Shown here: one piece after another, positions 1 through 56,911 of the stretch
Numbering within the stretch: position 1 is the first letter of the stretch
How the letters are laid out: each line of letters opens with the position of its first letter
Origin: a virus
Reading direction: 5' to 3' (one strand)
Virus record (IMG/VR): IMGVR_UViG_3300006201_000024
Length of the DNA: 56,911 nucleotides
Translations under genes and position numbers: made by a program
Notes under the pieces: generated by a model
Seen by the model: only the letters and a program-made list of their open reading frames with translations
Database searches by the model: none
Told to the model about the DNA's origin: nothing

Positions 1-7664: not shown

Positions 7665-8213
7665 GTGAAACGACATGAATTACAGCATTTTGTAGACATA
7701 AGCATGAGCAAAACACTTGCGGATGCAGACTATCACCTGTTAGGCGATGGCATTGCTTCTTTGACAGAAGAATTCAATGCCGAAGAGGAAACCGAACAGT
7801 GGATTAATCAGGAAAACGGCACAACAGATATAAAATCTTATACTCCGTCAATCTCTGTCGAAATGCAGGATATAGACCAAGACGATACAGACCTTGTTGA
7901 TTGGTTTAACAACTTGATTGATACATTGCCAACGGGCAGCAAGGCGGTATCATCTTATGTGCGCGTTAGAGTTAAAGGTGCTGGCCCATCTTACCCGGCA
8001 GTGCAGCGCAAGTGCGCAATCTCTGTTGGCAGCACAGGAGGAGACGCAGGAGCAAACGTAACAAATTCAATTACAATTGGTGGGCGCGGTGATGGCATAA
8101 AAGGAACATTTAATGTTGAAACGGGTAAGTTTACCGCAGGCGGTGCGGAGGCATCTTCTTTGGAAGTAAAGTCCGGAACAGCAAAGTCAAGCAGCAAGAG
8201 TAATTTGAGTTAG
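7665..8213 (+). CDS. Major tail (tube) protein
   Basis: 182 aa; lies immediately upstream of the chaperone pair and the tape measure gene; acidic N-terminal half and Gly-rich C-terminus are typical of siphovirus tube proteins. Confidence 0.65.
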   Translation: MKRHELQHFVDISMSKTLADADYHLLGDGIASLTEEFNAEEETEQWINQENGTTDIKSYTPSISVEMQDIDQDDTDLVDWFNNLIDTLPTGSKAVSSYVRVRVKGAGPSYPAVQRKCAISVGSTGGDAGANVTNSITIGGRGDGIKGTFNVETGKFTAGGAEASSLEVKSGTAKSSSKSNLS

Positions 8214-8284
8214 GTATTAAGGAAACTTAATATATCGGGGTGCGTACCTTCCCATCGTGCCCCGATTTGGAAAGGATGTTAAGT

Positions 8285-8737
8285 ATGGATAGTTTAAGAA
8301 TTGACAATGGCCTGAAAAAGATTGAGGTAAATGATGCTGGGGAATATATAGAGTTTTCTATTTTTGACAGTAGCTTTTTCAGAGCATTTTTCGATTTGTT
8401 GCGGTGGTTTGATGAACAGGAAAACCGAAAAGAAATTAAGGAGATGGACGAACAAGGCTATAAAGTCGTCTCTGAGGATGGAACAGAAATCAATTATGAT
8501 GCCGCCAACAATGCTCTTGACATTCGCGATAAGATCAGCAAAGAAGCCTGTGAAAAGATTGATAATATTTTCGGAGCTGAAGCATCCAGAAAAATTTTTG
8601 AAAATGTCATACCTGATATGTATATGATCGCTGATTTCTTCGAAAAGGTTTCGCCGCTTATCGAAAAATATCAAAAAGAACGCAGTCAGACCATCAACAA
8701 GAAGTATAGCAAAAGCAGAAAAGGCGCAAAAAGTTGA
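8285..8737 (+). CDS. Tail assembly chaperone (G-like)
   Basis: Position; acidic 150-aa protein; ends in GCAAAAAGTTGA with the next ORF in the -1 frame. Confidence 0.55.
   Translation: MDSLRIDNGLKKIEVNDAGEYIEFSIFDSSFFRAFFDLLRWFDEQENRKEIKEMDEQGYKVVSEDGTEINYDAANNALDIRDKISKEACEKIDNIFGAEASRKIFENVIPDMYMIADFFEKVSPLIEKYQKERSQTINKKYSKSRKGAKS
8726..8737 (+). promoter_or_regulatory. Candidate -1 translational frameshift site (G/GT-type)
   Basis: GCA AAA AGT TGA; the downstream ORF (8734..) is in the -1 frame; the A5 run is only a near-slippery site. Confidence 0.3.
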
Positions 8738-9321
8738 TGTTTAACGTCATGCTTGACAAGCTGCCGGAGAAATACAAGGGCTATCCCATCAACAGCGATT
8801 TCCGCATAGGAATACAGATGTTTCAGATCATGAACGACTCTGAACTATCTGAAATGGAGCAGATGTATAAGGCTTGCGAATTGCTGTTTGATGTGGATGA
8901 TGCGGATCAGTTTCCAGATATGAAAACCATGCAAGATGGAATCCAATGGTTTTTGTCTGGATGGTATACAGATAATCCGGTAAATGATGAAAAAAAGGAT
9001 CATAAAGACATGGACTATGATGTAGACCAATGGCGCATATTTTCTGCTTTCCTGACGCAGTTTGGAATCAACCTAAATACGGTTGATATGCATTTTTGGG
9101 TATTCATGGGGCTGTTATCTACGCTAGAAGAATGTGCTTTTACTCGGATTGTGGATATACGCACAAAGAAAATAGATCCTAAAATGAAACCATCTGACAA
9201 AGCAGAGCTTAGAAAGGTGAAAGAACGTTATGCACTGGAACGGGTGGAGGAAGAAATGACACTGCAGGAAAAAGCAGATTATGATGCATTTATGAAGTAT
9301 GCAAAGAAAGGAAAGAAATGA
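8734..9321 (+). CDS. Gp15-like tail assembly protein (T-like part)
   Basis: MFNVMLDKLPEKYKGYPINSDFRIGIQ resembles the Phage_Gp15 family; -1 frame relative to the upstream chaperone. Confidence 0.55.
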   Translation: MMFNVMLDKLPEKYKGYPINSDFRIGIQMFQIMNDSELSEMEQMYKACELLFDVDDADQFPDMKTMQDGIQWFLSGWYTDNPVNDEKKDHKDMDYDVDQWRIFSAFLTQFGINLNTVDMHFWVFMGLLSTLEECAFTRIVDIRTKKIDPKMKPSDKAELRKVKERYALERVEEEMTLQEKADYDAFMKYAKKGKK

Positions 9322-9455
9322 CAGACAAAGAAATCGGCAAGACCGCCCGGGAGATTGCGGAGCGTGGCAATACTGCGGAGGTCAAGCGAAATAAGGACGG
9401 GATTTTGATTCTGGAAGTTGGAAGGAAGATTGTGAAAGCAGAGAAAGGGCAGTAG
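9318..9455 (+). CDS. Hypothetical small protein (45 aa)
   Basis: ATGA start/stop overlap with the upstream gene; below the track cutoff. Confidence 0.4.
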   Translation: MTDKEIGKTAREIAERGNTAEVKRNKDGILILEVGRKIVKAEKGQ

Positions 9456-9473
9456 AAATACTGCTCTTTTAAT

Positions 9474-9508
9474 TTGGTAAAATATTTTCCTTTTCGCCAA
9501 TATATGAT
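9474..9508 (+). promoter_or_regulatory. Dispersed promoter-like motif, degenerate copy
   Basis: TTGGTAAAA (9474-9482), 20 nt, TATGAT (9503-9508). Confidence 0.35.
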
Positions 9509-9676
9509 ATAGTGTAGGTATTAGAGAGGTGGGAAATTATGTCATTCATAAGCAAAATACTGGATGCTTTCAAGATGGAAAGCACAAAATATGATTAAGT
9601 TTATGGCAATCTATTCCATTTTGCGCGGTTCTTTGGTATAATGTGGAAAACTGTAGGATTTTAGGAGGATTGGGAA

Positions 9677-10327
9677 ATGAAGAAGAAATTAGTTGCAATG
9701 TTGTTGTTGGCGGTGCTGTCTGTTAGTTCTGTGGCATGTGGCGATAAGAGCCAGAGCGAAAGCGGTAATTCAGAACCGTCAACAGAGATTGGCAGTACGA
9801 AGCCGGAAAGCGAATCGTCTGAAAGCAGTAGTATAGGGGAAACTCCAAGTGATGCCATGGAGAAATCAGACCAGATGCCAGAAGCGAATAATACTCATAC
9901 TGTTGAAGGAATTACTATTTCAACAAACACTTTTTCGGTTGAGCCATACGAGGATAATCAAGGTGAGTATACAAAGCGTATTGTGATGGAGTTTACGATT
10001 AAAAATGAATCTGATTCAGCTTTCGGCTATGTAACTACATGGGAAGGCAGACTTAGTGATGGATATAAGCTTGAAACATGGGCAGATTTAATGAGCATGG
10101 ACTTAAAGCAAGTCCCGGCCGGAGGAGAAAAAACCGATACGGCATATTTTTTAATTGATGATAGTATTGACCCTGATGAGATAACGGCAACATATAATTT
10201 TATGGACTATGGAGAAGAATACTGGGCGGATTTCGGAAAGATTATGACTGGGGAAATGGGGCAGGATGAATATATGAGTAAATACGGAGATTTTGAGGTT
10301 TTAGAGTTTGCCGTAACTAAGGAATGA
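9677..10327 (+). CDS. Secreted lipoprotein (moron; possible surface or exclusion function)
   Basis: Signal peptide MKKKLVAMLLLAVLSVSSVAC with a lipobox Cys; Ser/Glu-rich linker; beta-rich C-terminal domain. Confidence 0.8.
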   Translation: MKKKLVAMLLLAVLSVSSVACGDKSQSESGNSEPSTEIGSTKPESESSESSSIGETPSDAMEKSDQMPEANNTHTVEGITISTNTFSVEPYEDNQGEYTKRIVMEFTIKNESDSAFGYVTTWEGRLSDGYKLETWADLMSMDLKQVPAGGEKTDTAYFLIDDSIDPDEITATYNFMDYGEEYWADFGKIMTGEMGQDEYMSKYGDFEVLEFAVTKE

Positions 10328-10350
10328 ATGAAACTGAATATTGAGAGAAA

Positions 10351-10384
10351 AAGGCAGAGAATAAAAATTTTCTGCCTTTTTTAA
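10351..10384 (+). terminator. Rho-independent terminator
   Basis: AAGGCAGA/TCTGCCTT 8-bp stem followed by a T-run. Confidence 0.8.
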
Positions 10385-10393
10385 TTTTGGGTA

Positions 10394-10437
10394 TTGACTT
10401 ATGCGTACTCATATGTTAATATTTATGCGTACTCATA
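10394..10437 (+). promoter_or_regulatory. Promoter with duplicated quasi-palindromic operator
   Basis: TTGACT (10394-10399), 17 nt, TAATAT (10417-10422); TATGCGTACTCATA at 10400-10413 and 10424-10437. Confidence 0.65.
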
Positions 10438-10454
10438 AATAAGGAGGTGATACG

Positions 10455-10637
10455 GTGTCGCCTAGAACGGGCAGACCACCCTTGCAAAGCACTTCTAGGA
10501 ATGAACATTTGAGTATTAGGCTGACAAAACAGGAAAAAGAAGAAATAAATAATTGTTCTGAAAAACTTGGAATGTCAAGAACTGATACAATAATGAAAGG
10601 AATAGGGCTTGTAAGGAAAGAAATTGAAAAAGAGTAG
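10455..10637 (+). CDS. RHH/MobC-like small regulator
   Basis: GTG start after AGGAGGTG; GRPPL....LSIRLTKQEKEEI pattern. Confidence 0.55.
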   Translation: MSPRTGRPPLQSTSRNEHLSIRLTKQEKEEINNCSEKLGMSRTDTIMKGIGLVRKEIEKE

Positions 10638-10754
10638 CCGCTTAACTTTGGCGAGTGTCGGCTACTCAATACACCAATCCCATAAGAGATTGATAAAATC
10701 ATTATATCAGCCTCTTATGGGAAAATCAACATATTTTTCATAGGAGGTATTATT

Positions 10755-11261
10755 ATGTCTAAAATCGGACAGGTTCTTACATCTATTGAGGTAGCGCAAA
10801 TGGTAGGCAAGGAGCATAAAGGATTGCTTCGAGATATTCGTAGATATTGTGAGCAGTTAGGAGAGAGCAAGATTGCGCTTACCGATTTCTTTTCAGAATC
10901 CACATATACAACGGCACAGAATAAGGCAATGCCATGCTACCTTGTCACAAAGAAAGGCTGCGAGTTTATCGCCCACAAGCTGACAGGGCAGAAAGGGACG
11001 GAGTTTACAGCACGGTACATCAATCGTTTTCACGAGATGGAGCATGAACTGATGACTTCCAATCCCTCTGAAATCCCCTTAGGCGAACTTGCAAGCTACC
11101 TAAAAATCATGGACAGGATAGCGCACCGCCAGAACCTCTCCCCGCACAGGATTGCGGCGAACTTCAAAAAGGTGTCGGAGCAGTTCGGGGTGGAGCTGAC
11201 AGAGGATTTTGTAAAGGTGCCGGAGTATGAGCAGATGTCATTTGAATTGGCTAATAAATAG
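10755..11261 (+). CDS. Rha family phage regulatory protein
   Basis: LTSIEVAQMVGKEHKGLLRDIRRY....YLVTKKGCEFIAHKLTG matches the Phage_pRha pattern. Confidence 0.85.
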   Translation: MSKIGQVLTSIEVAQMVGKEHKGLLRDIRRYCEQLGESKIALTDFFSESTYTTAQNKAMPCYLVTKKGCEFIAHKLTGQKGTEFTARYINRFHEMEHELMTSNPSEIPLGELASYLKIMDRIAHRQNLSPHRIAANFKKVSEQFGVELTEDFVKVPEYEQMSFELANK

Positions 11262-11275
11262 GAGGATGATTAAAC

Positions 11276-11392
11276 ATGAACTATAAATACATGATCGTTA
11301 GGCTTCTTGGCAGAATTAACAATGAAAGATTTTTGAAAGCTATCTATATATCGGTACGAGATTATGTGAAGGAAAGCGAGGATGTGGGATGA
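11276..11392 (+). CDS. Hypothetical small protein (38 aa), paralog of 27325..27489
   Basis: SD GGAGGA; ERFLKAIYISVRDYVKE compared with QRFLKAIYISMSDYLKE. Confidence 0.45.
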   Translation: MNYKYMIVRLLGRINNERFLKAIYISVRDYVKESEDVG

Positions 11393-11535
11393 GAGAAGTA
11401 TACATAGAAAGAACTATTGAGATAATACATCAGCTTGATACCGAACGGCTGAAAAAGGTTTATACAGTAGCAAAGACGCTTTTGGATTTTTTCAAAGAGA
11501 AAGGTGGTGCGGCATGGATGATGTTAATGAGGTAA
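11389..11535 (+). CDS. Hypothetical small protein (48 aa)
   Basis: ATGA overlap with the upstream ORF; helical. Confidence 0.35.
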   Translation: MREVYIERTIEIIHQLDTERLKKVYTVAKTLLDFFKEKGGAAWMMLMR

Positions 11536-11681
11536 TCATAAGGGGCCGGGTAAACCGGGAGCCTATGAGTTTTGAACGGATGAAATTCCTTTGCTACTTT
11601 GTGGCCGGGATAATTGCGGAAGTTTTGGGTTTTGCTCTTGGATTTGTAATTGTTTTGTCGATGGCAGGAGTTTTTAAGTGA
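11514..11681 (+). CDS. Hypothetical small membrane protein (55 aa)
   Basis: TM segment FLCYFVAGIIAEVLGFALGFVIVLSMAG. Confidence 0.4.
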   Translation: MDDVNEVIIRGRVNREPMSFERMKFLCYFVAGIIAEVLGFALGFVIVLSMAGVFK

Positions 11682-11689
11682 ACATTAAT

Positions 11690-11722
11690 TTGGTACAACT
11701 ATTATCCTAAATATGGTATAAT
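11690..11722 (+). promoter_or_regulatory. Dispersed phage promoter-like motif, copy 3
   Basis: TTGGTACAA (11690-11698), 18 nt, TGGTATAAT (-10 at 11717-11722). Confidence 0.6.
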
Positions 11723-11776
11723 ATATATAACTAAATCAGTGCGCCCTATGAATTGGCATAGGGGAAGGACTAAAAG

Positions 11777-11817
11777 GTGTCATGGATGCGTGTAATGCGC
11801 GTCTGTGGCACTTTTTT
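11777..11817 (+). terminator. Intrinsic terminator/attenuator in the tape-measure leader
   Basis: 14-bp stem 11777-11790/11798-11811 (10 Watson-Crick pairs, 4 G-U), 7-nt loop, then T6; ends 18 nt before ATG11835. Confidence 0.65.
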
Positions 11818-11834
11818 ATTTTACGGGTGGTTTT

Positions 11835-14800
11835 ATGGCGCAGTATGACGGAAGTATAAGAATAAATACAGCAATAGACCAAAGAGGATTTGAACGTGGA
11901 TCTAGAGGTTTGATTCAGGGCATGACACGCCTTGGGAATAGCCTAAGAGGCATGGTCAGTTCGCTTGGCTTTGGGCTTGGAATCGCTGGGCTTGTTGCGC
12001 TTGGAAAGCAGGCGATTGATACCGCAAGCGACATTCAAGAGGTTCAAAATGTTGTTGATACGGCTTTCGGCAGCATGTCCTATAAGATGGAAGAGTTTGC
12101 AAGTACATCCGTAAAGCAGTTTGGAATATCGCAGCTGTCGGCAAAACAGCTCGGCTCTACATTTATGTCCATGGGTGCATCCATGCTTGACAGTGCAGAA
12201 AACGCAAGCAACATGGCTATAAACCTGACAGCCCGTGCCGCTGATATGTCGAGCTTTTACAATAAAAGCATAGAGGAGACTTCTACCGCCTTAAAGTCTA
12301 TCTACACAGGAGAAACGGAAAGCCTAAAAGAATATGGTGTCGTAATGACGCAAGTAAACCTAGAAGAGTTTGCCAGACAGCAGGGCATCAATAAGAGCAT
12401 ACAGGCTATGACGCAATCCGAGAAGGTAATGCTGAATTACCAATATGTTATGCAGCAGACAAGCCTTGCAGCCGGAGATTTCGCAAAAACCTCTGACAGT
12501 TGGGCAAACCAGACGAGGATTCTGTCAGAGCAGTTTAAGGAGCTTGCGTCAGTTATCGGCGGCGGACTAATTGCGGCTTTGACTCCTGTTGTCAAGTTCC
12601 TCAACACGATTTTGACGATGGCAATTGCAGTTGCAAAACAAATAGGTGCATTGCTTGGGAAATTGTTTGGAATTTCCATGCCTATAGCCAGTGCGGCAAA
12701 AGGGGCATCTGATATTGCAACAGGAATATCGAATGTAGCGGATAACGCAGATTCAGCCGCGGGAAGCGCAGGAAATTTAAAAAAAGGTCTGGATAGCGCA
12801 GGAAAGGCAGCAAAAAAAGCAGGGGATGCAGCGAAAAGATCACTCGCGCCGTTTGATAAACTGACCGTGTTATCGAAAGAAGCATCTGGCGCAGGAAGCG
12901 GCGGTAGCGGCGGAGGAGGTTCTGGCGGCGGTGGTGGTGGCGCAGGCGGCGGTGGTGGATTCCAAATGCCGCAAGTTGAGATGAAAGAAGAGACGCAAGA
13001 AGCCGGAGAATTTAGCGGTGCTCTTGAAGGAATTTTAGACAGGCTCAAAGAATTAAAAGATTTGTTCGTAGCCGGATTTTGGGATGGTCTTGGAGACTAC
13101 AAGCCTATACTTGACGATCTAAAGAGAGACCTAGAATCTATCTGGAATACCTTGAAGGAAATATTTACAGACCCAGAAGTGGTTGGAGCGTCTAATAGGT
13201 TTTTTGACTCTCTTGCATTTGCATCCGGTCAGGTCGTAGGCTCCATGGCAAGCATCGGACTTACAATAGCATCCAACCTTATAGGCGGAATGGAAAAATA
13301 TCTTACCCAAAACGCTGATAGGATAAAAAAATATATTATCGGCATGTTTGATGTTGGTTCGGATATAGTCTCCATAATCGGAAACACCGCAGCAGATTTG
13401 GCAGATATTTTTTCAGTTTTTGCCAGCGATACTGCGCAGCAGATCACCGGTAATATCATTGGCATATTTGCAGAAGTAGGCATGATGGTATCCGAAACCG
13501 CACTAAAACTAGGCCGAGACATCCTAAATATGATAACCAAGCCGATCATCGAAAACAAAAACAAGATAAAGACGGCGATAGAAGGAACATTAGAAGCGAT
13601 CGAACCATTTACAAGTGGACTGCTAACTGCCGTTCAGACGATTAGGGATGCGGTTGCGACAGTATACGATGAGCATTTAAAGCCGTTGTTTGATTCGATT
13701 GCAGAAGGGCTATCTATAGTTTTGGGAAAGCTATTGGATGGATACAACACATACATAGTTCCGGTATTGCAGGGACTTGGCGATCGGTTCAAGGAAATAA
13801 TGGAAGGGCCGTTCGGAGATACAGTTGATAAAATCGTTGAATTTGTTGGAAAATTAATAGACGCTTTCAGATTGTTGTGGGAAAACGTGTTGGTTCCTTT
13901 GTTTTCCTGGATTGTAAGTAATATTATGCCTGTCCTAGCCCCAATAGTTGAACTCATAGGCGAAATATTATTAAACAAACTCGAAACCATAATTAAAGTT
14001 ATTGGAGATATAGCAGATGCATTAAGCGGGGTTATAGATTTTGTTGTCGGAGTATTTACCGGAGACTGGGAAAAGGCTTGGAATGGAATAGAGCAGATAT
14101 TCTCTGGCGTATGGAATGCTATTAAAGACATAGTTACTGGGAAATGGGAAGAAATAAAAACCTATATAACAGGTGCACTCGAAATTATTTCATCTATCAT
14201 ATCCGCTGCTTGGGACGGAATAACAACCGCTGCATCTGTAGCGTGGGATTTTTTTACAAGCATCATATCTGGATTATGGAATGCCCTTCCTGATATTGCA
14301 AGCGAAGCGTTTGAAGCTATCGGAAATGCTATTTCTATCGTATGGGACGATATAACAAATTTCACGTCTGATGCTTGGGAATGGATAGCAAATACTGTGT
14401 CGGGCGTGTGGGATGGATTATCTACTACGGCAAGCGATGTTTTCAATGGAATAAAAGAATTTGTTTCAAAAGCATGGGAAAGCGCAAAGAAATTAAGTTC
14501 TGATTTATGGGGACAAATTTATAAAACCGTTGGTGATGTGTGGGGCAATTTAAAAAAGAGCGCGGGAGAAGTGTTTCCGGCTGTTTGGGGAAAGATCAAA
14601 ACTGCATGGAATGACGCATGGTCAAAAACAAAAAGCGTCTGGACGAACGTTTCTACCAAGGTTAATAATGTATGGAATGGATTCAAAACAAAGGTATCTT
14701 CCATATTCCCTGGCATCAAACAAACCATTATTGATGCGTGGAACGGCATTAAGACAAGTACCACAAACATCTGGAACGGAATAAAAAATGCAGTAAAATC

Positions 14801-15242
14801 CCCGATCAATGCAATTATTGGATTTCTCAATACTTTAATCAGCGGAATATCGTCTGCGATTAATGGCTTGACTAGCATGTTAAATAATCTAAGTATAGAC
14901 ATACCAGACTGGGTTCCGGGCGTTGGGGGAAATTCCCTTGGATTCAAAATACCAAAGGTAAACGCTGCAAAGATACCATACCTTGCATCCGGCGCAGTAA
15001 TCCGCGGCGGAGACCCATTCATGGCGGTGCTGGGCGATCAGCCAAGGGGACAGACTAACATAGAAACACCATTGCCTACGATGGTAAATGCTTTTAAACA
15101 GGCAATAGCAGAAAGTGGAATGTATGGCGGTGGTGAATACACATTTGTTGCACAGCTTGACGGGAAAACGATTTTTAAAGAGACTGTTAAGCAAGACAGG
15201 ATGTTCAGCGGTAGAACTGGACATAGCGCGTTCGCACATTAG
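11835..15242 (+). CDS. Tail tape measure protein
   Basis: 1135 aa; TM-like segments, a poly-Gly run, and a long C-terminal array of W-x(10) repeats (VWNAIKDIVTGKWEEIK...). Confidence 0.9.
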   Translation: MAQYDGSIRINTAIDQRGFERGSRGLIQGMTRLGNSLRGMVSSLGFGLGIAGLVALGKQAIDTASDIQEVQNVVDTAFGSMSYKMEEFASTSVKQFGISQLSAKQLGSTFMSMGASMLDSAENASNMAINLTARAADMSSFYNKSIEETSTALKSIYTGETESLKEYGVVMTQVNLEEFARQQGINKSIQAMTQSEKVMLNYQYVMQQTSLAAGDFAKTSDSWANQTRILSEQFKELASVIGGGLIAALTPVVKFLNTILTMAIAVAKQIGALLGKLFGISMPIASAAKGASDIATGISNVADNADSAAGSAGNLKKGLDSAGKAAKKAGDAAKRSLAPFDKLTVLSKEASGAGSGGSGGGGSGGGGGGAGGGGGFQMPQVEMKEETQEAGEFSGALEGILDRLKELKDLFVAGFWDGLGDYKPILDDLKRDLESIWNTLKEIFTDPEVVGASNRFFDSLAFASGQVVGSMASIGLTIASNLIGGMEKYLTQNADRIKKYIIGMFDVGSDIVSIIGNTAADLADIFSVFASDTAQQITGNIIGIFAEVGMMVSETALKLGRDILNMITKPIIENKNKIKTAIEGTLEAIEPFTSGLLTAVQTIRDAVATVYDEHLKPLFDSIAEGLSIVLGKLLDGYNTYIVPVLQGLGDRFKEIMEGPFGDTVDKIVEFVGKLIDAFRLLWENVLVPLFSWIVSNIMPVLAPIVELIGEILLNKLETIIKVIGDIADALSGVIDFVVGVFTGDWEKAWNGIEQIFSGVWNAIKDIVTGKWEEIKTYITGALEIISSIISAAWDGITTAASVAWDFFTSIISGLWNALPDIASEAFEAIGNAISIVWDDITNFTSDAWEWIANTVSGVWDGLSTTASDVFNGIKEFVSKAWESAKKLSSDLWGQIYKTVGDVWGNLKKSAGEVFPAVWGKIKTAWNDAWSKTKSVWTNVSTKVNNVWNGFKTKVSSIFPGIKQTIIDAWNGIKTSTTNIWNGIKNAVKSPINAIIGFLNTLISGISSAINGLTSMLNNLSIDIPDWVPGVGGNSLGFKIPKVNAAKIPYLASGAVIRGGDPFMAVLGDQPRGQTNIETPLPTMVNAFKQAIAESGMYGGGEYTFVAQLDGKTIFKETVKQDRMFSGRTGHSAFAH

Positions 15243-15255
15243 GAGGGGTGTTCTC

Positions 15256-15675
15256 ATGGCATTTAGCGGATGGCTAATAAAGTTTGGCGGAGTGACACTT
15301 CCTAACAGCTTCATCCTCGCAGATGGATGGGAAAGCACCCCGAACCAAAGGGTGGAGATTGACGCATATAGGGATGCAAATATTCTGCTGCACAGAGAAA
15401 CCAGTGAGAATTTCAAAACGTCCATAAAACTAACTATAAGAAGTCTTGACCTTGTAGAGATGACCGCTTTTAAAAATGTGATTGGCTTGGCAACGCTCAA
15501 CGTTAACGACAAGAAGCAACGAAAATTAGCAGTTAACTACTGGAATGACGAAACACTGAATTACGAATATGCAGAAATGTACATGCCGGATGTTACATAT
15601 ACGATACATACAGTCAACGAAGAAACAATGGAAATTGAATATAATTCATTTACGATTGAATTAATCGAATATTAG
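15256..15675 (+). CDS. Distal-tail-protein-position gene
   Basis: AGGAGG plus ATG15256 directly after the tape measure gene; assignment by synteny only; short (139 aa). Confidence 0.4.
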   Translation: MAFSGWLIKFGGVTLPNSFILADGWESTPNQRVEIDAYRDANILLHRETSENFKTSIKLTIRSLDLVEMTAFKNVIGLATLNVNDKKQRKLAVNYWNDETLNYEYAEMYMPDVTYTIHTVNEETMEIEYNSFTIELIEY

Positions 15676-15683
15676 GTGGGAAA

Positions 15684-17951
15684 GTGGTTGATTATGAATA
15701 TGGTGCGCTTTTCAATGACGATAGCGTAAAAAAAGAAATCATAATTAAATATGGAAATATAACTATCACGAACGAAGATTTATTTAACCAAGAGCTTGAG
15801 CTAGACGAAAGCCTTTGCAGTGAAGAACATTTAAAGTTCGGTTCGTGCGAGGCATCTGTCATTAAGTTCAGGGTTGCGAATATCGTGTCTCCAGTCAAGG
15901 GCAGCTGGATATCCGTTGGAATTGCTATAGATGGGCACACAGATAACCCGCTTTCGCTTGGAAGATACAAGGTCGAATCAGACAAGCCGACATCTGACAG
16001 GAAGTGGCGTGAAATTGTTGCTTATGATTCGCTGTACTACATGATAAACGATGAAGTTTTGGCATGGTACAACAGCGTTCTTCCAAACAAAGACACATCC
16101 ATGCAGCTGTCGCAGTTTAGAAAACTGTTTCTGCAGAAATATGGGGTGCAGGAAGAAATTGGCGATCCGTTGGTAAATGATGGAATGACCGTAACGCGAA
16201 CCATTGACCCGGACGAACTTAGCGGAGCAAAAGTCATAACGGCGATCTGTGAACTGAACGGGTGTTTTGGGCATATTGACAGAAACGGGAAATTTAAAAG
16301 CGTCCAGTTAATCCAAGGCATTAAAGGTCTATACCCAAGGAATGATCTTTATCCGGCAGATGACCTATACCCAAGAGACCCGAAGTCAACTCCGATCGGA
16401 AAAGGAATCTATATTTCGTGCGAGTATGAAGATTTTACCGTAAACAGCATAACCGGGATTGACATATACAAGGAAGAAAATTCTTTGGGTGTAAGTTCTG
16501 GAAGTTCTGAAAACAAATATGTGGTGGAAGACAATTTTCTGGTTTATGGCAAACAAGAGCAGGAATTGCGCATCATTGCAAACAACCTGCTGTCTGCAAT
16601 AAGAGGGTTAGATTACCGCCCGTTCGATGCTGAATGCAAAGGGAACCCGTGTTTCGAAGTCGGGGATCCGGTTAGGTTTTCAACAAAATATGAAATTGTA
16701 GAATCGTACATACTAAGCAGAACACTGAAAGGCACGCAGGCACTAAAAGACTCGTACAGTGCAGAAGGAACTGAAAAATATGAGATAAAAGTAAATTCCA
16801 CAAAGCGCGAGATGTCGCAGCTGTCCGGGAAAACTGAAGAGCTAGAAAGGGTTTCCGAAGAGCAGCAGGAATACATGGAAGACATCGGCGATGACTTGGA
16901 AGCAGAGGTAGAACGCGCCAAATCCGCAGAGGAAAGCATCAACGCAAGGGTTGAAGTTGTTAACAACAATATAACGCTTGAAGTGACAAGGGCTAAAAGC
17001 GCAGAGGAAACATTGTCCGGCAGGATCAGCATAACTGAATCAAATATAGATCTTGAGGTGCGGAGAGCAAAAGGAGCTGAAGAGGAACTGTACTCAAGGA
17101 TCAGCCTGACAGAAAGCAGCATAACCGCAGAGGTAAGCCGTGCCACGCAGGCCGAAGGCCAACTGTCATCCAGAATTTCAATTACTGCTGACCAGATCAG
17201 CACAAAAGTAACTGCAGGAGAGGTAACGAGCCTGATCGAACAGAACGCAAGGTCAATCAGGATGAAGGCGGATGCGATCGTCATAAACTCGACATATTTT
17301 TCCGTCGACCAGTACGGGGTGATCGACGCACAGAGCGGAACAATCGGGCCGTTTTCCCTGACCAACAACGGGTTTTCCGGGCCGGGAATTTACGTGACGG
17401 GCAGTCAGCTGTGGGTAAACAATATCACGGCACGGACTGGAAACACAGTCAACCTGCAGGGAAATCTCGAGATCAATGATAACCTGACAGCAAACGCTAA
17501 TGTAAAATTTGCAGGGGTATATTACAATACCACATCCGGTGATGCAAATGTGCATATAGGCAGCGCGGGAAACCTGAGCACCAAGAGCGGGTCATCCAGA
17601 AAATGGAAACACGCCATCGGCCCCATATCCGACAGCAGCATAGACCCGCACAGGCTGTACAGCACAAGAACATGCGAATTTATATACAATGATGATTATT
17701 TATCAAAATCTGACCATAGGAGCGGCAGGAAAATACCGGGGTTCATAATTGAAAACCTAGAAAAGGACTATCCAATAGCGGTAGACTATGACAAAAACGG
17801 AAATCTCGCCACGTGGTCTCCTAGCATGTTTATAGCTCCAATGATCGTCCTCATACAGGAGCAAAAAAAAGAAATAGACAAATTAAAGGCCGGAATGTCA
17901 ATGCTGATGTCTTTATACGGCCAGAGTGCAAGGAGGAATTTATTATGTTAA
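15684..17951 (+). CDS. Tail tip/fibre protein with C-terminal intramolecular-chaperone (peptidase S74-like) domain
   Basis: 755 aa; three repeats (LEVTRAKSAEETLSGRISITES..); C-terminus GSSRKWKH....GFIIENLEKDYPIAV....MIVLIQEQKKEIDKLK. Confidence 0.7.
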   Translation: MVDYEYGALFNDDSVKKEIIIKYGNITITNEDLFNQELELDESLCSEEHLKFGSCEASVIKFRVANIVSPVKGSWISVGIAIDGHTDNPLSLGRYKVESDKPTSDRKWREIVAYDSLYYMINDEVLAWYNSVLPNKDTSMQLSQFRKLFLQKYGVQEEIGDPLVNDGMTVTRTIDPDELSGAKVITAICELNGCFGHIDRNGKFKSVQLIQGIKGLYPRNDLYPADDLYPRDPKSTPIGKGIYISCEYEDFTVNSITGIDIYKEENSLGVSSGSSENKYVVEDNFLVYGKQEQELRIIANNLLSAIRGLDYRPFDAECKGNPCFEVGDPVRFSTKYEIVESYILSRTLKGTQALKDSYSAEGTEKYEIKVNSTKREMSQLSGKTEELERVSEEQQEYMEDIGDDLEAEVERAKSAEESINARVEVVNNNITLEVTRAKSAEETLSGRISITESNIDLEVRRAKGAEEELYSRISLTESSITAEVSRATQAEGQLSSRISITADQISTKVTAGEVTSLIEQNARSIRMKADAIVINSTYFSVDQYGVIDAQSGTIGPFSLTNNGFSGPGIYVTGSQLWVNNITARTGNTVNLQGNLEINDNLTANANVKFAGVYYNTTSGDANVHIGSAGNLSTKSGSSRKWKHAIGPISDSSIDPHRLYSTRTCEFIYNDDYLSKSDHRSGRKIPGFIIENLEKDYPIAVDYDKNGNLATWSPSMFIAPMIVLIQEQKKEIDKLKAGMSMLMSLYGQSARRNLLC

Positions 17952-18196
17952 AACAAGGTTCGAAAACTGTAAATATGAGTGCCATTTCAATGGTTGAGAT
18001 TGACGAAAAAACGAATACCGGAGTTCCGGTTATGTATATGACAGGCGTAATAAATTCTGCCGAGAATCGGTTTGATACAAATGCATCTGTTCAGAACCCA
18101 GAGCTTTATGATAAATATTATGATCAGGTAGAGAGTGACTATGCAGAATTTCGCAAAAATGTAAAAGAAGAATGCGATAAGATGCTGCAGAGTTAA
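17945..18196 (+). CDS. Hypothetical protein
   Basis: 83-aa ORF overlapping the upstream stop. Confidence 0.5.
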   Translation: MLKQGSKTVNMSAISMVEIDEKTNTGVPVMYMTGVINSAENRFDTNASVQNPELYDKYYDQVESDYAEFRKNVKEECDKMLQS

Positions 18197-18211
18197 AAGA
18201 AGGTGATTTTC

Positions 18212-19111
18212 ATGCAAAAAGCGCACAGTAATATAAACTGGGAAAATTTTCCTAGCATTAACACACCTATCAATGAACAAAATCTGAACAAAATGGACAA
18301 TGCTATTGATACGATTGACGACCGTGTAATAGCACTTGATACATCTAAATTTAATTTATCTGATGCGCAAGAGCTTATAAAAAGTCTGACATTCGACCGC
18401 GTAAACGGAGTATTTACAATTACATATTTTAATGGTTCCACTGCAACCATTGACACAATGTTGGAAAAACTTGCGGTTAATTTTGATTTTGATGAAGATG
18501 CACAGCAGCTTATCATTACCCTTGACGATGGGACAGAAAAACGTGTTGATCTATCTGCATTTATAAAGCCGATCGAGTTTATCGACAGCGGAACGATTGC
18601 ATGGCAGCTGTTGGATGGTGGGCAGGTAAGCGCGATCGTCAAAGAGGGCAGCATTGAGGAAAAGCACCTGCAACCCAATTATTTGGCAGACATAAAAGTA
18701 GAGTCTGCAAAAGCAGAATCTTCCGCAGCAGCTTCTGTTCAAAGCGCAGAAGAAGCAGAATTTTCTGCAAAGATGGCCGAGTCTCACAACCACGGCGGCA
18801 CAGGCATCCGAGATGGCGAAGACACTGATAATTCAAAATACTGGAGTGAACAGTCTAAGGATTTTAGGGACAAAACAGAGCAGGCCGGGATTGATGCGGT
18901 TAAAAACATTGATGACGCAGAAGCTGATGCCATTAAAAATATTGACGATGCAGAAGCGGATGCCATGAAGACAATAGAAAACGCCCTGTCGCTTGCAAAG
19001 CCTAATTTTTTATTTAATCCGGATGATGGATGTCTATACGGAGAAGGCGGAAGATTTGTTTTTTCATTGAATGAAGATACTATGGAATTGGAATGGGGGT
19101 TGGCACTTTGA
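18212..19111 (+). CDS. Tail fibre/baseplate upper protein-like
   Basis: N-terminus NINWENFPSINTPINEQNLNKMDNAI is typical of BppU-like fibre proteins; tandem IDDAEADA-x-K repeat at 18903-18965. Confidence 0.6.
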   Translation: MQKAHSNINWENFPSINTPINEQNLNKMDNAIDTIDDRVIALDTSKFNLSDAQELIKSLTFDRVNGVFTITYFNGSTATIDTMLEKLAVNFDFDEDAQQLIITLDDGTEKRVDLSAFIKPIEFIDSGTIAWQLLDGGQVSAIVKEGSIEEKHLQPNYLADIKVESAKAESSAAASVQSAEEAEFSAKMAESHNHGGTGIRDGEDTDNSKYWSEQSKDFRDKTEQAGIDAVKNIDDAEADAIKNIDDAEADAMKTIENALSLAKPNFLFNPDDGCLYGEGGRFVFSLNEDTMELEWGLAL

Positions 19112-20271
19112 ATCTGATAGGAAGAATCGCACCGGTTTTTAAGGCAAATTATGCCGCTGATACGGCGTATAAAAAACTAGATGTTGTTCTGTACGAATAT
19201 TCCCTGTGGCTTGCATTGCAGGATACGGCAGGAAATGCCCCGCCCGGCATCCCTGAAAATGCCGACCTGACACAGCCGATCAAAAACGACTACTGGCAGC
19301 TGTACATACCGGGAGCGCAGGTGGCCGGAGGAGAAAGTTTTGTTTCGAAGACAGACATAGCACAGGCTCCGACCGAAACCGATCCCGGAAAACTAGGCAT
19401 TTCCAGGCCAGACGGCGAAACAATCACAATCGACGAAGACGGCACCCTGCACGGAGCATCCTTGGATTTTGTCGGTACGGCAGCAGAATTAAAGGCGGCA
19501 ATTGCAGCAGGAAACGTCAAGGCAGGCATGACGGCATTTATCCGGCAGGGCGATATAGATGGAGAAGGAATGCTCGTCGAGGTCACGGAAGGCACGGGAA
19601 TGAGCATGATAGGCAAGGTCGAGGGCGGGAAATTCGTGCCGTATGCATCCATGGGAGACAAGCAGAAGGGCGTTCCGCTGTTTGTTTTTGATGATAAAGC
19701 TGCATGGCAGGAAGAATACGACGCAGGCAACGTGCCGGACGGCTCGGTAATCATACTGCTAAGAGACGAAGAGGGCGACGGATCTGGAACATATGTCACT
19801 GTTGACGGGGAATTAAGCCTCGAATCCGAAAATCCGGTGCAGAACAAGGTGATCACGCGGGAATTTGAAGACGTAAAAGCGATGAGAGGGTCAGAAACTG
19901 GGTACGGAATGGTGAAGCTGTCATCAGCGGCAGATGTGACAGACAGCGCAGGGCTTGCAGTACCGGCCAGTGAGCTTAATGCTGTCTTGGAAGGTACTGT
20001 GGCGAATAAATTAAAAAAGCTTGAGCAAAACCACGAAGAGTCTGCCAAGCTAAGCCAGAACAATGTTTTTACCGGAGGCAACACCTTTAAAGATGTATGC
20101 CCTTGGTTTACAAGTGAAACAAGGCAGGAAACCATACACTTGCAGTCATACGGTAGTCAAATGCCGATGATAGGATTTAATTGCAACGATATTATAGACG
20201 GATATCTATACATGAATGCGTCAGGAAATTTGATTTTTAGAGTATTTGGAGTTGAACATAGATTAGCTTAA
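19093..20271 (+). CDS. Tail fibre protein
   Basis: 392 aa; contains ELSLESENPVQNKVITREF and GYGMVKLSS..DVTDSAGLAVPASELN..GT, motifs shared with the downstream cassettes. Confidence 0.75.
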   Translation: MGVGTLNLIGRIAPVFKANYAADTAYKKLDVVLYEYSLWLALQDTAGNAPPGIPENADLTQPIKNDYWQLYIPGAQVAGGESFVSKTDIAQAPTETDPGKLGISRPDGETITIDEDGTLHGASLDFVGTAAELKAAIAAGNVKAGMTAFIRQGDIDGEGMLVEVTEGTGMSMIGKVEGGKFVPYASMGDKQKGVPLFVFDDKAAWQEEYDAGNVPDGSVIILLRDEEGDGSGTYVTVDGELSLESENPVQNKVITREFEDVKAMRGSETGYGMVKLSSAADVTDSAGLAVPASELNAVLEGTVANKLKKLEQNHEESAKLSQNNVFTGGNTFKDVCPWFTSETRQETIHLQSYGSQMPMIGFNCNDIIDGYLYMNASGNLIFRVFGVEHRLA

Positions 20272-20290
20272 GATTGATCGAGGTTATAAA

Positions 20291-20785
20291 ATGAGCATAA
20301 ACCAACAACAAAACGGATACCTGCATAACGTGGGAGGATATTATGTGCCGACGGACAGCGAGCTTTCCCTTGAGAGCAGAAATGCTCCACAGAACAGGGC
20401 GGTTACAGAAGAGTTTTGGAAGATCGAACGCGCCCTGTGCATGGAGAAAAACGGACTGAAAGAAATTGCATTCTTGAACAGTGACAGATACGAAATCGAA
20501 GACCGTTCAGAATCTCACGTATTTGTAAGGAACGGTCTTGCCATTGTCCAGATCAATTATGTAATTGTAAAAGACGCCGTTCCTTTAGGAGAAACGATTG
20601 CTCTGTGTTCTGGGCTGCCCGTACCGATGTTCACAAATGAATGGCACGCGTTTTCGCCTTCTTATACTAGGGAAGGGGAGCAGCTGCATATTCTGGTGGA
20701 CGGCAGCGGAAACCTCATTGCATACGGAGGAGCCAACGGAATTGGATACAGGATATCTTTTCCATATTTTATTAAAATCAGTTGA
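20291..20785 (+). CDS. Fibre-tip cassette 0 (no homopolymer; intact)
   Basis: The leader-like N-terminus MSINQQQNGYLHNVGG is encoded by an interrupted G run (GTGGGAGGA); ELSLESRNAPQNRAVTEEF motif. Confidence 0.75.
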   Translation: MSINQQQNGYLHNVGGYYVPTDSELSLESRNAPQNRAVTEEFWKIERALCMEKNGLKEIAFLNSDRYEIEDRSESHVFVRNGLAIVQINYVIVKDAVPLGETIALCSGLPVPMFTNEWHAFSPSYTREGEQLHILVDGSGNLIAYGGANGIGYRISFPYFIKIS

Positions 20786-20804
20786 TAACAGGAGGCGAGA
20801 TTAA

Positions 20805-21444
20805 ATGATATATCAACAGACGGGTGGATCGCTTTCTAAAATTTCTCTGGGGGGGGGCAATCCAAGAATTTGAGAAGCGAATAAAAGAACTGGAGAGAGC
20901 GGATGAAGAAATTTTAGACAGGATATCTAGCGCAGAAAACAGCACCCCGATAGGAACCGTCATCTCTTTTATTGGAACAACCGCGCCGGAAGGATACCTT
21001 GACTGTGACGGAGGAATACACAGCATTAACGCATATTCACAGTTGGCTGAGCACTTTAGGGCTAATTTCGGGGTTGTGAATTATTTTGGCGGAGATGGCA
21101 CGACAACCTTTGCTGTGCCAGATCTGCGCGGAGAATTTTTGCGGGGAAGTGGAACGGCCGCGCGAAACACAGGAACCGGAGCAGCAGTCGGAGTACATCA
21201 GGATCCGACAAGCGTACCTTATATATTTGACACTCCCGATGCAGAAACTATTTTCATGAAATCTGATTTGGGATATGGAAATTATATAAGCAACGGAGAT
21301 TCATACAAGGGCGCAGATACACCCGTTAAACTATATCAAATCATGCCTGATCATGTATATGGCGACAATATATCTGATCGAATCAGTGCCACGATCAGGC
21401 CGACCAATACGGCGGTCATGTACTGCATAAAAGCCAAAAATTAA
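20805..21444 (+). CDS. Fibre-tip cassette 1, tail-collar domain; out of frame at G9 (phase OFF)
   Basis: AGGAGG plus ATG20805 reads MIYQQTGGSLSKISLGGG, then stops at 20871; the body is in the +1 frame to 21444 (GTTAPEGYLDCDG...FAVPDLRGEF collar motif); G8 would fuse them. Confidence 0.7.
20849..20857 (+). repeat. Poly-G tract, G9 (cassette 1)
   Basis: ctctGGGGGGGGGcaat. Confidence 0.95.
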
Positions 21445-21461
21445 AAAAGGAGTGTGTTGTC

Positions 21462-22040
21462 ATGGGAATGTACATACAGCGTGAAGGGAGTCTTAAACAA
21501 ATTGGGTGGGGGGGGGTATGCGATGAGGTCGTTAAAAGAATTGAAAGCATAGAAGATTCGCGCGGGGACAGCGAAACGTATGGGCTTGTAAGGCTGTGCG
21601 GGCTTTCCAGTGTTACAGAAAGCATGGGGCTTGCACTTCCCGCTTCAGAAAAGAATCCGGCAACTGAGGGGACACTGGCCCACAAAATAGAGATGCTGCA
21701 AAAAATAGAAAACGCATCCATACAGCTGGGGGAAGATGTAAAAGGCAATTCAATCAGGGGCGAAACGGCCGTAAGGATCGGGAATGCCGTGCATGTATCT
21801 ATTGACATAGTATTCAACAGTGGGATAGTTCCCGAGCTTAAAAAAGAGGTCAGGCTTGCAAAAATCAGCATTCCTCCTGCTGTTCTGACAACGTTTTACA
21901 TGATTGATTTAAATATGGATCGCACTGCAATCAAGGTCAGCGGCACAGGGTACATAACAACAGACGGAGACGTTATCGGGACATTTTTTTCGGCTGCGAC
22001 ATGGGATACGTACATATTTTTTTCATACCCCGCTGCATAG
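21462..22040 (+). CDS. Fibre-tip cassette 2; in frame through G9 (phase ON)
   Basis: AAGGAG plus ATG21462; MGMYIQREGSLKQIGWGGV..SETYGLVRLC..VTESMGLALPASEKNPATEGTLA; unique C-terminus. Confidence 0.8.
   Translation: MGMYIQREGSLKQIGWGGVCDEVVKRIESIEDSRGDSETYGLVRLCGLSSVTESMGLALPASEKNPATEGTLAHKIEMLQKIENASIQLGEDVKGNSIRGETAVRIGNAVHVSIDIVFNSGIVPELKKEVRLAKISIPPAVLTTFYMIDLNMDRTAIKVSGTGYITTDGDVIGTFFSAATWDTYIFFSYPAA
21508..21516 (+). repeat. Poly-G tract, G9 (cassette 2)
   Basis: gggtGGGGGGGGGtatg. Confidence 0.95.
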
Positions 22041-22064
22041 GCAATAACAGCAAAAGGAGAAATT

Positions 22065-22627
22065 ATGGGAATATATATACAAAGAGCAGGAGCGCTCAGC
22101 CTGGTTGGGGGGGCGCGGGAGCGTGGAAAGAGGTTGAGCAGATAAAAGATTCCATGCAGGATGCACTGGGCAGGATAGAACAGATAGAGCGCCCTGCCAC
22201 CGAAGACCATGCCGGAATCGTAAGATTGTGCAGGCTTGCTGATGTGACAAAATCAGACGGGTTGGCCCTTCCGTCATCCGAGAAAAATCCCGGAATACAG
22301 GGGACGCTGGCAGAGCAGATATCTAAAAATAAAGAAGCAATAAACGACCTGACATATTACGACAGCGTGACATATGACGGCCTTTCAACAATAGATGCGC
22401 TGAAAGAATATGTCACGCATGACAGGATCAAAGATAAAACACACAGGATCGCATGGATATACAACAGAGATGGCCTTATATTTGCTGACATTTCGCGTGA
22501 CGGAATATATATATTAGGGATTTCTATGTTTTTCACGCAAGCAGCTGCATATATAAAGTTTTTTGTTAACAACCAATCGCGCTTCTATTTGTACGATGTG
22601 CCGTTTACGGAGACGATCATCCAATGA
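22065..22627 (+). CDS. Fibre-tip cassette 3; out of frame at G7 (phase OFF)
   Basis: AAGGAGA plus ATG22065 reads MGIYIQRAGALSLVGG, then stops at 22143; the body is in the -1 frame to 22627 (AGIVRLC..VTKSDGLALPSSEKNPGIQGTLA); G8 would fuse them. Confidence 0.7.
22107..22113 (+). repeat. Poly-G tract, G7 (cassette 3)
   Basis: ggttGGGGGGGcgcg. Confidence 0.95.
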
Positions 22628-22665
22628 CACAGTAAAATTAAATTAATATTTAAGGAGATGTTTAT

Positions 22666-23254
22666 TTGGGAATATATGTACAGAAAAATGGAACCCTTAA
22701 TTTTGTTGGGGGGGGGTAGAAACGATCAGGAAACTGCACAGATAAAGGAGATGCTGCAGGATGTGCAGGACAGGACAAGCCGGATAGAAACGCTAGAGGC
22801 AACAAATACAGAACGCGGAATGGTTAAATTATGCAGCCGCGAAGATGTTACGGAGAGTGCAGGGCTTGCACTTCCTGCGAGCGAGAAAAATTCTGCCGTG
22901 CAGGGAACGCTTGCGCACAGGATAAGCCTTTTGGACAGGATTCTAGTGCCGGATCTCAGCAAAAGGTTCATTATCAAACCCTTTCCTTATACGGCACTTG
23001 AAAACGGATTTGTACAGTGCTACATGAGGGCACAGCCGCAACGTGCGTACTGCCTGCACATACTTGTAAATGGAGTTCTTGTTTATGGCTATTCGCACTA
23101 TTCAATCGGAGTAGATGACATAGCCATGTCACCCGCGATCAACGTAGAAAAAGGGGACGAAATAAATTGGAGAATGAATGCGGGTGGAACAGTATACGAG
23201 TTGGAATCGTGGTTTCTCCCGATAAAAAAAGTGAGCATTCAAGATTCGCCGTAA
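22666..23254 (+). CDS. Fibre-tip cassette 4; out of frame at G9 from the homologous TTG start (phase OFF)
   Basis: AGGAG, 8 nt, then TTG22666 reads LGIYVQKNGTLNFVGGG, then TAG at 22717; the body is in the +1 frame to 23254 (RGMVKLC..VTESAGLALPASEKNSAVQGTLA); G8 would fuse them. Confidence 0.65.
22708..22716 (+). repeat. Poly-G tract, G9 (cassette 4)
   Basis: tgttGGGGGGGGGtaga. Confidence 0.95.
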
Positions 23255-23285
23255 TGAAAAAGCTAAAGGAGGAATGGATTTCAAA

Positions 23286-23892
23286 ATGTATATACAAAAA
23301 TCAGGCGCCCTGATTCCTGTAGGGGGGGGGCAGTGAAATTGCAGAAATCAGGAAGATGCTCGAAGATGCAGAAGAAAGGATAAGCCGCATTGAGGTTTCA
23401 AGGGCTTCGGAAACGGAATACGGGATGGCAAGGATTTCATCATCATCCAATGTCACAGAAGAGAATGGAATCGCGCTGCCCGCAAGAGAGAAAAACGCCG
23501 CATTAGAAGGAACGATTGCGTATGAGATCAATCGTCTAGAATCGGCGCTGCCTGTAAAACAGGTGATTTTTAGAGGGGTCTCGAAGGGGATTACATATGA
23601 AATATCAGTATATGGAAAAATCGCAGTCTATTCCATCTACGCTGACGAATCTCTAGAAGAGGTCGTCCCGTCCGGGAGCTGGTACACGTTTGCCCCGGAA
23701 AAAGTAATCCCTAGCAAATACCGGCCGAAAGACAAGCGCGTGTACAACAATAGCTTTGTAACAATCATAGGAAAAAGTATGGCCTTGATAGGCATGAACC
23801 CTACAGATGGGTGGTTTGGTCTTGGGTGGGTGTATGATTCAATCCAAAAAAACGATAAATTTTATACACAATTGATATGGAGCTTTGATTAG
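23286..23892 (+). CDS. Fibre-tip cassette 5; out of frame at G9 (phase OFF)
   Basis: ATG23286 (or the in-frame ATG23274) reads MYIQKSGALIPVGGGQ, then stops at 23334; the body is in the +1 frame to 23892 (EYGMARIS..VTEENGIALPAREKNAALEGTIA); G8 would fuse them. Confidence 0.7.
23322..23330 (+). repeat. Poly-G tract, G9 (cassette 5)
   Basis: ctgtaGGGGGGGGGcagt. Confidence 0.95.
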
Positions 23893-23922
23893 AACTTAGG
23901 AAATTGCTATAAAGGAGATGTT

Positions 23923-24490
23923 ATGCAGATCTATCAACAGATAAATGGAGAATTAGAAAAAATCGCAGTAAATTTGCCGGGGGGGGGTGTCTGACGACCT
24001 AATTAAGAGGGTTGATGCCATAGAGTCTTCTAGATCAGATTTTGATAATTATGGGCTGACAAAACTCTGTGATCTGCCAAGCATAACGGACAGCACAGGA
24101 CTAGCCCTGCCGAGCAGCGAGAAGAACGCTGCACTTGAGGGGACTCTGGCGAATATGATAGGAAAGGCAAATGCAAGGATCGACGGAATAGGTGCTAAGT
24201 TTGCAGGATTAAAGTCTATGATAAGGCTGCCGGAAAACTATGTGATGAATTTCAATGATTTTTTGGGGCCGGGATTCTATCATCTGGGATCTCTCGCTCA
24301 GAGTCCTGCGGGAAACGCGCCGGATCTTAATGTCGGGGATTACAAGGTCGTCGCATTTAACGATAATCCCCAGTTCCAAGTCCTTGTAATGTTAAGCCCA
24401 AGAGACACTGCGCATATGTATATTGGACGTTTCTGGGCCGGAACGTTTACCGGGTGGGGCGTCATAAATTTTGATAAGCTAAATGGATAA
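23923..24490 (+). CDS. Fibre-tip cassette 6; out of frame at G9 (phase OFF)
   Basis: AAGGAG plus ATG23923 reads MQIYQQINGELEKIAVNLPGGGV, then stops at 23992; the body is in the +1 frame to 24490 (NYGLTKLC..ITDSTGLALPSSEKNAALEGTLA); G8 would fuse them. Confidence 0.7.
23979..23987 (+). repeat. Poly-G tract, G9 (cassette 6)
   Basis: tgccGGGGGGGGGtgtc. Confidence 0.95.
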
Positions 24491-24514
24491 TTGTAGGAAA
24501 AGAGAGGAAAAAAA

Positions 24515-24928
24515 ATGAAAGAATTTGTAACAGCAAACGGAAGGATTTTTGAATGCAGCAGCATAACAACGGGGATCAATTCCATTACATTGGGGATGGA
24601 AAACCAGGACGCAGACGATGTTGAAGCGTTTTTCCGGGACGTGACAGGGCTGACAGTATCATTCGAGAAAGAAAGCAGCTTATCTGGATATGCAGAAGGA
24701 GATGGACAAGAACCCGTATTGGATGATCCGCACGGTATCTATACGGAGCCAAAGTTTTCTCTCGCTTTTGAGAGCGTCACGAAGTTTGAAGATGGTTCTA
24801 TTGCTGTGACCATGCACATCAAGAGCGAAATCGAAAGACGGTTGGACGCACTGGAAGAGGGGCAGAAGATCCAGAATGGTGCTATTGCAGAGCTGGCAGG
24901 AATAAACGGAGGTGATAAACGGTGGTAG
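24515..24928 (+). CDS. Hypothetical protein (between the fibre array and the lysis genes)
   Basis: 137 aa; SD GAGAGGA; no recognisable motif. Confidence 0.6.
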   Translation: MKEFVTANGRIFECSSITTGINSITLGMENQDADDVEAFFRDVTGLTVSFEKESSLSGYAEGDGQEPVLDDPHGIYTEPKFSLAFESVTKFEDGSIAVTMHIKSEIERRLDALEEGQKIQNGAIAELAGINGGDKRW

Positions 24929-24939
24929 AATTTTACATA

Positions 24940-25062
24940 ATGATGATAAATGACGAGAACATCGGGTTTGAACCGATCGACGTCCCACCAAGGTGGAGGG
25001 AAAAAGTGATTGAGGCGATCAAATCGCGCAATGGCGCAGACGAAAAATCAGCGCTAATCTGA
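24940..25062 (+). CDS. Hypothetical small protein (40 aa)
   Basis: ORF MMINDENIGFEPIDVPPRWREKV..; weak SD; below the track cutoff. Confidence 0.3.
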   Translation: MMINDENIGFEPIDVPPRWREKVIEAIKSRNGADEKSALI

Positions 25063-25087
25063 AAACAACATTCGGGAGGAATTAAAC

Positions 25088-25417
25088 ATGGACGCGCCGA
25101 TCACAAGAATTGAACACGAAGAATTTACACGGCGAATAGAGGCCGAGAACAAAAGGCTGTCAGATGAAGATAAAAGACAGAACCGTCGCATAGATGATCT
25201 AGAAGCGGCGGTGCGGGAAATGCATTCATTAGCAGCGTCTGTCGAAAAATTAGCGATCAACATGCAGAACATGCTTAAATCTCAGGAGCAGCAGGGAGAG
25301 CGCCTTGAGCGCTTAGAGAGCAGGGATGGAGAGATGTGGAGGCAGGCAACAGGGTATATAATTACAACAATCCTAGGTGCAGTAATAGGATTTGTATTTA
25401 TGCAGATGGGAATGTAG
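25088..25417 (+). CDS. xhlA: XhlA-like lysis-associated membrane protein
   Basis: N-terminal coiled coil plus a single C-terminal TM (GYIITTILGAVIGFVFMQ); precedes the holin and amidase genes. Confidence 0.65.
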   Translation: MDAPITRIEHEEFTRRIEAENKRLSDEDKRQNRRIDDLEAAVREMHSLAASVEKLAINMQNMLKSQEQQGERLERLESRDGEMWRQATGYIITTILGAVIGFVFMQMGM

Positions 25418-25426
25418 GAGGAAAAT

Positions 25427-25663
25427 ATGGACAATAAGAAAATCGACTGGAAAAGAAAACTGACAAGCCGCAAGCTGTGGGTATCCGTATGCAGCTTCGT
25501 GTCGCTGCTTTCCATGGCGGCAGGAGCAGCAGAAAGCGAGGCGGCGCAGCTTGCATCCATCATCATGGCAGGAGCCACAGTAATCGGCTATGTTGTGGGG
25601 GAGGGACTGGCAGATGCTGCAGGGGAGAAAAGACTGGATCAGGATATGGATAAAAGGGAGTAG
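25427..25663 (+). CDS. Holin (two TM segments)
   Basis: 78 aa; KLTSRKLWVSVCSFVSLLSMAAG and LASIIMAGATVIGYVVG; charged C-terminus; directly upstream of the endolysin. Confidence 0.7.
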   Translation: MDNKKIDWKRKLTSRKLWVSVCSFVSLLSMAAGAAESEAAQLASIIMAGATVIGYVVGEGLADAAGEKRLDQDMDKRE

Positions 25664-25668
25664 AGAAC

Positions 25669-26463
25669 ATGGGATATGTATTTAAGACAGAACTTGCACA
25701 CAGGAGCAATTTTGGCAGCACAAGGGCATACTCGGCAATAAAATATATTGTCATGCATTACACTGCCAATGATGGGGACAGGGCCGAAAACAACGCAAAA
25801 TATTTTCAATCTTCGCATAAGCCTGCGACGTCTGCGCATTATTTTGTAGATAATGATGTGGTTGTTCAGTCCGTGCCGGATAATTTTGTTGCATACGCAG
25901 TAGGAGGCAAAAAATATACAGACTGCGCAGCGACAGGAGGCGGAACGCTGTATGGGAAAGTCACAAACGCCAACAGCATCAGCATTGAGATGTGCGACAC
26001 GCAGCGCGACGGGAAATATCAGGCAACAGAGCAGACAATGTCAAATGCGGCAGAACTATGCCGCAGGCTGATGGACAAGTACGGCGTAGGCATTGACCAT
26101 GTCGTGCGGCATTTTGACGTAAACGGCAAGCATTGCCCGGCGTACTTTATGGACAGCGCAGCGTGGGAAAGGTTTAAGGACAGGCTGCGCACCTGCCAGT
26201 TTGAGGCGGGAAAAGTATATACCACGACAAGATCCTGTTATCTAAGGCGCAGCGCGGGCGCAAAAGATAATAAGGTAAAGCATAAAACGCTGCCGGATTC
26301 AGTCAAAAAGAAATGCCGGAATAAGCTTGGATGGGCAGTATTGAAAAAGAACAGGGCATTCCGGCTTGTCAGATGTGCGTACTCCGGCGGGAATATATGG
26401 GGAAAGATCAAAACGGGGTACTGGGTTCCTCTGATCTACAAGGGAGAAACGAGGGCGAAGTGA
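25669..26463 (+). CDS. Endolysin: N-acetylmuramoyl-L-alanine amidase (Amidase_2/PGRP) with an SH3-like C-terminal domain
   Basis: IKYIVMHYTAN..SAHYFVD...SISIEMC...HVVRHFDVNGKHCPAYF. Confidence 0.9.
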   Translation: MGYVFKTELAHRSNFGSTRAYSAIKYIVMHYTANDGDRAENNAKYFQSSHKPATSAHYFVDNDVVVQSVPDNFVAYAVGGKKYTDCAATGGGTLYGKVTNANSISIEMCDTQRDGKYQATEQTMSNAAELCRRLMDKYGVGIDHVVRHFDVNGKHCPAYFMDSAAWERFKDRLRTCQFEAGKVYTTTRSCYLRRSAGAKDNKVKHKTLPDSVKKKCRNKLGWAVLKKNRAFRLVRCAYSGGNIWGKIKTGYWVPLIYKGETRAK

Positions 26464-26477
26464 ATGCGTGCGAATAT

Positions 26478-26510
26478 TTGGTACAAATTTATTTTCAAAT
26501 GATGTACAAT
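26478..26510 (+). promoter_or_regulatory. Dispersed phage promoter-like motif, copy 4
   Basis: TTGGTACAA (26478-26486), 18 nt, TGTACAAT (-10 at 26505-26510); no ORF follows before the hairpin at 26560. Confidence 0.45.
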
Positions 26511-26559
26511 ATAATTGTTCCAAATAATCCAATCATTTCACATTCCAAATCCTCTTAGA

Positions 26560-26588
26560 GCAGCCCGGTGATCGCATGGCCGGGCTGC
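26560..26588. terminator. Bidirectional hairpin terminator between convergent genes
   Basis: GCAGCCCGG/CCGGGCTGC 9-bp GC-rich stem with an 11-nt loop; no clean U-tract on either side. Confidence 0.6.
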
Positions 26589-26606
26589 GATTATGCATGT
26601 TATTTT

Positions 26607-27200
26607 TTATTTGACGCTATCTATATCTATGGAATATCCAAGGATTTCCCCAACATCTTTACAATATCCTTTTACTGTGATTTCATCTCCGGTCGTTTTC
26701 TCCATAATTATATCTTTCTGATCGTCTGAAGTTATGTAGCATTGTATATTTGCGAGAGTGATTTCATCGGTGGTTATTCCTATATACTTTCCATCGCTGT
26801 CTACATTTCCGAGTTCTCCTTTTATTTTGAGATATTTTCCCTTGTATGCATCAGATGCTTTCATTGCATTTTTTTCTAACGCGTCTATCAGATCCTGAGC
26901 TGATACAGAAATGTATTCTATTTTTTCTTCCTTTTCGTTTTCAACTGAATTATTTTCGCTTGAGCTATCTTTTCCGCCTTCGGATGTATTTGCATTTTTA
27001 GAATTTGCCGATTGACTATCATCAGAATTTCCTCCACTCGCAGCGGCAGCTCCTATTATTAAAATTACGACCACTATCAAAATCCACTTTCCGATTCCGC
27101 CCTGCTTCTTTCTGCACTGCGGGCATATCTTAGCTCCTGCCGGAATTTCGGACTTGCAATGCTTGCATACCTTGGTTCCTTCGCTTTTTGACATTTTCAT
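26607..27200 (-). CDS. Zinc-ribbon membrane protein with an OB-fold-like (tRNA_anti-like) ectodomain; lysogeny-side moron
   Basis: CKHCKSEIPAGAKICPQCRKK, TM WILIVVVILIIGAAAA, then AYKGKYLKIKGELGNVDSDG.. Confidence 0.8.
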   Translation of the reverse strand: MKMSKSEGTKVCKHCKSEIPAGAKICPQCRKKQGGIGKWILIVVVILIIGAAAASGGNSDDSQSANSKNANTSEGGKDSSSENNSVENEKEEKIEYISVSAQDLIDALEKNAMKASDAYKGKYLKIKGELGNVDSDGKYIGITTDEITLANIQCYITSDDQKDIIMEKTTGDEITVKGYCKDVGEILGYSIDIDSVK

Positions 27201-27324
27201 ATCCTCCTATATTTTTAATACATAATATCACAAAATTATTCATAAATCAACCCTGTGTTTTGACAAAATACAATCAATGGTTTGCATTATAATAATGAAG
27301 AAAAAATATTAAGGAGGAATCATT

Positions 27325-27489
27325 GTGGAAAATCAAGAAAAAGCTATAAGCGAAAATTTGTCTGGGGGGGGGGTAAAATGGTATAGGGAAAAGATTATTG
27401 AGATGATCGAAAAAATTGAAAGCCAAAGATTTCTCAAAGCCATTTACATATCCATGTCAGACTATCTAAAAGAAAAAGAGCCGGATTGA
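27325..27489 (+). CDS. Small protein (54 aa) containing a G10 tract; in frame
   Basis: AAGGAGG, 7 nt, then GTG27325; MENQEKAISENLSGGGVKWYREKII..QRFLKAIYISMSDYLKEKEPD; paralog at 11276. Confidence 0.5.
   Translation: MENQEKAISENLSGGGVKWYREKIIEMIEKIESQRFLKAIYISMSDYLKEKEPD
27364..27373 (+). repeat. Poly-G tract, G10
   Basis: gtctGGGGGGGGGGtaaa. Confidence 0.95.
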
Positions 27490-27496
27490 CCGGCTC
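27478..27496. terminator. Hairpin shared by convergent genes
   Basis: GAGCCGG-attga-CCGGCTC overlapping both stop codons. Confidence 0.5.
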
Positions 27497-27872
27497 AATC
27501 TTCCTGCGTTTCAAATAGCTTCTTCATAAATTCCTCTACTGCTTTCAAAACCTTTGGGTCCGTTTCTGCAATGGCGTTCACCCAACGCATGATAGTTTCA
27601 TCGTCTGCCCGTTGTAGCTTTCCAACGTTGGATAAATAGCGGTTGTCTTTGCAGTCCTCTATTTTCATATCGCCCTCACCAGTACGAAGCCATTTATCAC
27701 TTATTCCACATTTTTGACAATACAACTGTATAGCGGCATCTGACGGGATTCTCCTTCCAGTTTCATAACTCGCAAGGTTTGACTGAGGTATTCCTAAAAA
27801 TTTAGCAAAAGTCTCTTGATTTTTTCCGTGTTCAGGAAAAGACTTTCTAACTTTCTTTAATCTATCTTTCAT
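27495..27872 (-). CDS. CI-like repressor (XRE-family HTH)
   Basis: MKDRLKKVRK..ETFAKFLGIPQSNLASYETGRRIPS HTH; SD AAAGGAG before ATG27872; divergent from the early operon. Confidence 0.85.
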   Translation of the reverse strand: MKDRLKKVRKSFPEHGKNQETFAKFLGIPQSNLASYETGRRIPSDAAIQLYCQKCGISDKWLRTGEGDMKIEDCKDNRYLSNVGKLQRADDETIMRWVNAIAETDPKVLKAVEEFMKKLFETQED

Positions 27873-27929
27873 CTTTTCACTCCTTTCAAAATGATTGTAC
27901 ACCAATTAGGGAAAAAAGTCTATAAAAAT

Positions 27930-28001
27930 TTGTACAAAGTACAAAAATTTTGATTGACAATAATTGTACTTAGTGCTATATTATACTTGTACGAAGTACA
28001 A
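27930..28001. promoter_or_regulatory. Lysogeny switch: operators plus rightward promoter
   Basis: TTGTACAAAGTACAA (27930-27944), TTGTACTTAGTGCTA (27964-27978), TTGTACGAAGTACAA (27987-28001); TTGACA (27954-27959), 17 nt, TATATT (27977-27982). Confidence 0.7.
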
Positions 28002-28017
28002 ACAAGGAGGTGTTATC

Positions 28018-28194
28018 ATGGCAGATATTAAAAATTTGGAACTTACCAAAGACCCTTTGACCAATATCAATATTATTTTTCCGATGCTTAATGAGCGGTC
28101 AAAAGAAGCGGTATCGCATCTGATGTTCGGTTGCTATTTGGGTGAATCTATCGCGAAGGGCAGCCAGAGAGACACGCAGCTGCAAGAAGTGTAA
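28018..28194 (+). CDS. First early-operon protein (Cro position), hypothetical
   Basis: AAGGAGGTG plus ATG28018; 58 aa; no clear HTH seen. Confidence 0.55.
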   Translation: MADIKNLELTKDPLTNINIIFPMLNERSKEAVSHLMFGCYLGESIAKGSQRDTQLQEV

Positions 28195-28228
28195 TGAAAG
28201 AAACAGCAAGGAGGTGAGGAGGTGAGAA

Positions 28229-28387
28229 CATGCAAGCATACAAAGAAAAAGAACTTCCCGAAAGAGAAAAGTTAGACCTTGTTATCGAAATAGTTAGGAA
28301 ATTTCGAGAAAAAGGTATCTCTTTCGGACAGGCTAATGAAATTTTGTCTATGGCACAAGATGAATTACCGAAACTTCCACTTAATTA
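28229..28387 (+). CDS. Hypothetical small protein (52 aa)
   Basis: Double SD AGGAGGTGAGGAGGTG before ATG28229. Confidence 0.5.
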
Positions 28388-28491
28388 ATAGTCATAGCAA
28401 AGTGGTTTGGATTGTCTTCATGATTAACAAATCTGATTTCCTTTTGTACTCAGAGGAATATTTAAACACATAAACAAAGAAAAGAGGCAAA

Positions 28492-28698
28492 ATGAAGTAT
28501 GAATACAGAAAATTAAAGGGCCGCATAAAGGAGATATTCGGGACACAGGCCGAGTTTGCTAGGGCATTGAATCTATCTAGAAATTCGGTATCCAGCAAGC
28601 TGACTGGAAGAGTAGAATTTTCGCAGTCCGATGTGGAGCGATGGGCGAAGCTCCTTGACATCGACAGGGCAGAATACGGCCTTTATTTTTACACATGA
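28492..28698 (+). CDS. HTH regulator (DUF739/XRE-like)
   Basis: GTQAEFARALNLSRNSVSSKLTGRVEFSQSDVERWAKLL. Confidence 0.75.
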   Translation: MKYEYRKLKGRIKEIFGTQAEFARALNLSRNSVSSKLTGRVEFSQSDVERWAKLLDIDRAEYGLYFYT

Positions 28699-28862
28699 GA
28701 ACTTGTGATTACAAAATCCGCATATTCAAATGCCCAGGCTGCGGAAATAGGATGTATGCCCCGAAGAATGTGAAGTTTATGACCCACGGAGGACACAAAA
28801 AGAAAATGTACTGCGCATTCTGCAAAGGTATCAGGAAGATGATGCAGATCGGAGTGAAATAG
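28695..28862 (+). CDS. Hypothetical zinc-ribbon protein (55 aa)
   Basis: ATGA overlap with the upstream gene; CPGCGN...CAFCKG. Confidence 0.45.
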   Translation: MRTCDYKIRIFKCPGCGNRMYAPKNVKFMTHGGHKKKMYCAFCKGIRKMMQIGVK

Positions 28863-28921
28863 GAATGGAGAGTATATAAATAGTCAGAAGAGGAAAAGCA
28901 TTCTGGCAGAAAGGAATGGGT

Positions 28922-29044
28922 ATGGAAATAAAAGATATCACAGTGCAGTTATGCGAATACATGGCTGAAATGGGATTCCATGTAGTAATATCTGATGGAG
29001 AGGTTGTGGAATTTGTAAAGCAAAGAGGTTGGAAGCATGATTAA
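28922..29044 (+). CDS. Hypothetical small protein (40 aa)
   Basis: Short ORF in the early operon; below the track cutoff. Confidence 0.3.
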   Translation: MEIKDITVQLCEYMAEMGFHVVISDGEVVEFVKQRGWKHD

Positions 29045-29216
29045 TATATATTGTTATCTTAACAGCTGCGTACACAACCGTGATCGCAGCTGCAGCAAAA
29101 ATACAGTTTCCATAGTAAATAAAACATCAAACGAATTTTATTGCGGCGAAAGAGTATGTTACGCCGCATGTGATGATTATGAGGAACTGGAAAAAAATGA
29201 AGAGCAAGTGGGATGA
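29037..29216 (+). CDS. Hypothetical Cys-rich protein (DUF1540-like pattern)
   Basis: 59 aa; CYLNSCVHNRDRSCS...YCGERVCYAAC. Confidence 0.4.
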   Translation: MINIYCYLNSCVHNRDRSCSKNTVSIVNKTSNEFYCGERVCYAACDDYEELEKNEEQVG

Positions 29217-29299
29217 AATAGAATATAGAATCCCGAACAAAAAACGGCTTGAAAGGCAAAGACAAGCCTATGAGGAGGCAGAAAGAGAGGATAGGGAAA

Positions 29300-29491
29300 A
29301 TGATATACCATTTGGTGATGGGGGATTTTGAATGTGCCATGAGAGAGCCTAGAGAAATCAGGTCCTGGATTGAGAATGAGATCGGGAACTATGATGGGAA
29401 GTCTTCTAGGGCAGAAGAATGGTGCAGGAATGCTTACACCGGCGATGTTTATGATGATGAGATGGTACATATTGAAGTGAAAGAAGGATAA
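29300..29491 (+). CDS. Hypothetical protein
   Basis: 63 aa from ATG29300, preceded by GAGAGGATAGGG. Confidence 0.45.
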   Translation: MIYHLVMGDFECAMREPREIRSWIENEIGNYDGKSSRAEEWCRNAYTGDVYDDEMVHIEVKEG

Positions 29492-29515
29492 TTTTATCAG
29501 GAGGATCAGGAAAGT

Positions 29516-30007
29516 ATGAGTACATTATATGAAATCACAGGAAATTACCTCCGCTTGTTGGAAATGTTGGAGGAAGAAGAAAATATTGACCCACAGGCAT
29601 TCAAGGACACCTTGGAAGGTATTGAGGGAGAGTTTGAGATTAAGGCTGATAACTATGCCAGAATTATCAAAGAACTTCGGGCAGAATCAGAAAAGTATGC
29701 TGCGGAAGTCGGACGGATGCAGAAAAGGATGGAGACTCTTGCGAACAATGAGAAGCGGCTCAAACAGCATTTGTATGAGAGCATGAAAGCTACTGGCAAG
29801 CTGAAATTCAAGACGGATTTATTCAGCTTTGGTATTCAGAAGAACGGAGGTTTACAGCCTATGGAAATTGTGCCTGACGTGGCAATCCCGGACGAATACT
29901 GCCGGAAAGAGCCGGACAACGCCAAAATCCGTGAAGCGCTCAAAGCCGGAAAGGAATTGCCTTTTGCAGTGCTGAAAGAGCGTGGAGAGCATTTGTCTAT
30001 TCGGTGA
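29516..30007 (+). CDS. Siphovirus Gp157 family protein
   Basis: MSTLYEITGNYLRLLEML..IDPQAFKDTLEGIEGEFEIKADNYARIIKEL is typical of Sipho_Gp157. Confidence 0.85.
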   Translation: MSTLYEITGNYLRLLEMLEEEENIDPQAFKDTLEGIEGEFEIKADNYARIIKELRAESEKYAAEVGRMQKRMETLANNEKRLKQHLYESMKATGKLKFKTDLFSFGIQKNGGLQPMEIVPDVAIPDEYCRKEPDNAKIREALKAGKELPFAVLKERGEHLSIR

Positions 30008-30079
30008 ACTGAATGGATATGCGGACTGCCGTTTGTGACGGTTGGAGAGGAATTATAAAAATAATAGGAGGATAGGGAC

Positions 30080-30247
30080 ATGGAAGAAAGAAATATTACT
30101 ATTACCACAGAGGAATACAAGAAGCTGTTGGAGGCATCTGTCAGAGTTTCGGTATTTGCCGACTATGTAAATCAGTCAAAGTACAGTATTGACCGAGAGG
30201 ACTGCGGACGGTTCTTAGGGTTTGAAGTGGTTAAAGAAGAGGATTAA
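30080..30247 (+). CDS. Hypothetical small protein (55 aa)
   Basis: SD TAGGAGGA before ATG30080. Confidence 0.45.
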   Translation: MEERNITITTEEYKKLLEASVRVSVFADYVNQSKYSIDREDCGRFLGFEVVKEED

Positions 30248-30275
30248 TCTTAGGAGATTGGAGGATTAGGGAAAT

Positions 30276-30905
30276 ATGGGACTTCCAGTATTAATTATGG
30301 GTAAATCGGGTTCCGGGAAAAGCACAAGCCTGCGGAATTGTTCGGGCAATCCTGACTGGAACCTTATCAGAGTAATAAATAAGCCGTTGCCGTTCAAGGG
30401 AAAGGTGGACGGGTGGAAAACGGACGATTACGAAACGGTATTGAAGTGTTTGGGCGGTTCTAAGGCGCACAACATTGTCATTGATGATGCCGGGTATCTT
30501 ATTACGAATATGTTTATGCGTGGACACTCAAATGCCGGGAATGGCAATGGAGTATTTACCCTTTATAACAAAATCGGGGATAGCTTTTGGAATCTCATTA
30601 ACTGTATCACAAATCAGCTTCCGGCAGATAAGATTGTCTATGTGATGATGCACGAGGACAAGAACGACTTTGGGGACGTGAAGCCTAAGACCATCGGCAA
30701 GCTGATTGACGAAAAGGTGTGTCTTGAGGGAATGTTTACAATCGTCCTGCGGTGCATTGAGGAATCTGGCAAGCATTTATTTGTGACACAGGCATCAGAC
30801 GGGGCAGTCAGCAAATCCCCTATTGGAATGTTTGAAACGCTGACAATCGACAATGACTTGCTTTTGGTAGAAAAGGCAATCAGGGATTATTACAAGGAGG
30901 ATTAA
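30276..30905 (+). CDS. P-loop ATPase (AAA_24/Sak4-like recombination ATPase)
   Basis: Walker A GKSGSGKST, Walker B IVIDDAG; sits between the Gp157 and DUF669 genes, as in related replication modules. Confidence 0.75.
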   Translation: MGLPVLIMGKSGSGKSTSLRNCSGNPDWNLIRVINKPLPFKGKVDGWKTDDYETVLKCLGGSKAHNIVIDDAGYLITNMFMRGHSNAGNGNGVFTLYNKIGDSFWNLINCITNQLPADKIVYVMMHEDKNDFGDVKPKTIGKLIDEKVCLEGMFTIVLRCIEESGKHLFVTQASDGAVSKSPIGMFETLTIDNDLLLVEKAIRDYYKED

Positions 30906-30909
30906 GGAT

Positions 30910-31524
30910 ATGGCAGTAAACAAGCCTAACAACTATGACAATACGCCTACAGGAGAGTATCAGCCGCCGGAATTAGGGGGGCATAAACTGATTATCAAAC
31001 AGGTCAGCGAGAAGCAGTCAAGCACAGGAAAGCCCATGATTGTTGTTTTGTTCGATTTTGCAGATGATGACAAACAGCCAGGGTATTTTTCGGAACAATT
31101 TGCGAACGATATTCGCCCTGATAAGAAATGGCCTAATCAGGCAACGCAGTACATACTGACAGAGGATAATGAGGGAAAATGCAATCGTTCATTTAAGACC
31201 TTTACAACGTGCGTAGAACACTCAAATGCCGGCTTTCAGGTGCCGTGGGGTGATAAGTTCTGCCAGTGCTTCAAGGGCAAGAAAATTGGCGGTGTGTTCG
31301 GTGAGCAGATGGACTACTACAACGGCGAGGAAAAGAAGAAGCGTGTCCTGCGGTGGTTTGTATCGCTTGACAAGGTTGCAAATGCCGCTGTGCCTGATAT
31401 GAGCGAGACAAAGGCATATAAGGAGTACAAGCAGGGCGGCGGTATGTCGAATTATGGAACGCCGGGGGATGATGGATTTATGAATATTCCGAACGGTATT
31501 GACGAAGAATTACCGTTTAACTAG
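30910..31524 (+). CDS. DUF669-type ssDNA-binding-like protein
   Basis: Module position; acidic C-terminal tip DDGFMNIPNGIDEELPF resembles an SSB tail. Confidence 0.65.
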   Translation: MAVNKPNNYDNTPTGEYQPPELGGHKLIIKQVSEKQSSTGKPMIVVLFDFADDDKQPGYFSEQFANDIRPDKKWPNQATQYILTEDNEGKCNRSFKTFTTCVEHSNAGFQVPWGDKFCQCFKGKKIGGVFGEQMDYYNGEEKKKRVLRWFVSLDKVANAAVPDMSETKAYKEYKQGGGMSNYGTPGDDGFMNIPNGIDEELPFN

Positions 31525-31534
31525 GAGGGTAGAC

Positions 31535-31843
31535 ATGAACCGTAGGAAGAGAAATAAGAGGTTAAAAAAACGTTTAAGGGATAAACAACCACGAATTTTT
31601 TTAGATGGCAATAAGCATGGTGATTTTGTAGATATTACACCATTGAGAAATGATAGGATATATCTTCGTTGTGGTTGTTCGTGCGTGATTATGACTGACC
31701 TTATTGTGCCAAACGAATTTCTTTCATTGCTGATTAATGATTGTATTTTAACGCATGGTTCCGTAGAAGCTTTTTTTGAATCTATCAATTATGATGAAGA
31801 ATACAAAAGAGAATTAATTAGCAAGATCGGGTTTGTGAGGTGA
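31535..31843 (+). CDS. Hypothetical protein
   Basis: TAGGAGGG plus ATG31535; basic N-terminus. Confidence 0.55.
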   Translation: MNRRKRNKRLKKRLRDKQPRIFLDGNKHGDFVDITPLRNDRIYLRCGCSCVIMTDLIVPNEFLSLLINDCILTHGSVEAFFESINYDEEYKRELISKIGFVR

Positions 31844-31847
31844 TGTG

Positions 31848-32360
31848 ATGCAGGTGCAAGTGGACACACGCGAACACGCAAAAGAATGGGAACGCATAAA
31901 AAGGCAGTTTGACACGCTAGGAGTGCAGTATTTTCGCTCGAAAATGTATGTGGCTGATTATATGTCATTAGACAATCCAAGGCTGGTAATCGACCGCAAA
32001 AAGGACTTGCAGGAGATATGCGGGAATGTCTGCCAACAGCATGAGCGTTTCAAGGCTGAGTTGCTTCGTGCAAAGGAGCAGGGGATAAAATTGGTTATCC
32101 TCTGCGAGCATGGAGCGGATATAAAAAGCTTTGAAGATGTGTACTTCTGGAGCAATCCCCGTAAGTATCAGATACGGTGGAAAACAGTCAACGGTAAGCG
32201 TGTAAAGGATGTAATTTCAGCTAAGGCGGTGGACGGGAACCAGCTTTATAAGTCGCTGTGTACGATACGTGACAGGTATAATGTTGATTTCGTTTTCTGC
32301 CGGAAAGAAGAAACGGGGCAGAAAATCATAGAAATTCTTGGAGGGCAGATAGATGAATGA
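31848..32360 (+). CDS. ERCC4-type nuclease (putative junction resolvase)
   Basis: VDTREH...YVADYM....VIDRKKDLQEI matches the ERCC4 D-x-RE/GDY/ERK blocks. Confidence 0.65.
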   Translation: MQVQVDTREHAKEWERIKRQFDTLGVQYFRSKMYVADYMSLDNPRLVIDRKKDLQEICGNVCQQHERFKAELLRAKEQGIKLVILCEHGADIKSFEDVYFWSNPRKYQIRWKTVNGKRVKDVISAKAVDGNQLYKSLCTIRDRYNVDFVFCRKEETGQKIIEILGGQIDE

Positions 32361-32568
32361 AACTGAATTAAAACCATGCCCAAAATGCGGAAAAGAAATT
32401 GATATTGAAAAAGATATGTATATTCCTGATAGGGATTGGTGTCCGACTTTTTATGACCCTGACAGTGGCGGCGACCCTATTTCAATACATTGTGAGTGTG
32501 GATTGGAATTTTCTGCTCATACACATGATTGGGAAGAATTTGTCCAAGAGTGGAATAAAAGGATATGA
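32353..32568 (+). CDS. Lar-like restriction-alleviation family protein
   Basis: LKPCPKCG....C.CG....EEFVQEWNKRI pattern. Confidence 0.5.
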   Translation: MNETELKPCPKCGKEIDIEKDMYIPDRDWCPTFYDPDSGGDPISIHCECGLEFSAHTHDWEEFVQEWNKRI

Positions 32569-33101
32569 CTAAGGAAGAAATAAAAGACCTCTATTCCATG
32601 AAAGATATTCTGGAACGGTATGGACTTCCACAACCAAACAGAGCAGGATTCATATGTTGCCCGTTTCACAAGGAAAAGACGGCGAGTATGAAGATATATA
32701 AGAAGGATTTCCATTGCTTCGGGTGTGCTGCTCATGGTGATATATTTACATTTGTTCAGCTTATGGACGGCCTGACTTTTAAAGAAGCATTTAAGGAGCT
32801 TGGCGGGGAGGCTGACAACAGCTTCTCTGCCCGGTTGAAAATCTACCAAGCACAGAAAAAGCGGGAAATGCAAAAATCAGCAGATGCAGAGCTGAAGGAA
32901 TATAGAGAAATGAATTACCTAATGATGGATATTTGGCGAAATCTGCTTAAATGGGCTGAGCCGCTGTCTGATGCTTGGGGGAATATATATAACAAACTAC
33001 AGATACAGGAATATATCTGGGAAATTTTAAACAACAAAGATCCGGAGGAATGTCGTGAAGTCATTAAACAAATTAAGCAAGGAAGAAATTCTGTCCGGTG
33101 A
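32565..33101 (+). CDS. CHC2 zinc-finger (DnaG-primase-type) protein
   Basis: CCPFHKEKTASMKIYKKDFHCFGCAAHGDIFTF. Confidence 0.85.
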   Translation: MTKEEIKDLYSMKDILERYGLPQPNRAGFICCPFHKEKTASMKIYKKDFHCFGCAAHGDIFTFVQLMDGLTFKEAFKELGGEADNSFSARLKIYQAQKKREMQKSADAELKEYREMNYLMMDIWRNLLKWAEPLSDAWGNIYNKLQIQEYIWEILNNKDPEECREVIKQIKQGRNSVR

Positions 33102-34680
33102 AATATTTAGGGAGATTTTGGACGAAGCAGATGAAGCGAAAAGGGCCGATCTGATTTCAAGCCTAAAGCTTAGGGCGAAAGAATTAGGGGTCAAAGGCAT
33201 ATTCGATGAAAAGATGAAAACCTATCAGAAGCTTGATAAGGAAACGAAAAAGCAGTATAAAGGCGGCGTTTCTTCTAACAGCGCGCCACCGGATTCTAAT
33301 ATTTCTGAAGTTTTGCAAATGCTTGATTACAAAATTGAGTATGACAATGACGGAAATGAGAAAAGCAGAAAGTTGCAGCAGACCGTCAGAAACTTTGAAA
33401 TCATCATGGATAATGACAGCAGATTTGCAGGGAAAATTAAATTTGATGAATTTTCAAGGCAAGAATATCTGATGGGAGAAATCCCGTGGGAAAGCGAAAA
33501 TTGCGACCGTGCATGGGGAAGTCATGATGATGCAGCGCTGTATTCTATCATACAGACAGATTATGGAGTTAAAAACAGGAATGATTATTTTGATGCTATC
33601 AAAAATGTGTCTATGAGAAACAAATTTCACCCAGTACGGGACATTCTGGATGGCCTAAAATTTGATGGAGAAGAGCATATACGAAGCTTGCTGCCGGACT
33701 ATTTAGGCGTGGAAGATACAGAGTATTCCTATCAGGTCATGCGCTTATGGATGCTGGGAGCCGTTGCAAGAGTGTATGAACCTGGCTGCAAGTTTGACTA
33801 TACAATGATTTTTACTGGCCCACAAGGATTAGGAAAAAGTACGTTCCTTAAAATGATGTCATTAAATGATAGCTGGTTTAATGATTCCCTTGACAGTCTT
33901 GATTCTGACAAGGCGGCACAATCGCTCATGGGTTCGTGGATTGTGGAACTGGCAGAGCTTAAATCTTTGGCGCGGACTGCCGGCGGTGTGGAGAGCGTGA
34001 AGCGGTTCTTGACGGCTGTGCAGGACAAGTACCGTGTCCCATACGAACGCAGGGCAGATATATTCCTGCGGCAGTGCGTGTTTGCCGGAACCACGAATAA
34101 GAGTGACTTCCTGCAAGATGAAACTGGGAACCGCCGTTTTCTGATTATTCAGACTGGCGTAAACAAGCCTACAAGGAGCCTTTTCGTCCCAGAAGCCATA
34201 GAGGATATGAAAGCAGCATGGGCGCAGGCAGTACATATCTGGAAAGAGGAAAGGCCAGAACTGCTCCTGCCGGATTCATGCCGGGACGAGGCGCAGCGGT
34301 TGCAGGATGAAAGCATGGCTGATGATGGGAAAGTGGGAATCATTACGCAGTTTTTGGAGAATAAACAGCGTACTTGCGTGCTTGAGATTTGGAAAGCTGC
34401 ACTGGAAAGACCTGATATTCCTAAAAAATGGGAATCGTCTGAAATAATGGACATAGTTTTATCAATTCCCGGATGGCAAAAGATGAAAAATTCTACAACT
34501 TTTGGTGAGTATGGAAAGCAAAAAGGACTGCAAAAAGTCAACCAAGTGTCAACCAAGTGTCAACCAAGTGCTACCAACTCATTAAAAAATGGAGAAAATT
34601 TGGAAGATAATTGCCAAAATTCAGCAGATGGCTTTATTTCAGTTGAAGATTTTGAACAGGAAGAATTGCTGTTTCAATAG
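33055..34680 (+). CDS. VirE/VapE-family primase-helicase-like P-loop protein
   Basis: 541 aa; GPQGLGKSTFLKMM Walker A; VFAGTTN...GNRRFLII. Confidence 0.85.
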   Translation: MKSLNKLSKEEILSGEIFREILDEADEAKRADLISSLKLRAKELGVKGIFDEKMKTYQKLDKETKKQYKGGVSSNSAPPDSNISEVLQMLDYKIEYDNDGNEKSRKLQQTVRNFEIIMDNDSRFAGKIKFDEFSRQEYLMGEIPWESENCDRAWGSHDDAALYSIIQTDYGVKNRNDYFDAIKNVSMRNKFHPVRDILDGLKFDGEEHIRSLLPDYLGVEDTEYSYQVMRLWMLGAVARVYEPGCKFDYTMIFTGPQGLGKSTFLKMMSLNDSWFNDSLDSLDSDKAAQSLMGSWIVELAELKSLARTAGGVESVKRFLTAVQDKYRVPYERRADIFLRQCVFAGTTNKSDFLQDETGNRRFLIIQTGVNKPTRSLFVPEAIEDMKAAWAQAVHIWKEERPELLLPDSCRDEAQRLQDESMADDGKVGIITQFLENKQRTCVLEIWKAALERPDIPKKWESSEIMDIVLSIPGWQKMKNSTTFGEYGKQKGLQKVNQVSTKCQPSATNSLKNGENLEDNCQNSADGFISVEDFEQEELLFQ

Positions 34681-34902
34681 CAAAAATAAAAAAAGTTAGT
34701 TGCTTTAGTTGCTTTGGTTTACTTATTGAAGTCTTGAAACACTTGATTTTACTGGATTTCAACTAAGTCAACTAAGTCAACCACTATATTAAAAAAGTAT
34801 ACATATATAAATATATATAAGGAAGATAGTAGTAATAATAGTAAAAGAAAAATGTTTTTAATGTTTGTTGAAAAAACTGGTTGACTTGGTTGATATGGTT
34901 GC
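34536..34902. repeat. Iteron field 2 (origin-like)
   Basis: 3 tandem copies of GTCAACCAAGT (34537-34569, inside the VirE gene 3' end), 2x TTAGTTGCT, 2x AACTAAGTCAAC, an AT-rich block at 34785-34860, and inverted GGTTGACTTGGTTGA at 34878-34892. Confidence 0.75.
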
Positions 34903-34915
34903 AAAGGAGATTATC

Positions 34916-35161
34916 ATGCAGGAAAAAATAGAGGAGAGACATAAGGAAATTACACGTATTCAGAATACGATTTGGGCAATGTACAAGGATTTTCTGTCAG
35001 ACCATGATATGGCGGCGTACAACCGGAAGATGGGGGAACTGACAAAGGAATATTACGATAATAAAGATAAACAAATGCTGTCATTTTGTCAGAATATTTT
35101 AATCGCATGGTGCCCTATCATAAATGAATTTGCAGAAGAATTTAGGAAAGGTGATGGATAA
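34916..35161 (+). CDS. Hypothetical protein
   Basis: AAAGGAG plus ATG34916; the track start at 34865 lies within the iterons. Confidence 0.55.
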   Translation: MQEKIEERHKEITRIQNTIWAMYKDFLSDHDMAAYNRKMGELTKEYYDNKDKQMLSFCQNILIAWCPIINEFAEEFRKGDG

Positions 35162-35275
35162 TGGACTGCAAATATCCGAATTGCACAGAATGTGAGTTTT
35201 CTGACTGTGTGATGGAAAACGAAAATATTGTCATGAATGCGGACGGGCTATTGATTGGAGTTAGGCGGTGATACC

Positions 35276-36385
35276 ATGCGCAGAAAATGCCACACCTGCC
35301 TATGCTGGACATGCTTGAATGTATGTAAATGTGAGGGATGCACAGGGAAGAAAGAATCATGCGAGAGATACAGCGGTTTTAGGCAGCTTAGTATTTTCGA
35401 ACAGGGGATAAAACAGCATATGCGTATTCTGGTAGCTTGTGAGGAAAGCCAGCGTGTCTGCATAGAGTTCCGTCGGCTGGGGCACGAGGCATATTCCTGC
35501 GACATACAGCCGTGCAGCGGCGGGCATGAGGAATGGCATATACAGGACGATGTGCTTCTGCTGCTGAACGGAAACTGCGAATTTCTGACGGATGATGGTG
35601 CAGTACACAAGATCGCCGGAAGTTGGGATATGATAATTGCGTTCCCCCCGTGCACGCACCTGTCGTCTTCTGGAGCAAAACATTTTGATAAGAAACGCAG
35701 AGATGGCAGGCAGCAGCAGGGCGTAGACTTTTTTATGCGGTTTGTGAATGCGGACTGCGAGAGGATCGCAATCGAAAATCCTGTGGGAATCATGAGCACA
35801 AAATACAAAAAGCCGGACCAGATCGTGCATCCATGGATGTTTGGGGATGCTTTTGAAAAAAAAACGTGTCTATGGCTGAAAAACCTAAAAAAACTGGATC
35901 CCACAAAAATTGTAGATCCGCCGCCCAGACATATAACCTCTGGAGGAAAATCACTGCCGGAATGGTATTCCAAAGGCGGAAGGGACAGACAGAAGAATAG
36001 ATCTAAGACATTCCCAGGAATTGCAAAGGCTATGGCTGAACAGTGGGGTAAAGCAGACGAACTGCCAAAACCGCAGTGTCATTCGGTTCCCCGACACTCA
36101 TGGCAGCATTACGGAATCACCAAAGAGCGGTACCGTCAGCTGACAGAGTACATACAGTCCGGCAGATATGCCGCTGTGGCACGTCAGGCGGCTCATACAG
36201 CCAATGAAATGATTGAAGAGTATATTTTATTGTCCGTTAAGGAAAAACTCTCCTACGAGGGATTAGAGAAGCTGTGGGGGCGTGGGGAGATTGACCGAAT
36301 CCCATACTGTCGGACGGATTTTTACGGGATTAGGAGATTTTTTTTTAGTATTTTCAACGAAAAAATGAAGGAGGTGGGGAAATGA
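35276..36385 (+). CDS. DNA (cytosine-5) methyltransferase-like, with a Cys-rich N-terminus and an unknown C-terminal extension
   Basis: MRILVACEESQRV..GHEAYSCD; catalytic AFPPCTHLS; IENPVG; KKTCLWLKNL. Confidence 0.75.
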   Translation: MRRKCHTCLCWTCLNVCKCEGCTGKKESCERYSGFRQLSIFEQGIKQHMRILVACEESQRVCIEFRRLGHEAYSCDIQPCSGGHEEWHIQDDVLLLLNGNCEFLTDDGAVHKIAGSWDMIIAFPPCTHLSSSGAKHFDKKRRDGRQQQGVDFFMRFVNADCERIAIENPVGIMSTKYKKPDQIVHPWMFGDAFEKKTCLWLKNLKKLDPTKIVDPPPRHITSGGKSLPEWYSKGGRDRQKNRSKTFPGIAKAMAEQWGKADELPKPQCHSVPRHSWQHYGITKERYRQLTEYIQSGRYAAVARQAAHTANEMIEEYILLSVKEKLSYEGLEKLWGRGEIDRIPYCRTDFYGIRRFFFSIFNEKMKEVGK

Positions 36386-36636
36386 AAGTAGGAGATAATG
36401 TTACTTGGTACAGTTCCTGGACAAAAAAGAGCGGCATTGTTATTGCGGATATTCCAGCAGGAACGAACGTAAAAAAATATATTCCGGCCAGCGCAAAGAA
36501 AAGCCACTTGAAGATCAGCAAGGATATAAGCGCGGTTGACAGAATGCTTGTGGAGGTGAAAGCTGGGATGTATGGGCAGATTACACATTATTATGCCGCA
36601 AGGAAGAGCCTTTTGGTGGTAGAAAAAGAGGGTTAG
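36382..36636 (+). CDS. Hypothetical protein
   Basis: 84 aa; ATGA overlap with the methyltransferase gene. Confidence 0.55.
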   Translation: MKVGDNVTWYSSWTKKSGIVIADIPAGTNVKKYIPASAKKSHLKISKDISAVDRMLVEVKAGMYGQITHYYAARKSLLVVEKEG

Positions 36637-36656
36637 GAGATATTTTTGTTATTTAT

Positions 36657-37891
36657 TTGATTTTGAGGTTAAAAAACTTGGGAAATAAGCATACAATCAG
36701 CGACTTGAAGCAAATGCAGTCGCTGCCACTGCAAGCCAAAATCCAAATGACCCGGCGGCGGATAGCTGAATGGGTTGATGAATTTGGCGAAGATGGCGTA
36801 TATGTCAGTTTTAGCGGCGGCAAGGATAGTACGGTTTTGATTGACATTGTCCGAAAGGATTATCCGAACATCGAGGCGGTATTTGTGAATACTGGCTTGG
36901 AATATCCGTCAGTCAGACAGTTTGCATTGTCTAAAGAAAATGTGACAGAACTTAGACCGACAATGAATTTCCGAGATGTGATTATCAAATATGGGTATCC
37001 GATTATTGGAAAGAAACAGTCGAGGTTTATACATGATTTACAGACAGCTGGAGAACACAACAAAAGGACAGTTAATCTTAGACTAACTGGATTTAATCAA
37101 AAGGGAGTTTACTGTTCCACAATGAAACTTTCAAAAAAATGGCTGTTTATGAAAAATGCTCCGTTTTTTGTTTCTGACCAATGCTGCGATGTTATGAAGA
37201 AGAAACCCATGAAGAAAATTCAAAACGCAGGAAGAAAACCTATTATTGGAATATTGGCGGAAGAAAGTGATTTAAGGGAAAAAGAATGGAAAAAGAATGG
37301 CTGTAATGCTTTTGATGTTAAGCACCCAAGAAGCAACCCTATGTCCTTCTGGACAGAGCAAGATGTCCTCACATACATACATACAACCTTACCATTGCAG
37401 ACGCATATGGTCAAGTGGTTGTGAAAAATGATGGTATTGACGGGCAGATTAACATACATGACTATCTTGGAGATTATCGGAATTGCCAGTATGAAACAAC
37501 GGGGTGCAAGAGAACAGGTTGTATTTTCTGTGGATTTGGTATCACGCAAGACAAACAGCGGTTTGTAAGGCTTTCCGAACAAGAACCAAAGTTATGCGAT
37601 TATGTCATGCGTGGCGGCGAGTTTTGGCACAAGGTATTTGATAAAAATGGTTTTGAAGTTAAGTTAAAGCATTGTACTCACAAACAAATAGAAAAATGGT
37701 GTGTTGATAACAGCGGTAACGAGAATTTTAAAATCGAATCTGTGTGGCAACCGAGTAAAGATGGATTGGGTTATTGGTTTGTTCTGGAATGGCTGAATGT
37801 ATATGGAAATTTGGGAATTGGGATACCGAATTGGGCACATTATTACAAAAATTATAACACCAAAGAAGTGGATAAGCATTTAGGCGAATGA
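36657..37891 (+). pseudogene. PAPS reductase-family protein split by a frameshift in an (ACAT)n repeat
   Basis: ORF1 36657..37424 (VYVSFSGGKDSTVL; FWTEQDVLTYIH) and the -1-frame ORF2 ending at 37891 (YNLTIADAYGQVV; TGCKRTGCIFCGFG); junction at ACATACATACATAC, 37371-37384. Confidence 0.7.
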
Positions 37892-37896
37892 ATAAC

Positions 37897-37930
37897 TTGG
37901 TACAACTCCCTCCTAAATCTCCTGTAAAAT
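37897..37930 (+). promoter_or_regulatory. Dispersed phage promoter-like motif, copy 5
   Basis: TTGGTACAA (37897-37905), 19 nt, TGTAAAAT (-10 at 37925-37930). Confidence 0.55.
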
Positions 37931-37945
37931 AGAATTAGGGGATTT

Positions 37946-37953
37946 GGGGGGGG
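37946..37953 (+). repeat. Poly-G tract, G8, in a G-rich 5' leader
   Basis: aGGGGatttGGGGGGGGagtgtGGaGGGaaaGGG between the putative -10 and ATG37975. Confidence 0.9.
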
Positions 37954-37974
37954 AGTGTGGAGGGAAAGGGAAAT

Positions 37975-38424
37975 ATGAATGATTTAGGAAAACAGATATG
38001 CAGATGTATAGTAGGTGCTTGTGATGATACATGCAGACATTATGATGCAGAAAAATCATGCTGTGTCGGATATGAGGAAGTAGTACAGCAAGCAGAAAAA
38101 GTATTTTCAGAATATGAGGGTTATAAAGACTTAGAGGAACAAAACAGACTGATTAAACTGCCTTGTGCGGTGGGTGATACGGTGCATCATTTATGTACTT
38201 TTAAAAACGGAGAATCAGAAATAATTGAAATGAAAGTTGAATGCGTTGAGCCGTGTGGAGCAATCAGGCAGCACAAGGGAGTATGCGAAATTTGGAACGT
38301 GTACGCAGAAACAGATTATACAAAAGCATATTTTAAATTCTTTGATTTCGGAAAAACTGTTTTCCTCACCAAAGAAGAAGCCGAAGCCGCATTGAAAGAA
38401 TTGGAGAGGGGCAAGGGAGAATGA
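37975..38424 (+). CDS. Hypothetical Cys-rich protein
   Basis: ATG37975 after GGAGGGAAAGGG; C-terminus FGKTVFLTKEEAEAALKE. Confidence 0.6.
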   Translation: MNDLGKQICRCIVGACDDTCRHYDAEKSCCVGYEEVVQQAEKVFSEYEGYKDLEEQNRLIKLPCAVGDTVHHLCTFKNGESEIIEMKVECVEPCGAIRQHKGVCEIWNVYAETDYTKAYFKFFDFGKTVFLTKEEAEAALKELERGKGE

Positions 38425-38762
38425 GTAATGTTTTAATTGACAGAAATGCAGTAATGGATTATTTAAGAGAACAACAAGCAAATGTCATTATAGAGAAAAA
38501 TAAAAACGGGTTTGTCAATGCAGATGTTTGTGACGGAATGAGTTCTGCAATAGGTGCTTTTATGAATTTTATTCTGCAAATCCCTACCGCCTATGACGTG
38601 GATAAGGTTGTGGAGCGGTTAGAAGAAAATGCAAAATATTCTCAGAGCGAAGCGGACGAACTTGCACAGGTGGGAGACTGGGGGACTGCAACAGAATTAC
38701 AGGGAAAAGCAGCGGCGTATAGAGATGCGGCTAAAACAGTAAAATCCGGCGGCATTGAATGA
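38421..38762 (+). CDS. Hypothetical protein
   Basis: 113 aa; ATGA overlap with the upstream gene. Confidence 0.55.
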   Translation: MSNVLIDRNAVMDYLREQQANVIIEKNKNGFVNADVCDGMSSAIGAFMNFILQIPTAYDVDKVVERLEENAKYSQSEADELAQVGDWGTATELQGKAAAYRDAAKTVKSGGIE

Positions 38763-38830
38763 AATCGGTGAGCGTATGGGCGGTGTAACATGGATAAGCT
38801 AACTCCAAAACAGAAAGCAAAGGTGAGGAT

Positions 38831-39079
38831 ATGACAGAAAGACAGTTGGAAAGATTGGATATTATCGAACAGTTAATCGGGAATACGAGAGGTATTGGAG
38901 AAACCAACGCAGACAATAAAGCGTTAAGCAATATTGATTTTGCGGCTGCTGTTCTGGAAGATATTATAACATCGCTTGAGGAAAATGCGAGGTATAATGG
39001 ATTTGAAGCTAGCAGGCGGGAAATCAGAGATAAGTCGAAGACGGTGCTTAAGGATATAGTGGACATTATTGCAGATTGA
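38831..39079 (+). CDS. Hypothetical protein
   Basis: 82 aa; SD AAGGTGAGGA. Confidence 0.55.
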   Translation: MTERQLERLDIIEQLIGNTRGIGETNADNKALSNIDFAAAVLEDIITSLEENARYNGFEASRREIRDKSKTVLKDIVDIIAD

Positions 39080-39090
39080 GGTGATAGAAA

Positions 39091-39600
39091 GTGGCTTCCA
39101 GGCTGACAGATAAACAGAAAAAAGAAATAATTGCTGATTATGTGGAGTCTGGCAGCTATAGAGCAACAGCAAAGAAATTTGGGGTGTCGGATAACACTGT
39201 AAAAAAGATTTGCAATGAAAATGCGCAGATTGCGCAGAAGTGCGCAGAAAAAAGAGAGCAGAATACCGCTGACATTCTGGACTATATGGAATCCAGAAAA
39301 GATAAGGCGAAAGATGTTTTAGACGCTTACATAGAAGCTCTGAAAAAGCCAGAGAAAATACAGGCTGCGAAGCTGTCAGAGATTGCTACTGCAATGGGGA
39401 TTGTGATAGATAAGTTCATCAACAACCCCATGAAGCACCAGCTTGACAGGCAGAAGCTTGAAATCGAACTCCTGAAGCTGGAAAGCCAGGTCAAGGACAG
39501 ACAGCCAGAGGAAGAAGCAGAGGATAATTTCATGGACGCTCTGAATGGAACGGCGGCGGAAGTGTGGGAGGAAAGTGAGGTAGAGGAAGATGAAGATTGA
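39091..39600 (+). CDS. terS: Terminase small subunit (HTH)
   Basis: LTDKQKKEIIADYVESGSYRATAKKFGVSDNTVKK HTH; acidic C-terminus; upstream of the large subunit. Confidence 0.6.
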   Translation: MASRLTDKQKKEIIADYVESGSYRATAKKFGVSDNTVKKICNENAQIAQKCAEKREQNTADILDYMESRKDKAKDVLDAYIEALKKPEKIQAAKLSEIATAMGIVIDKFINNPMKHQLDRQKLEIELLKLESQVKDRQPEEEAEDNFMDALNGTAAEVWEESEVEEDED

Positions 39601-40063
39601 TTTAACGAAATTAGAAAAGAAGTTTTGGTTTGAAGATGAACATGGAAATGAGGTAAGCGGAGATAATCCTAACGCCTGCTATTACAGACGTTGCTTTCCG
39701 TTGGAACTGCACCAAGTTCTTGACGAATACTGTTACCACCCGAAAAATCCGATTATTAAATTACTTTGCAGAAAAAGCAGGAGATTTGATAAGTGGATTT
39801 CAAAGGGAAAGCCAAAGACATTCAAAACTATTCTTGATTGCACAACTACATACGGTAGCGGTCAAGAATGTATCGTTGCTATGGTAAACAGCGGAGACTA
39901 TACACTTGAACAGGCGATATGGATATATGCTAACGCTTGCGAACGGTGTATGAATGTTCTTCTATACAAATACCTTGACGGAAAAGATGGGTATGTGGAG
40001 TTTTCCGAGGAATGGAAGAAAGCAAATACAGAATGTGACTTTTGCAAAGGAGATAGTCATTGA
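39590..40063 (+). CDS. Hypothetical Cys-rich protein inserted between the terminase subunit genes
   Basis: 157 aa; overlaps both neighbours. Confidence 0.55.
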   Translation: MKIDLTKLEKKFWFEDEHGNEVSGDNPNACYYRRCFPLELHQVLDEYCYHPKNPIIKLLCRKSRRFDKWISKGKPKTFKTILDCTTTYGSGQECIVAMVNSGDYTLEQAIWIYANACERCMNVLLYKYLDGKDGYVEFSEEWKKANTECDFCKGDSH

Positions 40064-41382
40064 GTGACATAAACACCCGCATAGAAAACATCCGCAAAGG
40101 CATAGCAAATCGTGCAGCCGCCATGAAAGCAAAGGTGCAGAAGCAAGGTTTTCAGTTTAAGCCATTCTCAGCCAAGCAAAAGAAAGTCCTTACATGGTGG
40201 TGCCCTGCAAGTCCGGTCAAGGATATGGACGGGATCATAGCAGATGGGGCAATCAGGAGTGGTAAAACGCTGTCTATGTCGCTGTCATATGTGCTGTGGG
40301 CTATGAACAGCTTCAACCAACAGAATTTTGGTATGGCAGGAAAGACAATCGGCTCATTCCGGCGAAACGTCCTCTTTTGGCTGAAACTGATGCTTACGAG
40401 CAGAAAGTATACAGTGATAGACAAGAGAAGTGACAATCTGCTGATTGTAAGCAAGGGGGGTACGGTCAACTACTTTTACATATTTGGCGGAAAGGATGAA
40501 CGGTCACAGGATCTTATACAAGGTATTACCCTTGCCGGGTGCTTCTTTGATGAAGTGGCGCTCATGCCGGAATCCTTCGTCAATCAGGCGACGGGGCGTT
40601 GTTCGGTGGATGGTAGCAAATTCTGGTTTAACTGCAACCCAGATAATCCTCGTCACTGGTTTAAGGTCAACTGGATTGATAAGGCGGAGGAAAAGCGGCT
40701 TGTATATCTGCATTTCACGATGGACGATAATCTTTCCCTGTCAGAGCGCATAAAGGCACGATACCGTGGAATGTATGTGGGAGTATTCTTTAAGCGGTAT
40801 ATAGAGGGTATCTGGTGCGTTGCAGAGGGGCTTGTCTACTCCATGTTTGACGAGGACAAGCACGTCAAAGACAAGCGCATGACCGGGGAAAAAGAATGGG
40901 TTGTGTCCGTGGACTATGGAACTGTAAACCCGTTTGCCGCCGGCCTGTGGGCATTTGACGGGCGGCACGCGCAAAAGGAATATGAATATTATTATGACAG
41001 CAAAGAAACCGGAATCCGGCGAGATGATGAAACGCATTATCAGGAGATATGCAAGCTGATAGGAGATAAAAAGGTATCATTCATCATCGTTGACCCGTCC
41101 GCCGCTTCGTTTATTGAAACAATCAAGAAGCATAGTAAGTACATTGCCAAGGGTGCAGAAAATGACGTATTGGACGGAATACGGGTGCAGACCACATTCC
41201 TAAACAGAGGGATAATCAGCTATCACGAGGATTGTGAAGCGACCATAAATGAGTACGGGCTGTATTCATGGGATATGGAAAGCCCGGAAGACGCTGTGAT
41301 AAAGGAGTTCGACCACTGCATGGATTCTGACAGATATTTTTGCTATACATTCCTGCGGCGGCGGTTGAGGTGGAAGTATTAA
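40060..41382 (+). CDS. terL: Terminase large subunit (PBSX/Terminase_3-like)
   Basis: DGAIRSGKTLSMS Walker A; FFDEVALM Walker B; nuclease-half motifs; start codon (TTG40060 or ATG40123) uncertain. Confidence 0.9.
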   Translation: MSDINTRIENIRKGIANRAAAMKAKVQKQGFQFKPFSAKQKKVLTWWCPASPVKDMDGIIADGAIRSGKTLSMSLSYVLWAMNSFNQQNFGMAGKTIGSFRRNVLFWLKLMLTSRKYTVIDKRSDNLLIVSKGGTVNYFYIFGGKDERSQDLIQGITLAGCFFDEVALMPESFVNQATGRCSVDGSKFWFNCNPDNPRHWFKVNWIDKAEEKRLVYLHFTMDDNLSLSERIKARYRGMYVGVFFKRYIEGIWCVAEGLVYSMFDEDKHVKDKRMTGEKEWVVSVDYGTVNPFAAGLWAFDGRHAQKEYEYYYDSKETGIRRDDETHYQEICKLIGDKKVSFIIVDPSAASFIETIKKHSKYIAKGAENDVLDGIRVQTTFLNRGIISYHEDCEATINEYGLYSWDMESPEDAVIKEFDHCMDSDRYFCYTFLRRRLRWKY

Positions 41383-41411
41383 ATTGGCTATGTGGTAGAA
41401 AGGGGAAGGAT

Positions 41412-41732
41412 ATGAAAAACAGTATAAAAGCATTTAATATGCCGTTTGAAGCATGGTATAAAGATACGATTTTAGGAGAGCCGCATATATATGTTGGTAT
41501 GTACTATGAGAGCGGCGGCTGTGATGGTGAATTTAAAATCGTTTGGGATAATATTGGAATCCAGTTGAGAGCCTATGATGATTCATGGGAAGTATTGAGC
41601 CGTATGCCGGAACTGATTGACCTTATGGGAAGGATTCAGATTGAGGAATTGAAGCCGACAATTTCAGAATTTGCCAAGATGCTGAAAGGTATCGGGTTCA
41701 AGGACATTACGAAGCGTGAAAGAAAAGATTGA
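41412..41732 (+). CDS. Hypothetical protein
   Basis: GAAAGGGGAAGGA plus ATG41412. Confidence 0.55.
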   Translation: MKNSIKAFNMPFEAWYKDTILGEPHIYVGMYYESGGCDGEFKIVWDNIGIQLRAYDDSWEVLSRMPELIDLMGRIQIEELKPTISEFAKMLKGIGFKDITKRERKD

Positions 41733-41767
41733 AGCATCTGCCAATGTGGTAAGGAGAGGATAGGGAA

Positions 41768-41971
41768 ATGAATTGGATATATGCAGGCAACATTGAAAGA
41801 CCAAAGCAAGATGAAGAAGTGCTTTGTGATTTAGGAAAGGATTTTAATTTCGCTGTAATGGTTTATGATAAGGGAATTTTCTATGACACCAATATTGGAG
41901 AATATTACAATCTTGGAACTGATATAAAAAGATGGTGTCATATTGGAAAGCATTATGATGAGCAGTTTTGA
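41768..41971 (+). CDS. Hypothetical protein
   Basis: 67 aa; SD AAGGAGAGGA. Confidence 0.5.
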   Translation: MNWIYAGNIERPKQDEEVLCDLGKDFNFAVMVYDKGIFYDTNIGEYYNLGTDIKRWCHIGKHYDEQF

Positions 41972-41991
41972 CTATTGGGAGGATTGACAGA

Positions 41992-42540
41992 ATGAGCATT
42001 AGCGAACAGGTAAAGGAATTGAGGGAATTAGCAGACGGATACAAAATGGCCGATAGGCCACTTGCGGCGAATACGATTTATCAATCCGCCGACACCATAG
42101 AATCCCTCTCTGCAAAGCAGGAAAATGCATATTATGTAAAAAGAAATGGAAAAGATGATGTAATTGTGTCAATTATGTATAACAAGGCAGATAATAAATA
42201 TCATTTTGTAAACTTGTCAAAAAATCATATATGCACTTGCGGATTCGAAACGACAGAAGAAGCTATTGCAGATATGGAGCAGAGAAAAAATAATGGTTCC
42301 ATATGTGATTTTTATCTGATTGAGCAGTCAGCGGAGGATTGCGGCGGGTGGATTCCATGCAAGGAGAGATTGCCGGACAAAAAAGGCGACTATTGGATTA
42401 CATACACTTACGAATCTTATAAACATTTAAGGAAATGCGTTGGCGTATCGGCATTTATTGACGGTAAATTTACAAAATGCGGAATAAATATTATTGCTTG
42501 GAAACCTTGCGATACACCAGAGCCATACCATGAGCCTTGA
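41992..42540 (+). CDS. Hypothetical protein with a DUF551-like C-terminus
   Basis: GGGAGGA plus ATG41992; GWIPCKERLPDKKGDYWITY. Confidence 0.55.
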   Translation: MSISEQVKELRELADGYKMADRPLAANTIYQSADTIESLSAKQENAYYVKRNGKDDVIVSIMYNKADNKYHFVNLSKNHICTCGFETTEEAIADMEQRKNNGSICDFYLIEQSAEDCGGWIPCKERLPDKKGDYWITYTYESYKHLRKCVGVSAFIDGKFTKCGINIIAWKPCDTPEPYHEP

Positions 42541-42730
42541 CAAATCCATCGCCCACGGCAAAGAACACCGCAAGCCATACCGGAGAGCGAAAGCTATAGC
42601 GAAGCCGTGTCGAAATCATGGCATCTGTGAGTGGTGCAGAGGGAATCGAACACATAAGAACGATAAAAGGGAACTGCGGCAGGTGCAGGAGTTGGAAGAA
42701 TATGAGAGGGGCGGTGAAAGAGAGCTATGA
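42530..42730 (+). CDS. Hypothetical basic Cys protein
   Basis: 66 aa; PCRNHGICEWCRGNRTHK. Confidence 0.5.
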   Translation: MSLDKSIAHGKEHRKPYRRAKAIAKPCRNHGICEWCRGNRTHKNDKRELRQVQELEEYERGGEREL

Positions 42731-43150
42731 GAATAGTTGTTGATAAAATGCCAACAAAAAGTTCTGAATGTTTATATAAAAAAATATTACAATCAAAATA
42801 TTGACGGCTGGACGTGTGGATTTTTTAATATAGATTTGTGTTGTTTGGAGCGTGGAATGGCGTGCCCATACCTATGTGAATCAAAACAATGTAATAAAAG
42901 GAAATCTGGAATAAAGCTGATTAAAAAGAAAATTCTTCCGCAGTATTTTAAAGAGGTGTGTGCCGAAAACAAACATTTTGAACTGCGGAAAGATGAAGAC
43001 GATGTACAAGTCGGAGACGAACTGATACTTGAAGAATGGGAGCCGGACAAAGGATATACAGGAGATGTTGCATTAAGACCCGTTACATACGTTCTTCGGA
43101 ATATGCCGGAATACGGATTGATGGACGGATACTGCATTATCGGATTTTAG
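42727..43150 (+). CDS. DUF3850 (ASCH/PUA-like) protein with a Cys-rich N-terminus; frameshifted at A7
   Basis: ATG42727 (ATGA-coupled) reads MRIVVDKMPTKSSECLYKK, then stops at 42802; the body is in the +1 frame (YYNQNIDGWTCGF...FELRKDEDDVQVGDELILEE); A6 would fuse them. Confidence 0.6.
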
Positions 43151-43201
43151 GGGTGGCATAGATGGGCTTAATTTCATGGATAAAGGAGAAATTCAAAAAT
43201 G
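43148..43201 (+). repeat. Portal 5' leader unit, copy 1 of 3
   Basis: GGTGG..ATGGGCTTAATTTCATGGATAAAGGAGAAATTCAAAAATG; compare copies at 43405 and 43640. Confidence 0.8.
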
Positions 43202-43408
43202 AATTTATTAGAGCATTATATCAAAGAAGTGTATAGCGTGGAAGATATTACAAAAGAATTTGAGGAAAAAGTGGGGAGAAAACCAGTTGACCCTATGGTA
43301 GAAGTAAAAATGAGGGTGAATTGCTATGGAAGAGAAGATGATACAACACAGATATTCTTTCGTCCAAAATGGGAAGAGGCGCAGAAGCAAGGCTATTATA
43401 TGGCATAG
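43199..43408 (+). CDS. Hypothetical protein
   Basis: 69 aa; starts at the internal SD-ATG of leader copy 1. Confidence 0.55.
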   Translation: MNLLEHYIKEVYSVEDITKEFEEKVGRKPVDPMVEVKMRVNCYGREDDTTQIFFRPKWEEAQKQGYYMA

Positions 43409-43457
43409 GTGATAAATAATGGGTTTAATCGCATGGTTTAAGGAGAAGATAAGAATG
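43405..43457 (+). repeat. Portal 5' leader unit, copy 2 of 3
   Basis: GGTGA..ATGGGTTTAATCGCATGGTTTAAGGAGAAGATAAGAATG. Confidence 0.8.
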
Positions 43458-43631
43458 GATAATAGCAAATTAGTTGAAGAAATAATATCTACTATCAAAA
43501 GTGAGATAGAAAATTCAAATCAAGTAGAATATAGGTGCAGTAATGGCCATACCATTTTTACGGATGTCGGATATGTAGAAGAGTGGTTTGAAGAGTACAA
43601 GGATATTCTTAGAGAAAGATACTGCAAATAA
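43419..43631 (+). CDS. Hypothetical protein (start at ATG43419 or the internal ATG43455)
   Basis: MGLIAWFKEKIRMDNSKLVEE...; zinc-ribbon-like CSNGH. Confidence 0.55.
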   Translation: MGLIAWFKEKIRMDNSKLVEEIISTIKSEIENSNQVEYRCSNGHTIFTDVGYVEEWFEEYKDILRERYCK

Positions 43632-43639
43632 ATGGTTTA

Positions 43640-43691
43640 CAAGGTGAAATGAATGGGTTTATTTACTTGGATTAAGGAGAAGTTGAGAATG
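43640..43691 (+). repeat. Portal 5' leader unit, copy 3 of 3
   Basis: GGTGA..ATGGGTTTATTTACTTGGATTAAGGAGAAGTTGAGAATG. Confidence 0.8.
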
Positions 43692-45125
43692 TTATTTAAA
43701 ACGGACGCTGAAAAGGCTTTCGGCGTGGAAACGTACCTGTCGCCGGAAATGGACGCTGCTATTAAGCTGTGGCAGCAGTTGGAGAACGGAAAGCCGCCGT
43801 GGGTAAAGGGCGACACCCGGACAATCCGCTTTTCAAACACTGTTGCCCGGGAACTGGCTAAGCTGATTACACAGAATATTGACATCAAGGTACAGGCCAA
43901 GTACGGAACCGGGGAAACTGCCAAGAGAATCCAGAAATCCATTGATGATTGCTTCCTAAAGAATGCCCAGGAAAACATAGAAAAGGTTATTCGGCTTGGC
44001 GGTGTGATGGCAAAGTGGAACGGTGATGGCATGGACTACATACCGCCGGACAGATTCCTTGTGACTGAATTTGACAGCAATGGAAATGTTACCGGAGTAA
44101 TATTCTTCTCTTTTCACCAAAAAGGAAAGAAATTCTATACCCGTGCAGAGTGGCACAGGCATGAAGGTACAGCAATGCACTTGAATGAAGACGGAACCGC
44201 AACGCCCGTTAGTCTGTACCGGGTATCAAACAAGGCCTTTGTGTCTGATGCTCAAGACCAGATAGGACATGAAATTTCCCTAAAAAACACAAAGTGGGCG
44301 GATATTGTTCCAGAGTTTACAGCAGAGAACCTTGAAAAGCCTTTATTCGTGTACATAAAGAACCCATACAGCAACACCATAGACCCAGACAGCCCATTGG
44401 GGGTATCATGCTTTTCGGAGTGCATAGAGGAATTACGTTGGCTTGATATCGCCATGTCCACGTTGGGAGTAGAAACAGAGGATTCCGAGCCGAAAATGAT
44501 TGTAGGGCAGTCTGCGATACAGTATGCAGAAGCAAACGGAATTGAACTTCCTAGAATGGTACTCAAGACTGGACTGGACGATATGACAGATAAGCCATTT
44601 GAGCAGTGGCAGCCGACACTCCAAGTTGCGAGCCGGACAGAGGGAATAAATTTCCTTCTCTCTATCATTTCTTACAAAACGGGCTTTGACCCTGGTTATT
44701 TTGTATTTAACGGTCAGACAATATCCGTTGCCACTGCTACCCAGGTAGAAGCAACAGAGCGGCGAACAATTAACACAGTGGGAGATTACCGGGACATTCT
44801 ATCATGCCCTGACAGCAACGGGGACGGGCGTATAGGGGCGATTCATGATATAGCCTATATAATGGACGCTATGGCCGTTATCAACGGAGAATCAGCTCCT
44901 AGTGAGTTTGGGAACTATGAAATATATGCTGACTTTGCAGACCTCACGAGAAACGCAGAGGAAGACCGGTCAAGGGCGTTGCTGCTGACAGATAAGGGCT
45001 TTTATCCTAAGTGGTATTATCTGGTGCATAATGAAGGGTTCACGGAAGAAGAGGCGCGGGCTATTGTGGCAGAAGCCAAGAGCGAGAATGAGCTGCAGGA
45101 AAGTGGATTATTTGGAGGAGAGTAA
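43653..45125 (+). CDS. Portal protein (SPP1 gp6-like)
   Basis: 490 aa; position after the terminase genes; the start may be the internal ATG43689, which follows AAGGAGAA. Confidence 0.8.
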   Translation: MGLFTWIKEKLRMLFKTDAEKAFGVETYLSPEMDAAIKLWQQLENGKPPWVKGDTRTIRFSNTVARELAKLITQNIDIKVQAKYGTGETAKRIQKSIDDCFLKNAQENIEKVIRLGGVMAKWNGDGMDYIPPDRFLVTEFDSNGNVTGVIFFSFHQKGKKFYTRAEWHRHEGTAMHLNEDGTATPVSLYRVSNKAFVSDAQDQIGHEISLKNTKWADIVPEFTAENLEKPLFVYIKNPYSNTIDPDSPLGVSCFSECIEELRWLDIAMSTLGVETEDSEPKMIVGQSAIQYAEANGIELPRMVLKTGLDDMTDKPFEQWQPTLQVASRTEGINFLLSIISYKTGFDPGYFVFNGQTISVATATQVEATERRTINTVGDYRDILSCPDSNGDGRIGAIHDIAYIMDAMAVINGESAPSEFGNYEIYADFADLTRNAEEDRSRALLLTDKGFYPKWYYLVHNEGFTEEEARAIVAEAKSENELQESGLFGGE

Positions 45126-45129
45126 GAAA

Positions 45130-45426
45130 ATGACAACATTTAAAAAAGGCGATATTGTAATCTGTAAAAAGCATGAAATTTCACAAAAACTTGTATGTGA
45201 CGCAAACGGAATGAGGATTGAAAATTATATTGACGATTATTTTTTCAATCGCGAAGCTTTTATTGAGTATACATACAAGGAGTGCATGGAAGAACATTTT
45301 AGAAATGATATACACGAAGAATTTGAAGATAAGGACGAGTATAGCATAAGATTTTTGGACAATAACACAACCCTTGCATGGGTAGAAGCAGATGAACTTG
45401 TGCCAAAAGTCCCTATGATAACTTAA
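45130..45426 (+). CDS. Hypothetical protein
   Basis: 98 aa from ATG45130. Confidence 0.5.
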   Translation: MTTFKKGDIVICKKHEISQKLVCDANGMRIENYIDDYFFNREAFIEYTYKECMEEHFRNDIHEEFEDKDEYSIRFLDNNTTLAWVEADELVPKVPMIT

Positions 45427-45491
45427 TAAATCTTATCCAAAGCGCAAGAAAGAATGAGCCGAAAGAGGGGTTGTTTGGGGAGGAATAGGGA

Positions 45492-45707
45492 ATGACATTA
45501 CAAGAAATGGTAGATAAAATTATAGAATCATGGACACAGATTGCAGAGCAGATAGAAAAATTGGAAGAAGCATTACGAAAATCCTTTGAAAAAGTTGAGG
45601 AACATGAGCGGATTCTGCGCCGACCGCCAAAATGGTACGCTAAAGCCAATAATCCTGCTGTGATTGTAAGTAGGCGCAGGGTGTATCATTGCAGGGATAA
45701 GTGTTAG
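45492..45707 (+). CDS. Hypothetical protein
   Basis: 71 aa; SD GGGAGGAATAGGG. Confidence 0.5.
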   Translation: MTLQEMVDKIIESWTQIAEQIEKLEEALRKSFEKVEEHERILRRPPKWYAKANNPAVIVSRRRVYHCRDKC

Positions 45708-45719
45708 GAGGAATGGAAA

Positions 45720-45890
45720 ATGGATAATTTGAACAGTTGCTATGATTGCATTTGGCACAGAAATGACGAGTGCCATTTACACAGAACAGAGACTGGAATT
45801 CCAGAGACAGTTTATGACGAACCTACGGATTGCAAAGACTATGAAGAGGAGCGGTTTTATGAGAATCAGACAGCACATAGGGAATGTTGA
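45720..45890 (+). CDS. Hypothetical Cys-rich small protein (56 aa)
   Basis: TAGGAGGAA upstream; CYDCIW..EC. Confidence 0.4.
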   Translation: MDNLNSCYDCIWHRNDECHLHRTETGIPETVYDEPTDCKDYEEERFYENQTAHREC

Positions 45891-45904
45891 AAGGGCGTGA
45901 TGAT

Positions 45905-46408
45905 ATGGCAATTGGCAAGAATTATTTCAGAAACTTATTCAAAAAACTGAATATTAAAGTTAATGAGGGCGGCGTGTCCGTAAACATCAATATGACACGC
46001 TTCGGAATCAAGTTGGATAAGGCACAGAACGCACTTGACAACGAATTTCTCACAAGAATGATACAGCACGTTCCGGGGGAAGATGGCGGCGCATTACGAG
46101 CGGATATAAAGGCATTTAACGAAACAAACGGAGAGCGTGGCGTTATATATGCCTATAACCCAAATGGCGTACCATACGGACATTATCAGCATACAGGAAT
46201 AATGTATGCAGACCCCAAGACCGGGAAAGGTTCTTTCTATACGCCGGAATATGGTCATTGGAGCAGACCGGGAGTGGAGAAAGTGCCAACCACACGCCTA
46301 TTGCATTATCAAAACCCGGATGCTGTGCGTGATTGGGCGAGATACACAGCAGAGCATGAGAAACAGCCGATTGTTGAAGCGGCGAAGAATGGATTTAAAA
46401 AGGAGTAG
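45905..46408 (+). CDS. Hypothetical head-module protein
   Basis: 167 aa; position between the portal and MuF-like genes. Confidence 0.5.
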   Translation: MAIGKNYFRNLFKKLNIKVNEGGVSVNINMTRFGIKLDKAQNALDNEFLTRMIQHVPGEDGGALRADIKAFNETNGERGVIYAYNPNGVPYGHYQHTGIMYADPKTGKGSFYTPEYGHWSRPGVEKVPTTRLLHYQNPDAVRDWARYTAEHEKQPIVEAAKNGFKKE

Positions 46409-46412
46409 GGAT

Positions 46413-46607
46413 ATGGTTTTAGCATTTACGGAGGAACAGAAAAAAGAGATTGAAGCAAGGGGAATGACGGCGATACAGACAAAGTTGGTTCTTCATAGAT
46501 TTGTTAAGGCGATAAAGCCGGTTTTTGATGAGGTTTGGGATATGTGTAAAAATATGAGCAAAGAGCAGATAGAACAATTCCTAAAGCCTGATGAGGAAGA
46601 AAGCTGA
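46413..46607 (+). CDS. Hypothetical protein
   Basis: AAAAAGGAG plus ATG46413; 64 aa. Confidence 0.5.
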   Translation: MVLAFTEEQKKEIEARGMTAIQTKLVLHRFVKAIKPVFDEVWDMCKNMSKEQIEQFLKPDEEES

Positions 46608-47884
46608 TGTTTACCCCGGAATATTTGAATGAATTGGTAGAAAGTAGTCACGCCGCCGCATCTGAATTTAATATGTATCTGACAAATAAGGTCATTGATT
46701 CTATAGTCAATCTCTTTGAATCAGAAGGCGAAATTAAGATTATTCCGTCCAATGTGCAAAGATTAAAGCTGTTAAATGAACAATCCGGCATATTGGCATC
46801 TGACATTGAAAAGGAAATCAGAAAGCGTTTGCCGGGTGTTGAAAAGAAAATCCGAGAAGCATTTTTGCAAGCCGGATATGAAATCAACGAGGACATCAAT
46901 AAATCCGTTGACGATATGGTGGAATCTAACAAGGAATTAAAGTCATTTGTCGGAAAAGCCCCGCGCCTTGAACATCTGACAGAGAGCGAAAAGAAGCTGT
47001 TGGATGCGGCATATAAGCGGACAAGCGGAGAGATACGGAATCTTACAAGGACGACAGCGGCAGACCTTAATCAGCAATTTAATAAATCTTGTGATGCGGC
47101 ATGGTGGAAAGCCACGCATGGTGTTGATAGAAACACAGCCATAAGAGAAGCTATAACCGAAGTATCGAAATATGGAACGCATGTTGTGTATAAAAGTGGG
47201 CGCAAAATGACCGTTGAAGCCGCTACGAGAATGTGTGTGTTGACCGGAATCAATCAGGCAAATGCAGAAATAACGCTGACAGAATGCGCCAATGCAGGAT
47301 TACGAACAGTTCTTGTGAGTAGCCATATAGGAGCGAGATATACAGACCATGACGAACCAGCAAATCATCAATCATGGCAGGGAAAAATATATTCTATATC
47401 TGATTCACTGTTAGAAAAAATGGGGTATGAAGAGCCTAAAAAGAACCTTTGGGGAAAAGTAAAAGAATTTTTTCAAAAGTTCCGAAAACAGAAAAAATAC
47501 CCTGATTTGGTGGAAGTTACCGGATACGGAACGGTTAAGGGGTTATGCGGCGCAAATTGCCGCCATACAATGCATATGCACTATCCCGGAAACAGCAACC
47601 CATACAAGGACTATGACAATGAGGAAAACAGGCAGAAATATGACTTATTCCAGAAACAGCGAGCAATGGAGCGGCGCATTAGAGATACTAAGAAGCGAAT
47701 GTATAATATTAAGCACTCTATCAAAATTCTGCATGATGAAAACGCTATTTCTGCTATGAAAGAGGAGTTATCAGAAGTTAAAGCGTTGTTTGATAGGCAG
47801 TTTGGGGAGTATGAGAGTTTTTGTAAACAAAACGGATTGCATATCGACCAAGAGCGGCTATATGTGGGAAATCAGAAGCAATGA
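46607..47884 (+). CDS. Head morphogenesis/minor capsid protein (SPP1 gp7/MuF-like)
   Basis: 425 aa; LCGANCRHTMHMHYPG block; position downstream of the portal gene. Confidence 0.7.
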   Translation: MFTPEYLNELVESSHAAASEFNMYLTNKVIDSIVNLFESEGEIKIIPSNVQRLKLLNEQSGILASDIEKEIRKRLPGVEKKIREAFLQAGYEINEDINKSVDDMVESNKELKSFVGKAPRLEHLTESEKKLLDAAYKRTSGEIRNLTRTTAADLNQQFNKSCDAAWWKATHGVDRNTAIREAITEVSKYGTHVVYKSGRKMTVEAATRMCVLTGINQANAEITLTECANAGLRTVLVSSHIGARYTDHDEPANHQSWQGKIYSISDSLLEKMGYEEPKKNLWGKVKEFFQKFRKQKKYPDLVEVTGYGTVKGLCGANCRHTMHMHYPGNSNPYKDYDNEENRQKYDLFQKQRAMERRIRDTKKRMYNIKHSIKILHDENAISAMKEELSEVKALFDRQFGEYESFCKQNGLHIDQERLYVGNQKQ

Positions 47885-47974
47885 CCGCATAAAGGTAGCT
47901 GATTTCGGCAGGGAGCAGGCAAAGCAAGCGAATCAGGGCGCAAGGAGATATAAAAACGAAAAGGAGTAATAGGA

Positions 47975-48178
47975 ATGAAACAAAAAGAAACTGTACCAAT
48001 TCCACAAAAGATTCTTTTGACAATAAAAGAAGCGGCAGAGTATAGCGGAATAAGTGAAAGAGCTTTGCGAGACAGACTTTCAGAAGGAGAATACAATTTT
48101 GTTTTAAAAAACGGAACAAAGACGCTAATCAAAAGAAGGTTGTTTGAAAAGTATTTAGAAAGCGTGGACGCGATATAG
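47975..48178 (+). CDS. xis: Excisionase-family DNA-binding protein
   Basis: LLTIKEAAEYSGISERALRDRL (HTH_17-type); directly upstream of the integrase. Confidence 0.8.
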   Translation: MKQKETVPIPQKILLTIKEAAEYSGISERALRDRLSEGEYNFVLKNGTKTLIKRRLFEKYLESVDAI

Positions 48179-48279
48179 TTGCATAGGCTTGCATAACTTT
48201 GCATTTTTATTGAAAAAGGGTGTTGTTTGTGGTATATTTATTCTGCTTGCAATGCTCTTTTTGTATAGAAGGGAGCAGT

Positions 48280-49497
48280 ATGGTACGGAGAAAAGACAAT
48301 AAAGGGCGCGTATTAAATGATGGGGAAACGCAGGGAAAGGACGGTAGATATAGATACCAATACACAAATATGCTAGGGGAAAGAAAGGCTATATACAGTT
48401 GGAAGCTTTTGCCGTCTGACAAAACGCCAAGCGGAAAGCGCAAGGATTTATCACTTCGGGAAAAAGAAAAGCAGATAGCAGAGGATCTAAGCAGCGGTAT
48501 TGTGCCTTGTGGTGGGAATATGACCGTTCTCGAACTTGTCGAAAAATATATATCCCAAAAAACAGGGGTGCGGCATAATACACGGGCAAATTATAATTTT
48601 GTTATCAACATCATAAAAAAGGAGGAATTTGGGGCAAAGCGTATTGACAAAGTTAAACTGTCCGATGCTAAAGCGTGGCTGATTAAATTACAGGCTGACG
48701 GAAGAGGCTACAGTTCTATACATTCTATTCGTAGCGTTGTCCGTCCTGCATTCCAGATGGCGGTTGACGATGATTTGCTTTTGAAAAATCCGTTTGAGTT
48801 CCAACTTGCTACGGTAGTAGTTAATGATTCTGTTACAAGAGAGGCAATCACGAGAAAGCAGGAGCGACAATTCTTAGAATTTGTAAAGAATGACAAGCAT
48901 TTCTGTAAATACTACGAGGGAATTTTCATTCTTTTCAATACTGGCATGAGGATTTCTGAATTTGTTGGTTTGACAGTATCAGATATTGATTTTGATAGCC
49001 GAAAAATCACCATAGATCACCAGTTGCAGCGAACAAGGGATATGCAGTATGTGATTGAAGATACAAAGACCTTATGCGGCACAAGGGAAATTCCTATGGC
49101 AGATGAAGTGTATGAGTGTTTTAAAAAGATCATAAAAAATCGTAAGAAACCGAAGATCGAACCTATGGTTGGAGGAAGAAGCGGGTTCCTCTATCTTGAC
49201 AAAAACAATATGCCAATGGTCGCTCTGCACTGGGAGAAATACTTTCAGCATATTCGAGAGAAGTATAACAGCATTTACAAAGTACAAATGCCGAAAGTAA
49301 CCCCTCACGTTTGTCGGCACACGTTCTGTAGCAACATGGCAAAGTCTGGCATGAATCCCAAAACCCTGCAATACATCATGGGACATAGCGATATAGGGGT
49401 AACGCTGAATACATACACTCATGTGCAATATGAGGACGCAAAGAAAGAAATGAGCGAGATATGTGAGTTAAAATTAAAGCGAATCTCTGCCATGTAA
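48280..49497 (+). CDS. int: Tyrosine integrase, Tn916/Tn1545 Int-like
   Basis: N-terminus RKDNKGRVLNDGETQGKDGRYRYQY (arm-binding domain); TGMRISE, HVCRHTF, GHSDIGVTLNTYTH catalytic blocks. Confidence 0.9.
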   Translation: MVRRKDNKGRVLNDGETQGKDGRYRYQYTNMLGERKAIYSWKLLPSDKTPSGKRKDLSLREKEKQIAEDLSSGIVPCGGNMTVLELVEKYISQKTGVRHNTRANYNFVINIIKKEEFGAKRIDKVKLSDAKAWLIKLQADGRGYSSIHSIRSVVRPAFQMAVDDDLLLKNPFEFQLATVVVNDSVTREAITRKQERQFLEFVKNDKHFCKYYEGIFILFNTGMRISEFVGLTVSDIDFDSRKITIDHQLQRTRDMQYVIEDTKTLCGTREIPMADEVYECFKKIIKNRKKPKIEPMVGGRSGFLYLDKNNMPMVALHWEKYFQHIREKYNSIYKVQMPKVTPHVCRHTFCSNMAKSGMNPKTLQYIMGHSDIGVTLNTYTHVQYEDAKKEMSEICELKLKRISAM

Positions 49498-49516
49498 CTG
49501 TATTTATTTACAGGTA

Positions 49517-49800
49517 TTTGACTTGAGTTATAAATTTTGAATTTAACTCAATTTATAACTCAAATTCATACAAAACTATGCAGATTTATGCAGAAATATG
49601 CAGAAAAACAAGAAAATAGAAAGGACAAGAAAATGCTAACAAACGACGAGAATACAGCATTTTCAATGGTTTTAGCAACATGATTAAAATATTATTCGTT
49701 TGTCACGGCAATATATGTATTTATTGATTAAAGCATTGATTTTACCGTATTTTGAGTATTATCTTTATTAAATTTAACTCAAGTTTAACTCAAATTATAT
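49517..49800. other. attP region
   Basis: TTTAACTCAA/TTATAACTCAA repeats at 49541-49566 and 49772-49795, plus inverted TTGAGTTATAA at 49523; 3x TATGCAGA at 10-bp phase (49577-49604); host-gene-like ATGATTAAAATATTATTCGTTTGTCACGGCAATATATGT at 49680-49718. Confidence 0.7.
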
Positions 49801-49871
49801 TTAATTACAGAACAAGCATTGCAAGCTCAAAAATATTTCTATAAGAATTTCACATTAAAGTTTATGAATAA

Positions 49872-49905
49872 TTGGTACAACCCCCGCCCGAATCTGTTGT
49901 AAAAT
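49872..49905 (+). promoter_or_regulatory. Dispersed phage promoter-like motif, copy 6
   Basis: TTGGTACAA (49872-49880), 19 nt, TGTAAAAT (-10 at 49900-49905). Confidence 0.55.
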
Positions 49906-49925
49906 TGAGGTAGGAGGTAGGGAAG

Positions 49926-50213
49926 ATGAAGAACATTGATAGATATTTAAGCCGTGCAGAGGAAATATTTCAAAGCGCATATAGTGACGGTTACACGGAC
50001 GGACACAACAAAGCAAAGGAAAAATACGGGCAGTCAAGGGGAATAGCACATTGCCATAGGGCAAAGCCGGAAGAAATCGACAAGCACGGTATTGACCTTT
50101 GGGGTTGGTGCGATTGCGGAAAGCCAATAATAGGACGATGGGCGGGACTTGCTAACTTCTGTCCGTGGTGCGGAAAGGTAATTGAGTGGAAAAAAGATGA
50201 ACAGATGGATTGA
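49926..50213 (+). CDS. Hypothetical zinc-ribbon protein
   Basis: 95 aa; SD GGAGGTAGGGAAG; CDCG....CPWCG. Confidence 0.6.
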   Translation: MKNIDRYLSRAEEIFQSAYSDGYTDGHNKAKEKYGQSRGIAHCHRAKPEEIDKHGIDLWGWCDCGKPIIGRWAGLANFCPWCGKVIEWKKDEQMD

Positions 50214-50263
50214 ATACAACCCGAACCCACGTTCAAGGCGTGTCTGACAAGAAAGGAGATAAC

Positions 50264-50545
50264 ATGATAGTAGCTGAATTTGGAAAAGGAAACGTGCTGA
50301 TTACGCCGTCTGTAAATGAAAGTTTTGAAAAAGGGTGTATTATCCTACAGAACGGAAAAGGAACGGGCGTAGTCGGCGGCGAAAAGTCAACAGAAAATTT
50401 TTTTGTCAGTGAGGAAGATATTGTACTCACGTTTGAGAATACCGCAAGTGTCGATGTGGTAATCCGAAATCTTGAAAAGCTGAAAAAGATGATGAATGGG
50501 GAAGTAGAAGGTTGCCGCATGATTGAGGATAGTTTGTATGAATAG
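50264..50545 (+). CDS. Hypothetical protein
   Basis: GAAAGGAG plus ATG50264; bracketed by duplicated 5' fragments of the next gene. Confidence 0.55.
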   Translation: MIVAEFGKGNVLITPSVNESFEKGCIILQNGKGTGVVGGEKSTENFFVSEEDIVLTFENTASVDVVIRNLEKLKKMMNGEVEGCRMIEDSLYE

Positions 50546-50906
50546 GTGGGTGCAATATAACCCAAACCCCAAGGAAAGACGTGTCGGCGACTGCGCCATT
50601 CGTGCGTGTTGCAAGGCTACGGGGCGCACATGGAATGAAGTCTTTGACGACCTTGTACAGATTGCATACAGGCAAAAGGACGTTCTGTCGTCCAACAAGG
50701 TATGGAGAGAATATCTAGAAGACAACGGATATGTGCGCTATGAGCCAGATTATCCTATGGACGTTTACAAATTCTGCTGTAACTTTCCACATGGTACATA
50801 CGTTCTTGGGCTTGACGGGCATGTGGTGACGGTGGTGGATGGAATGTTTTACGATACGTGGGATTCGTCTGGAAAGAGTGTTATTTATTTTTGGGAGAGG
50901 GGATAA
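50538..50906 (+). CDS. Conserved phage protein with a papain-like Cys/His pattern
   Basis: YNPNPKERRVGDCAIRA ... GHVVTVVDGMFYDTWDS; fold assignment is inference. Confidence 0.5.
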   Translation: MNRWVQYNPNPKERRVGDCAIRACCKATGRTWNEVFDDLVQIAYRQKDVLSSNKVWREYLEDNGYVRYEPDYPMDVYKFCCNFPHGTYVLGLDGHVVTVVDGMFYDTWDSSGKSVIYFWERG

Positions 50907-50908
50907 GT

Positions 50909-51124
50909 ATGGCAAGTATATCTACAAGTACGAATTGCAGTGTCAGTTTTTCTGATGAAGAAAAAGAAATACTGCAAAAAGCAAGTGAAATCTGTAAAAA
51001 TATCGGTCGTGAAATATGGCATGATGGAAACGACACAGATGAAGAAGATGAAGCAGCATTTTTCTTTTCTGAAATCGGCGGGAGTATTGAAAATGCTTTA
51101 AAGGGAAATTATTGGGCGCCTTAA
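50909..51124 (+). CDS. Hypothetical acidic protein
   Basis: 71 aa from ATG50909. Confidence 0.5.
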   Translation: MASISTSTNCSVSFSDEEKEILQKASEICKNIGREIWHDGNDTDEEDEAAFFFSEIGGSIENALKGNYWAP

Positions 51125-51127
51125 TTA

Positions 51128-51156
51128 TTGCAACCCCTCCATAAAATTGCTATAAT
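51128..51156 (+). promoter_or_regulatory. Canonical sigma-A promoter (variant of the dispersed motif)
   Basis: TTGCAA (51128-51133), 17 nt, TATAAT (51151-51156); TTGCAACCCCTCC resembles TTGGTACAACCCCCGCC. Confidence 0.65.
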
Positions 51157-51266
51157 GAGGGAAATACAAATTGGGAGAGGGTCGAGCAATAATGAGGGCG
51201 ACCACACAGCGGATATAGTAGTTGCATAAGGGATGAGTCCGTTAATGCATATTGGAGGATTTGGGA

Positions 51267-56911: not shown

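Follow-up and report, generated by a model that had tools for sequence, protein, structure and literature searches.

The leader that precedes the tape-measure gene (TMP) of this phage is best read as a cis-acting terminator/antiterminator attenuator, in which a factor acting on two hexaloops of the consensus AAnnGG would flip the RNA and thereby gate the block of genes from TMP to the endolysin. We assign to this reading a probability of about 55%, the likeliest factor being a protein of 45 amino acids, here called X. By analogy with systems already described, the layout resembles site-specific, factor-dependent antitermination of the ANTAR type. The whole stretch of DNA analyzed, hereafter referred to as the window (56,911 nt), is that of a siphovirus of Lachnospiraceae, with a phage genome of about 56.8 kb and a 70-nt repeat at each end, and related prophages were found in Lachnospiraceae genomes from mouse and human gut.

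The gene order around the leader is canonical. The gene for the major tail protein (7665-8213) is followed by a chaperone-like gene (8240-8737), a Gp15-family gene (8734-9321; PF06854), and gene X (9318-9455, + strand), which encodes the 45-residue protein (MTDKEIGKTAREIAERGNTAEVKRNKDGILILEV...), a candidate for a factor acting in trans on the leader RNA. A terminator-like hairpin, T1 (9443-9470, + strand; -17.6 kcal/mol, z -5.5), encloses the X stop codon (TAG, 9453-9455), and just past T1 begins a cargo island of 2.2 kb (9456-11689). Located between the tail-chaperone genes and TMP, this island encodes a lipoprotein (9677-10327), an RHH protein, an Ant/Rha regulator (10755-11261), and small ORFs, and is similar to the morons of temperate phages in carrying its own promoters and terminator inside a late operon. 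The leader comes next, and then the Shine-Dalgarno (SD) sequence GGGTGG (11825-11830) and the TMP gene with its ATG at 11835 (11835-15242; phrog_1535, E 1.5e-148), together occupying 11825-15242 on the + strand. Every gene 3' of TMP is on the + strand as far as the holin (25427-25663) and the endolysin (25669-26463), with the tail and fibre genes in between, and TMP is thus the first gene of a 14.6-kb + strand block that ends at the endolysin and contains no further promoter of the 9-mer class described below. Elsewhere in the window, a tRNA was called by Rfam at 2875-2951 (44.8 bits); ARAGORN found zero tRNAs in the whole window.

The leader, on the + strand throughout, is composed of two small hairpins and an intrinsic terminator. 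The first hairpin, P1 (CCCTATG/CATAGGG, 11744-11750/11757-11763), has 7 bp and a hexaloop AAUUGG (11751-11756), and is connected by a 4-nt linker GAAG (11764-11767) to the second hairpin, P2 (GAC-U-AAAAGG-U-GUC, 11768-11781), the putative antiterminator, with three core base pairs and a loop AAAAGG. The terminator (11772-11817) has a stem of 20 bp (11772-11791/11797-11816), a loop GUAAU, and a tract of T6 at 11812-11817. The original prediction had placed here a promoter, the 7-bp hairpin, a strong terminator, and the TMP start codon, and all these positions were correct; the 14-bp stem it described (11777-11790/11798-11811), followed by T6, extends to 20 pairs. Both of the structures that it recognized in the leader are real, but P2, which overlaps the terminator, had been overlooked.

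The 95-nt leader folds at -39.9 kcal/mol, compared with -21.1 +/- 2.9 kcal/mol for shuffled sequences (z -6.5, 0/200). The terminator alone folds at -26.7 kcal/mol on the + strand (z -7.2) versus -7.6 kcal/mol on the - strand, the weak fold of the latter being due to the six G-U pairs within the stem. Since the fold is this stable on the + strand alone, the terminator is a strand-specific, RNA-level structure on the TMP strand. The predicted fold shows what is expected of an intrinsic terminator, that is, a stable G+C-containing stem-loop (20 bp) followed by a U-tract (U6) on the transcribed strand, and in a generic terminator scan it ranked first within 5-20 kb. The interval between the T-tract and the TMP ATG is 18 nt, and because it leaves no room for a promoter, TMP transcripts must cross the terminator of -26.7 kcal/mol; the need for read-through was thus rightly foreseen.

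The loop and 3' arm of P2 are the first ten nucleotides of the 5' arm of the terminator and, since the two structures share 11772-11781, the two folds are mutually exclusive. In fold prediction, the isolated 45-nt RNA of 11741-11785 forms P1 and P2, and the full leader forms P1 and the terminator. A covariance model built here, R1, gave 61.8 bits at 11738-11785; the leader of the related locus L076, from a complete Lachnospiraceae genome (CP143549.1) that also encodes X, has a score of 61.8 bits as well. Even with filters off, R1 found no second copy of the leader in the window (next best match, 8 bits), and its single copy stands at the head of the TMP-to-endolysin block. An 11-bp hairpin with an AAUUGG loop (GCAGGGGATAA AATTGG TTATCCTCTGC) was noticed at 32078-32105, inside the ORF 31845-32360, and may have arisen by chance; it is accompanied by neither a second hairpin nor a terminator.

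Two further roles were considered for the segment and rejected. A leader peptide, starting from GUG at 11777 behind GAAGGA and running for 23 codons across the terminator, was dismissed because the frame is unconserved, meeting a stop after six codons in the related locus L015 and being in frame with TMP in L024. A frameshift stimulator, as suggested by a hairpin after the chaperone genes, was dismissed because a slippery site is lacking at the required distance and because the promoter and the island intervene.

Searches with the N-terminus of TMP yielded 57 loci, of which the upstream regions were sorted into three groups: group (a) with the same leader type as the window (19-21 distinct sequences); group (b) with another two-hairpin leader, consisting of a hairpin, then CGCUAACC, and then a terminator hiding the SD; and group (c) without a leader, the chaperone gene abutting TMP. 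At least 19 distinct related leaders share the whole layout of the window and show covariation. Among 19 leaders, compensatory changes were detected at 7 of the 7 pairs of P1 (95.7% of cells paired) and at two of the three core pairs of P2 (GAC/GUC, GGC/GCC, and AGC/GCU), the latter with zero unpaired cells; P1 and P2 taken together, 90% of cells were paired, compared with 73% in column shuffles (0/500) and 33-47% with slid partners. The terminator is also conserved, with five compensatory pairs in the related leaders. When the shared segment varies between GUC, GCC, and GCU, the 5' arm of P2 changes in accordance to GAC, GGC, and AGC, whereas the 3' arm of the terminator stays constant as GGCAC and accepts G-U pairs. 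Since the P2 5' arm tracks the shared segment while the terminator 3' arm is fixed, selection must be operating on the P2 pairing as such, and this conserved alternative pairing argues for the conditional nature of the read-through, as had been proposed. When diverse members were folded, the RNAs cut before the terminator 3' arm formed P1 and P2, and the full-length RNAs formed a terminator overlapping P2 (10 of 12).

The loops of P1 and P2 have one and the same consensus, AAnnGG (variants AAUUGG, AACGGG, AAUAGG, and AAACGG, with U, G, A, or C at position 4), often closed by U-U or A-U, and the two hairpins are 3-4 nt apart. Leader DNA was conserved far above the adjacent TMP in L021 (about 95% versus 40% amino-acid identity). 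Upon scanning of viral contigs with the pattern AATTGG-N7/8-GAAGGACTA, five among the 80 loci listed were real; extra regex matches in relatives were located in coding regions and were set aside as chance.

The leader of group (b) was found in the X-less TMP relatives L001, L002, L027, L037, L042, and L055, about 100 nt 5' of the TMP start. It consists of a variable hairpin, then CGCUAACC(U/C)..AAAAAG(Y)UAYGGGC, and then a terminator, of which the 3' arm holds the SD GGAGG directly 5' of the ATG. In L037, this leader stands behind a 9-mer promoter, and in L032, the CGCUAACC hairpin is present alone, the terminator being gone. Within the window, the core of the CGCUAACC-type leader has a look-alike at 55347-55380 (CGCTAACCTG..CAG, then the SD AAGGGAGGG and the start of the gene 55381-55926), located at the 3' end of the ORF 54916-55377.

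The promoter of the leader is composed of the 9-mer TTGGTACAA (11690-11698, + strand), the -35-region box of a phage-specific promoter class, and an extended -10 box TGgTATAAT (11714-11722, + strand; read from the sequence), with a predicted transcription start near 11729. The exact TTGGTACAA occurs in six copies in the window, all on the + strand and all intergenic, compared with an expectation of 0.69 (0/100 shuffles), and every copy is followed 18-19 nt downstream by (G)TAnAAT. In relatives, the boxes and their spacing are constant and the spacer sequence is variable, as should be the case for a true promoter. Within host chromosomes of 4-5 Mb, TGGTACAA-N18/19-TAnAAT was detected in prophage DNA only: G001 has five occurrences in 34 kb and G003 has six in 35 kb, with zero elsewhere in both chromosomes. 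This confinement to prophages indicates that the 9-mer marks a phage-specific promoter class and is not a feature of the leader itself, and some phage factor probably acts at such promoters. X was rejected as this factor, because prophages without X and without the X-type leader (G002 and G003) bear the same promoter class.

The six 9-mer promoters are located at 805, 1664, 11690, 26478, 37897, and 49872, and fall into two spacer types, C-rich (CCCCGCC..AAnCTG; 1664, 37897, and 49872) and A/T-rich (805, 11690, and 26478), both of which were also observed in sister prophages. The promoter at 26478 (26478-26600) has no ORF behind it and points at a 10-bp G+C-rich hairpin (about 26560-26589); it converges on a Sie-like gene on the - strand (26607-27200), and the RNA that it may drive would be antisense or 3'-overlapping. 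A seventh copy, ATGGTACAA at 54013 with GAAAAT 19 nt further on, drives the Rfam int-alpA RNA (RF02996, 39.7 bits; 54013-54116), which is situated just 5' of, and slightly overlaps, a PAPS-reductase-like gene (54094-54909).

The original prediction had likened this arrangement to the lambda PR'/tR' region and regarded the 9-mer as a possible loading site of an antitermination factor. Lambda Q is loaded on DNA at the single late promoter and acts processively. With respect to layout, the likeness to PR'-qut-tR' holds, as a promoter is closely followed by a strong terminator before the late genes and a short terminated RNA is the default product. A mechanism of the Q type is not supported, since the RNA structure is conserved and covarying: the conserved determinants here are RNA hairpins competing locally with one terminator. 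The 9-mer could not be upheld as a loading site, being a general promoter signature common to six promoters, most of which lack a leader terminator, and about half of the group (a) leaders lack both the promoter and the 9-mer, starting right at the stop codon of the preceding gene or overlapping it; this gene is in every case an X homologue. The promoter is thus dispensable in many relatives, unlike lambda PR'. The two candidate factors named in the prediction have no link to the element, 10755-11261 being an Ant/Rha-type cargo gene and 51881-52153 belonging to no family.

If a phage factor nevertheless engaged RNA polymerase at the 9-mer promoters, in a lambda Q-like or other processive manner, and made it ignore terminators, the restriction of the promoter class to prophage DNA in the 4-5 Mb host genomes and the cargo terminators within the late operons would be accounted for. 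Phages with processive antitermination, such as those with lambdoid morons, typically carry cargo terminators in their late operons. Such a promoter-loaded mechanism, however, leaves the conserved P1/P2 structure unexplained, has no place for the many leaders without promoter and 9-mer, and finds no Q-like family in Pfam or PHROG scans of about 55 proteins of the window; it is considered very unlikely. Conservation and covariation of P1, P2, and the terminator, together with the mutual exclusion of P2 and the terminator, are instead the signature of a local RNA-binding antiterminator.

The sensitive Rfam scan of 11650-11860 gave a match of the leader to gut-2 (RF02990) of 29.5 bits at 11740-11787 (E 9.6e-5 in the 211-nt search), which is below the gathering cut-off of 39.8 bits; the sister leader L021 gave 35.7 bits. 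At the gathering threshold, the whole window showed just the tRNA-like match and int-alpA, and gut-2 was absent. Other weak matches of the leader (RT-6 with 18.8 bits, mir-7445, PK-SPCSV, and HIV SL4) were discarded as chance. The gut-2 motif is an orphan from human-gut metagenomes (Weinberg et al. 2017, PMC5737381). As in the leader, it has a P1 with an AAUUGG loop, a GAAGG linker rich in purine, and a small second hairpin with a like loop, and the two could be aligned over all 48 model positions; they differ in P2, which is GGCC/GGCC with an AAUUGG loop in gut-2 and GAC/GUC with AAAAGG in the leader. The neighbourhood of gut-2 is also that of the window, because the above-cut-off match in L096 (54.7 bits) and four sub-threshold matches are all located directly after an X homologue and overlap a terminator. 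Judged from sequence, the P1-P2 unit is a divergent relative of gut-2. Neither terminator overlap, nor a partner protein, nor a location at late-operon junctions is mentioned in the description of gut-2 that was consulted.

Rfam files gut-2 as 'Gene; sRNA', and the leader might accordingly be a moron for a trans-acting small RNA, of which the product of about 88 nt acts elsewhere, for example as a decoy titrating X, or by acting on targets in the host. The presence of a promoter and a terminator of its own fits such a gene, as does the association of another 9-mer-type promoter of the window with a known orphan RNA, int-alpA. About half of the members, however, have no promoter of their own and are placed between two co-oriented genes, and the element is always immediately 5' of an SD and start codon; in the terminated RNA, moreover, the P2 loop is buried within the terminator stem, and thus the dual-loop fold would not be displayed. 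An sRNA gene is therefore regarded as quite unlikely.

The proposed leader switch has parallels among RNA-binding antiterminators. In the BglG/SacY/LicT systems, protein binding stabilizes an RNA hairpin (RAT) that overlaps a terminator, as is proposed for P2. The RAT, however, consists of one imperfect hairpin (about 29 nt), to which a PTS-controlled CAT domain binds, and neither such a protein nor such an RNA sequence is present here. The targets of the ANTAR proteins EutV, NasR, and AmiR are composed of two small hexaloop hairpins with a shared loop consensus, of which the second overlaps the 5' half of an intrinsic terminator, and a dimeric protein bound to both loops leads to antitermination (Ramesh et al. 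2012, PMC3369931). The leader likewise has tandem hexaloop hairpins, the second one overlapping an intrinsic terminator, but its loops carry A1-A2-n-n-G5-G6 instead of A1/G4, its P1 has 7 bp instead of 3, and its linker is 3-4 nt instead of 5-12 nt. The ANTAR protein has a coiled-coil/three-helix domain, whereas X is predicted to form one helix and a beta-hairpin within 45 residues. No ANTAR domain (PF03861) was detected in four related phage records; one ANTAR protein was found in the host chromosome of a sister prophage. The leader is therefore not an ANTAR target in the strict sense. Two like-looped hairpins at a distance of 3-4 nt are, nevertheless, what a dimeric RNA-binding protein would recognize, as for the ANTAR targets (PMC3369931).

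The best candidate for such a protein is X. It showed no family in Pfam and PHROGs, and its own family, annotated throughout as hypothetical, numbers 304 representatives when clustered at 50% identity and has 1728 clusters at 90%. Its predicted structure (AF2, pLDDT 85) is one helix plus a beta-hairpin, for which a Foldseek search of PDB gave no similar known RNA-binding fold (best E 0.2); against viral predicted folds, the matches were solely with uncharacterised phage proteins. Among the sampled TMP relatives, X was present in every locus with a group (a) leader and in none with group (b) or (c), the X-less loci including the closest TMP relatives (87% and 80% TMP identity). X is usually located directly upstream of the leader; in the window, the 2.2-kb cargo island separates the two. 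In L015, L028, L031, and L076, hairpin T1 is again found after X and is followed next by the promoter and the leader, the island being absent.

Searches starting from the RNA gave the same result. Among 151 Lachnospiraceae genomes, the gut-2 model found five matches and R1 found three, all of them directly behind an X homologue and overlapping a terminator. Conversely, 11 of the 13 X-bearing genomes had an R1 match (one each, once two), located on the strand of X and 0-10 kb downstream of it, compared with 3 of the 151 random family members. When other genes had been inserted behind X, searching the whole genome gave exactly one R1 match, 2-10 kb further on, and its strand and coordinate range were those expected from the contig of X. 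The two X-bearing genomes without the RNA are G165, in which no match was found, and L070, which is a deletion. In L070 (about 1640-1830), X is kept and the leader has been lost by a deletion that leaves the first half of P1 (GGCTCATG) fused to the TMP SD (GGGGTGG); this prophage expresses, or fails to express, TMP without the switch.

Divergent X homologues of about 40% identity are located, in other phages, at another junction, from the minor capsid gene (PF06152) to the scaffold and major capsid genes. Behind these follow at once a P1 (AAUAGG), a linker, a P2 (AAUAGG), and an overlapping terminator, with gut-2 scores of 25-31 bits. Since X and the RNA are neighbours and hence genetically linked, their co-occurrence is inflated, but conservation of the pair across insertions of 0.3-10 kb and at two junctions argues against mere hitch-hiking. 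As judged from the sequences compared, the conserved unit is X plus the dual-hairpin RNA plus the terminator, split in the window by the cargo island. Further orphan motifs of Rfam were also observed next to this module, RAGATH-35 (88.8 bits) just upstream of X at L096 1212-1297 and GP20-b (57.5 bits) between the module terminator and the scaffold gene at L216 2245-2304.

Between the X stop codon and P1 lies a hot spot for cargo insertion. The islands present there, in the window (9456-11689) and in L068, L072-L075, L078, L079, L082, and L088, measure 0.3 to about 10 kb and differ in content (DUF4417-like genes, Ant/Rha, lipoprotein, and others). The leader does not count as cargo; it belongs to the conserved X-RNA-terminator module, with or without an island. 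The hot spot would fit a factor-free function, in which a leaky, constitutive terminator keeps a low ratio of TMP to tail-tube protein, ends transcripts from upstream and from the cargo, and marks the boundary for cargo recombination. TMP is required in few copies in siphovirus tails, and the far better conservation of leader DNA than of the adjacent TMP in L021 is as expected at a module junction. Such an attenuator or insulator is unlikely, because it leaves unexplained the covarying P2 in competition with the terminator, the matching loops, and the strict co-occurrence of X at two junctions, and because a 20-bp stem with U6 looks efficient and not leaky.

In many members, the X stop codon lies inside P1, and a cis effect of X translation, or a role as 3'-UTR, is possible. 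The fold could then be set by ribosomes terminating at this codon, or the RNA could act alone as antiterminator in the manner of HK022 put. The put element has two promoter-proximal stem-loops, as are also found here before the terminator. For a put-like element, however, an adjacent conserved terminator would be pointless, and translation cannot act in cis in the window and at least 10 relatives, where X is 0.3-10 kb away from the leader and behind its own terminator; in addition, X is predicted to be a conserved folded protein and not a leader peptide. Both versions are highly improbable.

Under the preferred reading, a factor-dependent switch on the leader RNA, RNA polymerase would start at the phage-specific promoter (11690-11722) or arrive from the upstream cargo island, and would synthesize P1, then P2, and then the remainder of the very stable terminator. 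Unaided, the terminator would win: transcripts would end near 11817, those begun at the local promoter being about 88 nt long, and the TMP-to-endolysin block would be silent. A factor recognizing both AAnnGG hexaloops would clamp the dual hairpin and hold the base of the terminator open, allowing the polymerase to enter TMP. Against the switch counts that P2 has only three core pairs. The likeliest factor would be a dimer of X (9318-9455); a host factor, such as the ANTAR protein of the sister prophage's host, is a possible alternative. Because gene X closes the late unit that comes before, the genes for distal tail and lysis would be turned on only once the head and tail-tube unit has been expressed, with a delay or threshold between the two sets of genes, and the switch probably decides the timing of tail and lysis gene transcription. 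The terminator may in addition insulate the late genes from transcription of the cargo island in the lysogen.

A broader and more tentative proposal is that X is the founder of a novel family of antiterminators, minimal in size (about 45 aa), which bind RNA in a sequence-specific manner and target the gut-2 fold, and that the pair may serve as a portable late-operon gate of gut Lachnospiraceae phages (chaperone to TMP, and minor capsid to scaffold), which times tail and lysis genes and makes the junction a safe landing site for cargo. If this is true, an orphan Rfam motif would gain a function and a protein partner, and a family of very small RNA-binding regulators, with more than 1,700 sequence clusters that are all hypothetical at present, would join the few site-specific antiterminators. 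The compact system, a 45-nt RNA and a 45-aa protein, might possibly be of use as an orthogonal transcription switch. For the phages themselves, it would explain how the distal tail and lysis genes are kept off downstream of cargo islands that the lysogen transcribes, and yet are turned on late in infection.

Follow-up and report, generated by a model that had tools for sequence, protein, structure and literature searches.

The stretch of DNA analyzed here (the window, 56,911 nucleotides; IMG/VR record IMGVR_UViG_3300006201_000024) is the genome of a complete, circular, integrase-encoding, siphovirus-type phage, which is temperate and gut-type and probably has a Lachnospiraceae gut bacterium as host. 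It contains an array of small cassettes flanked by the Tal and fiber genes on one side and the lysis genes on the other. The cassettes belong to the late tail operon, where they are located between fiber and holin, and no internal terminators were detected there. The features considered are as follows.

18203..19111, plus strand: upstream tail protein of 302 aa, matching phrog_17196 (5.8e-56)
19093..20271, plus strand: main tail fiber of 392 aa, with a weak match to the tail-fiber family phrog_5073
20291..20785, plus strand: C0, ungated and always in frame, with leader MSINQQQNGYLHNVGG and Gly codons GGA GGA, no homopolymer
20805..21444, plus strand: C1, gated, tail-collar tip; G9 at 20849-20857, OFF, would be ON at G8 or G11
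21462..22040, plus strand: C2, gated; G9 at 21508-21516, ON, in frame at G6 or G9
22065..22627, plus strand: C3, gated; G7 at 22107-22113, OFF, would be ON at G8 or G5
22666..23254, plus strand: C4, gated, TTG start; G9 at 22708-22716, OFF, would be ON at G8 or G11
23286..23892, plus strand: C5, gated; G9 at 23322-23330, OFF, would be ON at G8 or G11
23923..24490, plus strand: C6, gated; G9 at 23979-23987, OFF, would be ON at G8 or G11
24515..24928, plus strand: a conserved gene of 137 aa that terminates the array
27325..27489, plus strand: a separate poly-G-gated ORF of 54 aa in the lysogeny module; G10 at 27364-27373, in frame

All seven genes from C0 to C6 are preceded by a Shine-Dalgarno sequence. 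In a gated cassette the start codon opens a leader (about 14-18 aa) with a Gly-Gly-Gly linker behind it, and next come a short helical stalk and the conserved junction block GLALPxSEKNxxxxGTLA; the C-terminal domain, some 90-110 aa long, is beta-rich and unrelated from one cassette to another. The linker is encoded by a pure G homopolymer, located 12-19 codons into each of the six genes. A preliminary description of this DNA had proposed that the cassettes have a leader in common, and likewise the GLALPxSEKN block, the latter also in the upstream fiber, and the alignments agree: the C terminus of the main fiber has its own ungated stalk, block, and tip, and its block, GLAVPASELN, can be aligned with that of the cassettes. 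The tract series given there for C1 to C6 (G9, G9, G7, G9, G9, G9) was correct at each position. C2 alone of the six gated cassettes was said to be in frame, and it does read through from 21462 to 22040; the other five were said to be one G from ON, which the frame arithmetic bears out in every case, and the premature stops lie where they had been placed. The tail-collar domain attributed to C1 was recovered as well, the frame-corrected product matching Pfam Collar (PF07484, E = 6.9e-16).

G runs of at least 7 bases occur nine times in the window and C runs of that length do not occur; base composition predicts about 0.18 runs of 9 or more. GGG represents only 18.8% of Gly codons and the ungated cassettes use mixed Gly codons; thus, the protein does not need a homopolymer. 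In the other genes, GGG-GGG occurs at 1 of 84 Gly-Gly pairs. The tracts are still pure, even though the flanking leader DNA is down to 65-73% identity. Poly-G gating in this phage also extends to a gene outside the tail module, the 54-aa ORF in the lysogeny module; its L035 homologue, with G9, is out of frame.

The preliminary description had suggested examining tract lengths in relatives, and the outcome was positive. Relatives were located using the conserved 137-aa gene as an unbiased anchor, and tract lengths were taken as the assembly consensus in JGI, Logan, ENA, and IMG/VR contigs. The sequence from JGI 3300006145 (L024/L029) equals the window over positions 14291-30928 (16.6 kb), the sole difference being C2 at G8 instead of G9, which turns it from ON to OFF. 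The sequence from JGI 3300006149 (L040) equals the window over positions 17923-30490 (12.6 kb), and the sole difference is C6 at G8 instead of G9, from OFF to ON. The probability that both sole differences hit tract bases by chance is about 1e-5, with sibling samples that probably come from two studies only and communities that may be non-independent. Furthermore, the predicted ON forms exist in nature: in a related phage, assembled from five SRR runs, the orthologues of C5 and C6 both have G8 and are ON (that of C5 in L041, L042, L044, and L045), and the 188-aa protein predicted for C6 at G8 is present exactly in a public collection (P0152). L002 and L003 also differ at one tract (G9 versus G10), and the C3 tract is G7 in the window versus G9 in L001 and L041; C0 is retained in L001 at 92%. 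The consensus length of C1, C3, C4, and C5 is constant across all sibling assemblies covering them, with C1 at G9 in every sibling contig, and C1, C3, and C4 are OFF in all genomes compared. Three ON/OFF states of the array were found.

The same design recurs in nine or more phage lineages, whose arrays have as many as eight gated cassettes. Non-redundant tracts from ten sources number 38: 29 at G9 (27 OFF), five at G8 (every one ON), two at G10, and two at G7. Overall, 7 are ON and 31 OFF. A cassette profile search matched 541 clusters (50% identity), the N termini of which include in-frame leaders together with alternative-frame or truncated forms. Relatives differ by a fast turnover of cassette content; one carries a deletion spanning exactly one tract to the next, and P0002 and P0006 have exchanged tips at the conserved block. 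Module swaps at a conserved junction are typical of receptor-binding protein evolution.

We consider it highly probable that this region is a bank of alternative short tail-fiber tip genes, each set ON or OFF by DNA-level slippage at its G tract. The contingency-locus reading, already advanced in the preliminary description, is strongly supported by the single-G differences between siblings and by the natural ON alleles. Slipped-strand mispairing at a G tract during DNA replication would add or remove one G, and the body would move into or out of the leader frame, an OFF cassette yielding only a peptide of 16-26 aa. Each cassette would switch independently and reversibly, and all 2^6 states, of which three have been seen, may occur. 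The ON cassettes would be expressed from the late tail operon, and their products would trimerize and dock via the common leader to the tail tip, beside the constitutive fiber and C0. Tips added in this way could confer extra receptor specificities, and the host-range variants so generated would be a bet hedge. G9 may be a mutational attractor, as in Campylobacter jejuni, with ON states at G8 or G10 being transient, and the tracts and the conserved block may also be the joints at which recombination brings leaders, bodies, and tips into new combinations. Mismatch repair, present in Firmicute hosts, should reduce homopolymer slippage relative to Campylobacter, and we count this against slippage switching; the Campylobacter host of Fletchervirus phages lacks this repair system.

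The position of the cassettes, the one Collar domain, and the block shared with the fiber suggest that the products are receptor-binding tips. It is also conceivable, although unlikely, that the switch is real and its products are decoration or adhesion proteins, or non-structural ones such as superinfection or immunity factors. Five of the six gated C-terminal domains have no match in Pfam, PHROG, or PDB, both AlphaFold models were poor (pLDDT of 46.6 and 48.7), the products of about 190 aa do not include the N-terminal domain of the fiber, and the gated ORF of the lysogeny module indicates that non-tail genes can be gated too. Nevertheless, the cassettes sit inside the late tail operon, C1 ends in a tail-collar domain, and tips are exchanged at the block between P0002 and P0006. 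The stalk and block are, moreover, common to the cassettes, the main fiber (of which P0017 and P0050 are full-length homologues), and long proteins that have a tail-fiber annotation in PHROGs, in which the block precedes the C-terminal tip. The 302-aa upstream tail protein is a possible anchor for the fiber or tips; in another phage (P0032), its homologue is fused to a stalk, block, and tip module.

A different explanation, which we judge quite unlikely, is that programmed recoding is the main expression route. Here G9 would be slippery, through RNA polymerase stutter or a +1/-1 ribosomal shift, so that OFF cassettes yield a small fixed full-length fraction from unchanged DNA and length changes are incidental. 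The uniformity of G9 (29 of 38 tracts) fits this idea, and 27 of 29 G9 tracts out of frame is more than the two-thirds expected under a random frame relation, but paralogous cassettes have for the most part inherited their frame relation, so the OFF excess does not amount to 38 independent observations. Cassettes needing -1 (32) and +1 (4) are both found at G9, and stutter could serve both; in addition, several leaders reach a stop directly after the tract (GGG GGG GGG TAA or TAG), a context that could favor a shift. On the contrary, DNA-level ON alleles occur at exactly the predicted lengths, the five G8 tracts are all ON, and an ON/OFF change is the sole difference between otherwise identical genomes. 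For bacterial RNA polymerase, slippage has ample documentation on A/T runs and far less on G runs, which we also count against recoding.

Homopolymer frameshifts are a classic sequencing artifact, and four of the five OFF tracts in the window are one G too long, as would be seen if consensus miscalls concealed a set of cassettes that are all truly in frame. We find this very improbable, because JGI and Logan assemblies, made independently from different samples, gave identical lengths, and other homopolymers are read correctly: A9 and T9 runs sit inside an intact 376-aa ORF, and G10 (27364) and G7 (54674) are in frame. No single systematic miscall would repair all cassettes, since G9 puts C2 in frame and four others out of frame. 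The five SRR runs concur, with G8 for the orthologues of C5 and C6 and G9 elsewhere, and the pattern is repeated in ENA, Logan, JGI, and IMG/VR contigs of unrelated phages.

The bodies themselves bear on whether OFF cassettes are decaying. Between the window and L041, dN/dS ranges from 0.14 to 0.41 (C1, 0.28; C3, 0.41; C4, 0.14), including cassettes such as C1 and C4 that are at G9 and OFF in both genomes, and the pooled comparison (Nd 50, Sd 48; N 2088, S 594) gives p = 5e-9, which shows purifying selection on OFF cassettes. Neither indels nor stops were found in the cassette bodies in this comparison, and in all OFF bodies a frame of 140-226 codons has stayed open. It is therefore hardly credible that these are decaying pseudogenes derived from a duplicated fiber 3' end and broken at the G tracts, as might be supposed from the OFF excess, from C1, C3, and C4 being always OFF, and from the quick change of cassette content, given also that across some nine divergent lineages the tract is always the sole lesion, with ON always 1-2 G away, that it stays pure beside diverged leader DNA, and that ON alleles are known for the same cassettes. 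Both scenarios by which the preliminary description could have failed, miscalls and decay, are thus contradicted by these data.

Phage Mu Gin, P1 Cin, and shufflons also place alternative C-terminal fiber specificities side by side with stochastic choice. However, Gin and Cin act by site-specific inversion and give either tip, whereas the window cassettes all lie on one strand, would switch independently, and can add up; neither inverted repeats nor an invertase was found for the array. The diversity-generating retroelement of BPP-1 (Mtd) similarly diversifies a phage receptor-binding tip in a targeted manner, by mutagenesis of one tip rather than by turning a fixed repertoire ON and OFF, and the window contained no reverse transcriptase among ORFs of at least 300 aa and no template/variable repeat pair. 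Multi-RBP phages and Gram-positive siphophages with small baseplate RBPs (lactococcal BppL-type proteins and CBA120 tailspikes are examples) have several constitutively expressed receptor-binding proteins, about 160-260 aa each, with a conserved N-terminal docking part, variable C-terminal heads, and modules exchanged at conserved junctions. The cassettes would share this organization and differ in being poly-G gated; homology to these proteins was not detected.

Homopolymer slippage in phage genes has been described as a bet hedge in the contingency loci of coliphages T2/T4 (Gomez, Barrick and Waters 2025, PMC12633550), as proposed here. Those loci are short runs (at least 6 bases) across many gene classes, under-represented in tail fibers in that survey, unlike the long G9 tracts of the window, which cluster in putative fiber-tip genes. 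In C. jejuni, G9 is the modal poly-G length, with an insertion bias at G8 and a deletion bias at G11 (Bayliss et al. 2012, PMC3401435). The window tracts resemble these loci in their 5' coding position, one-repeat ON/OFF change, modal length of nine, and purity against codon bias; in contrast, they are virus-borne and cluster in a single array, made up of paralogous structural genes, and their modal G9 is almost always OFF.

Poly-G-gated receptor-binding proteins are already known from Campylobacter Fletchervirus phages, lytic myoviruses of a Gram-negative, poly-G-rich host. Tracts of 7-11 bases lie inside receptor-binding protein genes (Sorensen et al. 2021, Cell Rep 35:109214, as summarized in PMC8713573 and PMC12633550), and phage populations become phenotypically mixed as changes in tract length switch these genes on and off. 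A phage has at most four receptor-binding proteins, and two of these are phase variable (PMC8713573, PMC12633550). No sequence match to that system was found in the phage collection, and the literature searched held no earlier description for a phage of a Gram-positive host, in agreement with the preliminary description. Both systems have poly-G tracts inside receptor-binding genes, putative ones in the window, and several such genes per phage. The window phage differs in being temperate, siphovirus-type, and probably of Lachnospiraceae, and in having a tandem bank of six small paralogous tip genes (up to eight in relatives) with one common leader and the tract at an equal position in each. 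The array would thus represent a multi-gene form of a host-range switch otherwise known from Campylobacter phages.

The fibre gene (19093-20271) is followed on one strand by an ungated small cassette (C0) and then by six SD-led cassettes (C1 to C6), each of which carries a pure tract of seven to nine G (G7-G9) 12 to 19 codons past its start. Every cassette in this gated series combines a leader, the G tract, a stalk, a conserved block (GLALPxSEKNxxxxGTLA) and an unrelated C-terminal tip.

C0, 20291-20785, plus strand, ungated cassette with leader Gly codons GGA GGA
C1, tract start 20849, plus strand, G9
C2, tract start 21508, plus strand, G9
C3, tract start 22107, plus strand, G7
C4, tract start 22708, plus strand, G9
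C5, tract start 23322, plus strand, G9
C6, tract start 23979, plus strand, G9

Read from the homologous starts, C2 is the only gated cassette open to its end, that is, ON rather than frameshifted at the tract (OFF). We then simulated the frames with each of the six tracts altered by up to two G in either direction. Full length was restored at G8 or G11 in C1, C4, C5 and C6 and at G8 or G5 in C3; per cassette, one frame class gives a product of 186 to 214 aa and the other classes halt after 16 to 32 aa, so that a single-G change in DNA length exchanges the full-length for the truncated product. The OFF products are 16 to 26 aa long. Both the reading and the simulation bear out the preliminary description, which had listed six tracts with C2 alone in frame. 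Nine G runs of at least seven and no C run of that length are present in the window, the base composition of which predicts about 0.18 runs of nine or more. GGG makes up 18.8% of Gly codons, and GGG-GGG encodes only one of the 84 Gly-Gly pairs of other genes. Moreover, the tracts are pure although identity falls to 65-73% in the leader DNA and to 63-79% in the junction block, and the homopolymer is not required by the protein, since C0 spells the same leader with GGA GGA. The tail-collar domain described earlier in C1 was recovered when the frame was corrected (Pfam PF07484, 6.9e-16), and domain and PHROG searches gave no family match for the other tips. The cassette profile had no meaningful sequence match in the PDB, and both AlphaFold2 models of C2 were unusable (pLDDT of 46.6 from the single sequence and 48.7 from an 11-row alignment). 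The Collar domain, the fibre block and the position of the genes point to a putative receptor-binding role for the cassettes.

Copies of this phage in other samples, located by exact-protein look-ups, differ from the window at the tracts themselves. Across 14291-30928 (16.6 kb), the sole difference in sample JGI 3300006145 (contigs L024/L029) is a change from G9 to G8 in C2, and this missing G switches the only ON cassette OFF. Across 17923-30490 (12.6 kb), the sole difference in JGI 3300006149 (contig L040) is the same change in C6, and C2 and C6 are both ON in that sample. L040 was reached through the 188-aa G8 form of C6, which was present in the public protein collection when the predicted ON proteins were looked up exactly; those of C1, C3, C4 and C5 were absent. 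Three states of one phage were thus seen (none ON, C2 ON, and C2 with C6 ON), and in the region spanning tail, lysis and lysogeny genes these genomes are distinguished by tract length alone. DNA-level single-G changes toggle each cassette independently. Elsewhere, the JGI 3300006149 contig carries one SNP and a mosaic patch at 55.0-56.0 kb relative to the window, so the genomes are near-identical rather than identical; the 139 differences crowded into this 1-kb patch (55000-56000) indicate a recent recombinational replacement. Lengths also vary more widely: the C3 tract is G7 in the window versus G9 in the related contigs L001 and L041, one tract is G9 in L002 versus G10 in L003, and C2, C5 and C6 each occur as ON and as OFF alleles. 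The variation in tract length among relatives that the preliminary description had proposed to look for was confirmed by the single-G differences in C2 and C6. A limit of one ON cassette per array was ruled out by JGI 3300006149, with two ON, and L041, with three.

Further relatives were sought with the conserved downstream gene as an anchor, a search unbiased with respect to the tracts, and additional contigs, including L002, were reached through homologues of the cassette proteins.

Gated cassettes in contigs of relatives (contig; number of gated cassettes; tract and state)
L008 (IMG/VR); 4; all G9, all OFF
L035; 7, with ungated ones; one ON at G8
L037; 5; one ON at G8
L002; at least 3; all G9, all OFF
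L034 (short contig); 1; OFF
L038 (short contig); 1; ON at G9
L039 (short contig); 1; OFF

A related phage assembled from five SRR runs (L041-L045) has eight gated cassettes, with the orthologues of C5 and C6 plus one further cassette ON at G8. The window, L001, L041 and the tabulated sources together supply 38 non-redundant tracts (29 G9, five G8, two G10 and two G7). OFF states were found at 27 of the 29 G9 tracts and ON states at all five G8 tracts, with seven ON overall; 32 of the cassettes are in frame with a tract of 8 or 11, four with 7 or 10 and two with 6 or 9. Gated and ungated cassettes are mixed in these arrays (ungated at L035 2483-3214 and 6407-6961 and at L008 5649-6155), the ungated ones having, like C0, a Gly linker with mixed codons or none, so that every phage keeps some constitutive tips beside the switchable ones.

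Replication slippage would add or remove one G at these tracts. Poly-G tracts in C. jejuni have a modal length of nine, G8 being biased toward insertion and G11 toward deletion (PMC3401435), and by analogy G9 may act here as a mutational attractor that renders ON states transient. The ON products would dock on the tail through their common leader and thereby add receptor specificities. It is conceivable that transcriptional or ribosomal slippage on G9, a conserved run and a candidate slippery site, provides an added route of expression, and a near-uniform, out-of-frame G9 is what such a route predicts. However, because the frame relation is passed on among paralogues, the tracts do not count as independent, and statistical support for an excess of OFF states is weak (p = 0.03).

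A decay of the OFF cassettes into pseudogenes was rejected because their bodies are intact and constrained. Between the window and L041, dN/dS is 0.14-0.41 without indels or stops, in a set that includes C1, C3 and C4, which are OFF in both, and the pooled test of the bodies against neutrality gives p = 5e-9; the coding capacity of OFF cassettes is maintained. Consensus miscalls were likewise rejected, since identical tract lengths recur in independent JGI and Logan assemblies, A9 (35856) and T9 (36338) runs sit within an intact 376-aa ORF, and the G10 (27364) and G7 (54674) runs are in frame. Furthermore, C2 is in frame at G9 while four other cassettes are out of frame at the same length, and no one systematic miscall repairs them all. 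The array thus combines a homopolymeric tract, a one-unit switch, polymorphism, ON and OFF alleles and their maintenance, and the single-G allele differences together with selection on OFF cassettes support the poly-G contingency locus proposed in the preliminary description; the feature is real.

A diversity-generating retroelement was discarded because ORFs of at least 300 aa hold no reverse transcriptase domain and the direct repeats are only paralogous leaders and blocks (60-85% identity), and an invertible fibre segment or shufflon because all cassettes lie on the plus strand, the only inverted repeats are at chance level (14-23 nt) and the sole recombinase is a Tn916-type integrase with Xis.

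L001 (3605-4180), a relative that is 97.9% identical, has an exact tract-to-tract deletion from C1 to C2 with respect to window 20805-22040, and the resulting hybrid joins the C1 leader to the C2 body; in L041, leaders and bodies are paired in other ways. The public proteins P0002 and P0006 (L002 and L003) have the same first 80 aa, as far as GTLA in the block, followed by unrelated tips, which indicates tip swapping at the block. The G tract and the block thus both seem to behave as recombination joints, the tracts perhaps as deletion joints.

The stalk and block profile matches 541 clusters (50% identity), ordinary full-length fibres included; the long matches are annotated tail fibres in which the block precedes a C-terminal tip, and the short ones have in-frame leaders or the alternative-frame or truncated N-termini that are called for OFF cassettes. 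Fourteen more distant IMG/VR relatives and a prophage of Maccoyibacter have one fibre each, with neither an array nor a G run of at least seven, and therefore say nothing about switching. Since the fibre of more distant relatives has the block but no tracts, the gated array looks like an innovation of one clade. A DNA pattern of the leader with G8 gave one true match (L005) and three chance matches in IMG/VR, and a locus search there with the cassette alignment gave 32 pattern matches, by our estimate consistent with chance, of which none was confirmed.

Other G tracts lie outside the array. The 54-aa ORF at 27325-27489 (plus strand) contains G10 at 27364-27373 and is in frame in the window; the L035 homologue, with G9, is frameshifted. 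The 54-aa ORF matches no family and is flanked by two minus-strand lysogeny genes (a tRNA_anti-like gene and an HTH repressor); it appears to represent a second class of poly-G-gated gene and possibly touches the lysis-lysogeny decision. A G8 run at 37946-37953, intergenic and just upstream of ORF 37957-38424 (phrog_38832, function unknown), could set the activity of a promoter or ribosome-binding site, and L048, the one sibling contig to cover this run, has it unchanged.

In three OFF cassettes (20824-21444, 22001-22627 and 22658-23254), the body frame is open upstream across the tract, so that gene callers predict unremarkable ORFs of 198-208 aa whose N-termini are false, for example MDRFLKFLWGG. 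Automatic annotation and protein databases (P0001, P0009 and P0022) thereby mask the frameshift, a warning that routine annotation conceals such switches.

An exact 70-nt direct repeat at 1-70 and 56842-56911 shows that the record is a complete genome, assembled as a circle of 56,841 bp. The array is preceded by the tape measure, a DUF6711 protein, a 755-aa Tal-like protein, a 302-aa tail protein and the fibre, and is followed by a conserved 137-aa gene, holins, an amidase and the lysogeny module; no credible terminator was found on its plus strand. Replication genes, a terminase and a Tn916-type integrase are also present. The integrase (48220-49497) and a Xis-like gene just upstream of it directly follow the minor capsid gene (46607-47884), an unusual location for a phage integration module, which may be a separate inserted element. 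The nearest cultured phage, Roseburia phage Jekyll, is related through the Tal protein only (45% identity) and has a single long fibre without G tracts; together with the distant prophage relative in Maccoyibacter intestinihominis, this similarity suggests a Lachnospiraceae host. A megablast of 17000-26500 against cultured phages gave no match, and locus searches by the fibre protein alone (IMG/VR) or Tal alone (GTDB genomes) returned nothing.

Taken jointly, these features would fit, as a tentative and rather doubtful reading, a combinatorial host-range switchboard with OFF as its default state. In nearly all cassettes the frame would be set so that G9, the length favoured by mutation, is OFF, and each burst would yield rare, short-lived G8 or G10 genomes with one tip added to the constitutive fibre. 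RNA-polymerase stuttering on G9 may put a trace of every tip on each virion, and the same tracts would provide microhomology at which leaders and bodies are deleted and reshuffled. The poly-G gene of the lysogeny module would suggest that G tracts are a general regulatory device, and the design may be common in Lachnospiraceae gut phages yet hidden because gene callers assign false N-termini to the bodies.

Host range is one of the major gaps in the knowledge of gut phages, and broad or shifting ranges are difficult to account for. With up to eight independently switching tips, such a bank would let one temperate phage sample many receptor specificities while a default tip stays in place. Three expression states of one phage are already available in named public samples, which makes this a concrete, testable system, and the leader, G tract and junction block offer a natural scaffold for engineering switchable host range.

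Such an array was undescribed in our literature searches. The closest parallel is found in Fletchervirus, which, as outlined in PMC8713573 and PMC12633550, has as many as four receptor-binding proteins; poly-G tracts of 7-11 bases make two of these phase variable. Poly-G gating works alike in the cassettes described here. However, the array is not homologous, with no DNA or protein match to the region or to C6 among 50,697 phage records; the phage is temperate, with a probable Gram-positive host; and its paralogous tips form a tandem bank with one shared leader and a tract at a fixed position. With these cassettes, poly-G control of receptor-binding proteins would reach beyond a few Campylobacter phages into a widespread group of Firmicute gut phages.
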